In this document: piece after piece, positions 1 to 60,137 of the stretch
Numbering within the stretch: position 1 is the first letter of the stretch
Layout: each line of letters opens with the position of its first letter
Assembly: GCF_964213995.1 (NCBI RefSeq)
Contig: NW_027590591.1
Location: 186,001-246,137, forward strand
Direction of reading: 5' to 3'
DNA: 60,137 nucleotides
Source of the DNA: Mustelus asterias
Lineage: Eukaryota
Position numbers and translations under genes: made by a program
Notes under the pieces: generated by a model
Databases searched by the model: none
The model's input: the letters and a program-made list of their open reading frames with translations, nothing else
Told to the model about the DNA's origin: nothing

Positions 1-672
1 CTGTGCAGAGGGACCTGGGTGTCCTTGTGCAGGAATCTCAAGGAGTTGGTTTGCAGGTGCAGCAGGGAATTAAGAAGGCAAATGGAATTTTGTCCTTCAT
101 TGCTAGAGAGATGGAGTTTAAAAACAGCGAGGTTATGTTGCAGCTGTATAAGGTGCTGGTGAGGCCACACCTGGAGTACTGTGTACAGTTTTGGTCTCCT
201 TACTTGAGAAAGGATATACTGGCACTGGAGGTGGTGCAGAGGAGATTCACTAGGTTGATTCCGGAGTTGAGAGAGTTGGCTTATGAGAAGAGACTGAGTA
301 GACAGGGGCTATACTCATTGGAATTCAGAAGAATGAGGAGAGATCTTAGAAACATATAAGATTATGAAGGGAATAGATAAGATAGAAGTAGGGAAGTTGT
401 TTCCACTGGTGGGTGAAACTAGAACTAGGGGCCATGGCCTCAAAATAAGGGGAAGCGGATTTAGGACTGAGTTGAGGAGGAACTTCTTCACACAAAGGGC
501 TGTGAATCTGTGGAATTCTCTGCCCAGTGAAGCAGTTGAGGCTACCTCATTGAATGTTTTTAAGGCAAGGATAGATAGATTTTTGAACAGTAAAGGAATT
601 AAGGGTTATGGTGAGCGGGCGGGTAAGTGGAGCTGAGTCCACGAAAAGATCAGCCATGATCTTATTGAATGG
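1..672 (+). mobile_element. CR1 LINE 3' fragment (tail continues at ~1903-2404)
   Basis: RT C-terminal motifs LYKVLVRPHLEYCVQFWSP, TRGH and FFTQRAVNLWNSLP; frameshifted. Confidence 0.9.
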
Positions 673-1902
673 TTAGGGAAAAAATCGGACCTCTCAGGGA
701 CAAAAGTGGGGACTTATGCTTGGAGCCCAAAGAGGTAGGGGAGATCCTAAATGAATACTTTGCGTCGGTATTCACTAAGGAGAGGGATGTGTTGACTAGG
801 AGTGTCTCGGAGGGGAGTGTTGAACCGTTGGAGAAAATCTCCATTACAAAGGAGGAAGTGTTAGGTTTGTTAGAGAATATAAAGACTGACAAATCCCCAG
901 GGCCTGATGGAATCTATCCAAGGCTGCTCAGGGAGACGAGAGGTGAAATCGTTGGGCCTCTGACGCAAATCTTTGTCTCGTCACTGGACACAGGTGAGGT
1001 CCCAGAGGATTGGAGGATAGCCAATGTGGTCCCGTTATTTAAGAAGGGTAGGAAGGATAACCCGGGTAATTATAGGCCGGTGAGCTTGACGTCCGTGGTG
1101 GGGAAGTTGTTGGAGAAGATTCTTAGAGATAGGATGTATGCGCATTTAGAAAGGAATAAACTCATTAACGATAGTCAACATGGTTTTGTGAGAGGGAGGT
1201 CATGCCTCACTAACCTGGTGGTGTTTTTTGAAGGGTCGTGGGGGCCTGGAATGTGTTGCCGGGCAAGGTGGTGGAGGCGGACACACTGGGAACGTTTAAG
1301 ACTTATCTAGACAGCTATATGAACGGAGTGGGAATGGAGGGATACAAAAGAGTGGTCTAGTTTGGACCAGGGAGCGGCGCGGGCTAATTGTTCCTGGTTT
1401 CTCGTTTCAAGGCTTCATTCTATGATCATCTTGCTGGTGCCAGTACAGAGTGAGACTGCGGATAGTTGGGAACCTGTCTCGGGGGCAGGGAATTCATATG
1501 GTGTTCGTGGAAGTGGAAATGACTAGGGTTGGGAAGCATTTTCCGATCGGGGCCATTGTGATCTCCTGGACTCGTTTCGATCGCCTCAGGGGGTCGGAGA
1601 GGAATTTCCCAGATTTTTTTTCCCCATATTGGCCCTGGGGTTTTTCACTCTGGGTTTTCGCCTCTCCCTGGAGATCACATGGTCTGGAATGGGGGGGTGG
1701 GGGTAAGTTAATAGGTTGTAATGAACAAAGCATCGTAGCTGTGAGGGACAGCTCAGTGGATAGGATATTGGTATGTAGATAGGCTGGAAAATTGGGCGGG
1801 GATCCTGGATTCAGGATTCAATCCTGGACCGGGGAGCGGCGCGGGCTTGGAGGGCCGAAGGGCCTGTTCCTGTGCTGTATTGTTCTTTGTTCTTTGTTCT
1901 TT
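673..1902 (+). mobile_element. CR1 LINE, internally deleted, nested in the 3'UTR of the preceding CR1
   Basis: KSPGPDGIYPR and NYRPVSLTS motifs; jumps to the 3' end at ~1230; (TTCTTTG)n tail. Confidence 0.85.
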
Positions 1903-2372
1903 GGTGGAGCAGGCTCGAGGGGCCAGATGGCGGAGCAGGCTCGAGGGGGCAGATGGCGGAGCAGGCTCGAGGGGGCAGATGGCGGAGCAGGCTCGAGGGG
2001 GCAGGTGGTGGAGCAGGCTTGAGGGGGCAGATGGCGGGCAGGCTCAAGTGGGCAGATGGCGGAGCAGGCTCGAGGGGCCAGGTGGTGGAGCAGGCTCGAG
2101 GGGCCAGGTGGTGGAGCAGGCTCGAGGGGGCAGATGGCGGAGCAGGCTCGAGGGGGCAGGTGGTGGAGCAGGCTCGAGGGGCCAGGTGGTGGAGCAGGCT
2201 CGAGGGGCCAGGTGGTGGAGCAGGCTCGAGGGGGCAGGTGGCGGAGCAGGCTCGAGGGGGCAGGTGGTGGAGCAGGCTCGAGGGGCCAGATGGCAGAGCA
2301 GGCTCGAGGGGGCAGGTGGCAGAGCAGGCTCGAGGGGGCAGATGGCGGAGCAGGCTCGAGGGGGCAGATGGC
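1903..2372 (+). repeat. 26-bp tandem repeat from the CR1 3'UTR
   Basis: Unit GGCGGAGCAGGCTCGAGGGGGCAGAT, about 18 copies. Confidence 0.9.
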
Positions 2373-2561
2373 CGACTCCCGCTCCGAGTTGTTATGTTCC
2401 TATGAGTAGGGGCAGAAGGTTTTTTTATGTTTAGTTGGGGCAGCATGATTGGCGCAGGCTTGGAGGGGCCGAAGGGCCTGTTCCTGTGCTGTACTTTTCT
2501 TTGTTCTTTGTCCCTAGCTGGGAAAGAGTGAAGATAAATGACCATAATCTACAACTCTAAG

Positions 2562-2890
2562 GGGAGGTGATGGCCTAGTGGTATTATCGCTAGACTATTA
2601 ATCCAGAAACTCAGCTCACGTTCTGGGGACCCGAGTTCGAATCCCGCCACGGCAGATGGTGGAATTTGAATTGAATAAATATATTTGGAATTAAGAATCT
2701 ACTGATGACCATGAAACCATTGTCGATTATCGGAAAACCCATCTGGTTCACTAATGTCCTTTAGGGAAGGAAATCTGCTGTCCTTACCCGGTCTGGCCTA
2801 CATGTGACTCCAGAGCCACAGCAATGTGGCTGACTGTCCAAGGACAATTAGGGGTGGGCAATAAATGCTGGCCCAGCCAGTGACACCCGT
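2562..2890 (+). mobile_element. tRNA-derived SINE (SacSINE1/DeuSINE-like)
   Basis: A-box TGGCCTAGTGG and B-box GTTCGAATCC; the same family recurs at ~37230, ~46605-46922 and ~52480/55887. Confidence 0.7.
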
Positions 2891-2896
2891 GTCAAA

Positions 2897-3216
2897 GAAT
2901 CATAGAATCCAACACTGCAGCAGGAGGCCATTCAGCCCATCGAGTCTGCCCCAACCACAATCCCACCCAGGCCACATCCCCACAACCCCATGTATTTACC
3001 CTGCTAATCTCCCTGACACTAAGGGGCAATTTAGCACGGCCAATCCACCTAAACTGCACATTTTGGAGTGTGGGAGGAAACCAGAGCACCCGGAGGAAAC
3101 CCACGCAGACACGAGGAGAATGTGCAAACTCCACACAGACTGTGACCCGAGCCGGGAATCGAACCCGGATCCCTGGAGCTGTGAGGCAGCAGTGCGAAAC
3201 ACTGTGCCACCGTGCT
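2897..3216 (-). mobile_element. HE1-type SINE
   Basis: tRNA head, core GTGGGTTTCCTCCGGGTGCTC and CR1-like tail. Confidence 0.88.
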
Positions 3217-3609
3217 GCCTCTTATGTCATCGTGCCGCCCCTTGTGCCACTTTGCTTCCCCTCGTGTGCCACGAATGAATAAAAAAACTCTGCATCAATT
3301 GGCTTTAGAAATGGCAAAATGCTCAGCTGGAATTGTGTTCTGTTTGGAAGCAGTCTGTGTCCAAGACCCGGATACTATTCAGGCCTGCGGCTGATGAATG
3401 ATAAGTAACATCTGTGCCACCCACCTGCCAGGCACTGACAATCCCTTCAGGCAGGAGAGGGCCCGGGCTGGATGTTTGTGGAGAAGTCCATCATGTTCGT
3501 GCGTGGCTCGTGGAGTGCCACGCTCTGAATGGCACTAAATCACAACCAGCTGCTTTATGCAGACTAATAGGCAGCCCTCTCCCACAAAGCAAGATCCCAC
3601 ATGTCATTG

Positions 3610-3707
3610 CACCCCTCCCCAAACCTCACACCCCTCCCCAAACCTCACACCCCTCCCCAAACCTCACACCCCTCCCCAAACCTCACACCCCTCCCCAAAC
3701 CTCACAC
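3610..3707 (+). repeat. 20-bp tandem repeat
   Basis: CACCCCTCCCCAAACCTCAC, about 5 copies. Confidence 0.85.
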
Positions 3708-3783
3708 TGAGACTGCTGTGTCCAACCCAAGCATCGTCAAGTGAACAACGTTTAGGAATTCCCAACTGGGCATCGATACCAAC

Positions 3784-3836
3784 CTTCCGTCCTGTTTCAG
3801 GTTCCAGCGGCTGCCCGTCACCCTGCTGCTCAACCC
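3784..3836 (-). CDS. SIT1/TRAT1-like adaptor, cytoplasmic exon (gene continues beyond window start)
   Basis: Acceptor ccattgtctctcctcAG, donor GTTGGT, 53 bp, phase 1-0. Encodes (G)VEQQGDGQPLEPETGRK. Confidence 0.65.
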
Positions 3837-4159
3837 CTGAGGAGAGACAATGGGTGAATCTGAGTGAGCAAGTCAGGGGCTGTGTTCACTGTGATTTCAC
3901 AGGGATCAAGGTGGTTTAAAAATGGCGCAGCCAGCAGAGCGATGGATGGGTAATAACGGTACAGGGAGCGATGGATTAGTGTGGAATAGCAGCTGTGAAT
4001 ACTGGGAGATTGAAGATTGGATGAGAGTTTCTGTGTGAGTGAGTGGGAATGTGAGTGTGTGTATATATGAGTGAGTGTGTGTGAGAGTGAGTGTGTGAGA
4101 GTGAGTGTGTGAGAGTGAGTGTGTGAGAGTCCTGTAAGGTTGAAGGGTAAGTGTGGCAA

Positions 4160-6166
4160 GTTTCCAGAACCTTGGATAACAAGAGATATTGTGAGCCTAG
4201 TCAAAGAGAAAAAGGAAGCATTTGTCAAGTCTAGGAGGCTGGGAACACATAAGCAAACGTGAATACAAGGAAAGTAGAAAGAAATTTAAGCAAAGAGTAA
4301 GAAGGGCTAAAAGGACTCACGAAAAATAATTGGCCAGCAGGATTAAGGAAAATCCCAACGCTTTTTATACATATATAAAGAGCAAGAGTGTAGCCAGTTT
4401 CACCCACTCAAGGTCAGGGGAGGGAATCTAAGTGTGGAGCTAGAGGAAATGGGTGAGGTATTAAGTGGGTACTTTGCATCAGTATTCACCAAAGAGAAGG
4501 ACTTGGTGGATGATGAGTCTGGGAAAGGATGTGTAGTTAGTTTGAGTCATGTTGAGATCAAAAAGGAGGTGGCATTGGGGTTCTTGAGAAACATTAAGGT
4601 AGACAAGTCCCCAGGGCCTGATGGGATATACCCCAGAATACTGAGAGAGGCAAGGGAGGAAATTGCTGGGGCCTTGAGAGAAATCTTTGTATCCTCACTG
4701 GCTACAGGGGAGGTCCCAGAGGATTGGAGAATAGCCAATGTTGTTCCTTTGTTTAAGAAGGGTAGCAAAAATAATCCAGGTAATTACAGGCCGGTGAGCC
4801 TTACATCAGTGATAGGGAAATTATTGGAGAGGATTCTTCGAGACAGGATTTATTCCCACTTGGAAATAAGTGGACGTATGAGTGAGAGGCAACAATGGTT
4901 TTGTGAAGGGGAGGTCGTGTCTCACGAACTTGATTGAGATTTTCGAGGAAGTGACGAAGATGATTGATGAGGGTAGGGCAGTGGATGTTGTCTACATGGA
5001 CTTCAGTAAGGCCTTTGACAAGGTCCCTCATGGCAGACTGGTGCAGAAGGTGAAGTCGCACGGGATCAGAGGTGAGCTGGCAAGATGGATACAGAACTGG
5101 CTCGGTCATAGAAGACAGAGGGTGGCAGTGGAAGGGTGCGTTTCTGAATGGAGGGCTGTGATAAGTGAAGTTCCTCAGGGATCAGTGTTGGGACTTTTGC
5201 TGTTTGTAATATATACAAATGATTTGGAGGAAAATGTAACTGGATTGATTAGCAAGTTTGCGGATGACATAACGGTTGGTGGATTTGCGGATAGCAATGA
5301 GGACCATCAGAGGATGCAGCAGGATATAGATCAGTTGGAGACTTGGGCGGAGAGTTGGCAGATGGAGTTTAATCTGGACAAATGTGAGGTAATGCATTTT
5401 GGAAGGTCTAATACAGACAGGAAATATACAGCAAATGGCAGAACCCTTAAGAGTATTGATAGGCAGAGGGATCTGGGTGTACAGGTACACAGGTCACTGA
5501 AAGTGGCAATGCAGGTGGAGAAAGTAGTCAAGAAGGCATACGGCATGCTTGCCTTCATCGGCCGGGGCATTGAGTTTAAAAATTGGCAAGTCATGTTGCA
5601 GCTTTATAGAACCTTAGTCAAGTCGCACTTGGGATATAGTGTTCAATTCTGGTCGCCACACTACCAGAAGGATGTGGAGGCTTTGGAGAGGGTTGGATTT
5701 ACCAGGATGTTGCCTGGTAAGGAGGGCATTAGCTATGAGGAGAGGTTGGAGAAACATGGTTTGTTCTCACTGGAACGATGAAGGTTAAGGGGCGACCTGA
5801 TAGAAGTCTATAAGATTATGAGAGGCATGGACAGAGTGGATCGTCAGAAGCTTTTTCCCAGGGTGGAAGAGTCAATTACTAGGGGGCAGAGGTTTAAGGT
5901 GCGAGGGGTAAGGTTTAAAGGAGATGTACGAGGCAGATTTTTTACACAGAGGGTGGTGGGTGCCTGGAACTCGCTGCCGGGGGAGGGAGTGGAAACGGAT
6001 ACGATCGTGAATTTTAAGGGGCATCTGGACAAGTACATGAATAGGATGGGAATGGAAGGATATGGTTCTCGGAAGGGTAGGAGGTTTTAGTTCAGTCGGG
6101 CAGCGTGGTCGGTGCAGGCTTGGAGGGCCGAAGGGCCTGTTCCTGTGCTATAATTTTCTTTGTTCT
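4160..6166 (+). mobile_element. CR1 LINE, 5'-truncated, disrupted ORF2
   Basis: RT motifs [16 protein letters not shown] and KFADD; frameshifts and stops; 3' tail. Confidence 0.92.
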
Positions 6167-6469
6167 TCGTGTGTGTGTGTTTCTGTGTGTGTGTGATTGT
6201 GAGTGTGTGTGCGTGTGTGTGCGTCAGTGTATGTGTGACAGTGTGTGTGTGTCAGTGTGCGTCAGTATATATGTGTGTGAGTGCACGTGCGTGCGTGTTA
6301 TACAAACAAATCTACCGTGTCTTTGTCCAGGAAACATTAGATCGATTTAAATGGAATTAGTGGTGGTGTTGGATTAGTTATGGGATCAGCAGCCTGTGGG
6401 GCCAGTGCATCTCTCGCTCAGCACCGAGGTGTGACACTACAGGTGTGAATAGGAAGCGAAACCACTCAC

Positions 6470-6537
6470 CAGTGTAAATGTAGTTGATATTTCCATAAAC
6501 AGGACTGTCCTCCACTTCTTTTGATCGGAAACTAAAG
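6470..6537 (-). CDS. SIT1/TRAT1-like adaptor, YGN-motif exon
   Basis: Acceptor ttcactctgtcacAG, donor GTGAGT, 68 bp, phase 2-1. Encodes (S)FSFRSKEVEDSPVYGNINYIYT, compared with SIT1 VEEVPLYGNLHYLQTG. Confidence 0.85.
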
Positions 6538-6698
6538 CTGTGACAGAGTGAACGAGGTTAGATGGACAAGACCGCCAGCCAGTCAGACGGAAACGAATCA
6601 GTCTCACAAATCTGAGACAGACACACTACATCGAGCCAATTCACGTGAGACACAAAGCACACCTGGAGTGGGGGAGGAGTCTAGGATAAGGGGGACTG

Positions 6699-7320
6699 AA
6701 ACATAGAAACTAGAAGCAGGAGGAGGCCATTCGGCCCTTCCAGCTGCTCCGCCATTCATTTTGATCATGGCTGATCATCGAATTCAATATCCTGATCCCC
6801 CTCCTTCCCCCCCATATCCCTCGATCCCTTTCGCCCCAAGAGCGATATCTAATTTCTTCTTGAAATCACACAACGTTTTGGCCTCAGCTACTTTCTGTGG
6901 GAGTGAATTCCACACATTCACCACCCTCTGGGTGAAGAAATTTCTCCTCACCTCAGTTCTAAAAGGTTTCCCCCTTATCCTCAAACTGTGACCCCTCGTT
7001 CTGGACTCCCCCATCATCCGGAACATTCTTTCTGAATCTACCCTGTCTAACCCTGTTAGAATTTTATAAGTTTCTATGAGATCCCCTCTCACTCTTCTAA
7101 ACTCCAGTGAATATAATCCTAACCCACTTAGTCTCTCCTCATATGACAGACCTGCCATCCCAGGAATCAGCCTGGTAAACCTTCGCTGCGCTCCCTCTAT
7201 ATCAAGGACATCCTTCCTCAGATAAGGACATCAAAACTGCACACAATACTCCAGGTGTGGCCTCACCAACGCCCTATACAATTGCAGCAAAACATTCCTA
7301 TCCCTATACTCAAATCCTCC
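6699..7320 (-). mobile_element. CR1 3' fragment
   Basis: ORF 6784-7158 encodes the RT C-terminus; tail microsatellite. Confidence 0.88.
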
Positions 7321-7334
7321 AAAGGGTTTGGGAG

Positions 7335-7855
7335 TCTGGAATTCTGATCCACAAATGGCAATCAATGGCAGGTTTGCCAGTCTATCACCAGGAATGGGCG
7401 GCTTGTCCTATGAGGAGAGGTTGGAGAGGCCCGGCTTGTATCCACTGGAGTTTGGAAGAGAGAGGCAACTCGGTTGGACCATAGAAGATTGACAGGGTGG
7501 ATGTGGAGAGGATGTTTCCTCTTTTGGGGGAACCTGGAACTAGGGAGGGACATTGTTTAAAAATAAGAGGGAGGTTAGGGGAATTGTTCTCTCTGGGAGG
7601 GTCTCTGGAACTCTTCCTCAGAGGGCAGTGTGGAGGCAGAGCCTGGGAATATTTTTTAAGGCGGAGGTGAACAGATTCTGGATTAACGGGGGGGGGGGGG
7701 GTGGGTGGGTGGGTGGGCGGGGAGAGGTGATCGAGGGGTCAGCGGGAATGTGAAGTTGATGTGACAATCAGATCAAGCTGTGATCTTATCGAATGGGAAG
7801 CAGAGCTCAAGGGGCCGAGTGGCCTTCTCCTGCCCCTAATTCGGATCTACGCATG
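7335..7855 (+). mobile_element. Degenerate CR1 3' fragment
   Basis: YEERL-like and 3'UTR motifs, highly diverged. Confidence 0.65.
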
Positions 7856-7965
7856 GGTCAATGATTAATTTTAACACCGTGAGATTGTTATACATTGAGG
7901 TTGTTAATGGATGAAAACAAAATCTAATTGATATCAAATGCTGCAAGTTGGTCAGGGAATGCCCC

Positions 7966-9232
7966 AGTCTCTCCCTCAATGTCAGCAAAATGAAGGAGAT
8001 TGTCATCGACTTCAGGAAGCTTCGTGGAGAACATGCCCCTGTCTACATCAACGGGGCCGAAGTGGAATCGTCGAGAGCTTCAAGTTTTTAGGTGTCCAGA
8101 TCACCAACAACCTGTCCTGGTCCCCCCACGCTGACACTATAGTTAAGAAAGCCCCACCAACGCCTCTACTTTCTCAGGAGACTAAGGAAATTTGCCATGT
8201 CAGCTACAACTCTCACCAACTTTTACAGATGCACCATAGAAAACATTCTTTCTGGTTGTATCACAGCTTGGTCTGGGCTCCTGCTCTGCCCAAGACCGCA
8301 AGGAACTACAAAAGGTCGTGAATGAAGCCCTGTCCATCACGCAAACCAGCCTCCCATCCATTGACTCTGTCTACACTTCCCGCTGCCTCGGAAAAGCAGC
8401 CAGCATAATCAAGGACCCCCCCACGCACCCTGGATATTTTCTCATCCACCTTCATCCGTCAGGAAAAAGATACAAAAGTCTGAGGTCACATACCAACTGA
8501 CTCAAGAACAGCTTCTTCCCTGCTGCCATCAGACTTTTGAATGGACCGACCTCGCATTAAGTTGATCTTTCTCTACACCCTAGCTATGACTGTAACACTA
8601 CATTCTGCACTCTCTCCTTTATTAAACTAGAAAGAGTGCAGAAAAGATTTACTAGGATGCTACCGGGACTTGATGGATTGAGTTATAAGGAGAGGTTGAA
8701 TAGACTGGGACTTTTTTCCCTGGAGCGTAGGAGGCTGAGGGGTGATCTTACAGAGGTCTATAAAATAATGAGGGGCATAGATCAGCTAGATAGTCAATAT
8801 CTTTTCCCAAAGGTAGGGGAGTCTAAAACTAGAGGGCATAGGTTTAAGGTGAGAGGGGAGAGATACAAAAGTGTCCAGAGGGGCAATTTTTTCACACAGA
8901 GGGTGGTGAGTGTCTGGAACGAGCTGCCAGAGGCAGTAGTAGAGACGGGTACAATTTTGTCTTTTAAAAAGCGTTTAGATAGTTACATGAATAAGATGGG
9001 TATAGAGGGATATGGGCCAAATGCGGGCAATTAGGACTAGCTTAGTGGTTAAAATAAGGGGTGGCATGGACGAGTTGGGCCGAAGGGCCTATTTCCATGC
9101 TGTAAACCTCTGACTCTATGACATCCTTCTCCCCTATGTACTCTATGAACGGTATGCTTTGTCTGTATAGTGCGCAAGAAACAATACATTTCACTGTATC
9201 ACAATACATGCGACAATAATAAATCCAATCAA
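7966..9232 (+). mobile_element. Rex1/Babar-like LINE 3' end, interrupted by a CR1 fragment (8621-9122)
   Basis: FKFLGVQITNNLSW and KNSFFPAAIRLLN motifs; the 3'UTR resumes at ~9125 after the CR1 insert (ORF 8636-9034). Confidence 0.75.
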
Positions 9233-9252
9233 AAAGTTGTTTTCAAGCTTAC

Positions 9253-9289
9253 CTTCTCCGGAATCGAGGTAGGAACTTTGAGGAATGGT
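9253..9289 (-). CDS. SIT1/TRAT1-like adaptor, juxtamembrane micro-exon
   Basis: Acceptor tcctccctctcccacccAG, donor GTAAGC, 37 bp, phase 1-2. Encodes (D)HSSKFLPRFRR; phases bridge the flanking exons exactly. Confidence 0.8.
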
Positions 9290-9480
9290 CTGGGTGGGAG
9301 AGGGAGGACAATGAAATTCATGTTACTGATCGATCACAGACCCCAGGTGGACAGACTATTGCAATCACTGCCAAATCAACCCATTCTGGCTTCAAGTTAT
9401 GAAGCATTTCTTACCAACAGTGTTTGTATTTGTATCAGTGATAGTGTGACAGAACTGCCATATACACCTGCTCCGAGACT

Positions 9481-9740
9481 CATAGAAACATCAAAACCAC
9501 AAGCAGGAGGAGGCCATTCGGCCCTTCCAGCTGCTCCCCCATTCATTTTGATCACGGCTGATCATCAAATTCAATATCCTGATTCCCTTCCCCCCCATAT
9601 CCCTCGATCCCTTTAGCCCCAAGAGCGATATCTAATTTCTTCCTGAAATTACACAACGTTTTGGCCTCAGCTACTTTCTGTGGGAGTGAATTCCACACAT
9701 TCACCACCCTCTGGGTGAAGAAATTTCTCCTCACCTCAAT
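9481..9740 (-). mobile_element. CR1 3' fragment
   Basis: Near-identical to 6699-6955. Confidence 0.85.
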
Positions 9741-9850
9741 CTAATAGGTTTACCCAAAACCATTTCTCGACTAATGCTGATTTCATTCAGTTCCTCAATG
9801 AAACTTGTTTCTCTCGGAACTTCAGGCACATTATTCATGTCTTCCTTTGC

Positions 9851-10165
9851 AGTGGCACAGTGGGTTAGTACTGCTGCCTCACAGTGCCAGGGAGCCGGGC
9901 TCGATTCCAGCCTCGGGTCACTGCCTGTGTGGAGTCTGCACGTTCTCCCTGTGTCGGCGTGGGTTTCCTCCGGGTGCTCCAGTTTTCTCCCACAGTCCGA
10001 AAGATGTGCAGGTCGGGTGGATTGGCCATGCTAAATTGTCCCTTAGTTTCCAAAGATGACTCGCGAGGGTAAATACATGGGTTACAGGTATAGGGCTTGG
10101 GTGGGATTGTTGTTGTGCAGGTTCGATGGGTCGAATGGCCACCTCCTGCCCTGCAGCGATTCTGC
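9851..10165 (+). mobile_element. HE1-type SINE
   Basis: Head GTGGCACAGTGG, B-box, conserved core. Confidence 0.85.
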
Positions 10166-10619
10166 TATTCACTGATTGAATCAGAGTACGAATTTAGTTC
10201 CTCAGCCATATCCCCCGTTTTCTAACTGGAAGCTCCAACTGAGGTTCCTTCCCACGACCCAGGGTGCGCACCCTCGCTCACAATTGGCTTGGCTTCTCGC
10301 GCTCCCTCACCGTAGGGTCTGGCCTGATCATATGGCCCTGGGGAATTGCCCCCTTAAAGGGCCATGCCACCACAGCTATGCGGCTGTTATTCTGACACTG
10401 ATCATCGACGGGAGACAGCTTCACAACCTCCCCCTACATCACAGTTTGTTATCAAAGGGCAGATGGTGGCACACTGATAATGTCACTGGGCTAGGAATGT
10501 GCACTCCAGGCTGCATCCTGGGAACGGAGTCAGGTTTAACTCTCAGCTGGTGGAATTTAAATTCAATTCATAAGATCTGGAATTGAACACTGGTCTCAGT
10601 GACGGAGAGGCTACCTGCT

Positions 10620-13420
10620 AGTGCGGCACTCTCTCAGCACTGACCCTCCCTCAGCACTGACCCTCCCTCAGCACTGACCCTCCCTCAGCACTGACCCTCC
10701 CACAGCACTGACCCTCCCTCAGCACTGACCCTCCCTCAGCACTGACCCTCCCTCAGCACTGACCGTCCCTCAGCACTGATCCTCCCTCAGCACTGACCCT
10801 CCCACAGTGCGGCGCTCCCTCAGCACTGACCCTCCCTCAGCACTGATCCTCCCTCAGCACTGACCCTCCCTCAGCACTGACCCTCCCTCAGCACTGACCC
10901 TCCCTCAGCACTGACCCTCCCACAGTGCAACGCTCCCTCAGCACTGACCCTCCCACAGTGCAGTGCTCCCTCAGCACTGACCCTCCCACAGTGCGACGCT
11001 CCCTCAGCACTGACCCTCCCACAGTGCAGTGCTCCCTCAGCACTGACCCTCCCACAGTGCGGCACTCCCTCAGCACTGACCCTCCCACAGTGCGGCGCTC
11101 CCTCAGCACTGACCCTCCCACAGTGCGGCGCTCCCTCAGCACTGACCCTCCCTCAGCACTGCCCTCCCTCAGCACTGACCCTCCCACAGTGCGGCGCTCC
11201 TTCAGCGCTGACACTCCCACAGTGCGGCGCTCCCCCAGCACTGACCCTCCCACAGTGCGGCGCTCCCTCAGCACTGACCCTCCCACAGTGCGGCGCTCCC
11301 TCAGCACTGACCCTCCCACAGTGCGGCACTCCCTCAGCACCGACCCTCCCACAGTGCGGCGCTCCCTCAGCACTGACCCTCCCACAGTGCGGCGCTCCCT
11401 CAGCACTGACCCTCCCACAGTGCGGCGCTCCCTCAGCACTGACCCTCCCACAATGCGGCGCTCCCTCAGCGCTGACCCTCCCACAGTGCGGCGCTCCCCC
11501 AGCACTGACCCTCCCACAGTGCGGCGCTCCCTCAGCACTGACCCTCCCACAGTGCGGCGCTCCCTCAGCACTGACCCTCCCTCAGCACTGCCCTCCCTCA
11601 GCACTGACCCACCCACAGTGCGGCGCTCCTTCAGCGCTGACCCTCCCAAATGCGGCGCTCCCCCAGCACTGACCCTCCCACAGTGCGGCGCTCCCTCAGC
11701 ACTGACCCTCCCACAGTGCGGCGCTCCCTCAGCACTGACCCTCCCACAGTGCGGCACTCCCTCAGCACCGACCCTCCCACAGTGCGGCGCTCCCTCAGCA
11801 CTGACCCTCCCACAGTGCGGCGCTCCCTCAGCACCGACCCTCCCACAGTGCGGCGCTCCCTCAGCACTGACCCTCCCACAGTGCGGCGCTCCCTCAGCAC
11901 TGACCCTCCAACAGTGCGGCGCTCCCTCAGCACTGACCCTCCCTCAGCACTGCCCTCCCTCAGCACTGACCCTCCCACAGTGCGGCGCTCCTTCAGCGCT
12001 GACCCTCCCACAGTGCGGCGCTCCCCCAGCACTGACCCTCCCACAGTGCGGCGCTCCCTCAGCACCGACCCTCCCACAGTGCGGCGCTCCCTCAGCACTG
12101 ACCCTCCCACAGTGCGGCGCTCCCTCAGCACCGACCCTCCCACAGTGCGGCGCTCCCTCAGCACTGACCCTCCCACAGTGCGGCGCTCCCTCAGCACCGA
12201 CCCTCCCACAGTGCGGCGCTCCCTCAGCACCGACCCTCCCACAGTGCGGCGCTCCCTCAGCACCGACCCTCCCACAGTGCGGCGTTCCTCAGCACCGACC
12301 CTCCCACAGTGCGACGCTCCCTCAGCACTGACCCTCCCACAGTGCGGCGCTCCCTCAGCACTGACCCTCCCACAGTGCGGCGCTCCCTCAGCACCGACCC
12401 TCCCACAGTGCGGCGCTCCCTCAGCACTGACCCTCCCACAGTGTGACGCTCCCTCAGCACTGACCCTCCCACAGTGTGACGCTCCCTCAGATCTGACCCT
12501 CCCACAGTGTGACGCTCCCTCAGCACTGACACTCCCACAGTGCGGCGCTCCCTCAGCACTGACCCTCCCACAGTGCGGCGCTGCCTCAGCACTGACCCTC
12601 CCACAGTGTGACGCTCCCTCAGATCTGACCCTCCCACAGTGTGACGCTCCCTCAGCACTGACCCTCCCACAGTGTGACGCTCCCTCAGCACTGACCCTCC
12701 CACAGTGCGGCGCTCCCTCAGCACTGACCCTCCCACAGTGCGGCGCTCCCTCAGCACTGACACTCCCACAGTGCGGCGCTCCCTCAGCACTGACCCTCCC
12801 ACAGAGCGGCGCTCCCTCAGCACTGACCCTCCCACAGTGCGGCGCTGCCTCAGCACTGACCCTCCCACAGTGCGGCGCTCCCTCAGCACTGACCCTCCCA
12901 CAGTGCGGCGCTCCCTCAGCACTGACCCTCCCACAGTGCGGCGCTCCCTCAGCACTGACCCTCCCACAGTGCGGCGCTCCCTCTGCACTGACCCTCCCAC
13001 AGTGTGGCGCTCCCTCAGCACTGACCCTCTCACAGTGCGGCGCTCCCTCAGCACTGACCCTCCCACAGTGTGGTGCTCCCTCAGCACTGACCCTCCCACA
13101 GTGCGGTGCTCCCTCAGCACTGACCCTCCCACAGTGCGGCGCTCCCTCAGCACTGACCCTCCCACAGTGCGGCGCTCCCTCAGCACCGACCCTCCCACAG
13201 TGCGGCGCTCCCTCCGCACTGACCCTCCCACAGTGCGGCGCTCCCTCAGCACTGACCCTCCCACAGTGCGGCGCTCCCTCAGCACTGACCCTCCCACAGT
13301 GCGGCGCTCCCTCAGCACCGACCCTCCCACAGTGCGGCGCTCCCTCAGCACTGACCCTCCCACAGTGCGGCGCTCCCTCAGCACCGACCCTCCCACAGTG
13401 CGGCGCTCCCTCCGCACTGC
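10620..13420 (+). repeat. 33-bp minisatellite (with 17-bp subunits) in an adaptor-gene intron
   Basis: Unit CAGCACTGACCCTCCCACAGTGCGGCGCTCCCT over about 2.8 kb. Confidence 0.97.
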
Positions 13421-13718
13421 ATGACGCGAAGTTGCTCGGAATTTATCCTTTGTGTTGGGGACTGAACCCAAGTCTGTTTGTCCCCTGAGTTGAGTGTTTT
13501 ACCCCGAGAGCCGCAGTTCACAGTGTGACGGCTCGACAGCCGAGATAACTGACGAATGCTGATCTCCTCAACCCTGTGGTCAGGGATTGTCCGCCCCTCT
13601 CCTCCGAGTCCCGTTACTGAACCAACCTGAGCCCAAATACAGCCGCCCCTCCTCTCCCCTCTCCCCATAGCCAGCTCTGTCCCAGAAATTCTGTGATTGT
13701 GGGGGGGGGGCACGTTAC

Positions 13719-13835
13719 CTTTCCTGTAGTTCCGAGTACAGCTGAGAATGTTACCCGTCAGGGACAGGAGCAGCACGAACCCTGTTGCCCCGAAGATAAG
13801 CCACATCGAGGTGCTGCAGCACCAGTCCTGAAACC
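13719..13835 (-). CDS. SIT1/TRAT1-like adaptor, transmembrane exon
   Basis: Acceptor ctctgttgctattgtAG, donor GTAAC, 117 bp, phase 1-1. Encodes (G)FQDWCCSTSMWLIFGATGFVLLLSLTGNILSCTRNYRK; the TM resembles SIT1 (WVLLGAVTLLFLISLAAHL) and TRAT1 (LVISLIFNI) as I recall them. Confidence 0.82.
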
Positions 13836-13971
13836 CTACAATAGCAACAGAGTCAGAGTTAACCATCTCCCACAGCAGAGAATTTAACCGTCTCCCCTTC
13901 ACATCGCCACCGTTATATCACATCCTGGATGGGTTACCATTCAACAGAACCTGAACTGGAAACCGGCCAAC

Positions 13972-14253
13972 ATGATGGCACAATGGTTAGCCCTGCTGCC
14001 GGCTTCCATTCCCGGCTTGGGTCACTGTCTGTGCGGAGTCTGCACGTTGTCCCCGTATCTGCGTGGGTTTCCTCCGGGAGCTCCGGTTTCCTCCCACAGT
14101 CCAAAAGATGTGCTGGTTATGATGCATTGGCCGTGCTAAATTCACCCTCAGTGAACCCGAACAGGCACCGGAGTGTGGCCACTCGGGGATTTTCACAGTA
14201 ACTTCATAGCAGTGTTAATGTAAGCCTTACTTGTGACACTAATAAATAAACTT
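13972..14253 (+). mobile_element. HE1-like SINE with alternative tail
   Basis: HE1 head/core followed by ...CACAGTAACTTCAT...GTGACACTAATAAATAAACTTT. Confidence 0.75.
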
Positions 14254-14254
14254 T

Positions 14255-14590
14255 ACCAGAGCAGGTCAGAGGCTGGGAATCCTGCGGAGAGTAACTCACC
14301 TCCTGACTCCCTCCAAAGCCTGTCCGCCATTCACAAGGACACAAGTCAGGAGTGTGATGGAACACTCCCCACTTGCCTGGATGGGTGCGGCTCCCAACAA
14401 CACTCGAGAAGCTCAACACCATCCAGGACAAAGCAGCCCCGCTCGATCGACACGCTAACCACAAACACTCACTCCCTCCACCACCGACGCACAGTGACAG
14501 CCGTGTGTACCGTCTACAAGATGCACCGCAGCCACTCACCAAGGCTCCTTAGGCAGCACCTTCCAAACCCAACTCTGCTGCCTAGAAGGG
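14255..14590 (+). mobile_element. CR1/L2-group LINE 3' fragment
   Basis: HSLHHRRTVxAVCTxYKMH segment; other copies at 20170-20895(-), 38764-39275(+) and 40090-40710(-). Confidence 0.7.
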
Positions 14591-15065
14591 TCCCATTTCC
14601 CTCTCTTTCTACCCGAAGGATTAAGGCAGTTGCCATCTCTTACCGCTGCAGACCTGATCATGCTGATCATCGACCATTTCCCCGCCTTTGCCCTCGCGAC
14701 AGCCCCTCTCTCTCTCCGTCTCCGGTGTGGGCTGGGGATCAGTTTGCAGCTCTGTCCAGGGTAGCCCTTCCTCGGGTCTCTCGCCAGGGTGCGGGGGGGA
14801 CGGGGGGGGGACGGTGGTTTGACTGACTTGGGATGATTACCGTGTCACACGGGGCCCTTCCATCTGAATGGTGGAGACCAGTTCCTTCTGTTTCTCCTAC
14901 TCTGGTGGCCTTTTAGCCCTCTTTGTCTTCGATGTCACGGTCCCCTTCTCTCGGTGCACCAGTCCCTCTTCAGATACAGCTGCCTACCCTCCTCTCCGAC
15001 CTGTACCTGTCCAAACGTCCTGCTCCTTATCCCTCACCGCCTATCGCTGTCTGACTGTAACCCCA

Positions 15066-15412
15066 CTTCTCTCTCTGTCTCCCTCTCCCTCTCTGTCTCA
15101 CTCTTCCTGGTCTCTTTCTCTCCCTCTCTCTGTCTCACTCTTCCTGGTCTCTATCTCTCCCTCTCTCTGTCTCACTCTTCCTGGTCTCTATCTCTCCCTC
15201 TCTCTCTGTCTCTCCTCTCTGTCCGCCTCTCTTCTCTCTCTTCGTACTGTGTCTCTCTCGGTTTGAGTGCGGGTGCCGTTCTCTCCCCCCGATGCCCTTC
15301 CCGTCTCTGTCTCTCTCGCTTCCCCACCCACTTGTCGACAACGCCCCTTTCTCTGTCTCTCTGTCGCTCTCTCTGTCTCTCTTGTTCTCGCTCTCTCCCG
15401 CTCACTCTCTCA
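15066..15412. repeat. CT-rich low-complexity repeat
   Basis: (CT)n-rich with repeated TCTCACTCTTCCTGGTCTCT units. Confidence 0.85.
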
Positions 15413-15456
15413 GAGGAGCGGGTGACAGTTTAATATTTCAGAAAGTACGGCCTCAC

Positions 15457-15499
15457 CACAAGAGAGACATGAGGCGAGAGTCTGGGGTGCGAAAACCAT
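15457..15499 (-). CDS. SIT1/TRAT1-like transmembrane adaptor, first coding exon
   Basis: ATG at 15499-15497, MVFAPQTLASCLSC + G, strong donor GTGAGG. Phase 1 matches the next exon; promoter-like motifs lie just upstream. Confidence 0.65.
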
Positions 15500-15600
15500 C
15501 TGCCGCTTCCTGTCGCACCCGCCCTCCCATCCCGCTGAGGATCCTGGACCCTCACAAAAAAACAAATGGCAGGGCGTGGAACGGCCGCCGCCAATAAAAC
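15500..15600 (-). promoter_or_regulatory. Putative promoter/5' region of the adaptor gene
   Basis: CpG-containing unique sequence with ETS core ACAGGAAG (15506-15513, minus), GC-box-like GGGCGTGG (15572-15579) and CCAAT (15591-15595) directly upstream of the ATG. Confidence 0.4.
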
Positions 15601-16124
15601 AATCCTTTTCCAAGTAATTGGTGAAGTTAGGGAGACATGTCAGTCAAGGTTTGTTTGAGAAAAATGCTTAACTGGATCATGACAACTTGGCGGGGTGAGC
15701 TTTGCTGCATCGATGGAACAGGAAACCGCAGCTGCCTTCCCCTCCTGCACGCGGCAGCTGGAACAAAGTGACAAGATTCAAAGTCTTTCTCAGTAGAACC
15801 TTCCGGCACCTTGGATTGAGATTTGGGGGGTGTTGTGGGGGTGGGGGGTTTGGGGGGGGGGGTGCAAACGCCATTGGTCGGGCTGGCTCAGGCATTGTTG
15901 GAAGCCTCCTCAGTTCCCGCTTGCACGCCCCCCCCCCCCCCCACCCGTGTGTGGCCTGGTCCTCGGCACCGCGGGGGGAGGGGTTCCAGCTCCGGCCTGT
16001 TACCCAGGCCTGGCAGGGCCCCGCTGGGGAACGGGTCAGCTCAAGGGGAAGGGGTGTTAATTGCTGCCCATCGCCAGCCACGCTCACGACCCCCACGACG
16101 CAAAAACGAAAGGTCAAGCGTGAG

Positions 16125-16803
16125 GAGATTGGAGCGGGAGGAGGCTATTCGGCCCCTCGAGCCTGCTGGGCCATTCGATAAGATCAGGGCTGCTTCGATT
16201 GTGGCATCAACTTCACTCTCCTGTCTCCCCCTCTCCTCCATAACCCTCGGTTCCCCCCCACCCACCCCTTTGTCGATCAGAAATCTGTCTAACTCACCCT
16301 TGTATATATTCAATGAGCCGCTGCCCCCTGTCGGGGGGGAGGGGTGTGGGGGGGGGGGGTGGGGGGGGGGGGGGAGGGGTGTGGGGGGGGGGGGATTCCA
16401 CAGACTGACCACCATCTGAGAGAAGGAATTCCTCCACGTCTCCGTCTTCAATGGGAGAGCCCCTTATTCTGAAAGAGTGGCTACCCCGCCCTCCTCAGTT
16501 CTAGATTCCTCCTCACGAGGGGAGGGGAAACATTCCCTCAGTATTTATCCCCAAGCCTCACCCCCTCAGAATCCAATGTGTTTTAATCAGATCACTTCTC
16601 ATTCCTCTAAACTCTAATGGGTGCAGACTCTGACCTACTCCAACCTTTCCCCATGAGACAAAATCCCCCTTCATCCCAGCAATCAGCCCAGTGAACCTTC
16701 TCTGAGCTCCTTCCAAGTTTCTCCTTTCCTAGGTAAGGGGGCTACAACTGTAGACCTTACTCCAAATGTAGTTTCCCCAAGGCCCTGTAAAGCTGTAGCA
16801 AGC
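16125..16803 (-). mobile_element. Degenerate CR1 3' fragment with poly-G/C runs
   Basis: RNSFSQMVVSLWN and CR1 3'UTR motifs. Confidence 0.7.
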
Positions 16804-16976
16804 CTTAGAATCATGGAATCCCTCCAGTGCAGAGGGAGGCCATTTGGCCCATCGAATCTGCACTGACTCTGTGGTAAAGAATCGCCCTGGGGTGTGGTGG
16901 GCCAGGCCCTCTTTCTGGACCCCCATGTATTTACCCCACTAATTCTCCTAATCCGCACATCTTTGGGCAGTAAGGG

Positions 16977-17060
16977 CCACTCACCTGATGAAGGGGCAAC
17001 GCTCCAAAAGCTCGTGCTACCAAATAAGCCTGTGTTTAACCTGGTGTTGTGAGACTACTT
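16977..17060 (+). mobile_element. PLE terminal fragment with decayed hammerhead motif
   Basis: CACTCACCTGATGAAGGGGCAACGCTCCAAAAGCT... matches the PLE end at ~34490. Confidence 0.7.
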
Positions 17061-18243
17061 AGAACATAGAAAAAATACAGCACAAACAGGCCCTTCGTCC
17101 CACAAGTTGCGCCGGTCATGTCCCGACCTACCTCGGCTTATATATAGGCTTACCTATAACCTTAATCCTATTAAGTCCCATGTACTCATCCAGAAGTCTC
17201 TTAAAAGACCCTATCGAGTTTGCCTCCACCACCACTGACGGCAGCCGATTCCACTCACCCACCACTCTCTGAGTGAAAAACTTACCCCTGACATCTCCCC
17301 TGTACCTACTCCCCAGCACCTTAAACCTGTGTCCTCTCGTAGCAGCCATTTCAGCCCTGGGAAAAAGCCTCCGAGAATCCACCCGATCTATACCTCTCAA
17401 CATCTTGTAAACCTCTATCAGGTCACCTCTCATCCTTCATCTCTCCAAGGAGAAAAGACCGAGCTCCCTCAACCTATCCTCATAAAGCATGCCAACCAAT
17501 CCAGGCAACATCGTTGGAAATCTTCTCTGCACCCTTTCAATCATTTCCACATCCCTCCTGTAATGAGGCGACCAGAACTGAGCACAGTACTCCAAGTGGG
17601 GTCTGACGAGGGTCTTATAAAGCTGCATCATTATCTCCCGACTCCTAAACTCCATCCCTTGATTGATGAAGGCCAGCACACCATACGCCTTCTTAACCAC
17701 CTCCTCTACCTGCGAGGTCGATTTTAGAGTCCTATGGACCCGGACCCCAAGGTCCTTCTGATCCTCTACACTGCTAAGAGTCTTACCCTTGATATTATAC
17801 TCCTTCATCCCATTTGACCTGCCAAAATGGACCACTACACATTTATCCAGGTTGAAGTCCATCTGCCACTTCTCCGCCCAGTCTTGCATCCTATCTATGT
17901 CACGCTGCAGCTTCTGACATCCCTCCAACCTATCCACAACACCACCAACCTTCGTGTCATCAGCAAACTTACCAACCCATCCCTCCACTTCCTCATCCAG
18001 GTCATTTATGAAAATGACAAACAGCAAGGGTCCCAGAACAGATCCCTGGGGCACACCACTGGTGACCGACCTCCATTCAGAAAAAGACCCATCTACAACC
18101 ACTCTCTGCCTTCTGCAGGCAAGCCAGTTCTGGATCCACAAGACAACAGCCCCTTGGATCCCATGCCCTCTCACTTTCTCGAGAAGTCTTGCATGGGGGA
18201 CCTTATCGAATGCCTTGCTGAAGTCCATGTAAACCACATCCAC
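17061..18243 (-). mobile_element. CR1 LINE, 5'-truncated
   Basis: ORFs 17437-18285 and 17128-17433 encode RT. Confidence 0.92.
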
Positions 18244-18395
18244 TAAGGGGCAATTTATCATGGCCAATCCACCTAACCTGTACATCTTTGGACACTAAGG
18301 GGCAATTTAGCATGGCCAATCCACCTAACCTGTACATCTTTGGACACTAAGGGACAATTTAGCATGGCCAATCCCCCTAACCTACACATCTTTGA
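18241..18395 (-). repeat. 52-bp tandem repeat from the HE1 SINE body
   Basis: CACTAAGGGGCAATTTAGCATGGCCAATCCACCTAACCTGTACATCTTTGGA x3. Confidence 0.8.
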
Positions 18396-18620
18396 CTTCC
18401 CGACTTGAATATTCCATTCCCCGAAGACTAATGTTCCATTCCTAATCATTTGCGAAACCTGTGGAGTTGCTGTGGAATGAGCGAATCCCAATCCAGTGGT
18501 TTTATGGGCCTTTCTCCCCCCTCAAGGCCAATTGCGCTTGATCACTAGCTGTGGTGTGGTTGTATGGATATATAAAACAGGCAGAGTCCAATCAGCCCAT
18601 CAGACATAGCCGCACACCAT

Positions 18621-18925
18621 GGCCCAGGATTTTCCAGCCCTTACACTGGTGAGGATCTTCTGATCACATCAAAGGCAAACCGTCCCCCACCCCCCACCCA
18701 CTCCCCCCCCCCCCACCCCCACCCACCTCCCCCCCCCCCCCCCCCCCCCCCCCCCGCCGTCCCAGCACACCCCACCGCAGCGGGTTCCCTAGCCGGCAAG
18801 GAACACAAATGACCACTGACATTGGCGGATATGGAAGATCATTGCCCTTGGCCAATGACGAGATTCCCCCCTGCTGGAAAATGCACTGTGAGGAGTCGTG
18901 GGATGGCGCTGGAAAATGCTGGCCC
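18621..18925. mobile_element. MITE-like element with ~20-bp terminal inverted repeats
   Basis: GGCCCAGGATTTTCCAGCCC ... GGCGCTGGAAAATGCTGGCC. Confidence 0.5.
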
Positions 18926-19054
18926 GGGATAGCAAGTGTCTCAGGACTAAACATTGCACACACCCACCACCCCACCACAACCACCGCCCCCCCCCCCTCC
19001 AACCCCCCCAGACCCCCAACACCACCCCATCTCCCAGAGACATATTCCTCAGTG

Positions 19055-19510
19055 CGAAGAAGTTACACCTCAGGTCCCTTTGAAATCTTTCCCCTCTCAC
19101 CTTTAACCTCTGCCCTCTAGTTTTCAATTCCCCTTCCCTGGGAAAAAGACTCTGTGTGTTCATCCTATCTCTGTCCCTCGTGAGTTTATCCACCTCAGTA
19201 AGGTCACCCCTCATTCTCCTACGTTCCAAGGACTAAAGTCCCATCCTGGCCAACCGCTCCCTTTAACTCAGGCCCCAGTAGTCCTGGCAACATCCTGGGA
19301 AATCTTCTCTGCACTCTTTCCAGTTTATCAGTGTCTTTCCGATAGGGTGACCAAAACTATACACAATACTCCAAGTGCAGCCTCACCAAGGACTTGTACA
19401 ATAATGTCCCAACTCCGATACTCAGTGTTCTGACTGAGGAAGGCCAGTGTCTAAACACCTTCTTCACTGCCCTGTCTACCTGTGACGCCGCTTTCAACAA
19501 ACTATGTACT
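19055..19510 (-). mobile_element. Degenerate CR1 fragment
   Basis: LYKSLVRLHLEYCV and ERRRMRGDL motifs. Confidence 0.8.
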
Positions 19511-20169
19511 TGTTCTGCGGTTGAAGGAACAGTGAGTTTAGAGTGATGGTTTGTCAGTGTCTTGGAGAGAGATACAAGTTGGGTGAGAACCATCGTGGGA
19601 ATGCTCAAGAATTCGCTGGAAGAAAACCATTTGCAACTGTGCCAGTTCCAGACAAGAAATCTTTGTGTCCGGCTGGTGGTGACTCTTCACTGGTTTATGT
19701 GTCTGGAGAGATATTGTCGTGGGGAAAGGAATAATGAGAATTTGAATTGCCTTCTTGAGTTTGTATCATCATAAACATTTTCATCACAGAAAATAATTCA
19801 TTTTCAAAGAGTAAGATCCTTCTGGAAGCATTTCTGAAAAAAACACACTGTGGCTTAAAGGGTTGCTGCAAGAATCTGCTGTTCAGCTTTTCTCAAGAAA
19901 AGGTAACTAAGCAGTTTGAAAGATGCTGGGAACCTCTTGGCCGCTGGTGGACGGTGTACAGAAGGGTGACATGGTGGTTTATGGTTTTTGAAAAAAAAAA
20001 CCATGTCTGGAAAAGTGGGCACAGGTGAGGCTGCCCTCGGCCATTGGCAGAGTGTATCTCCACCTCAATGTGCTTCTGCCTGGCACGCAACACAGTCAAC
20101 CAAGTGCACAGTTTGAGTGGAGCTACAAGGAGTAGCATCACTGCGCCTGCTACCAGTGCAGTGGTGAGT

Positions 20170-20895
20170 ATCACAGGCCAGGCCCAGCACTTATCCCTCA
20201 TCCCTAATTACCCCTTCAGAAATTGGTGGTGAGCTGCCTTCTTGAACCCGCTGCATTCCCGTCTGTGTAGCTACACCCACAGTGCTGTTAGGGAGGGAAT
20301 TCCAGGATTTTGACCCAGTGACTCTGAAGAAACAGCCGATATATTTCCAAATCAGGATGGTGAGTGGCTTGTAGGAGAACTTGCAAGTGGTGGAGTTCCC
20401 AGGTATCTGCTGCCCTTGTCCCAGATGGAAGTGGTCATGGGTTTGGAAGGTGCTGCCTAAGGAGCCTTGGTGAGTTGCTGCAGTGGATCTTGTAGACGGT
20501 ACACACGGCTGTCACTGTGTGTTGGTGGTGGAGGGAGTGAATGTTTGTGGTTAACGTGTCGATCGAGCGGGGCTGCTTTGTCCTGGATGGTGTTGAGCTT
20601 CTCGAGTGTTGTTGGGAGCTGCACCCATCCAGGCAAGTGGGGAGTATTCCATCACACTCCTGACTTGTGCCTTGTAGATGATGGACAGGCTTTGGGGAGT
20701 CAGGAGGTGAGTTACTCACTGCAGGATTCCCAGCCTCTGACCTGCTCTTGTAGCCACAGTATTTATACGGCTGGGTCCCAGTTCAGTTTCTGGTCAATGG
20801 TAACCCCCAGGATGTTGATGGTGGGGGATTCAATGATGGTAACACCATTGAATGTCAAAGGGCGATGGTTAGATTCTGTCTTGCTGGAGATGAAA
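20170..20895 (-). mobile_element. CR1/L2-group LINE 3' end
   Basis: Homologous to 14255-14590, with the ATAAATGCTGGCC-type tail shared with the SacSINE1-like SINE. Confidence 0.7.
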
Positions 20896-21539
20896 TGTTT
20901 TAATACAGGCAGGTACCCACTGCTCTGTCCCGCCTCACCCCCACTCTCTCTCTCTCTCTCTCTGTCTCTCAGGGCATTGGATTAACAAGCAGAGATCATA
21001 GATTTGATATTATTGTGAAAGGATTGAGAGCAGGAGAAATGTTTCCATCCAGGACTTGACACGTTTGACCTCAAAGCAAAGTCACCTCCTGAATCCATTG
21101 ATAACTTCAAGAGGGACTTGGACAGAGGCTCGAGGGTAAAGAGTGTATGGATGTTTGAAGGTTACGGACACAGAACATCCCAGAACACTAAGGGACAATT
21201 TAGCACGGCCAATCCACCCTAACCTGCACATCTTTGGACACTAAGGGACAATTTAGCATGGCTAACCACTGAGCTCCACTTGGTGCGAAAACGGTGAGAG
21301 AGAATGTGGGACTGGACGTGACCACTCTTTCAACAAGCCAGTATGGGTTATGACTGGACTCCGCCTTGTTAACGATTGCAGATGGGATCTTGCTGTGCAC
21401 CACACAGTGCTGCCGCGTTGCCTGAGGTAACAGCGTTAATAGCTGCAGGAATCGAGCTGCGTGCAGGGCGTGGGGCATGAGGGAGCTGATTGGGGGAGTT
21501 GAGGGGGGAGGGTGTAGGTGGGCGTGCATGGTGGGTTTT

Positions 21540-21735
21540 AGAAAGAAAGAAACCCTACAGTACAGAAAGAGGCCATTCGGCCCATCGAGTCTGCACCGAC
21601 CACAATCCCACCCAGGCCCTACCCCTATATCCCTACATATTTACCCACTAATCCCTCTAACCTACGCATCTCAGGACACTAAGGGCAATTTTTTTTTTAG
21701 CATGGCCAATCAACCTAACCCGCATATCTTTGGTC
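21540..21735 (-). mobile_element. HE1 SINE 3' fragment
   Basis: HE1 tail motifs. Confidence 0.75.
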
Positions 21736-21794
21736 TTTTGCAGGGAGACCTTCAGTAAGGTACGTGTCCCTGTGTGCTGCTGAGGGGCAGCACT

Positions 21795-22052
21795 GCGCAT
21801 TTGGAGTATTGCGTCCAGTTCTGGTCACCACACTACCAGGAGGATGTGGAAGCTTTGGAGAGAGTGTAAAGGAGGTTCACCAGGATGTTGCCTGGTCTCG
21901 AGGGTGTCGGCTATGAGGAGAGGTTGAATAAACTGGGATTGTTTTCACTGGAAAGACTGAGGCTGAGGGGAGACCTGATAGAGGTCTACAAAATGATGAG
22001 AGGCACAGACAGGGTGGATAGTCAGAGGCTTTTCCCCAGGGTAGAAGTGTCA
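21795..22052 (+). mobile_element. CR1 RT fragment
   Basis: HLEYCVQFWSPHY and RLRGDLIEVYK motifs. Confidence 0.85.
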
Positions 22053-23985
22053 ATGCAGTATACAACGGGCAGCGTCGGGAGCGGGCAGTGGAGTGAGTGG
22101 GAAGCAGAGTGTGAGCTGTAAGGGCTTTGGCTCACAGGGCTTTGGGGGACAGGGCGAGCAGGGGTGAGTTTTTAATTTCTTATTTACTTTTCTCTGTGTA
22201 TCTTGGTATAAAGGGGCAAATATGAGTGTGAAGCCAGTGTGTTGTTCCCAGTGTAGGATGTGGGAGGTCCTGGAGGCACCTGGCCTCCCGGACATCCACA
22301 TCTGTGAGGGGTGTGTCGAGCTGCGGTTCCTGAGGGACCGTGTTAGGGAGCTGGAACTGCAGCTCGAGGATCTTAGGCTGATGAGAGAGAATGAGGAGGT
22401 GATAGACAAGAGCTATCATCAGGTGGTCACACCAGGGCCACGGGAGGAGGCCAAGTGGGTGACAGCCAGGAAGGGTAAAGCTCGGGTGATTGAGAGCACC
22501 CTGGTGGATGAGCCCCTACACAACAAGTACTCCTGCCTGAGTACTGCTGGGGGGGACAGCCCACCTGGGGGAAGCAGCAGTGGCCGTGTCTCCGGAGTGG
22601 AGTCCGGCTCTGTAACTCAGAGGGCTAAGGAAAAGAGGAGGAAGGCGGTATTAATCGGGGACTCGACAGTAAGGGGGTCGAGCAGGCGTTTTTGCGGAGG
22701 CAGGCGGGAGTCTCGGATGGTGGTCTGCTTCCCTGGGGCCGGGATCCAGGATGTCGCTGGTCGACTCCCAGAAATCCTGAGGGGGGAGGGAGAGGTAGCG
22801 GTACATATTGGTACCGCTGGTGTGGAAAGGAAGGGGGAAGGGATCATGAAAAGAGAGTACAGGGAATTAGGGAGACAGCTGAGAAGGAGGAAAGCAAAGG
22901 TAGTAATCTCAGGATTGCTGCCTGTGCCACGGGAAGGTGAGGGCAGGAATGGAGTGAGGTGGAGGATGAATGTGTGGCTGAGGGACTGGTGCAGAGGGCA
23001 GGGATTCAGGTTCCTGGACCATTGGGACCTCTTTAGGGGCAGGTGTGACCTGTACACAAAAAACAGGTAGCACTTGAATCCCAGGGGGACCAATATCCTG
23101 GCGGGAAGGTTGTCTAAGGCTACTGGGGAGAGTTTAAACTAGATAGGTTGGGGGGAGGGGATCGAGACGAGGTGACTGGGAGCGAGGAAGTTAGCTTGCA
23201 AACAGAGAAGGGTTATAGACGGTGCAAGAGGGAGGATGGACGGGGGATAGAGAAGGGGAGAGCTCAGACCAAAGGATTGAGATGTGTTTACTTTAATGCC
23301 AGGAGTATAGTGAATAAAGGGGATGAGCTCAGAGCGTGGATCGATGCCTGGAAGTGTGATGTGGTGGCCATTACGGAGACTTGGATGTCTCAGGGACAGG
23401 ACTGGATACTACAGGTGCCAGGATTCAGATGTTTCAGGAAGGACAGGGAGGGAGGCAAGAGAGGGAGTGGAGTGGCACTGCTGATCAGGGATAGTGTCAC
23501 AGCTGTAGAGAAGGTGTATGCTGTGGAGGGATTGTCTACAGAGTCTCTGTGGGTGGAAGTTCGGAGTGGGAAGGGGTCGATCACTTTGCTGGGAGTTTTC
23601 TATAGGCCGCCCAATAGTGACAGGGAGGTGGAGGAGCGGATAGGGAAACAGATCCTGGAGAGATGCAGTAATAGCAGAGTTGTTGTGATGGGAGACTTTA
23701 ATTTCCCAAACATAGATTGGAATATCCCAAGGGTAAGGGGATTGGATGGGGAGGAGTTCATTGGGTGTGTTCAGGAGGGTTTCCTGACACAGCATGTGGA
23801 CAAGCCTACAAGAGGAGAGGCTGTACTTGATCTGATACTGACCAATGAACCTGGACAGGTGTCAGATCTCTCAGTGGGGGAGCATCTTGGGGATAGCGAT
23901 CATAACTCTATCTCCTTTATGCTTGTATTGGATAAAGAGAGGATCAGGCAAGCTAGGAAAGCGTTTATATGGAGTAAGGGGAAAT
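22053..23985 (+). mobile_element. CR1 5' half: 5'UTR, ORF1 (22222-23137, Zn-finger/coiled-coil + SGNH esterase, premature stop at 23068) and ORF2 APE endonuclease
   Basis: CxxC...HxCxxC, ELELQL zipper, IGDS, HIGT; APE motifs YFNARS, ITETW, GDFN, DSDH. Confidence 0.92.
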
Positions 23986-25940
23986 TAGAAACATAGAAAC
24001 ATAGAACAGTACAGCACAGAACAGGCCCTTCGGCCCACGATGTTGTGCCGAGCTTTATCTGAAACAAAGATCAAGCTATCCCACTCCCTATCATCCTGGT
24101 GTGCTCCATGTGCCTATCCAATAACCGCTTAAATGTTCCTAAAGTGTCTGACTCCACTATCACTGCAGGCAGTCCAGTCCACACCCCAACCACTCTCTGC
24201 GTAAAGAACCTACCTCTGATATCCTTCCTATATCTCCCACCATGAACCCTATAGTTATGCCCCCATGTAATAGCTCCATCCACCCGAGGAAATAGTCTTT
24301 GAACGTTCACTCTATCTATCCCCTTCATCATTTTATAAACCTCGATTAAGTCTCCCCTCAGCCTCCTCCGCTCCAGAGAGAACAGCCCCAACTCCCTCAA
24401 TCTTTCCTCATAAGACCTACCCTCCAAACCAGGCAGCATCCTGGTAAATCTCCTCTGCACTCTTTCCAGCGCTTCCACATCCTTCTTATAGTGAGGTGAC
24501 CAGAACTGCACACAATATTCCAAATGTGGTCTCACCAAGGTCCTGTACAGTTGCAGCATAACCCCACGGCTCTTAAACTCCAACCCCCTGTTAATAAAAG
24601 CTAACACACTATAGGCCTTCTTCACAGCTCTATCCACTTGAGTGGCAACCTTTAGAGATCTGTGGATATGGACCCCAAGATCTATCTGTTCCTCCACAGT
24701 CTTCAGAACCCTACCTTTGACCCTGTAATCCACATTTAAATTAGTCCTACCAAAATGAATCACCTCACATTTATCAGGGTTAAACTCCATTTGCCATTTT
24801 TCAGCCCAACTTTGCATCCTATCTATGTCTCTTTGCAGCCTACAACAGCCCTCCACCTCATCCACTACTTCACCAATCTTGGTGTCATCAGTAAATTTAC
24901 TGATCCACCCTTCAGCCCCCTCCTCTAAGTCATTAATAAAAATCACAAAGAGCAGAGGACCAAGCACTGATCCCTGTGGCACTCCACTAGCAACCTGCCT
25001 CCAGTCCGAAAATTTTCCATCCACCACCACCCTCTGTCTTCGATCAGATAGCCAGTTACCTATCCAATCGGCCAACTTTCCCTCGATCCCACACCTCCTT
25101 ACTTTCCTCATAAGCCGACCATGGGGGACCTTATCAAACGCCTTACTAAAATCCATGTATATGACATCAACTGCCCTACCTTCATCAACACACTTAGTTA
25201 CCTCCTCAGAAAATTCAATCAAATTTGTGAGGCACGACTTGCCCTTCACGAATCCGTGGTGACTTTCCCGGATTAATCCGCATCGTTCTAAATGGTCATA
25301 AATCTCATCCCTAAGGATCGTTTCCATCAATTTACCAACCACCGAAGTAAGACTAACCGGTCTATAATTACCAGGGTCATTTCTATTCCCTTTCTTAAAC
25401 AGAGGAACAACATTCGTCACTCTCCAGTCCTCTGGCACCATCCCCGTGGACAGTGAGGACCCAAAGATCAAAGCCAAAGGCTCTGCAATCTCATCCCTTG
25501 CCTCCCAAAGAATCCTAGGATACATTTCATCAGGCCCAGGGGACTTATCGACCTTCAGTTTATTCAAAACTGCCAGTACATCCTCCCTCCGAACAACTAT
25601 TTCCTCCAGCCTATTAGCCTGTAACACCTTCTCGTCCTCAAAAACATGGCCCCTCTCCTTGGTGAACACTGAAGAAAAGTATTCATTCATCACCTCGCCT
25701 ATCTCTACTGACTCCATACACAAGTTCCCACTACAGTCCTTGACCGGCCCTAACCTCACCCTGGTCACTCTTTTATTCCTCACATAAGAGTAAAAAGCCT
25801 TGGGGTTTTCCTTGATCCGACCCGCCAAGGACTTCTCATGTCCCCTCCAAGCTCTCCTAAGCCCCTTTCTCAGCTCATTCCTTGCTAACTTGTAACCCTC
25901 AATCGAGCCATCTGAACCTTGTTTCCTCATCCCTACATAA
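23986..25940 (-). mobile_element. CR1 LINE, 5'-truncated, open RT frame
   Basis: ORF 24071-26008 encodes RT; tail (TTCTATGT)n. Confidence 0.93.
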
Positions 25941-26024
25941 ATAGGCTGGAAAATTGGGTGGAGAGGTGGCAGATGGAATTTAATCCAGATAAATGCGAAG
26001 TGATGCATTTTGGAAGAACTATTG

Positions 26025-29000
26025 TTCCACAGGAGCAGGCTGAGGGTAAGGGAGCTTGTTTGTGCACTAATTTATTTAATTATTTTTCAGTTAAATTTGT
26101 GAAAAAAATCGGAGGTTTTTTTTCCAAACAGGAAATAGGCCCAGCAGCAGCCTGGGAAGGTTTTGGAGGGTTTAAAAGTAGGCCGCACCTTTGAGCGGGC
26201 AGCGTCGTTAGCGGGCAGTGGAGTGAGCAGGGGACAGAGTGAGAGCTATAAGGGCTTTGGCTCACAGGGCTTCGGCGAAGGCGAGGAAGGTTGTTTGCTT
26301 GTTTTTCTTCTGTTACACCCCCTTTTTGTTTTATCTCCCAAAAACTAAAAAGGACATGGCTGGTATGAGTGGGAGGCCAGTATACTGCATTCGGTGTGGG
26401 ATGTGGGAGTTCCTGGAGACAACTTGCCTCCCGGAAGTCCATATCTGTGCCAGATGTGTGGAACTGCATCTCCTGAAGGATCGTGTAAGGGAGCTGGAGC
26501 TGAGGCTCGATGAACTCAGTTTAGTTAGGGAAAATGAGAGATTAATAGATAAAAGTTATAGTCAGGTAGTGACACCAGGGTCTCGGAAGGAAGACACGTG
26601 GGGCACAGTTAGGAGGGGTAATAGTCAGAAGGGTGATGTGCCAGAAAGTACCCCAGTGGCAGTCTCCCATAAAAGAAAGGGATGGGCAACAGATGGGAGA
26701 AGGGAAGGGAGTGAGCAGTCTGTGGAGGGATCCCCTGTGGTTGTCCCCCTCCAAAATAGGTATATTGTTTTGGATTCTGTGGAGGGGGATGACCCTCCAG
26801 GGGTAAGCCACGAGGACCAGATCGCCTCCACGGAGACAGGCTCAGGGGTCCGGAAGGGAAAGAAGGGGTTTAGGAGAGTGATAGTTGTGGGGGACGCAAT
26901 GGTTAGAGGCACGGACAGGCGGTTCTGTGGGAGTGAACGAGAATCCAGGATGGTAGTCTGCCTCCCTGGTGCCGGGGTACTGGATGTCTCCGAGAGGGTA
27001 GGAAGCATATTTAAAAAGGAAGGTAGTCAAACGGATGTGATTGTACACATTGGTGAAAATGATGTAGGTAGGAAGAGCAGGGGGGGTCATACGAGAGAAA
27101 TTCAGGGAGTTGGGTGCTAGGCTAAAAAGTAAGACCTCCAGTGTAGCAATCTCTGGACTGCTCCCGGTGCCTAGTGCAAGTGAGGCTCGGAACAGGGAGA
27201 TTCTACAGTTGAACGCGTGGCTAAAGGACTGGTGCAAGAGGGAGGGTTTTAAATTCATAGATAACTGGGAAATCTTCAAGTCAGGATGGCAACTGTACAG
27301 AAAGGATGGGTTACACCTCAACTGGAAGGGAGCAAATATCCTGGCTGGGAGTTTTGCTAGAGTGTTTCGGCAGGATTTAAACTAGTGTGGCAGGGGGGTG
27401 GGGAACAAAACAGGAGGTCAGTAAATACTGAGACTGGGGTTGAGCTGGGGGCCAGGGCAAGGCTAGCTAAGAAGAGGAGCACTCTGGAGGAGGAGAACCT
27501 GACTGGGCCTGGAGGTCTGGAGTGCATCTGCTTTAATGCGAGGAGTGTAACGGGTAAAACAGACGAACTTAGGGCCTTAATGCTTATGCGGAATTTGGAT
27601 GTGGTTGCGGTGACGGAAACTTGGTTAAAAGAAGGACAGGACTGGCAGCTGAATATTCCGGGGTATAAGTGTTTTAGGCGAGACAGAGGAGGGGCTAAAA
27701 AAGGTGGGGGAGTAGCGATATTAGTTAAGGAGCATATTACCGCGGTGCAGAGGGTAGACAATTTAGAGGGGTCATGTACTGAGTCGCTGTGGGTGGAACT
27801 CAGAAACAGGAAGGGTGCAGTCACTATGCTGGGGGTGTACTACAGACCACCCAACAGCCCACGGGAAGTGGAGGAAAGGATATGTCAGGAGATTCTGGAT
27901 AGGTGCAGAAAAAATAGGGTTGTTGTAGTGGGGGACTTTAATTTCCCTGGCACAGACTGGAAAGTGCTTAGAGCTGGGGGTCCGGACGGGGAGGAATTTG
28001 TAAAATGCGTACTGGAAGGTTCTTTGGAACAGTATGTAGATAGCCCGACTAGAGAGGGGGCTATACTGGACCTAGTTCTGGGAAATGAGCCCGGTCAGGT
28101 CGTCAAAGTTTCGGTAGGGGAACATGTGGCAAATAGTGACCACAACTCTGTTAACTTTAGGATAGTAATGGACAAGGATGAGTGCTGTCCTACGGGCAGG
28201 GTGCTAAATTGGGGGAAGGCTGACTATAGCCGGATTAGGCAGGAATTGGTGGATGTTGATTGGGAGAGGATGTTCGAGGGTAAGTCCGCGTCTGGCATGT
28301 GGGAGTCTTTTAAGGAACTATTGATAAGGCTGCAGGATAGGCATGTGCCTGTAAAAAGGAAAGATAGGAAAGATAGGATTCGAGAGCCGTGGATAACCAG
28401 GGAAATTGAGGATCTGATTAAAATGAAAAGGGAGGCGTACGTTAAGTCCAGGCAACTGAAAACAGATGGAGCTCTGGAGGAATACAGAGAGAGTAGGAAA
28501 GAACTCAAACGGGGAGTTAGAAGGGCAAAAAGAGGTCACGAGATGTTCTTGGCAGGCAGGATTAAGGAGAATCCTAAGGCATTCTATTCATACGTTAGGA
28601 ACAAAAGAGTTGTTAGGGAGAAAATCGGACCTCTCAGGGACAAAGGAGAGGAATTATGCTTAGAACCCAAGGGAATAGGGGAGATCCTAAATGAATACTT
28701 TGCATCGGTATTCACGAAGGAGAGGGGCGTGTTAACCGGGAGTGTCTCGGAGGGAGGTGTTGACCCGTTAGAGAAAATCTCCATTACAAGAGAGGAAGTG
28801 TTGGTTTTTTAGGGAACATTAAAACTGACAAAGCCCCAGGGCTTGATGGCATCTATCCTCGACTGCTCAGGGAGACGAGAGATGAAATTGCTGGGCCTCT
28901 GACGGAAATCTTTGTCACTTCTTTGGACACGGGTGAGGTCCCTGAGGATTGGAGGATAGCGAATGTGGTCCCGTTGTTTAAGAAGGGTAGCAGGGATAAC

Positions 29001-30391
29001 CCAGGAAATTATAGGCCGGTGAGCTTGACGTCTGTGGTAGGGAAGTTGTTGGAGAGGATTCTTAGAGACAGGATGTATGTGCATTTAGAACGGAACAATC
29101 TCATTAGTGACAGACAGCATGGTTTTGTAAGAGGGAGGTCGTGCCTTACAAATTTGGTGGAGTTTTTTGAGGAAGTGACAAAAACGGTTGACGAAGGAAG
29201 GGCCGTGGATGTCGTCTATATGGATTTCAGTAAGGCATTTGACAAAGTCCCTCATGGCAGGTTGGTTAAGAAGGTTAAGTTTCATGGGATACAAGGAGAA
29301 GTGGCTAGATGGGTGGAGAACTGGCTTGGCCATAGGAGACAGAGGGTAGTGGTCGAAGGGTCTTTTTCCGGCTGGAGGTCTGTGACCAGTGGTGTTCCGC
29401 AGGGCTCTGTACTGGGACCTCTGCTATTTGTGATATATATAAATGATTTGGAAGAAGGTGTAACTGGTGTAATCAGCAAGTTTGCGGATGACACGAAGAT
29501 GGCTGGAATTGCGGATAGCGAAGAGCATTGTCGGGCAATACAGCAGGATATAGATAGGCTGGAAAATTGGGCGGAGAGGTGGCAGATGGAGTTTAATCCG
29601 GATAAATGCGAAGTGATGCATTTTGGAAGAAATAATGTAGGGAGGAGTTATACAATAAATGGCAGAGTCATCAGGAGTATAGAAACACAGAGGGACCTAG
29701 GTGTGCAAGTCCACAAATCCTTGAAGGTGGCAACACAAGTGGAGAAGGTGGTGAAGAAGGCATATGGTATGCTTGCCTTTATAGGACGGGGTATAGAGTA
29801 TAAAAGCTGGAGTCTGATGATGCAGCTGTATAGAACGCTGGTTAGGCCACATTTGGAGTACTGCATCCAGTTCTGGTTTGCGCACTACCAGAAGGACGTG
29901 GAGGCATTAGAGAGAGTGCAGAGAAGGTTTACCAGGATGTTGCCTGGTATGGAGGGTCTTAGCTATGAGGAGAGATTGGGTAGACTGGGGTTGTTCTCCT
30001 TGGAAAGACGGAGAATGAGGGGAGATCTAATAGAGGTGTACAAGATTATGAAGGGTATAGATAGGGTGAACAGTGGGAAGCTTTTTCCCAGGTCGGAGGT
30101 GACGATCACGAGGGGTCACGGGCTCAAGCTGAGAGGGGCGAAGTATAACTCAGACATCAGAGGGATGTTTTTTACACAGAGGGTGGTGGGGGCCTGGAAT
30201 GCGCTGCCAAGTAGGGTGGTGGAGGCAGGCACGCTGACATCGTTTAAGACTTACCTGGATAGTCACATGAGCAGCCTGGGAATGGAGGGATACAAACGAT
30301 TGGTCTAGTTGGACCAAGGAGCGGCACAGGCTTGGAGGGCCGAAGGGCCTGTTTCCTGTGCTGTACTGTTCTTTGTTCTTTGTTCTTTGTT
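26025..30391 (+). mobile_element. Near full-length CR1: ORF1 (26356-27385, one frameshift), ORF2 (27385-30308, one frameshift at ~28805), 3' tail
   Basis: Zn-finger + esterase ORF1 (DGLHLN), APE, RT KFADD, (TTCTTTG)n tail. Confidence 0.95.
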
Positions 30392-30394
30392 CGA

Positions 30395-31155
30395 GGGGGG
30401 AGTTATACAATAAATGGCAGAGCCATCAAGAGTATAGAAACACAGAGGGACCTAGGTGTGCAAGTCCACAAATCCTTGAAGGTGGCAACACAGCTGGAGA
30501 AGGTGGTGAAGAAGGCATATGGTATAGGACGGGATATAGGCCTTTATAGGACGGGGTATAGAGTATAAAAGCTGGAGTCTGATGATGCAGCTGTATAGAA
30601 CGCTGGTTAGGCCACATTTGGAGTACTGCGTCCAGTTCTGGTCGCCGCACTACCAGAAGGACGTGGAGGCTTTGGAGAGAGTGCAGAGAAGGTTTACCAG
30701 GATGTTGCCTGGTATGGAGGGTCTTAGCTATGAGGAGAGATTGGGTAAACTGGGCTTGTTCTCCCTGGAAAGACGGAGAATGAGGGGAGATCTAATAAAG
30801 GTGTACAAGATTATGAAGGGCATAGATAGGGTGAACGGTGGGAAGCTTTTTCCCAGATCAGAAGTGATGATCACGAGGGGTCACGGGCTCAAGGTGAGAG
30901 GGCGAGGTATAACTCCGATATCAGAGGGACGTTTTTTACACAGAGGGTGGTGGGGGCCTGGAATGCGCTGCCAAGTAGGGTGGTGGAGGCAGGCACGCTG
31001 ACATCGTTTAAGACTTACCTGGATAGTCATATGAGGAGCCTGGGAATGGAGGGATACAAATGATCGGTCTAGTTGGACCAATGAGCGGCACAGGCTTGGA
31101 GGGCCGAAGGGCCTGTTTCCTGTGCTGTACTTTTATTTGTTCTTTGTTCTTTGTT
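30395..31155 (+). mobile_element. Tandem second copy of the 3' 0.75 kb of the preceding CR1 family
   Basis: Highly similar to 29643-30391. Confidence 0.88.
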
Positions 31156-31830
31156 CAAACCAGCCCCCCCATGCAATCCATCACTCAAACCATCCTCCCA
31201 TCCAATCATCCCTCAAACCAGCCTCCCATCCAATCATCACTCAAACCAGCCTCCCATCCAATCATCACTCAAACCAGCCTCCCATCCAATCATCCCTCAA
31301 ACCAGCCTCCCATCCAATCATCACTCAAACCAGCCTCCCATCCAATCATCACTCAAACCAGCCTCCCATCCAATCATCACTCAAACCAGCCTCCCATCCA
31401 ATCATCACTCAAACCAGCCTCCCATCCAATCATCACTCAAACCAGCCTCCCATCCAATCATCACTCAAACCAGCCTCCCATCCAATCATCCCTCAAACCA
31501 GTCCCCCATCCAATCATCACTCAAGCCAGCCCCCATCCAATCCATCACTCAAACCAGTCCCCCATCCAATCCATCACTCAAACCAGTCTGAGGTCACGCA
31601 CCGACCGACACAAGAACAGCTTCTTCCCTGCTGCTGTCAGACTTTTGAATGGACCGACCTCGCATTAAGTTGATCTTTCTCTACACCCTAGCTATGACTG
31701 TAACACTACATTCTGCACTCTCTCCTTTCCTTCTCTATGAATGGTATGCTTTGTCTGTAGAGCGCGCAAAAATCAATACTTTTCACTGTATCCCAATACA
31801 TCTGACAATAAATCAAATCCAATCAAATCA
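31156..31830 (+). mobile_element. Rex1/Babar-like 3' end with internal 28-bp tandem repeat (31156-31587)
   Basis: Unit TCAAACCAGCCTCCCATCCAATCATCAC; KNSFFPAAVRLLN; tail (AATCA)n. Confidence 0.8.
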
Positions 31831-32288
31831 ATTGAAGGGCCTTCGGTGTGTGACTGGTGATTAATTGATGTGCTCCCCCTGCCTCCTCAGCTCTAAACCC
31901 CCACCATCCGGAAAATACTGCCCCCCATCTAGTTTGCCCACCCCAAATATGATATGTCAGGGTTCAACTCCACATACCATGGCTGCACCAAGCCTTCCAA
32001 TCTGATGTTTGGGAAGGCTAACTTTAGTGGGATTAGGCAGAAATTGTCAGCTCTTGATTGGGAGAGGCTGTTTGAGGGTAAATCCACATCTGGCATGTGG
32101 GAGTCTTTTAAGGAACAGTTATTAGGACTACAGGACAGGCAACTGCCTGTAAAAAAGAAGGATAGGAAGGGTAGGATTCGAGAACCGTGGATAACCAGGG
32201 AAATTGAGCGATTGGTCAAAAAGAAAAGAGAGGCGTATGTTAGGTCCAGGCAGCAAAAAACGGAGGGAGCTCTGGCGGAGTACAAAGA

Positions 32289-34589
32289 GAGATCCGCAGT
32301 GCATCCGAAGAGGAAAGAGTCGAATTGGATTCCTCCGGAAGGCCGCTGCCCTCGACTTGACATGTATGCCCAAGCCGTCAGGAGGTGCGTCAACACCAAA
32401 TTCATCAGCCGCACTCACAAGACAGCCCCGAACATCACCCAAGCACAACGCAACGCCATCCACGCTCTCAAGACCAACCGCAACATTGTCATCAAACCAG
32501 GAGACAAAGGAGGGGCCATCGTCATACTGAACAGAACGGATTACTGCAAAGAAGTGTACCGACAACTCAACAACGAGGAACACTACAGACAGTTACCTGC
32601 AGATCCGACCAAAGAACACACCCGTCAACTCAACACTCTGATCAAAACCTTTGATCCGGACCTTCAGAACACCCTCCGTGCTCTCATCCCACGCACTCCC
32701 CGCGTTGGAGATCTCTACTGCCTCCCGAAGATACACAAGACAAACACACCCGGCCGTCCCATCGTATCGGGCAATGGAACCCTGTGCGAGAACCTCTCCG
32801 GCTATGTCGAGGGCATCCTGAAACCCATTGTACAAAGAACCCCTAGCTTTTGTTGCGACACAACGGACTTCCTACAGAAACACGGCACACATGGAGCAGT
32901 TGAACCAGGAGCGCTCCTCATCACAATGGATGTCTCGGCACTCTACACCAGCATCCCCCATGACGATGGCATTGCTGCAACGGCCTCAGTGCTCAGCGCC
33001 AACAACTGCCAGTTTCCAGATGCAATTTTACATCTCATCCGCTTCATCCTGGACCACAACATCTTCACCTTCAACAACCAGTTCTTCATCCAGACACATG
33101 GGGACCAAATTCGCACCTCAATATGCCAACATCTTCATGCACAGGTTCGAACAAGACTTCTTCACCGCACGGGACCTTCAACCGATGCTATACATTAGAT
33201 ACATCGATGACATTTTCTTCCTTTGGACTCATGGTGAACAATCACTGAAACAACTCTATGATGACATCAACAAGTTCCATCCCACCATCAGGCTCACCAT
33301 GGACTACTCTCCGGAATCGGTTGCATTCTTGGACACACGCATCTCCATTAAGGACGGTCACCTCAGCACCTCACTGTACCGCAAGCCCACGGATAACCTC
33401 ACGATGCTCCACTTCTCCAGCTTCCACCCTAAACACGTTAAAGAAGCCATCCCCTACGGACAAGCTCTCCGTATACACAGGATCTGCTCGGATGAGGAGG
33501 ATCGCAACAGACACCTCCAGACGCTGAAAGATGCCCTCATAAGAACAGGATATGGCACTCAACTCATTGATCAACAGTTCCGACGCGCCACAGCGAAAAA
33601 CCGCACCGACCTCCTCAGAAGACAAACACGGGACACAGTGGACAGAGCACCCTTCGTTGTCCAGTACTTCCCCGGAGCGGAGAAGCTACGGCATCTCCTC
33701 CGGAGCCTTCAACATGTCATTGATGAAGACGAACATCTCGCCAAGGCCATCCCCACACCCCCACTTCTTGCCTTCAAACAACCGCACAACCTCAAACAGA
33801 CCATTGTCCGCAGCAAACTACCCAGCCTTCAGGAGAACAGTGACCACGACACCACACAACCCTGCCACAGCAACCTCTGCAAGACGTGCCGGATCATCGA
33901 CACAGATGCCATCATCTCACGTGAGAACACCATCCACCAGGTACACGGTACATCCTCTTGCAATTCAGCCAACGTTGTCTACCTGTTATGCTGCAAGAAA
34001 GGATGTCCCGAGGCATGGTACATTGGGGAAACTATGCAGACGCTGCGACAATGGATGAATGAACACCGCTCGACAATCACCAGGCAAGACTGTTCTCTTC
34101 CTGTTGGGGAGCACTTCAGCGGTCACAGGCATTCGGCCTCTGATATTCGGGTAAGCGTTCTCCAAGGCGGCCTTCGCGACACACGACAGCGCAGAGTTGC
34201 TGAGCAGAAACTGATAGCCAAGTTCCGCACACACGAGGACGGCCTCAACCGGGATATTGGGTTCATGTCACACTATTTGTAACCCCCACAGTTGCCTGGA
34301 CCTGCAGAGTTTCACTGGCTGTCTTGTCTGGAGACAATACACATCTTTTTAGCCTGTCTTGATGCTCTCTCCACTCACATTGTTTTGTTTCTTAAAGACT
34401 TGATTGGTTGTAAGTATTCGCATTCCAACCATTATTCATGTAAATTGAGTCTGTGTCTTTATAAGCTCTGTTTGTGAACAGAATTCCCACTCACCTGAAG
34501 AAGGGGCTTAGAGCTCCGAAAGCTTGTGTGGCTTTTGCTACCAAATAAACCTGTTGGACTTTAACCTGGTGTTGTTAAACTTCTTACTG
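32289..34589 (+). mobile_element. Penelope-like element (RT + GIY-YIG endonuclease), 5'-truncated, one frameshift
   Basis: [46 protein letters not shown]...WYIGET; 12-bp TSD GGAGTACAAAGA. Confidence 0.95.
34487..34531 (+). ncRNA. Minimal type I hammerhead ribozyme motif in PLE terminus
   Basis: CAC-CTGAAGA-A-GGGGC-TTAGA-GCTCC-GAAA-GCTT-GTG. Confidence 0.65.
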
Positions 34590-35121
34590 GGAGTACAAAG
34601 AAAGCAGGAAAGAACTCAAACGAGGAATTAGAAGGGCAAAAAGGGGTCACGAAATGTCCTTGGCAGACAGGATTAAGGAGAATCCCAAGGCATTTTATTC
34701 ATACGTTAGGAACAAAAGGGTTGTCAGGGAAAAAAATTGGACCTCTCAGGAACAAAAGTGGGGAATTATGCTTGGAGCCCAAAGAAGTAGGGGAGATCCT
34801 AAATGAATACTTTGCGTCGGTATTCACAAAGGAGAGGGATGTGTTGACTGGGAGTGTCTCGGAGGGGAGTGTTGAACCGTTGGAGAAAATCTCCATTACA
34901 AGGGAGGAAGTGTTAGGTTTGTTAGAGAATATAAAGACTGACAAATCCCCAGGGCCTGATGGAATCTATCCAAGGCTACTCAGGGAGACGAGAGATGAAC
35001 GGAGTGGGAATGGAGGGATACAAAAGAATGGTCTAGTTTGGACCAGGGAGCGGCACAGGCTTGGAGGGCCTGTTCCTGTGCTGTATTGTTCTTTGTTCTT
35101 TGTGGCAGAACTATCAGAGGA

Positions 35122-35825
35122 TCCTCCCACAGTGCGGCGCTCCCTCAGCACCGACCCTCCCACAGTGCGGCGCTCCCTCAGCACCGACCCTCCCACAGTG
35201 CGGCGCTCCCTCAGCACCGAACCCTCCCACAGTGCGGCGCTCCCACAGCACCGACCCTCCCACAGTGCGGCGCTCCCTCAGCACCGACCCTCCCACAGTG
35301 CGGCGCTCCCTCAGCACTGACCCTCCCACAGTGCGGCACTCCCTCAGCACTGACCCTCCCACAGTGCGGCGCTCCCTCAGCACTGACCCTCCCACAGTGC
35401 GGCGCTCCCTCAGCACTGACCCTCCCACAGTGCGGCGCTCCCTCAGCACTGACCCTCCCACAGTGCGGCACTCCCTCAGCACTGACCCTCCCACAGTGCA
35501 GCGCTCCCTCAGCACTGACCCTCCCACAGTGCGGCGCTCCCTCAGCACTGACCCTCCCACAGTGCGGCGCTCCCTCAGCACCGACCCTCCCACAGTGCGG
35601 TGCTCCCTCAGCACTGACCCTCCCACAGTGCGGTACTCCCTCAGCACTGACCCTCCCACAGTGCGGCGCTCCCTCAGCACCGACCCTCCCACAGTGCGGC
35701 GCTCCCTCAGCACTGACCCTCCCACAGTGTGGCGCTCCCTCAGCACTGACCCTCCCACAGTGTGGCGCTCCCTCAGCACTGACCCTCCCACAGTGCGGCG
35801 CTCCCTCAGCACTGACCCTCCCGCA
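35122..35825 (+). repeat. 33-bp minisatellite, same unit as 10620-13420
   Basis: About 21 copies. Confidence 0.95.
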
Positions 35826-35934
35826 GGAGATGGGCCACATGCAGGAAAATGGGGTTAGTGTAGATGGACATTTTGGTTGACATGGAGCAGTTTGGGCCGG
35901 AGGGCCTGTTTCCGTGCTGTAACCCTATGATTCT

Positions 35935-37040
35935 GTAGCACATAATGAGGCCCTTTGGCCCATCGTGCCTGTGCCGGCTGTCAAACACCTATCTGATCTA
36001 ATCCCATTTCCCTCGCCTTGTAATGTTACGGTGTTTCAGGTACTTACCTCAATGCTTCTTAAAGTGTGTGAGGGTTCTCGCCTCTCCCACCCTTTCAGGC
36101 ACAGAGTTCCAGATTCCCACCACCCTCTGCGGGAGAAAGCTTTTCCTCAAATGCCCTTTCAATCTCCTGTCCCTTCCCTTAAATCTGTGCCCCCTGGTTA
36201 CTGCCCCCGCACCCCACTTGGGGAAACGTTTCTTCCTATCCACCCTGTTTATGTCCCTCATAATCTTGTATACCTTGATCAGGTTCCCCCTCCTCAGCCT
36301 TTCTGTTCTAAGGAAAACATCCCCAGCCTAACCAGCCTCTCTGTATAGCTGAAACACTCCAGCCCAGGCAACAGTGGTGGCACAGTGGTTAGCACTGCTG
36401 CCTCACAGCGCCAGGGACCCGGGTTTGATTCCGGCCTCAGGTCACAGTCTATGTGGAGTCTGCATGTTCTCCCCGTGTCTGCGTGGGTTTCCTCCGGGTG
36501 CTCCGGTTTCCTCCCACAGTCTGAAAGATGTGCAGGTTAGGTTGATTGGCCATGATAAATTGTCCCTTAGTGTCCAAAGATGTGCAGGGTAGGGGGATTG
36601 GCCATGCTAAATTGTCCCTTAGTGTCCAAAGATGTGCAGGTTAGGGGGATTGGCCATGCTAAATTGCCCCTTAGTGTCCAAAGATGTGCAGGTTAGGGGG
36701 ATTGGCCATGCTAAATTGTCCCTTAGTGTCCAAAGATGTGCCGTTTAGGTGGATTGGCCATGCTAAATTGCCCTTAGTATCGGGGGATTAGTAGGGTAAA
36801 AACGTGGGGTTACGGGGATTGGGCCTGGGCGGGATTGTTGTCGGTGCAGTCTCAATGGGCCGAATGGCTTCCTTCTGTTTGATTCCATTTGATGTTCTGT
36901 GAACATCCTGGTGAATCTCCTCTGCACTCCCTCCAGTGCAATCACATCCTTCCTGTCATGTGGCGACCAGAACTGCGCACAGTGCTCTCGCTGTGGCCTC
37001 ACCAGTGTTTTATACAGTTCCACCATAACCTCTCTGCACT
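35935..37040 (-). mobile_element. Degenerate CR1 3' fragment split by an HE1 SINE (36373-36898, +) carrying an internal ~52-bp tandem expansion
   Basis: The CR1 reads through ...CCAGGCAAC / AACATCCTGGTGAATC... Confidence 0.8.
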
Positions 37041-37080
37041 TATATCTTCACTTATGACTGTCTCCCGCTGTCCTCTTTCT

Positions 37081-37111
<31 letters not shown>

Positions 37112-37229
37112 CCTCAAGACGCTCTTTAAAACCAATCTCTTTGAGCAAGCTTTGATTCGCCAATCCCTTCTAATATGAGTACTTCCTGGAGAGTTAATGA
37201 CCAATCCTCAGGGAACTCGTATTCAGGTT

Positions 37230-37870
37230 TGGCGATGGCCCAGTGGGATTACCGCTCGGCTAATAATCCAAAAACTCAGCTAATGTTCTGGGGACCCGGA
37301 TTTGAATCCCGTCACGGCAGATGGTGAAAAAAATCTGGAATTAAGAATCTACTGATGACCATGAAACCATTGTTGATTGTGGGAAAAATCCATCTGGGTC
37401 ACTAATGTCCTTTAGGGAAGGAAATCTGCCGTCCTTACCCAGTCTGGCATGTCCGCTACGACTCTCACCAACTTTTACAGATGCACCATAGAAAGTATCC
37501 TTTCTGGATGTATCACAGCTTGGTCTGGCTCCTGACTCCGTCTACATTTTCCACTGCCTTGGGAAAAGCAGCCACGCACCCCGGACATTCTCTCTTCCAC
37601 CTTCTTCCGTCGGGGAAAAGATACAAAAGTCTGAGGTCACGCACCAACCGACTCAAGAACAGCTTCTTCCCTGCTGCTGTCAGACTTTTGAATGGACCGA
37701 CCTCGCATTAAGTTGATCTTTCTCTACACCCCTAGCTGTGACTGTAACACTACATTCTGCACCCTCTCCTTTCCTTCTCTATGAACGGTATGCTTTGTCT
37801 GTATAGCACGCAAGAAACAACACTTTTCGCTGTATCCCAATACACGCGACAATAATAAATCAGATCAAAT
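37230..37870 (+). mobile_element. SacSINE1-like SINE fragment followed by a Rex1/Babar-like 3' end
   Basis: Homologous to 2562-2800 and 8195-8620. Confidence 0.75.
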
Positions 37871-38304
37871 CCCTCCTTCAAAAGTTTATTTGTGGTTTGG
37901 TGGATTGACTCGAACCGGCACCAGACTGTGGTGACGAGGGGAATTTCACAGTAACTTCATTGCAGTGTTAATGTAAGCCTTACTTATGACTAATAAATAA
38001 ACTTTTAACTTTTTAGTCGCAAGTAGGCCGACATTAACACGGCAATGAAGTTACTGTGAAAATCCCCTGGTCGCCACACTCCGGCACCTGTTTGGGTAAC
38101 ACTGAGGGAGAATTTAGCACGGCCAATGCACCCTAACCTTAAGTAAGAAGACCAGAACCTGTGCTCAACCTGGGAGCGGAAGGTGGGAGTGGCTGGTGGG
38201 AGGTACAATGTGATCAGTAGCGAATGTGATCAGTGGCTCGTGCTATCAGATAAACCTGTTGGACTTTAACCTGGTGTGAGACTCCTTACTGTGATCAGTA
38301 GCGA

Positions 38305-38493
38305 AGTAAGAAGTCTCACAACACCAGCTTAAAGTCCAACAGGTTTATTTGGTAGCAAACGCCACTAGCTTTCAGAGCGCTGCTCCTTTGTCAGGTGAGT
38401 CACCTGACGAAGGAGCAGCACTCCGAAAGCTAGTGGCTTTTGTTATCAAATAAACCTGTTGGAATTTAAGCTGGTGTTGTGAGACTTCTTACT
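38305..38493. repeat. ~190-bp palindrome of two inverted PLE termini, each with a hammerhead motif
   Basis: The arms are reverse complements around AGGTGAGTCACCT. Confidence 0.85.
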
Positions 38494-38567
38494 GTGTTCA
38501 CCCCAGCCCAATCTCCACATCATCAGTACTGAAGGCAGAGCCTGCTGGGATGGGACTTTCTATCCTC

Positions 38568-38586
38568 TGCTACCACCTAGTGGACA
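38568..38586 (-). promoter_or_regulatory. CTCF-like motif
   Basis: Minus strand TCCACTAGGTGGTAGC, one mismatch to the CTCF core. Confidence 0.35.
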
Positions 38587-38763
38587 ATGGTGTGATTGTG
38601 GTGTCTGACAGTCAAACTTGAAGCTCTCGACCCTTTCTACTTCATCCCCATTGATGTAGACAGGAGCATGTTCTCTTTTACGCTTCCTGAAGTCAATGAC
38701 AATGATATACTTGCAGTGGAGGCAGTTGTAAGGTGTTGGGCCTCGTTAGAGTGACTGTCTTGA

Positions 38764-39275
38764 GTCAGGAGTGTGATGGAATACTCCCCACTTGCCTGGA
38801 TGGGTGCAGCTCCAACAACACAAGAAGCTCAACACCATCCAGGACAAAGCAGCCCCGCTTGATTGGCACCACATCTACAAACATTCAATCCCTCCACCAC
38901 TGACGCTCAGTAGCAGCAGTGTGTACTATCTACAAGATGCACTGCAGCAATTCACCAAAGATCCTTAGGCAGCACCTTCCGAACCCACGGCCACTTCCAT
39001 CTAGAAGGACAAGGGTAGCAGATACATGGGGACACCACCACCTGCAAGTTCCCCTCCAAGCCACTCACCATCCTGACTTGGAAATATATCGCCATTCCTT
39101 CACAGTCGCTGGGTCAAAATCCGGGAATTCCCTCCCTCACGGCATTGTGGGTCAACCCACAGCACATGGACTGCAGCGATTCAAGAAGGCAGCTCACCAT
39201 CACCTTCTCAAGGACAACTCGGGATGGATAATAAATGCTGGCCAGCCAGCAACGCCCATGTCCCACAAATGAAGA
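38764..39275 (+). mobile_element. CR1/L2-group LINE 3' end
   Basis: CTIYKMHCSNSP segment; tail ATAAATGCTGGCC. Confidence 0.72.
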
Positions 39276-39533
39276 AAAGGATTCGCAGGCAATTTAACAG
39301 TAAATACTTATTTATATTTATTTTAAATATTTATTTGCCAGTGGCCCTCTACACATAGATACAGCAGAGATCCAAGTGAGGAACTGTGTCCATGCTTGCT
39401 TCTACACACTTCTCTGTCCAACATTTCACTGACCCCATTGCGAGTGAGAATGGAAATGTTTGAGCCTTCCCGGCAAAACTCCACTCAAAGGGACTGGAAA
39501 ATCGCAGCCCAGGAGCGAAGATGGAAGACAATT

Positions 39534-39788
39534 GGTGGAAAATTCCAGCCTCGGTCACCCCGGAACCGGAAAATCCCACCCCAGGTCCACGTGCCTTTCC
39601 GTGACCTGCCCCTCGCCCGCTCCGATTCCAGCGGTGGGCAGAATGGGAACATTTGCCCCAATGGGTGCGGTTTTCCAGTCCCGCCCACCACGGGAATTGG
39701 AGCGGGCGAGGGGCGGACCATGGGAAAGTCCGTTGACCTTGGGCGGGGTTTTCTGGTTTCGGGGTGAGCGAGGTTGAAAGATCCTGCC
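39534..39788. mobile_element. Inverted pair of ~125-bp MITE-like units (hairpin)
   Basis: 39534-39659 matches the reverse complement of 39663-39788; spacer AAT. Confidence 0.7.
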
Positions 39789-40089
39789 TGAAATGTCTAA
39801 CACTGGGGGGGCACTGAAGGTGAGAGGGGGATCGTTCAGGGGAGATGTGAGGGGTAAGGTTTTTACACCGAGGGTGGCAGGTATCTAGAACGCGCTGCCA
39901 GGGGTGATGGTGGAGGCAGATACGATAGGGGTGTTTAAGGGGCTTTTAGATAAGCATAGGAATATCCTCTTCTACATCCTTTCCAAAGCCTCTGCATCCT
40001 TCCTGTAATGGGGAATATGGACCAAGGACAGGAAGAAGGGATTTGTTTAATTTCGTGTCAGGTTCAGCACTACATCATGGGCTAAACGC

Positions 40090-40710
40090 AGCATTTTTAG
40101 CCCATACTGCCCCTTGAGAAGGTGGTGTGGTGAACCTGCTGAATTTCCATGTGGTGTAGGCACACCCACAGTGCTGTTAGGGAGGGAGTTCCAGGATTTT
40201 GACCCAGCGACAGTGAAGGAACGGCCGATGTATTTCTAACTGGCACGGTGACACAGTGGTCCAAAGATGTGCGGGTTAGGGCTATGCTAAATTACCCCAG
40301 GGGACGAGCTAGGGTAAATCCATGAGGTTACGGGGATAGGGCCTGGGTGGGATTGTTGTCAGTGTAGACTCGATGGGCTGAATGGCCTCCTTCTGCACTG
40401 TAGGGACTCTACGATACAATGATTCTAAGTCGGGATGGTGAGTGGCTCGGAGGGGAACCTCCAGGTGGGGGTGTTCCCAGGTATCTGCTGCCCTTGTCCT
40501 TCTAGATGGTGGAGGTGGTGAGTTTGGAAGGTGCTGCCTAAGGAGCCTTGGGGAGTCGCTGCCGTGCATCTTGTAGACGGTACACACGGCTGTCACTGTG
40601 CGTCGGTGGTGGAGGGAGTGAATGTTTGTGGTTAGCGTGTCGATCGAGCGGGGCTGATTTGTCCTGGATGGTGTTGAGCTTCTCGAGTGTTTTGGGAGCC
40701 GCACTCATTC
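40090..40710 (-). mobile_element. CR1/L2-group LINE 3' end with inserted deleted HE1 (~40241-40415)
   Basis: Homologous to 20170-20640. Confidence 0.7.
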
Positions 40711-41235
40711 AGGGAAGTGGGAGAGCAGAGAATGGAGCAAAAAGGTGACATCTTATAGAAAGGAAAGCAGTATTCTGAGTGACAGGGATCCCCGTGGGGG
40801 AACGTGGCTAACAGAGGGGTCAACTCAGGAGAAATTGTGTTGTGGATATCACAGAGCAGGCAGAGTGGATCCGAGAGGATATGGTGAGACAAACTCAAAT
40901 AGCGTGGAAATCTCCTGGTCGGACGAAACATTGCAGCCGTTATTTTATACCCAGGGTGCAATATCATTCAGAAAGGGGCGACGTTCTTCCAGGAGGTGTT
41001 TTTCTCATCTGGTAACAGAGTTTGTTATTAAATAAACAGGGTAAGCCAGCGGAATCTCCCAATCAGCTCCTGCGTCTCTGAACCGATTGACGGGACTAAA
41101 TTCCCATTCCTGGTTCCAGGGAGCGCGAGGCGAGTGGAGTCAGATTCATCCGAGGTCTCGGGGTCTTCAGATGTCCCGGGCGGGCGAGGGGCAGGAGGTG
41201 GTGGGAGGGTGCCCGGGGCCTTCTGGTTTTGACGG

Positions 41236-41315
41236 TCAGTCTTGAGCGGGTGCGGGGCTGGAAGTCCGTTCATTTTCCACGAACAGCTGTTCCGCCTCCC
41301 CTTGCGTCCACACTC
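41236..41315 (-). CDS. Candidate terminal cytoplasmic exon of the MHC gene (coding part)
   Basis: Acceptor ctgactgcattttgcttcccAG at the start of a unique GC-rich island. Direct splicing from the TM exon gives (G)VWTQGEAEQLFVENERTSSPAPAQD* (stop 41236-41238); via the 40-bp exon it gives SVDARGGGTAVRGK* (stop 41270-41272). Confidence 0.55.
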
Positions 41316-41380
41316 CTGGGAAGCAAAATGCAGTCAGGTTATATTGACAGCTAACAATATGGACGGCAGCATTCACATCC

Positions 41381-41655
41381 CGGTGGCACAGTGGTTAGCA
41401 CTGCTGCCTCACAGCGCCAGGGACCCAGGTTCGATTCCCGGCTTGGGTCACTGTCTGTCCTCCCCGTGTCTGCATGGGTTTCCTCTGGTTTCCTCCCACA
41501 GTCCGAAAGACGTGGTTAGGGTGCATTGGCCGTGCTAAATTCTCCCTCAGTGTACCCGAACAGGCACCGGAGTGTGGCGACTAGGGGATTTTCACAGTAA
41601 CTTCATCGCAGTGTTAATGTAAGCCTACTTGTGACAATAAATAAATAAACTTTAA
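41381..41655 (+). mobile_element. HE1-like SINE with alternative tail
   Basis: Same structure as 13972-14253. Confidence 0.75.
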
Positions 41656-41665
41656 ACTGAATAAT

Positions 41666-42200
41666 AGGATGACAGTAAGATTGGGTGGTTAACAGTGAGG
41701 CGGAGTGTCTTAGGCTACAAGAATTTATAGATGGAAAGGTCAAATGGGCGGATAAGCGGCGGATGGAATTTAACCCTGAAAAGTGTGCGGTGATCCACTT
41801 TGGAAGGAGTAATTTTACAAGGAAGAACTCAATGAATGGTAGGACACTGGGAAGTTCTGTGGAGCAAAGGGACCTTGGTGTGTTTGTCCACAGATCTCTG
41901 AAAGTGGAAGGGTGTGTTAGTAGGGTGGTGAAAAAGGCACATGGGACACTCGCCTTTATCAATCGAGGCACAGATTACAAAAGTAGGGAAGTCATGTTGG
42001 AGTTGTATCGAACTTTGGTGAGGTCACAGCTGGAGCACTGTGTGCAGTTCTGGTCACCACATTATCGGAAGGATGTGATTGGACTGGAGGGGGTGCAGAG
42101 GAGATTCACCAGGATGCTGCCTGGGACGGAGCGTTTCAGTTATGAGGAGAGGTTGGAAAGGCTTGGGTTGTTTTCATTGGAGCAGACTGAGGGGCGACCT
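41666..42200 (+). mobile_element. CR1 RT fragment
   Basis: ORF 41685-42278. Confidence 0.88.
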
Positions 42201-42696
42201 AGCCTCAGCCAATTAGAGTCAACCTGCCAACACCCTTGTTTATTCTGTGTTGCCAATGCCACCCCCTCTCCCATCTAGAAGGACAAAGGCAGCAGGTACC
42301 TGGGAACACCCCCACCTGGAGATTCCTCTCTGAGTCACTCACCATCCCAACTGGGAAATATATCGGCCGTTCCTTCACTGTGGCTGGGGTCAATATCCTG
42401 GAACTCCCTCCCGAGCAGAGCTGTGGCTGTACCTACACCTCCCAGACTGCACTGGGTCCAAGATGGCGGCTCACCCACCACCTTGGGAAATCCCCTAGTA
42501 GCCACACTCCGGTGCCTGTTCGGGTACACTGAGGGAGAATTTAGCACGGCCAATGCACCCTAACCATGTCTTTCGGACTTTATTATCTGCTACCAAATTT
42601 ATTATTTGCTACCAAATTTATCAATTTTATCAAATTTATTATTTGCTACCAAATAAACCTGTTGGACTTTAACCTGGTATTGTGAGACTTCTTACT

Positions 42697-43325
42697 TTGA
42701 TAAAGTAAACATGGACCAAATGTTTTCTGTTTCAGAGAATATCATAGAATCCCTACAGTGCAGAAGGAGGCCATTCAGCCCATCGGGTCTGAACCGAACA
42801 CAATCCCACCCAGGCCCTATCCCCATAACCCCTCATATTTATCCTGCAAGTCCCCCTCACACTAAGGAGCAATTTAGCATGGCCAATCAACCTAACCCGC
42901 ATATCTTTGGACTGTGGGAAGATACCGGAGCACCCGGAGGAAACCCACGCAGACACGGGGAGAATGTGCAGACTCCACACAGACAGTGACATTGACAGTG
43001 ACTGTTGTGGGACAATCTAGAACAGGAGGTCACAGGCGTAGGTTGCGAGGCGGTGGATTTAAAACTGAGATGAGGAGGAACTACTTCTCGCAGAGGGTGG
43101 TGAATTTGTGGAACTCGCTGCCCCATCGCGCGGTGGATTCTGAATCATTGAATGGTTTCAGGAAGGAGATGGATATATTTCTAATAAAAAAGGGATTCGG
43201 GGATGTGGGGAACAGGTGGGGAGGTGGGTTTGAGACCAGGGAGAGATCAGCTGTGATCTGATTGAATAGTGGAGCAGGCTCGAAGGGCTGAATTTGCCCA
43301 ATTCTGCTCCTAAATCCTATGTTCC
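42697..43325 (+). mobile_element. CR1 3' end with inserted HE1 SINE (42740-42990, -)
   Basis: RRNYFSQRVVNLWNSLP motif. Confidence 0.82.
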
Positions 43326-44011
43326 ACCTTCTCAAGGGGCAGTTAAGGATGGGCAATAAATGCTGAGTCTAGTCAGCCACGCCCACATCCTGTAAATGAA
43401 GAAAGGAAGAAAGAAATTGTCATGATGGGTTTGAAATTTGGCGCTCTGGCGTTGGGGCTGATTTCCCAACTCTTGTACTCAATGGAAGAGAGTTCCAAAC
43501 TCCCACCACCCTGTCCGAATGCGACCTAACCAAGGTTAGGGAAGGAAATCTGCTGTCTTTACCCAGTCTGACCTACATGTGACTCTAGACCCCACACAGC
43601 AATGCGGTCAACTCCTAACTGCCGCCCCTGGAATGTCTCCAGCGCGACACTTGGGTCAGTGGGAAATTAGGGATGGGGACAAGTGCTGCCCCTCCCCATG
43701 GTTCCCACATCCCATGTGCAGATAAAGGGACAATGCTGTGTGGCTATGTGTGGTTGTTTGAGGCTGATCTGTCACTATGTTACCTGAGTCTGCTGCAGAG
43801 GAATCGGGATTGACGCATCTCTGGTTTGGCACAGCTTCAGAGCCACAGGCAGGGAACCCTGGGAAAGCAAGAACCAACGCACACTCTGAATACACGGCCG
43901 ACATTCCCCACCCCCCAACCTCTCAGAGATCTGTGAAGCCCATTCTCCAGTGAAACGCAGTGTGGAACCTGGTTGTCTTTAACGGGAGAAAGATGGAAGG
44001 AACAGCCAAAC

Positions 44012-44051
44012 CCTTGAGCCAAGTGCTCCTGTTTGCACCGACCGTCCTCGG
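44012..44051 (-). CDS. Candidate short cytoplasmic exon of the MHC gene
   Basis: Acceptor tgttttggcctgtgtatgtgcAG, weak donor GTTTGG, 40 bp, phase 1-2. Encodes (A)EDGRCKQEHLAQ(G). Lies in a unique island. Confidence 0.35.
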
Positions 44052-44146
44052 CTGCACATACACAGGCCAAAACACAAACCCCTCTGCCTCTCACAGAGGC
44101 AACATTAGATAATGGAATGTAGACATGGCTGGCAAGGCCAGCACTT

Positions 44147-44163
44147 ATTGCCCTCTAGTGGCA
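44147..44163 (-). promoter_or_regulatory. CTCF-like motif
   Basis: Minus strand GCCACTAGAGGGCAA matches the CTCF core CCACYAGRKGGC. Confidence 0.4.
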
Positions 44164-44254
44164 CGTGTTTGTATGGTAGCCTCAAACAGACAGAATGCAT
44201 GTTGCATTTTTCACTACACTACAGTTATATCCCTCAGACAGTCAGAAAACACAT

Positions 44255-44668
44255 AACAACATAGGAATTACAAACAGAAATCGGTAATTCAGCCCTTCGA
44301 GCCGGCTCCGCCATTCAATCAGATCATGGCTGATCTCTCCCTGGTCTCAAACCCACCTCCCCACCTCTTCCCCATATCCCCGAATCCCTTTTTTATTAGA
44401 AATATATCCATCTCCTTCTTGAAACCATTCAATGATTCAGACTCCCCCGCGCGATGGGGCAGCGAGTTCCACACATTCACCACCCTCTGCGAGAAGTAGT
44501 TCCTCCTCATCTCAGTTTTAAATCTATCGCTTCTCAACCTATACCTGTGACCTCCTGTTCCAGATTGCCCCACAAGAGGAAACATTTGGTCTCCATTGAC
44601 TTTATCAATCTCTGATAGAATTTTATATCCCTCGATCAGATCCCCCCTCATCCTTCTAAACTCCAGCG
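44255..44668 (-). mobile_element. CR1 3' end, inverted relative of 43005-43325
   Basis: ORF 44319-44756. Confidence 0.85.
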
Positions 44669-44684
44669 ACTCTGAGAATGCGGC

Positions 44685-45140
44685 CAAGGTGGCCTTCACA
44701 ACACACAACAGCGCAGAATCGCTGAGCATAAACTGATAGCCAAGTTCCACACACATGAGGACGGCCTCAGCCGGGATCTTGGGTTCATGTCACACTATCT
44801 GTAACCCCCACGACTTGCCTGGGCTTGCAAAATCTCACTAACTGTCCTGTCTGGAGACAATTCACACCTCTTTAACCTGTGTTTAACCCTCTCTCCACAC
44901 ACATTGTCTGTACCTTTAAGACCTGATTATTGTAAAGACTCGCATTCCAACCATTATTCTGTAAATTGAGTTTGTGTCTATAAGCCCTGTTTGTGAACAG
45001 AATTCCCACTCACCTGATGAAGGAGCAGCACTCCGAAAGCTAGTGGATTTTGCTACCAAATAAACCTGTTGGACTTTAACCTGGTGTTGTGAGACTTCTT
45101 ACTGTGTTTACCCCAGTCCAACGCCGGCATCTCCACATCA
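44685..45140 (+). mobile_element. PLE 3' end with hammerhead motif (45005-45046)
   Basis: Homologous to 34160-34588; CCCACTCACCTGATGAAGGAGCAGCACTCCGAAAGCTAGTGG. Confidence 0.88.
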
Positions 45141-45212
45141 TTACTAGCCCAGTGACATCACCACTGCGCCACCAGGCAAAGGATTCATTATAACATGCAT
45201 TAATACTCTTAC

Positions 45213-45317
45213 CTCTGCACCTGCCGATCCCTCCAGCCAGGGCAATGATGATTCCGGCAACCCCGATTACAATCCCAGCCACGTAGCCATGAGTTGGCCA
45301 ACTTTTCACCTTGGGAG
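45213..45317 (-). CDS. MHC-family gene (probable WB), connecting peptide + transmembrane exon
   Basis: Acceptor cttgttccccAG, donor GTAAGA, 105 bp, phase 1-1. Encodes (A)PKVKSWPTHGYVAGIVIGVAGIIIALAGGIGRCR: a Gly-rich hydrophobic span followed by basic residues. Confidence 0.88.
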
Positions 45318-46073
45318 CTGGGGAACAAGTTAGAATTAGGGTCGGAAGATGTCACAGTTCTGGGTGGGATTGAACCTGCTTTGTTTCCTCCCCTGGGGCC
45401 CCGTGCTACCTCACATCATGGGTCACAGCGAGGTCCAGAGGATGGGCAGCCATGCCTGCTCTCATGCCTGCACCCACACCCCTGGCTTCTTGCTCCTAGA
45501 AAGTGCTGGAAACCAATCAAGTGACATTTCCACTCCAGTTATCCCTGCGCATCACCACAACCCCAACAGAGAGGGGTTACACACGCAGTCCAAGGCCCCA
45601 GCGCTCCCTGGAGTTAAGAAACTATCAATGTCACGACACCACTGACTTCCCAAAGCTGACCCTGAACACCAATCCTTGCCTAAACAAAAACCCACCAATC
45701 ACAGCATCGAAATAGCCCGGAATCTCCCTTTGTAACTCAGAGGCTTGGAACCCAATCAACAGTCTTGTGAGAAAGAAGGACATTTAGTTTAAATGTGAGC
45801 ACCCTGTGAATCAGAGCCTCCACCTGTCCCCACACCCTGAGAACTAACGCATTAACAGTTACCCGCTGGTTCCAAATGAACCACCTGTTTGACCTTAAAT
45901 GTACTAAATAACAGAGGTCAATCATCCTGTTCAGGCTAAAAATGAGTGGTTAGATTTATTTACGTATAAGATTATACAGAGCAATAATCAATGCAAGGGG
46001 CTAATTGTCCTGGCCCAGTAAGGGAGCAGGCAATGTTTCTTTGTGCCTCGAATGATTGTGGGAGAGGGCTTAC

Positions 46074-46355
46074 CCCAAGTCGCTGTTAGTTTGTCGGTGC
46101 TACTGCTGTGCTCCACCTGGCAGGTGTAGATGTCTCTGCTTTGGGGAGTGATGCTGATCTGCAGGGTGGTCTGGAATGTTCCGCCTGTGTTTGGTAAAAT
46201 CCTGCTACTCAACACCTCCTGCTGGACCGTGCCACCATTGTGCAGCCAGGTTGCGTTGATGCCGCTTGGATAGAATCCGTTCACGTGACAGATAAGAAGT
46301 AAAGGGTCTTTCCCTCTGTGCAGGCGATGTGTGGTTATGTTGATGGAGGGCTTGG
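46074..46355 (-). CDS. MHC-family gene (probable WB), Ig C1-set exon (class I alpha3-like)
   Basis: Acceptor ccttccctctctgcAG, donor GTAAG, 282 bp, phase 1-1. Encodes (A)KPSINITTHRLHRGKDPLLLICHVNGFYPSGINATWLHNGGTVQQEVLSSRILPNTGGTFQTTLQISITPQSRDIYTCQVEHSSSTDKLTATW, with CxxxGFYP, W, LPNxxGTFQ and YTCQVEH motifs. Confidence 0.93.
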
Positions 46356-46604
46356 CTGCAGAGAGGGAAGGACGGACAGTTTAACCATCGCCAGATAAAG
46401 TACACACAATATACTGGGAGATCTGTCTCCCGCCGCCCCCCACAGATATTGCTTCCTCCACCATTGTCGCCCTGGATGATTGCCCCCTCTACCTGATGGC
46501 CACCACGGAATGATTGCCATCCCCACCCCCACTCCCGCATCGCTGCCCCGAGTGATCAACCCATCCCTGCAGGAGTTCCCCTTTTTACTCATTCCTGGGA
46601 CACG

Positions 46605-46922
46605 AGCGTCGCTGGCTGGACCAGCATTTAGTGCCCATCCCTAGTTGCCCCTTGGAGGGCAGTTGAGAGTCACCCACATTGCTGTGGCTCTGGAGTCACA
46701 TGTAGGCCAGACCGGGTGAGGACGGCAGATTTCCTTCCCTAAAGGGAACCAGGTGGGTTTTTCCGACAATGGGGCATCAGTAGATTCTTAATTCCAGATA
46801 TTTTTTATTGAATTCAAATTCCACCATCTGCCGTGGCGGGATTCGAACCCGGGTCCCCAGAACATTAGCTGAGTTTCTGGATTAATAGTCTAGTGATAAT
46901 CCCACTAGACCATCACCTCCCC
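46605..46922 (-). mobile_element. SacSINE1-like tRNA SINE
   Basis: Reverse complement of the 2562-2890 family. Confidence 0.75.
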
Positions 46923-48087
46923 TCCCCTCCCCACCCCTCAGGCCTCATCCCCTTGGCACTGCCTGTGTGCCATGGCGGCAGAGACAGGGTGCCCAATTGG
47001 CAATGCCATGGTGCCATGCTGGCACTGCCCCATGGGAACCTCCCTGCCCCATCCCCCGACCACCTCGGGGGCTTCAATGGGCTGCGGTCCCACTGGTGAA
47101 ACATTATAACATCGTGCCCAGCCCCTGTTGGTGAGGCCCACCTGTGATCCTCGCCAGTGAGTACCTTGCCTGGGGGGGTGGGGGGGGGGGGGGGGGGCAG
47201 GCGGGTGGTTATGGTAAGGGAGCCCGGCCGAAAGCGTCCGGCGCTTGTTAATGACATTAAATATTGAAATCAGGAAGGGGGTGAGGCTGATTTTGCCGGA
47301 AAAATGGGGCCGGCAAGATCTTGAGGGGTGTGGAATCGGTGGTGAACTGGATTCTTCGCCACTCAGCCGATCTTACTGGGTGCTCGGCCAGTCAATTGAT
47401 CGATCGCGCCCCCAGTGTTTGTTTTAACCTGAACTAATGCAGAGTTCTGTTGTTTGATGTTTTGCCCTGGGATATTACAGAATGGGGCCTGATTGGGTTG
47501 ATTGACAGGTAAGGTTATAGGACATGGGGGGGCTAGGCTTTCACAGAGAACTCAAGCTGGTCTGCTTATGGATCTTCAGAGAGAGGTCGCTTTCTCTGTA
47601 TCTCTCGCTCCGTCCGACGTGGAGTCTGGAATCTGCCAAGAAATAAGGGTTTTTTTTCTGAGATGCGACCGTTTGTGGGAGTGGGGGAGTTTTCTCTGGA
47701 GGGTTCGGCCTGAGAATGAGAAGACTCTCTGTCTGGATCACTCTCCAGAGGGGTTAAAAGGCTGGAAATCTAGTACCTATGTAAGCATCTTTGGTTTCTG
47801 TGCTATCTGGTTCTAAAGAAGAGGTTTGAGTCTGTGGGGGATACTGCTACATTGGAACAACAGAGAGAGCTAGCTGTTAAGAGTTATACTTTGTCCTGTT
47901 TAAGCATTTTTATTGATGAACGTTATGCTCATTCTTTTTGTTATATTCGAACTGTGTTCTTAAATAAACTTGATTTGATAAAAGCTTCCCAGAGGGTCAC
48001 TGGGATCACACATTATACTCACCCGAATGCTCACTCCATAAAACACAGAGTTTCTGATCTGCTCCTTAACACTCTGTCTAGCACTGT

Positions 48088-49157
48088 NNNNNNNNNNNNN
48101 NNNNNNNNNNNNNNNNNNNNNNNNNNNNNNNNNNNNNNNNNNNNNNNNNNNNNNNNNNNNNNNNNNNNNNNNNNNNNNNNNNNNNNNNNNNNNNNNNNNN
48201 NNNNNNNNNNNNNNNNNNNNNNNNNNNNNNNNNNNNNNNNNNNNNNNNNNNNNNNNNNNNNNNNNNNNNNNNNNNNNNNNNNNNNNNNNNNNNNNNNNNN
48301 NNNNNNNNNNNNNNNNNNNNNNNNNNNNNNNNNNNNNNNNGCTCTCTGTCTCTTTCTATCTGTCCTATTCTGTCCGTCTCACTCTCTCTGTTTGTCTCTC
48401 CATCTTTTTCTTGCTATTTGTCTCTCTCTCTGTTTCAGTCTCTCCCTCTGTGTGTCTCCCTCTTTCTTTCTCTCTCTGTCTCTCTCTCTGTCTCTCTGCC
48501 CCTCTCTATCTCTCTGTCTTGTTGTCNNNNNNNNNNNNNNNNNNNNNNNNNNNNNNNNNNNNNNNNNNNNNNNNNNNNNNNNNNNNNNNNNNNNNNNNNN
48601 NNNNNNNNNNNNNNNNNNNNNNNNNNNNNNNNNNNNNNNNNNNNNNNNNNNNNNNNNNNNNNNNNNNNNNNNNNNNNNNNNNNNNNNNNNNNNNNNNNNN
48701 NNNNNNNNNNNNNNNNNNNNNNNNNNNNNNNNNNNNNNNNNNNNNNNNNNNNNNNNNNNNNNNNNNNNNNNCTGTCTCTCTCACTCTCTCCTGTTCTCTC
48801 TTTCTATCTGTNNNNNNNNNNNNNNNNNNNNNNNNNNNNNNNNNNNNNNNNNNNNNNNNNNNNNNNNNNNNNNNNNNNNNNNNNNNNNNNNNNNNNNNNN
48901 NNNNNNNNNNNNNNNNNNNNNNNNNNNNNNNNNNNNNNNNNNNNNNNNNNNNNNNNNNNNNNNNNNNNNNNNNNNNNNNNNNNNNNNNNNNNNNNNNNNN
49001 NNNNNNNNNNNNNNNNNNNNNNNNNNNNNNNNNNNNNNNNNNNNNNNNNNNNNNNNNNNNNNNNNNNNNNNNNNNNNNNNNNNNNNNNNNNNNNNNNNNN
49101 NNNNNNNNNNNNNNNNNNNNNNNNNNNNNNNNNNNNNNNNNNNNNNNNNNNNNNNNN
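48088..49157. other. N-runs interleaved with CT low-complexity sequence (gap or masking)
   Basis: Runs of n. Confidence 0.95.
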
Positions 49158-49521
49158 CTCCATGAATCTAATCTTATTATTGGCCACATGCCCCTGTCAC
49201 CTGCCTCAGGTGTGGAGATGCCGGCGTTGGACTGGGGTAAACACAGTGAGAGTTTTAACAACACCAGGTTAAAGTCCAACAGGTTTATTTGGTAGCAAAC
49301 GCCACTAGCTTTCTGCCTCAGGGTCAGAGGTTGCTTCCTAGTGTCCCTGTGTGGCCCCCTGGGGATGTTCCTTGCTGTGTTAAGGAGTTATATTGTGGAT
49401 AGATTGCTGTGTTTGTTGTGGAGTGTGGGGGATCTGTGCTCGGACACACAGAGGGGGTCAGTACCCTGCCCGAGGGCCTTGTGTTGTAAATGAGGGTGCG
49501 GGCGGCTTCTCCCTGACAATC

Positions 49522-50600
49522 ACAGTGAGAAGTCTCACACACCAGGTTAAAGTCCAACAGGTTTATTTGGCAGCACTAGCTTTCGGAGCGCTGCTCCTTC
49601 ATCAGGTGAGTGGGAGTTCTGTTCACAAACAGGGCATATAAAGACAAAAACTCAATTTACAAAATAATGGTTGGAATGTGAGTCTTTACAGGTAATCAAG
49701 CCTTAAAGGTACAGACAATGTGAGTGGAGAGAGCGTTAAGCACAGGTTAAAGAGATGTGTATTGTCTCCAGCCAGGACAGTTAGTGGGATTTTGCAAGTC
49801 CAGGCAAGTCGTGGGGGTTACAGATAGTGTGACATGAACCCAAGATCCCGGTTGAGGCCGTCCTCATGTGTGCGGAACCTGGCTATCAGTTTCTGCTCAG
49901 CGACTCTGCGCTGTCGTGTGTCGTGAAGGCCACCTTGGAGAATGCTTACCTGAAGATCAGAGGCCGAATGCCCGTGACCACTGAAGTGTTCCCCAACAGG
50001 AAGAGAACAGTCTTGCCTGGTGATTGTCGAGCGGTGTTCATTCATCCGTTGTCGTAGCGTCTGCATGGTCTCTCCAATGTACCATGCCTCGGGACATCCT
50101 TTCCTGCAGCGTATCAGGTAGACAACGTTGGCCGAGTTGCAAGAGTATGTACCGTGTACCTGGTGGATGGTGTTCTCATGTGAGATGATGGCATCCATGT
50201 CGATGATCCGGCACGTCTTGCAGAGGTTGCCGTGGCAGGGTTGTGTGGTGTCGTGGTCACTGTTCTCCTGAAGGCTGGGTAGTTTGCTGCGGACAATGGT
50301 CTGTTTGAGGTTGTGCGGTTGTTTGAAGGCAAGAAGTGGGGGTGTGGGGATGGCCTTGGCGAGATGTTCGTCTTCATCAATGACATGTTGAAGGCTCCGG
50401 AGGAGATGCCGTAGCTTCTCCGCTTCGGGGAAGTACTGGACGATGAAGGGTACTCTGTCCACCGTGTCCCGTGTTTGTCTTCTGAGGAGGTCGGTGCGGT
50501 TTTTCGCTGTGGCGCGTCGGAACTGTCGATCGATGAGTCGAGCGCCATATCCTGTTCTTATGAGGGCATCTTTCAGCGTCTGGAGGTGTCTGTTGCGATC
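49522..50600 (-). mobile_element. PLE 3' half (GIY-YIG + terminus), inverted relative to its 5' part
   Basis: VVYLIRCRKGC...WYIGET...GLNRD. Confidence 0.92.
49572..49614 (-). ncRNA. Minimal type I hammerhead ribozyme motif (best-conserved copy)
   Basis: CCCACTCAC-CTGATGA-A-GGAGC-AGC-GCTCC-GAAA-GCTA-GTG: intact CUGAUGA/GAAA core and a perfect 5-bp stem II. Confidence 0.72.
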
Positions 50601-51559
50601 TACATCTACATGCACACCAAGAACAGGAAACTTGAGAAACTCGGCATCTCCACCAGCAGCAACCAAGCCTCCCCCGGTACCACAGTAGAAAACAGTACCA
50701 CTGCAGGGAAGCCCATTGTCAACTTGTCGGACTCCACACTTCAACCAGATGAAATCGAAGTTCTCAGCCGAGGGCTCAATTTCTGCCCCACCACCAAAAT
50801 AGACCCCATCAGTCTCGCAGCAGACACAGAGGAATTCATCAGGCGAATGAGGCTGCGGGAGCTCTTCCACAAACCCCAAGAGGCCAACAGCGAACACAAT
50901 GAGACAGCCAATGAACCGGAACAGCCGACAGAGAGATCCACAGTGCAACCGAAGAGGAAAGAGTCGAATTGGACTCCTCCGGAAGGCCGCTGCCCTCGAC
51001 TTGACATGTATGCCCAAGCCATCAGGAGGTGCGTCAACACCAGATTCATCAGCCGCACTCACAAGACAGCCCCGAACATCACCCAAGCACAACGTAACGC
51101 CATCCACGCTCTCAAGACCAACCACAACATTGTCATCAAACCAGCAGACAAAGGAGGGGCCATCGTCATACTGAACAGAACGGATTACTGCAAAGAAGTG
51201 TACCGACAACTGAACAACGAGGAACACTACAGACAGTTACCCACAGATCCGACCAAAGAACACACCCATCAACTCGACACTCTGATCAAAACCTTTGATC
51301 CGGACCTTCAGAGCACCCTCCGTGCTCTCATCCCACGCACTCCCCGCGTTGGAGATCTCTACTGCCTCCCGAAGATACACAAGGCAAACACACCCGGCCG
51401 TCCCATCGTATCGGGCAATGGAACCCTGTGCGAGAACCTCTCCGGCTATGTCGAGGGCATCCTGAAACCCATTGTACAAAGAACCCCCAGCTTTTGTTGC
51501 GACACGACGGACTTCCTACAGAAACTCGGCACACATGGAGCAGTTGAACCAGGAGCACT
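50601..51559 (+). mobile_element. PLE N-terminal/RT portion (resumes at 57057-57883)
   Basis: LSRGLNFCP, KPADKGG, LPKIHK; the frame continues as MDVSALYT at 57067. Confidence 0.92.
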
Positions 51560-52478
51560 CCATAGAACCATAGAAAATTACAGCTCAGAAACAGGCCTTT
51601 TGGCCCTTCTTGTCTGTGCCGAACCATTTTTTGCCTAGTCCCACTGACCTGCACTTGGACCATATCCCTCCACACCCCCCTCATCCATGAACCCGTCCAA
51701 GTTTTTCTTAAATGTTAAAAGTGACCCCGCATTTACCACTTTATCCGGCAGCTCATTCCACACTCCCACCACTCTCTGCGTGAAGAAGCCCCCCCTAATA
51801 TTCCCTTTAAACTTTTCTCCTTTCCCCCTTAACCCATGCCCTCTGGTTTTTTTCTCCCCTAGCCTCAGCGGAAAAAGCCTGCTTGCATTCACTCTATCTA
51901 TACCCATCAAAATCTTATACACCTCTATCAAATCTCCCCTCAATCTTCTACGCTCCAGGGAATAAAGTCCCAACCTATTCAATCTCTCTCTGTAACTCAG
52001 CTTCTCAAGTCCCGGCAACATCCTTGTGAACCTTCTCTGCACTCTTTCAATCTTATATACATCCTTCCTGTAACTAGGTGACCAAAACTGTACACAATAC
52101 TCCAAACTCGGCCTCACCAATGCCTTATATAACCTTACCATAACACTCCAACTTTTATACTCGATACTCCGATTTATAAAGGCCAATGTACCAAAGGCAC
52201 TCTTTACGACCCTATCCACCTGTGACGTCACTTTTAGGGAATTCTGTACCTGTCTTCCCAGATCCCTCTGTTCAACTGCACTCTTCAGAGTCCTACCATT
52301 TACCCTGTACATTCTTCTTGAGTTTGTCCTTCCAAAGTGCAATATCTCACACTTGTCTGCGTTAAATTCCATTTGCCATTTTTCAGCCCATTTTTCTAGT
52401 TGGTCCAAATCCCTCTGCAAGCTTTGAAAACCTTCCTCACTGTCCACTACACCTCCAATCTTTGTATCATCAGCAAAC
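51560..52478 (-). mobile_element. CR1 3' part (its 5' part is at 56830-57056)
   Basis: WISKF / ADDTKIGG junction split by nested inserts. Confidence 0.9.
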
Positions 52479-52592
52479 AGGGGAGACACTAGCACAGTGG
52501 TATTGTCACTCGATCAGTAACACAGAGACCCAGGGCAATGTTCTGGGGACATCAGTTCAAATCCCACCACGGCAGATGGTGAAATTAGAATT

Positions 52593-55500
52593 CATAGAAC
52601 ATTACAGCGCAGAACAGGCCCTTCGGCCCACGATGTTGCACCGACCAGTTAAAAAAAAAACTGTGACCCTCCAACCTAAACCAATTTCTTTTCGTCCATG
52701 AACCTATCTACGGATCTCTTAAACGCCCCCAAACTAGGCGCATTTACTACTGATGCTGGCAGGGCATTCCAATCCCTCACCACCCTCTGGGTAAAGAACC
52801 TACCCCTGACATCGGTTCTATAACTACCCCCCCTCAATTTAAAGCCATGCCCCCTCGTGCTGGATTTCTCCATCAGAGGAAAAAGGCTATCACTATCCAC
52901 CCTATCTAAACCTCTAATCATCTTATATGTTTCAATAAGATCCCCTCTTAGCCGCCGCCTTTCCAGCGAAAACAATCCCAAATCCCTCAGCCTCTCCTCA
53001 TAGGATCTCCCCTCCATACCAGGCAACATCCTGGTAAACCTCCTCTGCACCCTCTCCAAAGCCTCCACATCCTTCCTGTAATGTGGGGACCAGAACTGCA
53101 CACAGTACTCCAAGTGCGGCCGCACCAGAGTTGTGTACAGTTGCAACATAACGCTACGACTCCTAAATTCAATCCCCCTACCAATAAACGCCAAGACACC
53201 ATATGCCTTCTTAACAACCTTATCTACTTGATTCCCAACTTTCAGGGATCTATGCACACATACACCTAGATCCCTCTGCTCCTCCACACTATTCAAAGTC
53301 CTCCCGTTAGCCCTATACTCAACACATCTGTTATTCCTACCAAAGTGAATTACCTCACACTTCTCCGCATTAAACTCCATCCGCCACCTCTCGGCCCAAC
53401 TTTGCAACCTGTCTAAGTCTTCCTGCAAACTACGACACCCTTCCTCACTGTCTACCACACCACCGACTTTGGTGTCATCAGCAAATTTGCTAATCCACCC
53501 AACTATACCCTCATCCAGATCATTAATAAATATTACAAACAGCAGTGGCCCCAAAACAGATCCCTGAGGTACACCACTTGTAACCGCACTCCATGATGAA
53601 TATTTACTATCAACCACCACCCTCTGTTTCCTATCCGCTAGCCAATTCCTGATCCAATTTCCTAGATCACCCCCAATCCCATACATCTGCATTTTCTGCA
53701 GAAGCCTACCATGGTGAACCTTATCAAACGCCTTACTAAAATCCATATATACCACGTCCACTGCCTTGCCCCCATCCACCTCCTTGGTCACTTTCTCAAA
53801 AAACTCAATAAGGTTAGTAAGGCACGACCTACCTGCCACAAAACCATGCTGACTATCACCTATCAATTCATTACTCTCCAAATAACTATAAATCCTATCC
53901 CTTATAATTTTTTCCAACATCTTGCCGACAACAGAAGTGAGACTCACCGGTCTATAATTCCCGGGGAAGTCTCTGTTCCCCTTCTTAAACAATGGGACAA
54001 CATTCGCTAACCTCCAATCTTCTGGTACTATACCAGAGGCCAACGACGACCTGAAGATCAGAGCCAGAGGCTCTGCAATCACTTCTCTTGCCTCCCAGAG
54101 AATCCTTGGACAAATCCCATCCGGACCAGGGGATTTATCTATTTTCAGACCCTCCAGAATATCCTGCACATCCTCCTTATCAACTGTAATACTGTCTATT
54201 CTACTCCCTTGCAACCCAGTGTCCTCCTCAGCTATATTCATGTCCCCTTGCGTGAACACCGAAGAGAAATATTGGTTCAATGCTTCACCAATCTCCTCCG
54301 GTTCCACACATAACTTCCCTCTGCCATCTATAACTGGCCCTAAACTTGCCCTAACCAACCTTCTGTTCTTGACATACCTATAGAACGCCTTAGGATTCTC
54401 TTTAACCCTATCCGCCAAAGTCTTCTCATGTCCCCTTTTAGCCCTTCTAAGCTCGCTCTTCAACTCCCTCTTAGCCAATCTAAAGCTTTCTAGTGCACTA
54501 CCCGAGTGCTCACGTCTCATCCGAACATAAGCCTCCTTTTTCTTTTTAACCAACAAAGAAACTTTTTTGGTGCACCACGGTTCCCTAGCCCTACCAATTC
54601 CTCCTTGCCTGACAGGGACATACCTATCACAGACTCGCAGTAGCTGCTCCTTGAAAAAACTCCACATGTCGGACGTTCCCAGTCCCTGTAATCTCCTAGT
54701 CCAACCTATGTTTCCTAATTCTCTCCTAATAGCCTCATAATTACCCTTCCCCCAGCTAAAACCACTGGCCCGAGGTTCATGCCTATCCCTTTCCATCACT
54801 AAGGTGAACGTAACCGAATTGTGGTCACTATCACCAAAATGCACACCAACTTCCAAGTCTAGCACCTGGTCTGGCTCATTTCCCAGCACCAGATCCAATA
54901 TAGCCTCACCTCTAGTTGGCCTGTCTACATACTGAGTCAAAAAACCTTCCTGCACGCTTTGAACAAAAACTGACCCCTCTAACGAGCTAGAGCTATAACA
55001 ATTCCAGTCAATATTAGTCAAGTTAAAATCCCCCATAACAATTGCCCTATTACTTTCACTCCTAAGCAGGATTGACTCCGCAATCCTTTCCTCAACCTCT
55101 CTAGAACTTTTAGGAGGTCTATAAAAGACTCCCAACAGGGTGACCTCTCCTCTCCTATTTCTAATCTCCGCCCATACTACCTCAACAGATAAGTCCTCAT
55201 CAAACCTCCTCTCTGACACTGTGATACAATCTCTGACCAATAATGCTACCCCTCCCCCTCTTCTACCTCCTTCCCTACTTCGACTAAAACATTTGAACCC
55301 CGGGACCTGCAGCATCCATTCCTGCCCCTGCTCTATCCATGTCTCTGAAATAGCCACAACATCGAAGTCCCAGGTACTGATCCACGCTGCAAGTTCACCC
55401 ACTTTATTGCGAATACTCCTGGCATTGAAGTATACACATTTCAAACCCTGCTCCACCCCACCTCTGCAATGCCGTGCATTGCAGTCCCCATCCATGCATC

Positions 55501-55885
55501 CCTCACTTTCAGCCCCACTACTCAGGATCCCTCCCCCCCCCCGAATCAGTTTAAACCTCCCTGCATGGCCTTAGCAAATTTACCCCCCAGGATATTGGTC
55601 CCCTTCTGATTAAGGTGTAGACCATCCTTCTCATAGAGGTCACACCTTCCCCAGTACGAGCCCCAATTGCTTAAGTACCTGAACCCCTCCCTCCTGCACC
55701 ATCCCCTCAGCCATGAATTCAAACCTTCCCTCTCCCTATTCCTCTCTAAACTATCCCGTGGTACAGGCAAGAGTCCAGAGATAACCACTCTGTCAGTCTT
55801 GGCCTTTAGTTTCCACCCCAACTCCATAAATCCCTGCCTAATATCCCCTTCCCCTATCCTCCCTATGTCGTGTGTCCCCACATGT
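52593..55885 (-). mobile_element. CR1 with intact ORF2 (52676-55495, 939 aa APE+RT) and ORF1 C-terminus
   Basis: Uninterrupted frame with [21 protein letters not shown] and FADD; ORF1 esterase DGLHLN. Confidence 0.96.
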
Positions 55886-56002
55886 ACAATTCAATAAAAC
55901 TCTGGAATTAGAAGTTTAATGATGACCATGAATCCATCGTCAATTGTCGTAAGAACCCGTCTGGTTCACTCATGTTCTTTCGGAAAGGAAATTTGTTCAG
56001 GG

Positions 56003-56828
56003 AGGCACGGTGACACAGTGGTTAGCACTGCTGCTTCACAGCTCCAGGGTCCCGGGGCGGCACGGTGACACAGTGGGTTAGCACTGCTGCTTCACAGCTC
56101 CAGGGACCCGGGGCGGCACGGTGACACAGTGGTTAGCACTGCTGCTTCACAGCTCCAGGGTCCCGGGGCGGCACGGTAGCACAGTGGTTAGCACTGCTGC
56201 TTCACAGCTCCAGGGTCCCGGGGCGGCACGGTAGCACAGTGGTTAGCACTGCTCCCTCACAGCTCCAGGGACCCGGGGCAGCACGGTGACACAGTGGTTA
56301 GCACTGCTCCCTCACAGCTCCAGGGACCCGGGGCAGCACGGTAGCACAGTGGTTAGCACTGCTCCCTCACAGCTCCAGGGACCCGGGGCAGCACGGTAGC
56401 ACAGTGGTTAGCACTGCTGCTTCACAGCTCCAGGGTCCCGGGCGGCACGGTGACACAGTGGTTAGCACTGCTGCTTCACAGCTCCAGGGTTCCGGGCGGC
56501 ACGGTGACACAGTGGTTAGCACTGCTGCTTCACAGCTCCAGGGTCCTGGGTTCGATTCCCGGATCGGGTCACTGTCTGTGTGGAGTTTGCAAGTTCTCCT
56601 CGTGTCTGCGTGGGTTTCCTCCGGGTGCTCTGGTTTCCTCCCACAGTGCAAAGATGTGCGGGTTAGGTTGATTGGCCAGGTTAAAAATTGCCCCTTAGAG
56701 TCCTGAGATGCGTAGGTTAGAGGGATTAGCGGGTAAAATATGTGGGGGTAGGGCCTGGGTGGGATTGTGGTCGGTGCAGACTCGATGGGCCGAATGGCCT
56801 CCTTCTGCACTGTAGGGTTTCTATGATT
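56003..56828 (+). mobile_element. HE1 SINE with ~10 tandem copies of its 55-bp tRNA-head 5' segment
   Basis: Unit GGGGCGGCACGGTGACACAGTGGTTAGCACTGCTGCTTCACAGCTCCAGGGTCCC, followed by a complete HE1 body. Confidence 0.9.
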
Positions 56829-57056
56829 TCTAAACTTGCTGATCCAATTTACCACATTATCATCCAGATCATTGATATAGATGACAAACAACAATGGACC
56901 CAGCACCGATCCCTGCGGCACACCACTAGTCACAGGCCTCCACTCAGAGAAGCAATCCTCCACAACCACTCTCTGGCTTCTTCCATTGAGCCAGTGTCTA
57001 ATCCAATTTACTACCTCCCCATGTATACCCAGCGACTGAACCTTCCTAACTAACCT

Positions 57057-57883
57057 CCTCGTCACAATGGATGTCTCGGCACTCTACACCAGCATCCCCC
57101 ATGACGATGGCATTGCTGCAACGGCCTCAGTGCTCAGCGCCAACAACTGCCAGTTTCCAGATGCAATTTTACATCTCATCCGCTTCATCCTGGACCACAA
57201 TGTCTTCACCTTCAACAACCAGTTCTTCATCCAGACACACGGAACAGCCATGGGGACCAAATTTGCACCTCAATATGCCAACATCTTCATGCACAGGTTC
57301 GAACAAGACTTCTTCACCGCACAGGACCTTCAACCGATGCTATACACTAGAACATTTTCTTCCTTTGGACTCATGGTGAGCAATCACTGAAACAACTATA
57401 TGATGACATCAACAAGTTCCATCCCACCATCAGGCTCACCATGGACTACTCTCCGGAATCGGTTGCATTCTTGGACACACGCATCTCCATTAAGGACGGT
57501 CACCTCAGCACCTCACTGTACCGCAAGCCCACGGATAACCTCACGATGCTCCACTTCTCCAGCTTCCACCCTAAACACGTTAAAGAAGCCATCCCCTACG
57601 GACAAGCCCTCCGGATACACAGGATCTGCTCGGATGAGGAGGATCGCAACAGACACCTCCAGACGCTGAAAGATGCCCTCATAAGAACAGGATATGGCGC
57701 TCGACTCATTGATCAACAGTTCCGACGCGCCACAGCGAAAAACCGCACCGACCTCCTCAGAAGACAAACACGAGACACGGCGGACAGAGTACGGGCATTC
57801 AGCCTCTGATCTTTGGGGAAGCGTTCTCCAAGGCGGCCTTCACGACACACGACAGCGCAGAGTCGCTGAGCAGAGACTGATAG
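57057..57883 (+). mobile_element. PLE RT continuation, internally deleted
   Basis: HGTAMGTKFAPQYANIFM and YRKPT motifs. Confidence 0.9.
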
Positions 57884-57884
57884 C

Positions 57885-58324
57885 TGTGTGTATGAGTGTG
57901 TCANNNNNNNNNNNNNNNNNNNNNNNNNNNNNNNNNNNNNNNNNNNNNNNNNNNNNNNNNNNNNNNNNNNNNNNNNNNNNNNNNNNNNNNNNNNNNNNNN
58001 NNNNNNNNNNNNNNNNNNNNNNNNNNNNNNNNNNNNNNNNNNNNNNNNNNNNNNNNNNNNNNNNNNNNNNNNNNNNNNNNNNNNNNNNNNNNNNNNNNNN
58101 NNNNNNNNNNNNNNNNNNNNNNNNNNNNNNNNNNNNNNNNNNNNNNNNNNNNNNNNNNNNNNNNNNNNNNNNNNNNNNNNNNNNNNNNNNNNNNNNNNNN
58201 NNNNNNNNNNNNNNNNNNNNNNNNNNNNNNNNNNNNNNNNNNNNNNNNNNNNNNNNNNNNNNNNNNNNNNNNNNNNNNNNNGTGTGTGTGCGAGTGTGTG
58301 AGTGTGTCTGTGCGAGTGTGTGAA

Positions 58325-58360
<36 letters not shown>

Positions 58361-59075
58361 GAGTGTGCAAGGTGTGTGTGCGAGTGTGTGAATGTGTGAG
58401 TGTGTGTGTGTGTGCGAGTGTGCGAGTGTGCAAGGTGCGAGTGTGTGAGTGTGTGAGTGTGCGAGCGACTGTGTGCGAGTGTGTGAGTGTGTGTGCGAGT
58501 GTGTGAATGTGTGAGTGTGTGAATGTGTGAGTGTGTGTGTGTGTGTGTGCGAGTGTGTGNNNNNNNNNNNNNNNNNNNNNNNNNNNNNNNNNNNNNNNNN
58601 NNNNNNNNNNNNNNNNNNNNNNNNNNNNNNNNNNNNNNNNNNNNNNNNNNNNNNNNNNNNNNNNNNNNNNNNNNNNNNNNNNNNNNNNNNNNNNNNNNNN
58701 NNNNNNNNNNNNNNNNNNNNNNGAATGTGTGAGCGACTGTGTGCGAGTGTGTNNNNNNNNNNNNNNNNNNNNNNNNNNNNNNNNNNNNNNNNNNNNNNNN
58801 NNNNNNNNNNNNNNNNNNNNNNNNNNNNNNNNNNNNNNNNNNNNNNNNNNNNNNNNNNNNNNNNNNNNNNNNNNNNNNNNNNNNNNNNNNNNNNNNNNNN
58901 NNNNNNNNNNNNNNNNNNNNNNNNNNNNNNNNNNNNNNNNNNNNNNNNNNNNNNNNNNNNNNNNNNNNNNNNNNNNNNNNNNNNNNNNNNNNNNNNNNNN
59001 NNNNNNNNNTGAGTGTGCGAGTATCTGAGTGTGTGAGCGAGTGTGTGCGTGTGTGAGTGTGTGTGAGCGAGTGTG
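57885..59075. repeat. (GT)n-rich microsatellite region with N-runs
   Basis: GT/GA repeats and runs of n. Confidence 0.9.
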
Positions 59076-59076
59076 T

Positions 59077-59414
59077 CATAGAAACCTTAGTGCAGAAAGA
59101 GGCCATTCAGCCCATCGAGTCTGCACCGACCACAATCCCACCCAGGCCCTACTCCCATATCCCTACATATTTTACCCACTAATCCCTCTAATCTACGCAT
59201 CCCAGGATACTAAGGGGCAATTTTAGCATGGCCAATCAACCCAACCCGCACATCTTTGGACTGTGGGAGGAAACCGGAGCACCCGGAGGAAACCCACGCA
59301 GACACGAGGAGAATGTGCAAACTCCACACAGACAGTGACCCGAGCCGGGAATCGAACCCAGGTCCCTGGAGCTGTGAAGCAGCAGTGCTAACCACTGTGC
59401 TACCGTGCCGCCCC
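59077..59414 (-). mobile_element. HE1 SINE, full length
   Basis: Complete head, core and tail. Confidence 0.9.
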
Positions 59415-59435
59415 ATTCACACTGAGGTCACTTAC

Positions 59436-59693
59436 CAATCAGCCTGCGAGCTGCCTGTATAATTGCCTCTGCTACGAGCGGTGCGAATGCGCCGTAACGG
59501 ATGTACTGTTTGATCAGCCTCTCATTCGCATTGAGACTCTGGACCAATGGTTCTGCTACTGGCTTCACGGCCAGGAACTGATTGGTGGAATAGTCGAATC
59601 GGATAAACTCTGTCCCGTCGTAAGCGGCACTCAGCTTTGTGGCTGGGGTTTGGGAATTATCGAAGGTGAGCATGAACTGGGTGATGTGTGTCC
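59436..59693 (-). CDS. MHC-family gene (probable W-category beta chain), membrane-distal beta1/alpha2-like exon
   Basis: Acceptor cttttccctccatccAG, donor GTAAGT, 258 bp, phase 1-1. Encodes (G)THITQFMLTFDNSQTPATKLSAAYDGTEFIRFDYSTNQFLAVKPVAEPLVQSLNANERLIKQYIRYGAFAPLVAEAIIQAARRLI, which aligns by eye to class I alpha2 (GSHTLQxM...AYDGKD) and class II beta1 (EYVRFDSDVGEYRAV). Confidence 0.85.
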
Positions 59694-59837
59694 CTGGATG
59701 GAGGGAAAAGCGAGGCAGTTAGTCTGAGTAACAAACCCCCATTCCGAATCCAACCACCACAGCTGGCCTTTCCCTCTGCAATCCCCCCCTCCCCCACAAA
59801 TTCCTTCCCTTCATTGACTATGTTGGGGGTAGGATTA

Positions 59838-60137
59838 GTTTGTGGATGACAGTAAGATTGTCCGGGTGGCTAAGAGTGAGGCGGAGTGTCTTGGGCTACA
59901 AGAATTTATAGATGGAATGCTCAAATGGGCGGATAAGTGGCGGATGGAATTTAACCCTGAAAAGTGTGAGGTGTTCCACTTCGGAAGGAATAAATTGACA
60001 AGGAAGAACTCAATGAATGGTAGGACACTGGGAAGTTCTGTGGAACAAAGGGATCTTGGCATTTTATCCACAGATCTCTGAAAGCGGAAGGGCGTGTTAG
60101 TAGGGTGGTGAAAAAGGCAGATGGGACAATCGCCTTT
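59838..60137 (+). mobile_element. CR1 RT fragment
   Basis: WADKWRMEFNPEKC; similar to 41666-41955. Confidence 0.85.

What the first reader, a model, noticed from the sequence alone, without database searches (positions are those of the whole stretch)
3784..15499. Hidden multi-exon SIT1/TRAT1-like lymphocyte transmembrane adaptor gene
Five small exons, mostly missed by the ORF track, splice in phase (1,1,2,1,0) to MVFAPQTLASCLSCGFQDWCCSTSMWLIFGATGFVLLLSLTGNILSCTRNYRKDHSSKFLPRFRRSFSFRSKEVEDSPVYGNINYIYTGVEQQGDGQPLEPETGRK... The short ectodomain, the TM with SLxxNI and EDSPVYGNINY (YxN, Grb2-SH2 type) match the SIT1/TRAT1 dimeric adaptor family that tunes TCR signalling. Such fast-evolving adaptors are easily missed in shark annotations.
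Basis: partly seen in the sequence, partly recalled or inferred. Interest (0 to 1): 0.8.

Follow-up and report, generated by a model that had tools for sequence, protein, structure and literature searches.

The report
Shark SIT1 T-cell adaptor gene
This is the front half of the shark counterpart of SIT1, a small membrane adaptor that tunes lymphocyte receptor signalling; the gene is real and spliced but is already in the public annotation, so it is ordinary.

Summary
They have AG/GT borders and the stated phases. Their translation is 100% identical to residues 12-103 of a public RefSeq model, XP_078061378.1, [quoted passage not shown], 206 aa.

One spliced contig of run X21 joins 15064-14644 (ATG at 14677) directly to E2 and leaves the genome exactly at E2's donor. 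Residues 104-206 lie outside the window.

The family call holds, and more precisely the gene is a SIT1 orthologue:
- Pfam SIT (PF15330) is the only family hit in 14 of 14 relatives, but Mustelus scores 21.9 bits, under the 27.6 cut-off.
- A profile-profile comparison with named SIT1 gives probability 99.93% and E 2.9e-36.
- All five SIT tyrosine motifs align in order.
- No protein named TRAT1 was retrieved.

The gene is not hidden. NCBI already names three elasmobranch orthologues "SIT1-like". Interest is low. The one side lead is its position about 26 kb from an MHC-like gene.

The parts
14644..15064 (-). First exon as seen in RNA-like contig (5' UTR plus CDS 14677-14644, MVDDQHDQVCS and first base of Gly12). 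The 5' limit is unknown: the contig has 33 more letters running into a skipped low-complexity stretch.
   Evidence: X21 record 18: letters 34-455 lie on 15064-14643 and letters 456-571 on 13834-13719, with no letters between. P0001 aa 1-12 = 14677-14642 at 100%; donor GTAAGA.
13719..13835 (-). Exon 2: end of the ectodomain (CC), the transmembrane helix (best 19-aa hydropathy window LIFGATGFVLLLSLTGNIL) and the juxtamembrane SCTRNYRK.
   Evidence: borders, hydropathy; 100% to P0001 aa 12-50; X21 contig enters at the acceptor and leaves at the donor, while the DNA-like runs X19 and X22 run straight through.
9253..9289 (-). Exon 3: DHSSKFLPRFRR(S), basic juxtamembrane stretch.
   Evidence: (100% to P0001 aa 51-62); FLP and R62 invariant in 9 of 9 elasmobranchs.
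6470..6537 (-). Exon 4: FSFRSKEVEDSPVYGNINYIYT, with the Y77-G-N-I (YxN, Grb2-type) motif.
   Evidence: (100% to P0001 aa 63-86); E72, P75, Y77, G78, N79 invariant in 14 of 14 aligned SIT1 relatives.
3784..3836 (-). Exon 5: (G)VEQQGDGQPLEPETGRK, a variable linker. It splices in phase 0 to exon(s) left of the window.
   Evidence: (P0001 aa 86-103; aa 104-206 have no match in the window).
15457..15499 (-). It is not supported as a coding exon. At most it is an upstream ORF, if transcription starts further upstream.
   Evidence: X21 record 23 covers 15426-15682 without a joint at 15457/15456; one of 5 formally equivalent candidates; orthologue N-termini match the other exon.
9415..9546 (-). Alternative first coding exon of predicted isoform X2 (P0007). 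It lies inside a dispersed repeat in intron 2. That isoform reads E3 in another frame, skips E4 and lacks the transmembrane helix.
   Evidence: P0007 aa 1-44 = 9546-9415 at 100%; a 79% copy lies at 6759-6688.
10620..13419 (.). 33-bp tandem array (84.7 copies) filling much of intron 2. It is not coding for this gene.
   Evidence: the long repetitive ORFs come from it.

Best explanation
The region holds the 5' half (five coding exons, residues 1-103 of 206) of the elasmobranch orthologue of SIT1 (signaling threshold-regulating transmembrane adapter 1, also called SHP2-interacting transmembrane adaptor). In public data it is Mustelus asterias LOC144487199. Shown here: the exon structure, one splice junction and one further splice-site border in an RNA-like contig, and full-length homology to named SIT1. 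Inferred from the characterised mammalian protein: it is a leaderless type III membrane protein with a ~22-residue ectodomain. Cys10 would make the disulfide-linked homodimer, followed by one transmembrane helix and a disordered tail. After antigen-receptor triggering, Src/Syk-family kinases would phosphorylate the tail tyrosines. These would then recruit SH2 proteins: Y77GNI and Y198VNK of the YxN/Grb2 type; C-Y112AKL and L-Y181ASV of the YxxL/V type; and T-Q-Y133AET at the place of SIT's SHP2-binding ITIM. The expected net effect is a raised activation threshold. In Mustelus the +3 residue of the ITIM-equivalent motif is Thr and the N-glycosylation sequon beside the Cys is absent, so SHP2 recruitment and glycosylation may differ from mammals (inference).
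For: Exon borders and phases. Identity to the public protein: E2 peptide to P0001 at E 6.6e-18 and 100%; all five coding exons at 100% by tblastn; names. RNA-like evidence: X21 record 18 joins 14643/4 to 13834/5 and stops matching at 13719, with 106 further letters off the stretch (E3+E4 = 105 nt); X19 and X22 contigs are collinear with the genome there. Family: PF15330 SIT is the only Pfam family, for P0001 (E 2.6e-4) and for 14 of 14 aligned relatives (best 1.1e-8). Profile searches return only SIT1 or SIT1-like names among named hits, from gar, paddlefish, teleosts, a caecilian, an alligator and turtles. hhalign of 9 elasmobranch sequences against 7 bony-vertebrate SIT1 gives 99.93%, E 2.9e-36, 178 columns from the ectodomain Cys to the C-terminus. 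Alignment A2 has Y77, G78, N79, C111, Y112, A113, Y133, L180, Y181, S183, V184, Y198, N200 invariant in 14 of 14. These match the published SIT motifs Y90GNL, MCY127TSL, VxY148xxV, Y169ASV, Y188ANS. There is one sequence per species, and the elasmobranchs form one clade (100/100) beside bony-vertebrate SIT1.
Against: P0001's Pfam score (21.9 bits) is under the curated cut-off of 27.6. No TRAT1 sequence was available for a direct comparison, so 'SIT1 rather than TRAT1' rests on which names the profile searches returned and on motif order. The ITIM position reads YAET in Mustelus, which is not a canonical ITIM. The SIT N-glycosylation sequon is missing. The published TM motif WGxxxxxG is only approximated (W23...G27..G30). 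Junctions E2-E3, E3-E4 and E4-E5 were not seen directly in reads. Run X21's kind is '?', and its tissue is unknown. All function is inferred; nothing was assayed.
Confidence: 0.9

Rival explanations
1. It is the shark TRAT1 (TRIM) orthologue, or an undivided SIT/TRIM ancestor-type gene, rather than SIT1.
For: E-D-S-P-V-Y-G-N-I is letter for letter nearer to TRIM's EDTPIYGNL than to SIT's EEVPLYGNL, and C-Y-A-K-L is nearer to TRIM's MCYASL. Five of 9 elasmobranch orthologues carry Y-T-G-M, a YxxM-type motif, 7 residues after YGNI. No TRAT1 sequence was in any comparison.
Against: Every named relative found by three profile or sequence searches is SIT1 or SIT1-like, and none is TRAT1. Homology to SIT1 runs to the very C-terminus, including the ITIM position, LYASV and YAN. 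Per, TRIM lacks an ITIM. Mustelus itself has no YxxM. The ectodomain is ~22 residues rather than 8.
Confidence: 0.06
2. The reader's exon 1 (15499-15457) is a genuine alternative first coding exon, giving a second N-terminus.
For: It has an open ATG, a good GTGAGG donor and the right phase. X21 has a low-depth contig over 15426-15682, so the place may be transcribed. Contigs drop rare variants.
Against: That contig reads straight through the donor. Neither of the two RefSeq isoforms uses it. It is one of 5 equivalent candidates by chance criteria. Orthologue N-termini resemble the other exon.
Confidence: 0.08
3. The exons are chance ORFs or a decayed pseudogene among repeats.
For: The introns are packed with LINE/SINE copies and tandem arrays. 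A second predicted isoform is clearly aberrant.
Against: There is a spliced contig, an intact frame over all exons, and strong conservation of the encoded motifs in 8 other elasmobranchs and in bony vertebrates.
Confidence: 0.01

Closest known systems
SIT1 / SIT (SHP2-interacting transmembrane adaptor; signaling threshold-regulating transmembrane adapter 1), Pfam PF15330
   Same: Both have a short Cys-bearing ectodomain, a single TM helix with an invariant Trp and the S..N pair, and five tail tyrosine motifs in the same order (YGN[IL], CYxxL, ITIM position, LYASV, YxN). The spacing of the first three is similar: 35 and 21 residues here against 37 and 21 in human numbering. Full-length profile homology is 99.93%.
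   Different: Mustelus has no N-x-S/T sequon beside the Cys, whereas 7 of 9 elasmobranchs have one by my reading of alignment A1. An elasmobranch-only Cys-Cys pair sits just before the TM. The ITIM-equivalent is T-Q-Y-A-E-T. The linker between Y133 and Y181 is longer, 48 residues against 21. The Pfam score is under the cut-off.
[quoted passage not shown]
   Same: It is a leaderless disulfide-dimer type III adaptor and shares the EDxP[IV]YGN[IL] and (M)CYAxL motifs.
   Different: TRIM has an 8-residue ectodomain, binds PI3K p85 through Y79xxM and has no ITIM. Mustelus has no YxxM and carries the SIT-type C-terminal motifs. No TRAT1 was retrieved by the profile searches.
Elasmobranch RefSeq models named 'signaling threshold-regulating transmembrane adapter 1-like' (Heterodontus francisci P0005, Heptranchias perlo P0006, Pristis pectinata P0010)
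   Same: They are 51-63% identical over the full length, have the same length class (205-210 aa), and share 47 invariant columns across the 9 elasmobranch sequences of A1.
   Different: The differences are the name (the Mustelus model is 'uncharacterized protein') and the lineage-specific substitutions listed above.

Membership tests
SIT1 (PF15330 SIT) | Match to the Pfam SIT profile at or above the gathering score | tested here: inconclusive
   P0001 scores 21.9 bits, E 2.6e-4, against a cut-off of 27.6, and SIT is the only family hit. SIT is hit by 14 of 14 aligned relatives at E<=0.01, best 1.1e-8. Exon peptides alone gave 0 hits.
SIT1 (PF15330 SIT) | Full-length homology to proteins named SIT1 | tested here: met
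   hhalign A1 vs A3: 99.93%, E 2.9e-36, 178 columns. Profile search hits include caecilian SIT1 at 1.3e-22 and alligator SIT1 at 4.2e-14.
SIT1 (PF15330 SIT) | Short ectodomain with one Cys for the interchain disulfide, no large extracellular domain | tested here: met
   About 22 residues precede the hydrophobic window 24-42. C10 is invariant in 9 of 9 elasmobranchs. Dimerisation itself was not tested.
SIT1 (PF15330 SIT) | Single N-glycosylation sequon adjacent to or including that Cys | tested here: not met
   Mustelus reads DDQHDQVC, which has no N-x-S/T. By my reading of A1, 7 of 9 elasmobranchs have NQT, NET or NQS just before the Cys. This looks like a lineage loss and does not argue against orthology.
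SIT1 (PF15330 SIT) | Five tail tyrosine motifs: YGNL, MCYxSL, ITIM VxYxxV, YASV, YANS | tested here: met
   Y77GNI, C-Y112AKL, Y133 at the ITIM column, L-Y181ASV and Y198VN all align with named SIT1. The ITIM column reads TQYAET in Mustelus, so four motifs are canonical and one deviates.
SIT1 (PF15330 SIT) | TM motif WGxxxxxG | tested here: inconclusive
   W23 is invariant in 14 of 14. Mustelus reads W-LIF-G-AT-G, so the spacing differs.
SIT1 (PF15330 SIT) | Lymphocyte expression, tyrosine phosphorylation, SHP2 binding, negative regulation of TCR signalling | not testable with these tools
   There is only one RNA-like contig from a run of unknown tissue.
TRAT1 / TRIM | YxxM motif that binds PI3K p85 | tested here: not met
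   None of the 8 tyrosines of P0001 is followed by M at +3. Five of 9 elasmobranch orthologues do have YTGM.
TRAT1 / TRIM | 8-residue ectodomain and absence of an ITIM-position motif | tested here: not met
   The ectodomain is about 22 residues. A conserved Y133 lies at the SIT ITIM column.
TRAT1 / TRIM | Sequence closer to TRAT1 than to SIT1 | not tested

The most novel reading that the evidence does not exclude
In sharks, SIT1 may be physically linked to an MHC-like (possibly W-category) gene. In the window, the last matching MHC-like exon ends at 41248 and the SIT1 first exon starts about 26 kb downstream on the same strand. In the white shark, a RefSeq model (P0003) even fuses SIT1-type exons 1-2 to the orthologous MHC-like exons. 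If this linkage is ancient rather than a local accident, a TCR-threshold adaptor belonged to the primordial MHC neighbourhood and was later moved away in bony vertebrates. A smaller novelty is that three galeomorph sharks replaced the hydrophobic +3 residue of the SHP2-binding ITIM by Thr, which may have rewired the adaptor.
Probability: 0.15. Interest if true: 0.45.

Novelty: already known. Interest (0 to 1): 0.15.

Why it matters
The work gives a name (SIT1 orthologue) to a RefSeq locus labelled 'uncharacterized' in Mustelus asterias, and likewise in Cetorhinus, Hemiscyllium, Mobula, Narcine and Rhinoraja. It also shows that the full set of SIT tyrosine motifs was already in place in the common ancestor of jawed vertebrates. 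That is useful for annotation and for comparative work on T-cell signalling. It is not surprising, because NCBI already calls three elasmobranch orthologues SIT1-like. The only lead with wider interest is the neighbourhood with an MHC-like gene.

Tried and rejected
**Exon-by-exon family scans.**
- Pfam and NCBIfam scans of the E2 (38 aa) and E4 (22 aa) peptides gave 0 hits each. The peptides are too short, and NCBIfam is a prokaryote library, so that call was of little use.
- E1, E3 and E5 peptides (14, 12 and 17 aa) are under the tools' minimum length. They were compared only through the tblastn of the public protein on the window.
Full-length work used the public proteins that the E2 search returned.

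**Other calls that led nowhere.**
- The bacterial promoter/terminator scan upstream of the gene was irrelevant and found nothing.
- The 3' exons were looked for in 1-3784 by ORF listing and tblastn. Nothing was found there beyond repeats.
- Read-through of E5's weak donor stops after 39 further codons and matches nothing. The public model splices there.
- A duplication origin for the two first-exon candidates is rejected: blastn-short found no hit longer than 9 bases.

**Limits of the run search.**
- Eighteen runs of other organisms hold 5-11% of the words. Laying X1 showed that it covers only the dispersed repeats at about 13900-14600 and no exon.

**Papers.**
- Two searches for shark or cartilaginous-fish SIT1/TRAT1 listed no such paper in this library.
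- The W-category MHC paper PMC8713811 has 0 mentions of SIT1 in its main text (passages only). Its supplementary Fig. S12A on the genomic neighbourhood could bear on the linkage lead, but supplements are closed.
- Of PMC12512852, PMC2212462 and PMC2193021 I saw only the passages returned by 'find'.
- Recalled, from no call: the human chromosomal location of SIT1, and Csk binding to YASV.

**Rows dropped.**
- Alignments A1 and A2 omit P0003 (chimera) and P0007 (isoform X2).
- The tree used 17 of the 32 proteins held. It left out those two, the turtle fragments P0030 and P0032, the partial or extended isoforms P0021, P0025 and P0028, several teleosts (P0017, P0018, P0022, P0026, P0027) and the three unnamed Logan proteins.

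Full report
**What is in the sequence.**
- E2 is 13835-13719, with acceptor tgtAG and donor GTAACG.
- E3 is 9289-9253, with cccAG and GTAAGC. I located it by a motif search.
- E4 is 6537-6470, with cacAG and GTGAGT.
- E5 is 3836-3784, with ctcAG and a weaker GTTGGT donor.

The phases fit and the peptide reads as quoted. The introns are filled with LINE and SINE copies and an 84.7-copy 33-bp tandem array at 10620-13419.

**Searching exon by exon.** The E2 (38 aa) and E4 (22 aa) peptides alone hit no Pfam or NCBIfam family. The other exon peptides are below the tools' minimum length. The E2 peptide was scored against 1.84 billion representative proteins and gave 3 hits:
- P0001, 100% identical, E 6.6e-18.
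- P0002, 66% identical, E 2.0e-07.
- P0003, 70% identical, E 3.9e-07.

By exact look-up, P0001 is XP_078061378.1, [quoted passage not shown], 206 aa. P0002 is an uncharacterized Hemiscyllium ocellatum protein and P0003 a Carcharodon carcharias one.

A tblastn of P0001 on the window puts residues 12-50, 51-62, 63-86 and 86-103 on E2, E3, E4 and E5 at 100% identity. The one mismatch in the E5 row is intron translation at the border. Residues 104-206 match nothing in the window, so the 3' half of the gene lies to the left of it.

**Transcript evidence.** The single run search (on 13500-15700) gave four runs of one organism that hold the stretch: X19-X22, with shares 0.78 to 0.40, all of kind '?'. 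It also gave 18 runs of other organisms with small shares.

I laid X21, X22, X1 and X19 on 13450-15750. All are Logan contigs, so they show presence only.
- X21 record 18 (677 letters, depth 12.7) lies on 15064-14643 with its letters 34-455 and on 13834-13719 with letters 456-571. It therefore skips 14642-13835, bounded by GT..AG once the one-base ambiguity is resolved. It has 106 further letters that do not lie on the intron after 13719. E3 plus E4 are 105 nt, but I could not see those letters.
- X19 and X22 contigs are collinear with the genome across these same borders (records 9, 15, 24, 30), as DNA would be.
- X1 covers only the dispersed repeats at about 13900-14600.

So one junction (first exon to E2) and the E2 donor are seen in an RNA-like contig, and the first coding exon is 14677-14644. 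It shares no DNA similarity with the true one. The N-termini of 8 other elasmobranch orthologues align with MVDDQHDQVC-SG (for example MGGTQHNQSC-KG in the basking shark).

**What it is.**
- Pfam gives SIT (PF15330) as the only family for P0001 (E 2.6e-4, 21.9 bits, cut-off 27.6) and for P0002 (23.6 bits).
- A search with P0001 found one homologue in each of 8 other sharks and rays. NCBI names three of them "signaling threshold-regulating transmembrane adapter 1-like". It also found isoform X2 of the same locus.
- A profile of the 9 elasmobranch sequences reached gar, paddlefish, catfish, caecilian and alligator SIT1 at E 6.7e-32 to 4.2e-14.
- A wider profile at E<=10 returned 30 proteins. Every named one is SIT1, SIT1-like or uncharacterized, and none is named TRAT1. 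Only the 8000 candidates sharing most words were scored.
- Two 164-aa turtle hits that I checked are C-terminal SIT1 fragments.
- All 14 members of alignment A2 hit PF15330 at E<=0.01, best 1.1e-8.
- hhalign of the elasmobranch alignment against 7 bony-vertebrate SIT1 sequences gives 99.93% and E 2.9e-36 over 178 columns.
- In a 17-row tree the elasmobranchs form one clade (100/100), with one sequence per species. No TRAT1 outgroup was available.

**Anatomy against the literature.** Passages of the SIT paper (PMC2193021) give for the human protein:
- an 18-aa ectodomain with one N-glycosylation site whose sequon includes the dimerising Cys;
- a TM helix with the motif WGxxxxxG;
- the tail motifs EEVPLY90GNL, MCY127TSL, the ITIM VxY148xxV, Y169ASV and Y188ANS.

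The same passages note that TRIM shares EDTPIY63GNL and MCY110ASL. TRIM has an 8-aa ectodomain and binds p85 through Y79xxM.

The Mustelus protein has C10, a Cys-Cys pair at 17-18, a hydrophobic window at 24-42, EVEDSPVY77GNI, MCY112AKL, TQY133AETL, LY181ASV and EY198VNK. In A2 the residues of all five motifs are invariant across 14 sequences.

The deviations are these.
- Mustelus has no N-x-S/T sequon before the Cys. By my reading of A1, 7 of 9 elasmobranchs have one.
- The residue at +3 of the ITIM position is Thr in Mustelus, Cetorhinus and Hemiscyllium. It is I or V in Heterodontus, Heptranchias and the four batoids.
- Mustelus has no YxxM, although 5 of 9 elasmobranchs have YTGM.

**How it most likely works.** This is inferred from mammalian SIT, not shown here. 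The protein would be a leaderless, disulfide-linked dimeric adaptor in lymphocyte membranes. After antigen-receptor triggering, its phosphorylated tail would recruit Grb2-type and Src/Csk-type SH2 proteins, and perhaps more weakly SHP2 in this lineage. The effect would be to set the activation threshold.

**Novelty.** The gene model is public, and orthologues are already named SIT1-like. Two paper searches listed no article on shark SIT1 or TRAT1 in this library.

**Side lead.** The MHC-like part of P0003 maps there on the minus strand (59706-59437, 45315-45193, 41316-41248) and has weak MHC_I and MHC_II_beta Pfam hits. P0003 starts with SIT1-type exons 1-2. The two genes are therefore probably neighbours on the same strand in the white shark too, though the fusion may be an artefact of gene prediction. 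The W-category paper's main text does not mention SIT1, and its supplements were closed.

Noticed in passing
window 41248-59706, minus strand: Exons of an MHC-like gene (membrane-distal domain at 59706-59437, TM at 45315-45193, tail at 41316-41248) lie about 26 kb upstream of SIT1 on the same strand. They match the C-terminal 177 residues of white-shark P0003, which has only weak Pfam hits to MHC_I (E 0.0026) and MHC_II_beta (E 0.016).
   Followed up: partly
P0003 (XP_041035582.1, Carcharodon carcharias), no window coordinates: This RefSeq model is a chimera. Residues 1-50 are SIT1-type exons 1-2 and the rest is the MHC-like gene. It is either a gene-prediction fusion of neighbours or a real rearrangement in the white shark.
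   Followed up: no
window 9415-9546 and 6688-6759, minus strand: Predicted isoform X2 (P0007) starts in a dispersed repeat inside intron 2. A 79% copy sits in intron 3. The isoform reads E3 in another frame and skips E4, so it has no TM helix. It is probably a non-functional or artefactual transcript model.
   Followed up: partly
window 10620-13419 and about 35040-35880: There is a 33-bp tandem array (84.7 copies, 93% matches) in SIT1 intron 2. The same unit gives long repetitive ORFs again near 35 kb. It creates ORFs of 400-600 codons on both strands that are not genes.
   Followed up: partly
window 1902-2372: A 26-bp tandem array (18.2 copies, 92% matches) lies next to LINE fragments.
   Followed up: no
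window 13900-14600: SINE-like and other dispersed repeats in SIT1 intron 1 are covered at enormous summed depth in all four runs laid, including run X1 of another organism. This explains the small-share 'holders' of the run search.
   Followed up: partly
alignment A1, columns of P0001 residues 82-87 and 131-136: Five of 9 elasmobranch SIT1 carry Y-T-G-M (a YxxM type, as in TRIM's p85 site) just after YGNI. Three galeomorph sharks have Thr instead of Ile/Val at +3 of the ITIM-position tyrosine.
   Followed up: no
window 17437-18285, 24071-26008, 28923-30308, 52676-55495 and others: There are many copies of a reverse-transcriptase-bearing LINE, one with a 939-codon ORF, and a second retroelement family at 31954-34282 and 49818-51227. 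The window is mostly repeats.
   Followed up: no

What the first reader, a model, noticed from the sequence alone, without database searches (positions are those of the whole stretch)
41236..59693. MHC gene with mixed class I/class II features: probable W-category beta chain (WB)
Seen in sequence: three phase-1 exons with clean splice sites join into a peptide-binding-type domain (86 aa), an Ig C1 domain (94 aa) and a Gly-rich TM. Established: W-category MHC, described in cartilaginous fish, bony fish and some tetrapods, has class II-type two-domain chains with class I interface motifs, and WB has an alpha3-like Ig domain. The Ig exon also resembles my recollection of the houndshark class I alpha3-like 'DS-1' sequence (unverified). 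Inference: this is a WB gene, and a leader exon plus a WA partner with a beta2m-like Ig domain should lie beyond position 60137.
Basis: partly seen in the sequence, partly recalled or inferred. Interest (0 to 1): 0.92.

Follow-up and report, generated by a model that had tools for sequence, protein, structure and literature searches.

The report
Shark W-category MHC beta-chain gene

Summary
The gene lies on the minus strand. Five coding exons are in the window: beta1 59693-59436, Ig/beta2 46355-46074, CP/TM 45317-45213, and two cytoplasmic exons 43858-43784 and 41315-41236. All have AG/GT sites and all are phase 1.

All six N gaps lie in the 13-kb beta1-beta2 intron. An RNA-like contig joins 59436 directly to 46355, so the gaps do not affect the reading frame.

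The same run joins a signal-peptide exon, absent from the window, directly to the beta1 exon. The chain therefore has two ectodomains, not a class I three-domain layout.

The five exon translations match RefSeq XP_078061380.1 (Mustelus asterias, "DR-1 beta chain-like, partial") at 261 of 261 residues. That protein's 90% cluster holds the banded houndshark full-length beta chains and the 1992 "class I alpha3 homolog" exon, which Okamura et al. 2021 identify as WB.

The diagnostic residues fit W/class I and not class II. The WA partner was not testable.

First-stage notes on other pieces of this genome also report W-type pairs; these are unchecked.

Verdict: already known, low interest.

The parts
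59436..59693 (-). Beta1 (membrane-distal, Ialpha2/IIBbeta1-type) exon. 258 nt, phase 1 in and out. It has no cysteine and carries the motif A-Y-D-G-T-E.
   Evidence: Searches give the translation and the AG/GT sites. Searches give the matches to class I alpha2 and class II beta1. One search shows X6 contigs covering exactly 59436-59694 at depth 42, with zero depth in both flanking introns. One search shows 85/85 identity to P0014 and 74/85 to houndshark WB.
46356..59435 (-). Intron between the beta1 and beta2 exons, about 13 kb. It holds all six N gaps, LINE and SINE copies and simple repeats. No further MHC-type exon is present in its readable parts.
   Evidence: One search shows reverse-transcriptase ORFs. 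Searches show the gap flanks are CT- or GT-rich repeats. One search shows profile searches of all six frames find only the two known exons. Searches show the intron is spliced out in RNA.
46074..46355 (-). Beta2 exon: C1-set Ig domain, 282 nt, phase 1. It has P57 and G61 (the 'LPNTGGTFQ' stretch) and no W61.
   Evidence: Searches give the translation and splice sites. One search gives C1-set at E 4.3e-19. One search shows class I alpha3 and class II beta2 as best PDB matches. One search gives the diagnostic residues. One search shows 88/93 identity to houndshark WB / Q7M2H2.
45213..45317 (-). Connecting-peptide and transmembrane exon, 105 nt, phase 1. Glycine-rich helix with GxxxG (GYVAGIVIGVAGIIIALAGG).
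   Evidence: Searches give the sequence. One search shows 33/34 identity to houndshark WB. One search is a paper passage stating that the W-category beta-chain TMD has a GxxxG motif.
43784..43858 (-). Cytoplasmic exon 1, 75 nt, phase 1. It is present in the 282-aa houndshark form and absent from the 257-aa form, so it is probably skipped alternatively.
   Evidence: map it. One search shows the houndshark 282-aa and 257-aa proteins differ by exactly this segment. One search shows 23/24 identity.
41236..41315 (-). Cytoplasmic exon 2, ending with stop codon TGA at 41238-41236.
   Evidence: map it. One search shows 25/25 identity to P0014 and 22/25 to houndshark WB.

Best explanation
The window carries five of the six coding exons of a W-category MHC beta-chain gene (WB); only the leader exon is missing. 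The source is the starry smooth-hound Mustelus asterias or a near-identical genome, and the gene is the ortholog of the published banded houndshark WB.

Shown here: the gene is intact, transcribed and spliced as leader - beta1 - beta2 (Ig) - CP/TM - cytoplasmic tail. That is a class II-type chain with two ectodomains.

Shown here: it carries the class I-type interface residues. These are Q6, A32 and G35 with E at position 37 in beta1, and P57 and G61 in place of the class II tryptophan in beta2.

Inferred from Okamura et al. 2021: the chain pairs with a WA alpha chain whose Ig domain resembles beta2-microglobulin. The WA gene would lie head-to-head upstream, beyond the window. The pair would form a class II-shaped, doubly membrane-anchored heterodimer held together by class I-type interdomain contacts.

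Inferred: it acts as a non-classical, low-polymorphism MHC molecule whose ligand is unknown. The usual groove disulfide is absent from beta1 in every elasmobranch relative examined.
For: 1. **Exon anatomy.** Five exons, all with AG/GT sites and all phase 1.

2. **RNA.** Run X6 matches at 99% or better. Its contigs cover only the exon (59436-59694) and give zero depth in both introns. One 647-nt contig continues from 59436 into the letters of 46326-46355.
   - Another X6 contig continues upstream of 59693 with letters that I translated by hand as LLLLGIFQTA, followed by G-THITQ.
   - This compares with the houndshark leader MLRSSVLLLLGLFQTAG-THITQ.
   - Run X10, a related organism at 95-99% likeness, shows the same junction.

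3. **Identity.** 261/261 residues match XP_078061380.1. That protein is 92% identical to houndshark BBJ00831/BBJ00833. The 90% cluster holds Q7M2H2 and BBJ00831-4, and Q7M2H2 is contained in the full-length chains. The paper equates that full-length chain with WB.

4. **Unbiased search with the beta1 exon alone.** Against 1.84 billion representative proteins there were 5 hits at E<=0.001. Four of the 5 are elasmobranch chains of 259-291 aa in which the match starts at residues 3-89. Three of them have leader-beta1-Ig-TM layouts; the fourth, P0002, lacks the Ig domain.

5. **Diagnostic residues.** Among 19 elasmobranch family members including this one:
   - A32 19/19, G35 19/19, P57 19/19.
   - G61 17/19 (R in the other 2), W61 0/19.
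   - Class II beta controls have W61 3/3 and P57 0/3.
   - Class I controls have P57 4/4 and G61 4/4.

6. **Tree.** 26 rows and 179 columns. The window protein joins houndshark WB at 100/99. The 19 elasmobranch chains sit on one side of a branch at 96/95, apart from 4 class I and 3 class II beta rows.

[quoted passage not shown] 2023, section 10 read).
Against: - The WA partner and the leader exon are not in the window, so pairing and head-to-head layout are untested for this copy.
- Position 37 is E, not the D named in the paper. Houndshark WB also has E.
- The link 'BBJ00831-4 = WB of the paper' is inferred from the overlap with Q7M2H2 and the paper's wording. The accession table (SI Table S3) and the numbered alignments (Datasets S1-S3) are in supplements that were closed. 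No paper in the library names these accessions.
- My tree has no shark classical class I or class II beta rows and no bony-fish or amphibian WB rows, because the searches returned none.
- A second X6 unitig (58 nt, depth 16.2, against 7.1 for the leader junction) joins different letters to the same acceptor. The leader form may therefore not be the only 5' form, or even the main one, in that sample.
- NCBI's automatic name for the protein is 'class II DR-1 beta chain-like'.
Confidence: 0.93

Rival explanations
1. [quoted passage not shown] The 86-codon exon would be its alpha2 domain, and the alpha1 exon would lie upstream beyond the window.
For: The distal exon aligns to class I alpha2: MR1 residues 110-149 and Pfam MHC_I positions 111-151. 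It begins with a class I alpha2-like 'THITQ.M' and carries AYDG. The Ig exon has the class I residues P57 and G61.
Against: RNA-like contigs from two runs join a hydrophobic leader directly to this exon. The 92%-identical houndshark proteins of 282 aa, and 17 of 19 family members, start the domain at residues 18-52, right after a signal peptide. Class I controls align from residue 131 or later. The TM region is class II-like and glycine-rich.
Confidence: 0.02
2. It is a conventional (classical or non-classical) MHC class II beta-chain gene, as NCBI's automatic name says.
For: It has the two-domain beta-chain architecture and a glycine-rich TM. Pfam MHC_II_beta scores 20.9 bits, exactly at the cutoff. 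HLA-DR beta chains are among the best PDB matches to the Ig exon. NCBI names the whole family class II beta chain-like.
Against: The tryptophan at position 61 of beta2, which Okamura et al. call invariant in conventional class II, is G here. It is W in 0 of 19 family members and in 3 of 3 class II beta controls. P57, A32 and G35 are of the class I/W type. The beta1 disulfide is absent. The family is separated from the class II beta controls in the tree at 96/95, and class II beta forms its own group at 100/100. In the profile search, class II beta proteins score 115 bits or less, against 246 bits or more for family members.
Confidence: 0.02
3. It is a decayed or silent gene copy. The RefSeq model is 'partial' because the 5' end has been lost.
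For: The RefSeq protein lacks a leader. No leader exon is in the window. The introns are full of retroelements and assembly gaps.
Against: All five exons are open and have canonical splice sites. Contigs of run X6 cover the exon at depth 42 with no differing letters, and they carry a leader joined in frame.
Confidence: 0.03

Closest known systems
Banded houndshark (Triakis scyllium) W-category beta chain WB. Deposited as 'MHC class II beta chain like protein 1/2' (BBJ00831-BBJ00834); its Ig exon is UniRef Q7M2H2 'MHC class I alpha 3 domain homolog' (Okamura et al. 2021 PNAS, PMC8713811; Hashimoto et al. 1992).
   Same: - 92% identity overall.
- Per exon: 74/85, 88/93, 33/34, 23/24 and 22/25.
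- Same exon-defined layout, and the same long and short cytoplasmic forms are possible.
- Same diagnostic residues, including E at position 37 and no beta1 cysteines.
- Sister in the tree at 100/99.
   Different: - It comes from a different genus of the same family (family placement is from my own knowledge).
- The 11 differences in beta1, against 5 in the Ig domain, show that the distal domain evolves faster.
- G instead of D at the residue before G61.
- C instead of R after the TM.
NCBI RefSeq XP_078061380.1, 'DLA class II histocompatibility antigen, DR-1 beta chain-like, partial' [Mustelus asterias].
   Same: Identical to the five exon translations at 261/261 residues. This is the same gene as predicted by NCBI's pipeline.
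   Different: The RefSeq model is 5'-partial and carries a class II name. The RNA contigs laid here show that a leader exon exists, and the diagnostic residues place the gene in the W-category.
MHC class I heavy chain, alpha2 and alpha3 domains (for example MR1 and classical class I).
   Same: It belongs to the beta1/alpha2 domain lineage. It has the residues that contact beta2-microglobulin W60/61 in class I (Q6, A32, G35, acidic 37) and the alpha3-type P57 and G61.
   Different: It has no alpha1 domain on the same chain: the leader is spliced directly to this exon. It lacks the alpha2 disulfide. It has a class II-like glycine-rich TM.
Conventional MHC class II beta chain (DRB-like).
   Same: Two ectodomains, one exon per domain in phase 1, a GxxxG-bearing TM and a short cytoplasmic tail.
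   Different: It lacks the invariant W61 of beta2 and the beta1 disulfide. It carries class I-type interface residues. It forms a separate clade.

Membership tests
W-category MHC, beta chain (WB) | Class II-type chain: signal peptide, one membrane-distal domain, one C1-set Ig domain, then CP/TM/CY, with each domain on its own exon. | tested here: met
   The exons are mapped. The leader-to-beta1 and beta1-to-beta2 junctions are seen in RNA-like contigs. The houndshark ortholog has the same layout. The leader exon itself is outside the window.
W-category MHC, beta chain (WB) | Beta1 shares the class I alpha2 residues Q6, A32 and G35 at the interface with the beta2m-like domain. | tested here: met
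   Q, A and G are present at the corresponding places. The numbering was mapped by spacing and by class I and class II control rows, because Dataset S1 was closed.
W-category MHC, beta chain (WB) | D37 in beta1, the hydrogen-bond partner of W61 of beta2m/WA. | tested here: inconclusive
   The residue is E here and in houndshark WB. Among the 19 family members it is E in 10, D in 5 and other in 4. The acidic character is kept in 15 of 19.
W-category MHC, beta chain (WB) | Beta2 has P57 and mostly G61, and never the class II W61. | tested here: met
   P and G are present here. The family shows P57 19/19, G61 17/19 and W61 0/19. Class II beta controls show W61 3/3.
W-category MHC, beta chain (WB) | Beta-chain-type TM with conserved glycines (GxxxG). 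| tested here: met
   The TM reads GYVAGIVIGVAGIIIALAGG. The family has invariant glycines in the TM. Dataset S3 was not visible.
W-category MHC, beta chain (WB) | Close sequence kinship to a named WB. | tested here: met
   It is in the same 90% cluster as the houndshark chains that contain the 1992 Ig exon. Identity is 92% and the two are sister in the tree at 100/99. The equation with 'WB' rests on the paper's text, not on an accession list.
W-category MHC, beta chain (WB) | Paired, head-to-head WA gene, and heterodimer formation with WA. | not testable with these tools
   The window ends 444 bases upstream of the beta1 exon.
W-category MHC, beta chain (WB) | Low allelic polymorphism (non-classical). 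| not tested
   No population data were examined. X6 contigs show no differing letters over the beta1 exon, but that is a single sample.
Conventional MHC class II beta chain | Invariant W61 in beta2 and the conserved beta1 disulfide. | tested here: not met
   The residue at position 61 is G and beta1 has no cysteine.
MHC class I heavy chain | Three ectodomains (alpha1-alpha2-alpha3) on one chain. | tested here: not met
   The leader is joined directly to the alpha2-type exon in RNA-like contigs of two runs. Family members start this domain at residues 18-52.

The most novel reading that the evidence does not exclude
This WB gene may have a second, more abundant 5' form. A different upstream exon, which reads in frame as ...QKPEAVIKE-G-THITQ and is not a signal peptide over the 9 codons seen, is spliced to the same acceptor at 59693. 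That would give either a leaderless or N-terminally extended WB, or a transcript shared with an upstream gene. A white shark prediction (XP_041035582.1) likewise puts a foreign 87-residue N-terminus with its own hydrophobic segment in front of a WB beta1 domain.
Probability: 0.15. Interest if true: 0.35.

Novelty: already known. Interest (0 to 1): 0.2.

Why it matters
W-category MHC is of real interest for the old question of how class I and class II diverged. However, the family was described in 2021 from a shark of the same family, and W-type genes have been surveyed in elasmobranch genomes since 2023.

This locus adds three small things:
- A correctly labelled ortholog in another species. 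RefSeq calls it a DR-1 beta chain-like partial protein.
- RNA evidence that supplies its missing leader junction.
- The observation that 0 of 19 elasmobranch relatives keep the beta1 groove disulfide, while all 19 keep A32, G35 and P57.

Supplements I could not open may already report the third point.

Tried and rejected
**Tried without result**
- The search for homologous proteins with the Ig exon alone returned no candidate. This is expected from its length filter and is not evidence of absence.
- A search for the leader exon in the window found nothing. I used tblastn with the houndshark protein, an ungapped BLOSUM62 scan of all six frames with the first 17 residues of stored protein P0022 at threshold 30, and short motifs.
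- A search for a second MHC-type exon (WA, alpha1 or alpha2) found only the two known exons. I used tblastn and profile HMMs of the Ig and distal domains run against all six-frame fragments of 30 aa or more.
- Runs X1 and X2 laid nothing at 85% likeness.
- A paper search for BBJ00831, BBJ00833, Q7M2H2 and XP_078061380 found 0 papers.
- A search for 'Mustelus asterias' plus MHC found 1 preprint, on TLR genes. I saw only the listing and did not read it.
- The 1992 paper (PMC48626) is not held, so the name 'DS-1' stays unverified.
- Large ORFs elsewhere in the window: 10 of the 55 ORFs of 130 aa or more were scanned. They are LINE reverse transcriptase, endonuclease or ORF1, or gave no hit.

**Rejected readings**
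- Class I heavy chain, conventional class II beta and pseudogene; see the rival explanations.

**Rows dropped**
- For the residue table and tree, 4 of 30 sequences (P0036, P0039, P0040, P0047) were dropped because their best match covered fewer than 140 of the 179 profile positions.

**Labels that are my own**
- P0003 was labelled 'teleost class I' by me from its sequence. No call gave its source.

- The look-up of encoding contigs and structure prediction. No neighbouring genes of the orthologs and no structure model were obtained.

Full report
**What is in the sequence**

The gene lies on the minus strand. Five coding exons were mapped by translation, by tblastn with related proteins and by a splice-site printout.

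| Exon | Coordinates | Length |
|---|---|---|
| beta1 | 59693-59436 | 258 nt |
| beta2 / C1-set Ig | 46355-46074 | 282 nt |
| Connecting peptide + TM | 45317-45213 | 105 nt |
| Cytoplasmic 1 (CY1) | 43858-43784 | 75 nt |
| Cytoplasmic 2 (CY2) | 41315-41236 | 80 nt, ends in TGA |

- Every exon is preceded by a pyrimidine tract and AG. Every exon except the last is followed by GT.
- All exons are entered in phase 1, and the first four have lengths divisible by three.
Each was searched on its own.

**The assembly gaps**

- All six N runs (48088-49157 and 57904-59009) lie within the 13-kb intron between the beta1 and beta2 exons.
- The nearest gap ends 427 bases from an exon. The gaps sit in CT-rich or GT-rich simple sequence.
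- The readable parts of that intron hold LINE reverse-transcriptase ORFs and SINEs.
- Profile HMMs of the Ig and distal domains, run on all six-frame fragments of the whole window, hit only the two known exons. tblastn gave the same result.
- The houndshark proteins run from the last beta1 residue to the first Ig residue with nothing between. No exon is therefore expected inside the gaps.

**RNA evidence (runs found)**

I laid four runs on 59416-59835. Run X6 belongs to organism C, the same organism as the runs that hold the whole stretch.

- X6 gave three contigs, all 99% or more alike. They cover 59436-59694/5 only, and both flanking introns have zero depth.
- One 647-nt X6 contig (depth 42.3) continues past 59436 with 30 letters that occur exactly once in the window, at 46326-46355. 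That stretch is the start of the Ig exon on the minus strand. The beta1-to-beta2 splice is therefore seen directly, across all six gaps.
- A 111-nt X6 contig (depth 7.1) continues upstream of 59693. I reverse-complemented and translated its letters by hand. They read LLLLGIFQTA, then a Gly codon split over the junction, then THITQ.
- The houndshark protein begins MLRSSVLLLLGLFQTAG-THITQ.
- Run X10, from another organism at 95-99% likeness, shows the same junction with ...GIFQTV.
- Runs X1 and X2 laid nothing.
- A third X6 unitig (58 nt, depth 16.2) joins 27 other letters to the same acceptor, in frame as QKPEAVIKE-G. These letters are not in the window (motif scan). This second 5' form remains unexplained.
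- All the runs are Logan contigs. Depths are therefore rough, and strand and transcript ends cannot be read from them.

**What it is related to**

- Pfam places the Ig exon in C1-set (E 4.3e-19). The distal exon is placed weakly in MHC_II_beta (20.9 bits, equal to the cutoff) and in the alpha2 part of MHC_I.
- PDB sequence matches of the distal exon are to class I alpha2 (MR1 residues 110-149) and class II beta1. The Ig exon matches class I alpha3 and DR beta2 about equally.
- phmmer with the beta1 exon alone, against 1.84 billion representatives, gave 5 hits at E<=0.001.
  - Four are elasmobranch chains of 259-291 aa from Cetorhinus, Carcharodon, Stegostoma and Mobula. NCBI names three of them class II beta chain-like and the fourth, P0002, 'uncharacterized protein'. 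The match begins near the N-terminus in P0001, P0004 and P0005, and at residue 89 in P0002.
  - The fifth is a 915-aa prediction with repeated class I-like units.
- A word-based search with the Cetorhinus protein returned P0014. This is XP_078061380.1, 'DLA class II histocompatibility antigen, DR-1 beta chain-like, partial' [Mustelus asterias]. It is identical to all five exon translations at 261 of 261 residues. The window is therefore M. asterias or a near-identical genome.

**The link to W-category**

The 90% identity cluster of P0014 has 7 members:
- P0014 itself.
- Four Triakis scyllium proteins, BBJ00831-4, named 'MHC class II beta chain like protein 1/2' (282 and 257 aa).
- One unnamed MetaClust entry.

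Q7M2H2 is contained exactly in the 282-aa chains.

Okamura et al. [quoted passage not shown] That earlier exon is from Hashimoto et al. 1992. They name this chain WB.

P0014 is 92% identical to these chains. The accession table and the numbered alignments are in supplements that were closed, so this equation is an inference from text plus sequence. It is not a lookup.

**Diagnostic residues**

The paper gives these as W/class I-type: Q6, A32, G35 and D37 in beta1, and P57 and G61 in beta2. It describes W61 as invariant in conventional class II beta.

In a profile alignment of 26 chains, this gene has Q, A, G, E, P and G at those positions.

| Group | Rows | A32 | G35 | P57 | G61 | W61 |
|---|---|---|---|---|---|---|
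| Elasmobranch family | 19 | 19 | 19 | 19 | 17 (R in 2) | 0 |
| Class II beta controls | 3 | 0 | 1 | 0 | 0 | 3 |
| Class I controls | 4 | 3 | 4 | 4 | 4 | 0 |

- Position 37 in the elasmobranch family is E in 10 members, D in 5 and other in 4.
- No family member has the two groove cysteines. 13 of 19 have no cysteine in beta1 at all. Two have a single Cys at the first disulfide position.
- The TM has consecutive GxxxG motifs. A 2026 paper notes a GxxxG in the W-category beta TMD (passages seen).

**Tree**

- Input was 26 rows and 179 columns, with model LG+G4.
- The window protein is sister to houndshark WB at 100/99. The two catshark chains join next, then the lamniform chains.
- The 19 elasmobranch chains sit on one side of a branch at 96/95.
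- Class II beta controls group at 100/100 and class I controls at 94/93.
- Limits: there are no shark classical class I or II rows and no bony-fish WB rows, because the searches returned none. Four short rows were dropped. Two class I rows have long branches.
- In the profile search, 27 proteins passed E<=0.001 among 7344 candidates. 19 elasmobranch chains scored 246 bits or more, and 8 others (class I, class II beta and one unnamed Ig-domain protein) scored 170 bits or less.

**How it most likely works**

Shown here:
- An intact, spliced, expressed two-ectodomain beta chain with class I-type interface residues and a class II-type TM.

Inferred from Okamura et al.:
- It pairs with a WA chain encoded head-to-head upstream. 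The WA Ig domain resembles beta2-microglobulin and places W61 against Q6/A32/G35/acidic-37 of this chain.
- The dimer reaches the cell surface, as shown for tiger salamander WA/WB.
- Like other W members, it lacks the full classical peptide-anchoring residue sets and high polymorphism. A non-classical role with an unknown ligand is therefore the best guess.

The missing groove disulfide across the family is consistent with a non-classical groove, but that is my own inference.

**Context and novelty**

- Verissimo et al. [quoted passage not shown]
- First-stage notes of this scan list W-type pairs on other pieces of this genome. They are unchecked.
- The rest of the window is mostly LINE copies and minisatellites.
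- The gene type, its houndshark ortholog and a RefSeq model of this very gene already exist. The finding is correct but already known.
- The useful residue is a corrected label for a mislabelled partial RefSeq model and an unexplained second 5' junction.

- No ortholog neighbourhoods and no structure model were obtained.

Noticed in passing
window 59693-59695 (acceptor of the beta1 exon); letters from run X6, not in the window: A 58-nt unitig of run X6 (depth 16.2) joins 27 letters other than the leader to the same acceptor. Read by hand, they are in frame as QKPEAVIKE-G-THITQ. The leader-bearing unitig has depth 7.1. This may be an alternative first exon, or a paralog that shares the first 31 bases of the exon.
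   Followed up: partly
window 56000-56550: A 55-base unit (GGGCGGCACGGTGACACAGTGGTTAGCACTGC...) repeats 10 times at 94% match. Similar sequence occurs singly elsewhere in the window, for example at 41380-41440, where I read it as the head of a SINE; that reading is my own and was not tested. Here the unit is amplified into a tandem array inside the WB intron.
   Followed up: no
window 10620-13419 and 35123-35826: A 33-base minisatellite occurs twice: 84.7 copies at 93% match, and again with 21.3 copies of the same unit in a shifted register. It gives long open frames of the type ...ALTLPQCGAPS... on both strands. The first array overlaps the stretch that another first-stage note calls a SIT1/TRAT1-like adaptor gene.
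   Followed up: no
window 22222-30305, 24074-26008 (-), 52676-55495 (-), 4882-5778, 17440-18285 (-): Several LINE copies carry endonuclease and reverse-transcriptase ORFs, and one ORF has a GDSL-esterase-like match. A 939-aa RT-bearing ORF sits inside the WB intron. These are ordinary retroelements.
   Followed up: partly
protein P0002 (XP_041035582.1, Carcharodon carcharias), not in the window: A white shark prediction puts an 87-residue foreign N-terminus, with its own hydrophobic segment, in front of a WB beta1 domain. It then joins beta1 directly to the TM region with no Ig domain. This is either a mis-prediction or a truncated WB paralog.
   Followed up: no
protein P0014 = XP_078061380.1 (RefSeq model of this gene): RefSeq labels this gene 'DLA class II histocompatibility antigen, DR-1 beta chain-like, partial'. 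By its residues and kinship it is a W-category beta chain, and RNA contigs show that the missing leader exists.
   Followed up: yes

Follow-up and report, generated by a model that had tools for sequence, protein, structure and literature searches.

The window, the whole stretch of 60,137 nucleotides of Mustelus asterias DNA analysed here, ends with contig C559 and carries on its minus strand five exons of a gene that is almost certainly the orthologue of WB-DS1 of Triakis, a beta chain of the W-category of MHC molecules. The membrane-distal (beta1) exon, at 59436..59693, is 258 nt long and holds 85 whole codons between its boundaries cag/G and G/gtaagt (phase 1/1); it encodes the interface motif Q6/A32/G35/E37, has Phe and Gly at the two cysteine positions of the groove disulfide and is devoid of Trp. 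Downstream, on the same strand, follow the beta2 Ig C1-set exon (46074..46355), with class I-type P57 and G61 and without the class II W61, an exon for the connecting peptide and transmembrane segment (45213..45317), with glycines of class II type, a cytoplasmic exon (43784..43858) and the last coding exon, which includes the stop codon (41236..41315). The cytoplasmic exon is missing from two of four Triakis proteins and is therefore optional.

All four exons after beta1 have ag acceptors and gt donors, and the five exons joined give the database protein P0001 in an unbroken reading. A search of the genome with the beta1 exon gave one match (2 candidates scored). A 647-nt contig of the public run X3, whose run type is not on record, covers 59436-59694 with 0 differences and continues for 30 bases that are unique in the window and lie at the start of the beta2 exon. 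The 13-kb intron is thus missing from this contig, which joins the two exons precisely at their splice sites. The gene is intact and spliced, the read support being for the beta1-beta2 junction in one sample of one study. Intron 1 (59694..60137, minus strand) is cut by the end of contig C559, and no leader exon was found in these last 444 bases of the window, nor on contigs C2626 or C1081 of the same genome. The Triakis protein, at 92% identity, passes directly from leader to beta1; the WB leader exon of Mustelus lies beyond the end of contig C559.

The introns and flanks of the gene (46356-59435 and 1-41000) are packed with remnants of LINE-like reverse transcriptase, a SINE-like unit in a tandem array near 56000-56550 and further tandem repeats. 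Downstream of the WB gene, at about 13717-13835 on the minus strand, lies a short transmembrane-adaptor-like exon with no Pfam match. It shares 64% identity over 42 residues with the N-terminus of the Carcharodon model P0011, which fuses this adaptor-like N-terminus to a DS1 beta1 exon and has no beta2.

Identity as a W-category beta chain

The W-category was published in 2021 by Okamura et al. as alpha-beta pairs of class II type whose interfaces are of class I type (PMC8713811), and has been proposed as an intermediate between MHC class II and class I (PMC8812513). According to PMC8713811, beta1 residues Q6, A32, G35 and D37 of WB chains are the partners of W61 in WA alpha2, P57 and G61 are the hallmarks of WB beta2, and W-category molecules have an incomplete set of peptide-binding residues. 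The protein encoded in the window has the class II-type layout of one membrane-distal domain, one C1-set domain, a transmembrane segment and a tail. Its beta1 domain has Q6, A32 and G35, and its Glu at position 37 is that of the published DS1 type row; in beta2, P140 and G144 stand for P57 and G61, and the transmembrane segment is identical to the DS1 row of Dataset S3. P0001, labelled Mustelus asterias in the database, clusters at 92% identity with four Triakis scyllium proteins (BBJ00831-4), which are the 'banded houndshark WB DS1 n1' rows of Datasets S1-S3 in PMC8713811. Thus the gene type is already known and we add no new one.

Database labels in this cluster vary. The window gene carries the misleading label of a class II DR beta-like chain. 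A Triakis beta2 sequence (P0002) is entered as a homologue of class I alpha3, in keeping with the single exon that, according to PMC8713811, was first reported in 1992.

Two other class assignments were considered and rejected. A conventional MHC class II beta chain would not have G144 at the invariant beta2 W61 position, which is Trp in all five human IIB rows shown, nor would it be without the beta1 disulfide, of which the nurse shark IIB row has both cysteines. A class I heavy chain is rejected because the class I peptide anchors and the C101-C164 pair are all absent in the published column map (F, L, S, L, Q, A and A at the anchors; F and G at the cysteines).

The original prediction, made from the DNA sequence, had aligned GTHITQFM...AAYDGTE of the beta1 exon with class I alpha2 GSHTLQxM...xAYDGKD, placing equivalents of Q96, A117, D119, G120 and an acidic residue 122. 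The columns of Dataset S1 (PMC8713811) agree, with Q5=Q96, A23=A117, D25=D119, G26=G120 and E28=D122. In this map the columns were read by eye and the residues placed on the Triakis DS1 row through a gap-free alignment, and the helix register depends on the gapped published alignment. The middle of the exon had also been called class II beta1-like, which holds in part. Pfam MHC_II_beta matches residues 23-63 exactly at its cut-off (E 4.4e-4, 20.9 bits) and MHC_I matches residues 17-57 below cut-off (E 0.0043); the best PDB sequence matches are MR1 alpha2, with the W-category name on none of the best 60. The middle is therefore similar to both classes rather than to class II in particular.

Loss of the groove disulfide

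As first noted from the sequence, the 85 codons contain 0 Cys and 0 Trp. In the columns of Dataset S1, F10 occupies the C101 position and G67 the C164 position, and the Trp columns W133, W147 and W167 hold F39, L53 and A70. Zero Cys in 85 residues is not rare by composition (p ~0.15), and at least 2 Cys occur in the beta1 span of 38 of 41 other MHC-type proteins, a comparison set made of 41 of the 46 non-DS1 matches spanning both domains. The loss is notable because Cys is missing at both disulfide positions, not because of the overall composition. The description of the helix as unusually hydrophobic was likewise borne out: residues 63-78 have a Kyte-Doolittle value of 1.18, reached by none of the 41 comparison proteins (mean -0.32, sd 0.46, max 0.68), and the whole helix 44-85, a stretch not picked post hoc, stands at 0.30 against -0.67 (max 0.04) in the same set. 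The helix end is weaker in Stegostoma (-0.64) and in rays (0.39 and 0.20), so its hydrophobicity is not common to all DS1-like chains.

The absence of Cys extends to relatives. All 11 DS1-like proteins in our alignment, which span 8 shark and ray genera, are without beta1 Cys; for those of Stegostoma, Mobula and Hemitrygon, orthology is based on search rank. In the WB rows of Dataset S1 (PMC8713811), the C164 column is without Cys in 19 of 48, namely 8/8 DS1, 5/5 DS3, one lungfish and 5/5 salamander rows, and both groove cysteines are kept in 4/4 Nds5, 22/22 teleost, the coelacanth and two lungfish rows. Of the seven DS1 rows that cover the C101 column, two still have Cys there (zebra bullhead shark and spiny dogfish), and this suggests, from the aligned rows, that C164 was lost before C101 in DS1. 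Among the alpha2 rows of the same dataset, the C101-C164 pair is missing from 3/22 non-classical class I (chicken CD1-2, bandicoot CD1 and a dogfish non-classical class I) vs 0/17 classical class I. Within the Mustelus genome, two Nds5-like beta1 exons on contig C1081 retain both Cys.

A salamander W pair reaches the cell surface in experiment (PMC8713811), and this pair is without the C164 equivalent in Dataset S1. Given this, and the loss common to DS1-like chains, the aligned sequences mark the disulfide loss as an old subgroup trait that is compatible with folding. The DS1 loss is already visible in the published orthologue alignment (PMC8713811). Our literature search found no later W-category work and no statement on the Cys loss, a result that covers parts of PMC8713811, whose SI Appendix may discuss Cys loss or groove models, and a word search of PMC10751288 and PMC12863176 that returned no W-category passage.

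The Cys loss could instead mark a decaying or unexpressed copy, and two changes in the Mustelus copy could be read in this way. Asp33 (59593-59595, minus strand) removes an N-x-S/T N-glycan sequon of beta1 that is present in 8 of 11 aligned proteins; the same codon stands in contigs of runs X1, X3 and X5, X5 being from another organism. Gly143, in the beta2 exon (46074-46355, minus strand) and known from the assembly sequence, replaces the Asp of the other 10 DS1-like proteins and of at least 90% of a 52-sequence alignment. The window also has no leader exon; however, the leader falls past the contig end. Against decay, the reading frame and splice sites are intact, a spliced contig exists, the same F and G occur in the Triakis orthologue, and the loss is spread over the 8 shark and ray genera. 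The explanation is thus largely refuted and we hold it to be very improbable.

Probable partner chain and predicted complex

A WA-DS10 gene lies on the minus strand of contig C2626, with alpha2 near 26437-26739, alpha1 near 37867-38118 and the leader, whose start codon lies about 150 bases short of where the contig stops. The encoded protein shares 88% identity with WA-DS10 of Triakis and has W180 (=W61) and L158 (=F/L37) in alpha2, together with F at position 8 and H at position 57 as in the blue shark DS10 row. The alpha1 domain (L035:8468-8719, C2626) has two extra Cys at class I floor positions 9 and 24, as do 6/7 published DS10 rows, and a cross-strand disulfide between them (C46-C59) is possible.

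The two chains are encoded on different contigs. C559 ends within WB intron 1, and WA-DS10 and WB-DS1 are each oriented away from the gap. The contigs probably follow one another as C1081, C2626, the gap and C559 in reverse, an inferred join across which WA-DS10 and WB-DS1 would lie head to head. On C1081 there are two alpha2 exons of WA-DS5 and two beta1 exons of WB-Nds5, and the first W exon on C2626, at its start, is a beta2 exon of Nds5 type. The W cluster as a whole comprises at least 3 pairs over three contigs (L037-L048 on C1081, L032 on C2626) and includes two Nds5-type beta2 exons. No WB-DS3/WA-Nds3 pair was seen among 138 of 359 candidates scored and 20 loci translated, a count that is not proof of absence. 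Elsewhere in the genome (G000:C8, ~21.6-43.4 Mb) there are several dozen C1-set exons, many of them near-identical, which probably represent expanded class I and class II families.

AlphaFold predicts the MHC platform fold for beta1, with four strands and two helices at pLDDT 78-98 per block, from the 52-sequence alignment, which includes 41 class I/II sequences and favours an MHC fold; an 8-sequence alignment gave a poor model (mean pLDDT 48.9). Structure comparison places the chain closest to class II beta chains (Foldseek E 1.6e-15; Z 16.4 and rmsd 7.1 with 181 aligned), and the rmsd of ~7 A probably stems from the inter-domain angle in a chain modelled alone.

Folded together, the WA-DS10 and WB-DS1 ectodomains reach a complex score of 0.80 vs 0.01 for the best control, with the runs agreeing in at least 92% of contacts and partner pLDDT of at least 86. 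The mark for this score is reached by 51/78 solved vs 2/108 mismatched microbial pairs and by 71/105 solved vs 2/126 unrelated eukaryotic pairs, and reaching it does not identify the member of a family that binds. Class II alpha-beta complexes have been solved, and the score therefore shows likeness more than specific pairing. On the model, WB-DS1 is predicted to pair with WA-DS10. The modelled interface includes WA W180 and WB Q5, A23, D25, G26 and E28; the pairing of W180 with these residues is not among the 25 pairs listed. The motif had originally been described as the one that contacts beta2m W60 in class I. Here it most likely contacts W61 of a W-category alpha chain and not beta2m, as PMC8713811 describes for the W-category.

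Toward the groove, F10, A74, I77 and I78 pack on WA V42 in the predicted complex, and part of the hydrophobic helix is therefore buried against the partner's sheet. Along both helices (WB 45-74, WA 79-114), contacts to the other chain return at intervals of three to four residues. In an open groove such contacts are expected mainly at the helix ends, and a groove model folded without ligand may collapse. Since the contacts recur along the length of the helices, whereas those of an open groove would be expected at the ends, this one predicted complex hints at a narrowed or closed groove.

Groove, ligand and known systems

The original proposal of a non-classical groove is upheld by the residues that would face a ligand. 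In the published column map, none of the seven class I anchors is kept (Y123, T143, K146, W147, Y159, W167 and Y171 are F, L, S, L, Q, A and A, with F123 conservative), the disulfide is absent, and floor positions 97, 99, 114 and 116 are F, L, L and A. R58, Q62 and Y66, on the groove side, are polar. Low polymorphism also appears to be a feature of WB-DS1, on the basis of two Triakis alleles that differ at only 2 beta1 residues and of two samples of one study with no difference in beta1.

We give an even chance to the reading in which WB-DS1 and WA-DS10 form a narrowed or closed apolar groove that takes no peptides and serve as a surface ligand for a receptor. The beta chain would pair with WA-DS10 through an interface that includes Q5, A23, D25, G26 and E28 on one side and WA W180 on the other. 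The Phe and Gly at the cysteine positions, with V73, A74, I77 and I78, would hold the helix on the sheet by packing in place of the disulfide, the two groove helices would sit close together, and the molecule would act as a low-polymorphism surface ligand of a receptor rather than as a peptide presenter. The polar residues R58, Q62 and Y66 and the less hydrophobic helix end in Stegostoma and the rays count against this reading.

A lipid or a small apolar ligand could also be bound, if the pair keeps a narrow hydrophobic cleft in the manner of CD1, which binds lipids (PMC8713811). The apolar floor (F6, L8, L20, A22, F29, I30) would suit such a cleft, the non-classical class I rows that have lost C101-C164 include two of CD1 type, and Leu-Asn occupies the W147 position in DS1 and in 3/4 CD1 rows of the published alignment. 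The predicted helix-helix contacts, however, argue against a large cavity, and position 116 is Phe in most orthologues, which would fill the floor; we therefore regard a CD1-like cleft as possible though unlikely.

An open groove that binds peptides with non-classical anchoring is distinctly less probable. Some W members, of a teleost subgroup, have been argued to have ligand-binding grooves (PMC8713811), and beta1 does diverge faster than beta2 (87% vs 95% identity to Triakis; 46% vs 79% to Cetorhinus). Against such a groove stand the loss of every class I anchor and the apparently low polymorphism, and the teleost subgroup keeps both Cys in all its rows of Dataset S1 whereas DS1 does not.

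DM and DO combine the architecture of class II with a degenerate groove. WB-DS1 shows this combination too, and its partner WA-DS10 has the two extra alpha1 Cys; the pair could then be an intracellular chaperone of other MHC molecules. This role is more improbable still: the interfaces are of class I type, the beta2 W61 kept by human DMB and DOB is absent, and the salamander W pair that shares the lack of a C164 equivalent is found at the cell surface.

Returning to the narrowed or closed groove, a fuller version of it is offered as a tentative and somewhat doubtful proposal. DS10/DS1 would be a W molecule of ancient origin in sharks and rays, with a groove zipped shut: Phe/Gly packing would have replaced the beta1 disulfide, and a new disulfide (WA C46-C59) would brace the floor of the partner. 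The closed top would act as an antigen-independent ligand of gamma-delta T cells or of an NK-type receptor, while in its Nds5 neighbours the groove braced by the ancestral disulfide would have persisted. The link to gamma-delta T cells is a conjecture of Kaufman (PMC8812513).

Our analysis singles out a single-copy, expressed WA-DS10/WB-DS1 pair with both chains identified, and a contrast within one genome between DS1 without the disulfide and Nds5 with it. The earlier observation is correct and concerns a known gene, its interface motif being a hallmark already published for the W-category (PMC8713811). The predicted platform fold, the orthologues without the Cys and the splicing of the gene all speak for the earlier reading rather than against it. 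The remaining interest lies in the function of the DS10/DS1 pair and in the modest hint, from the model, of a closed groove.

Compared with Triakis scyllium WB-DS1 n1, the Mustelus chain shares F and G at the Cys positions, a beta1 without Cys or Trp, Q6/A32/G35/E37, P57/G61 and the transmembrane segment. The Mustelus copy differs at 11/85 beta1 residues, has lost the N-x-S sequon (D33), has Q in place of R at the Y159 position and has G for D at beta2 position 60. WB-Nds5 and teleost WB are, like WB-DS1, two-domain beta chains with class I-type interface residues; unlike WB-DS1, they keep both groove Cys, in the published rows and in the two Nds5-like paralogues of the Mustelus genome. WB-DS1 resembles classical class II beta chains in the order of its domains, the layout of its exons, its transmembrane glycines and its predicted overall fold, but it is without the beta1 disulfide and the beta2 W61 and carries a class I-type interface motif. 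The AYDG-type motif is shared with the alpha2 domain of non-classical class I molecules (MR1, CD1, HFE and FcRn); these are, however, three-domain heavy chains paired with beta2m, whereas WB-DS1 is a two-domain chain.
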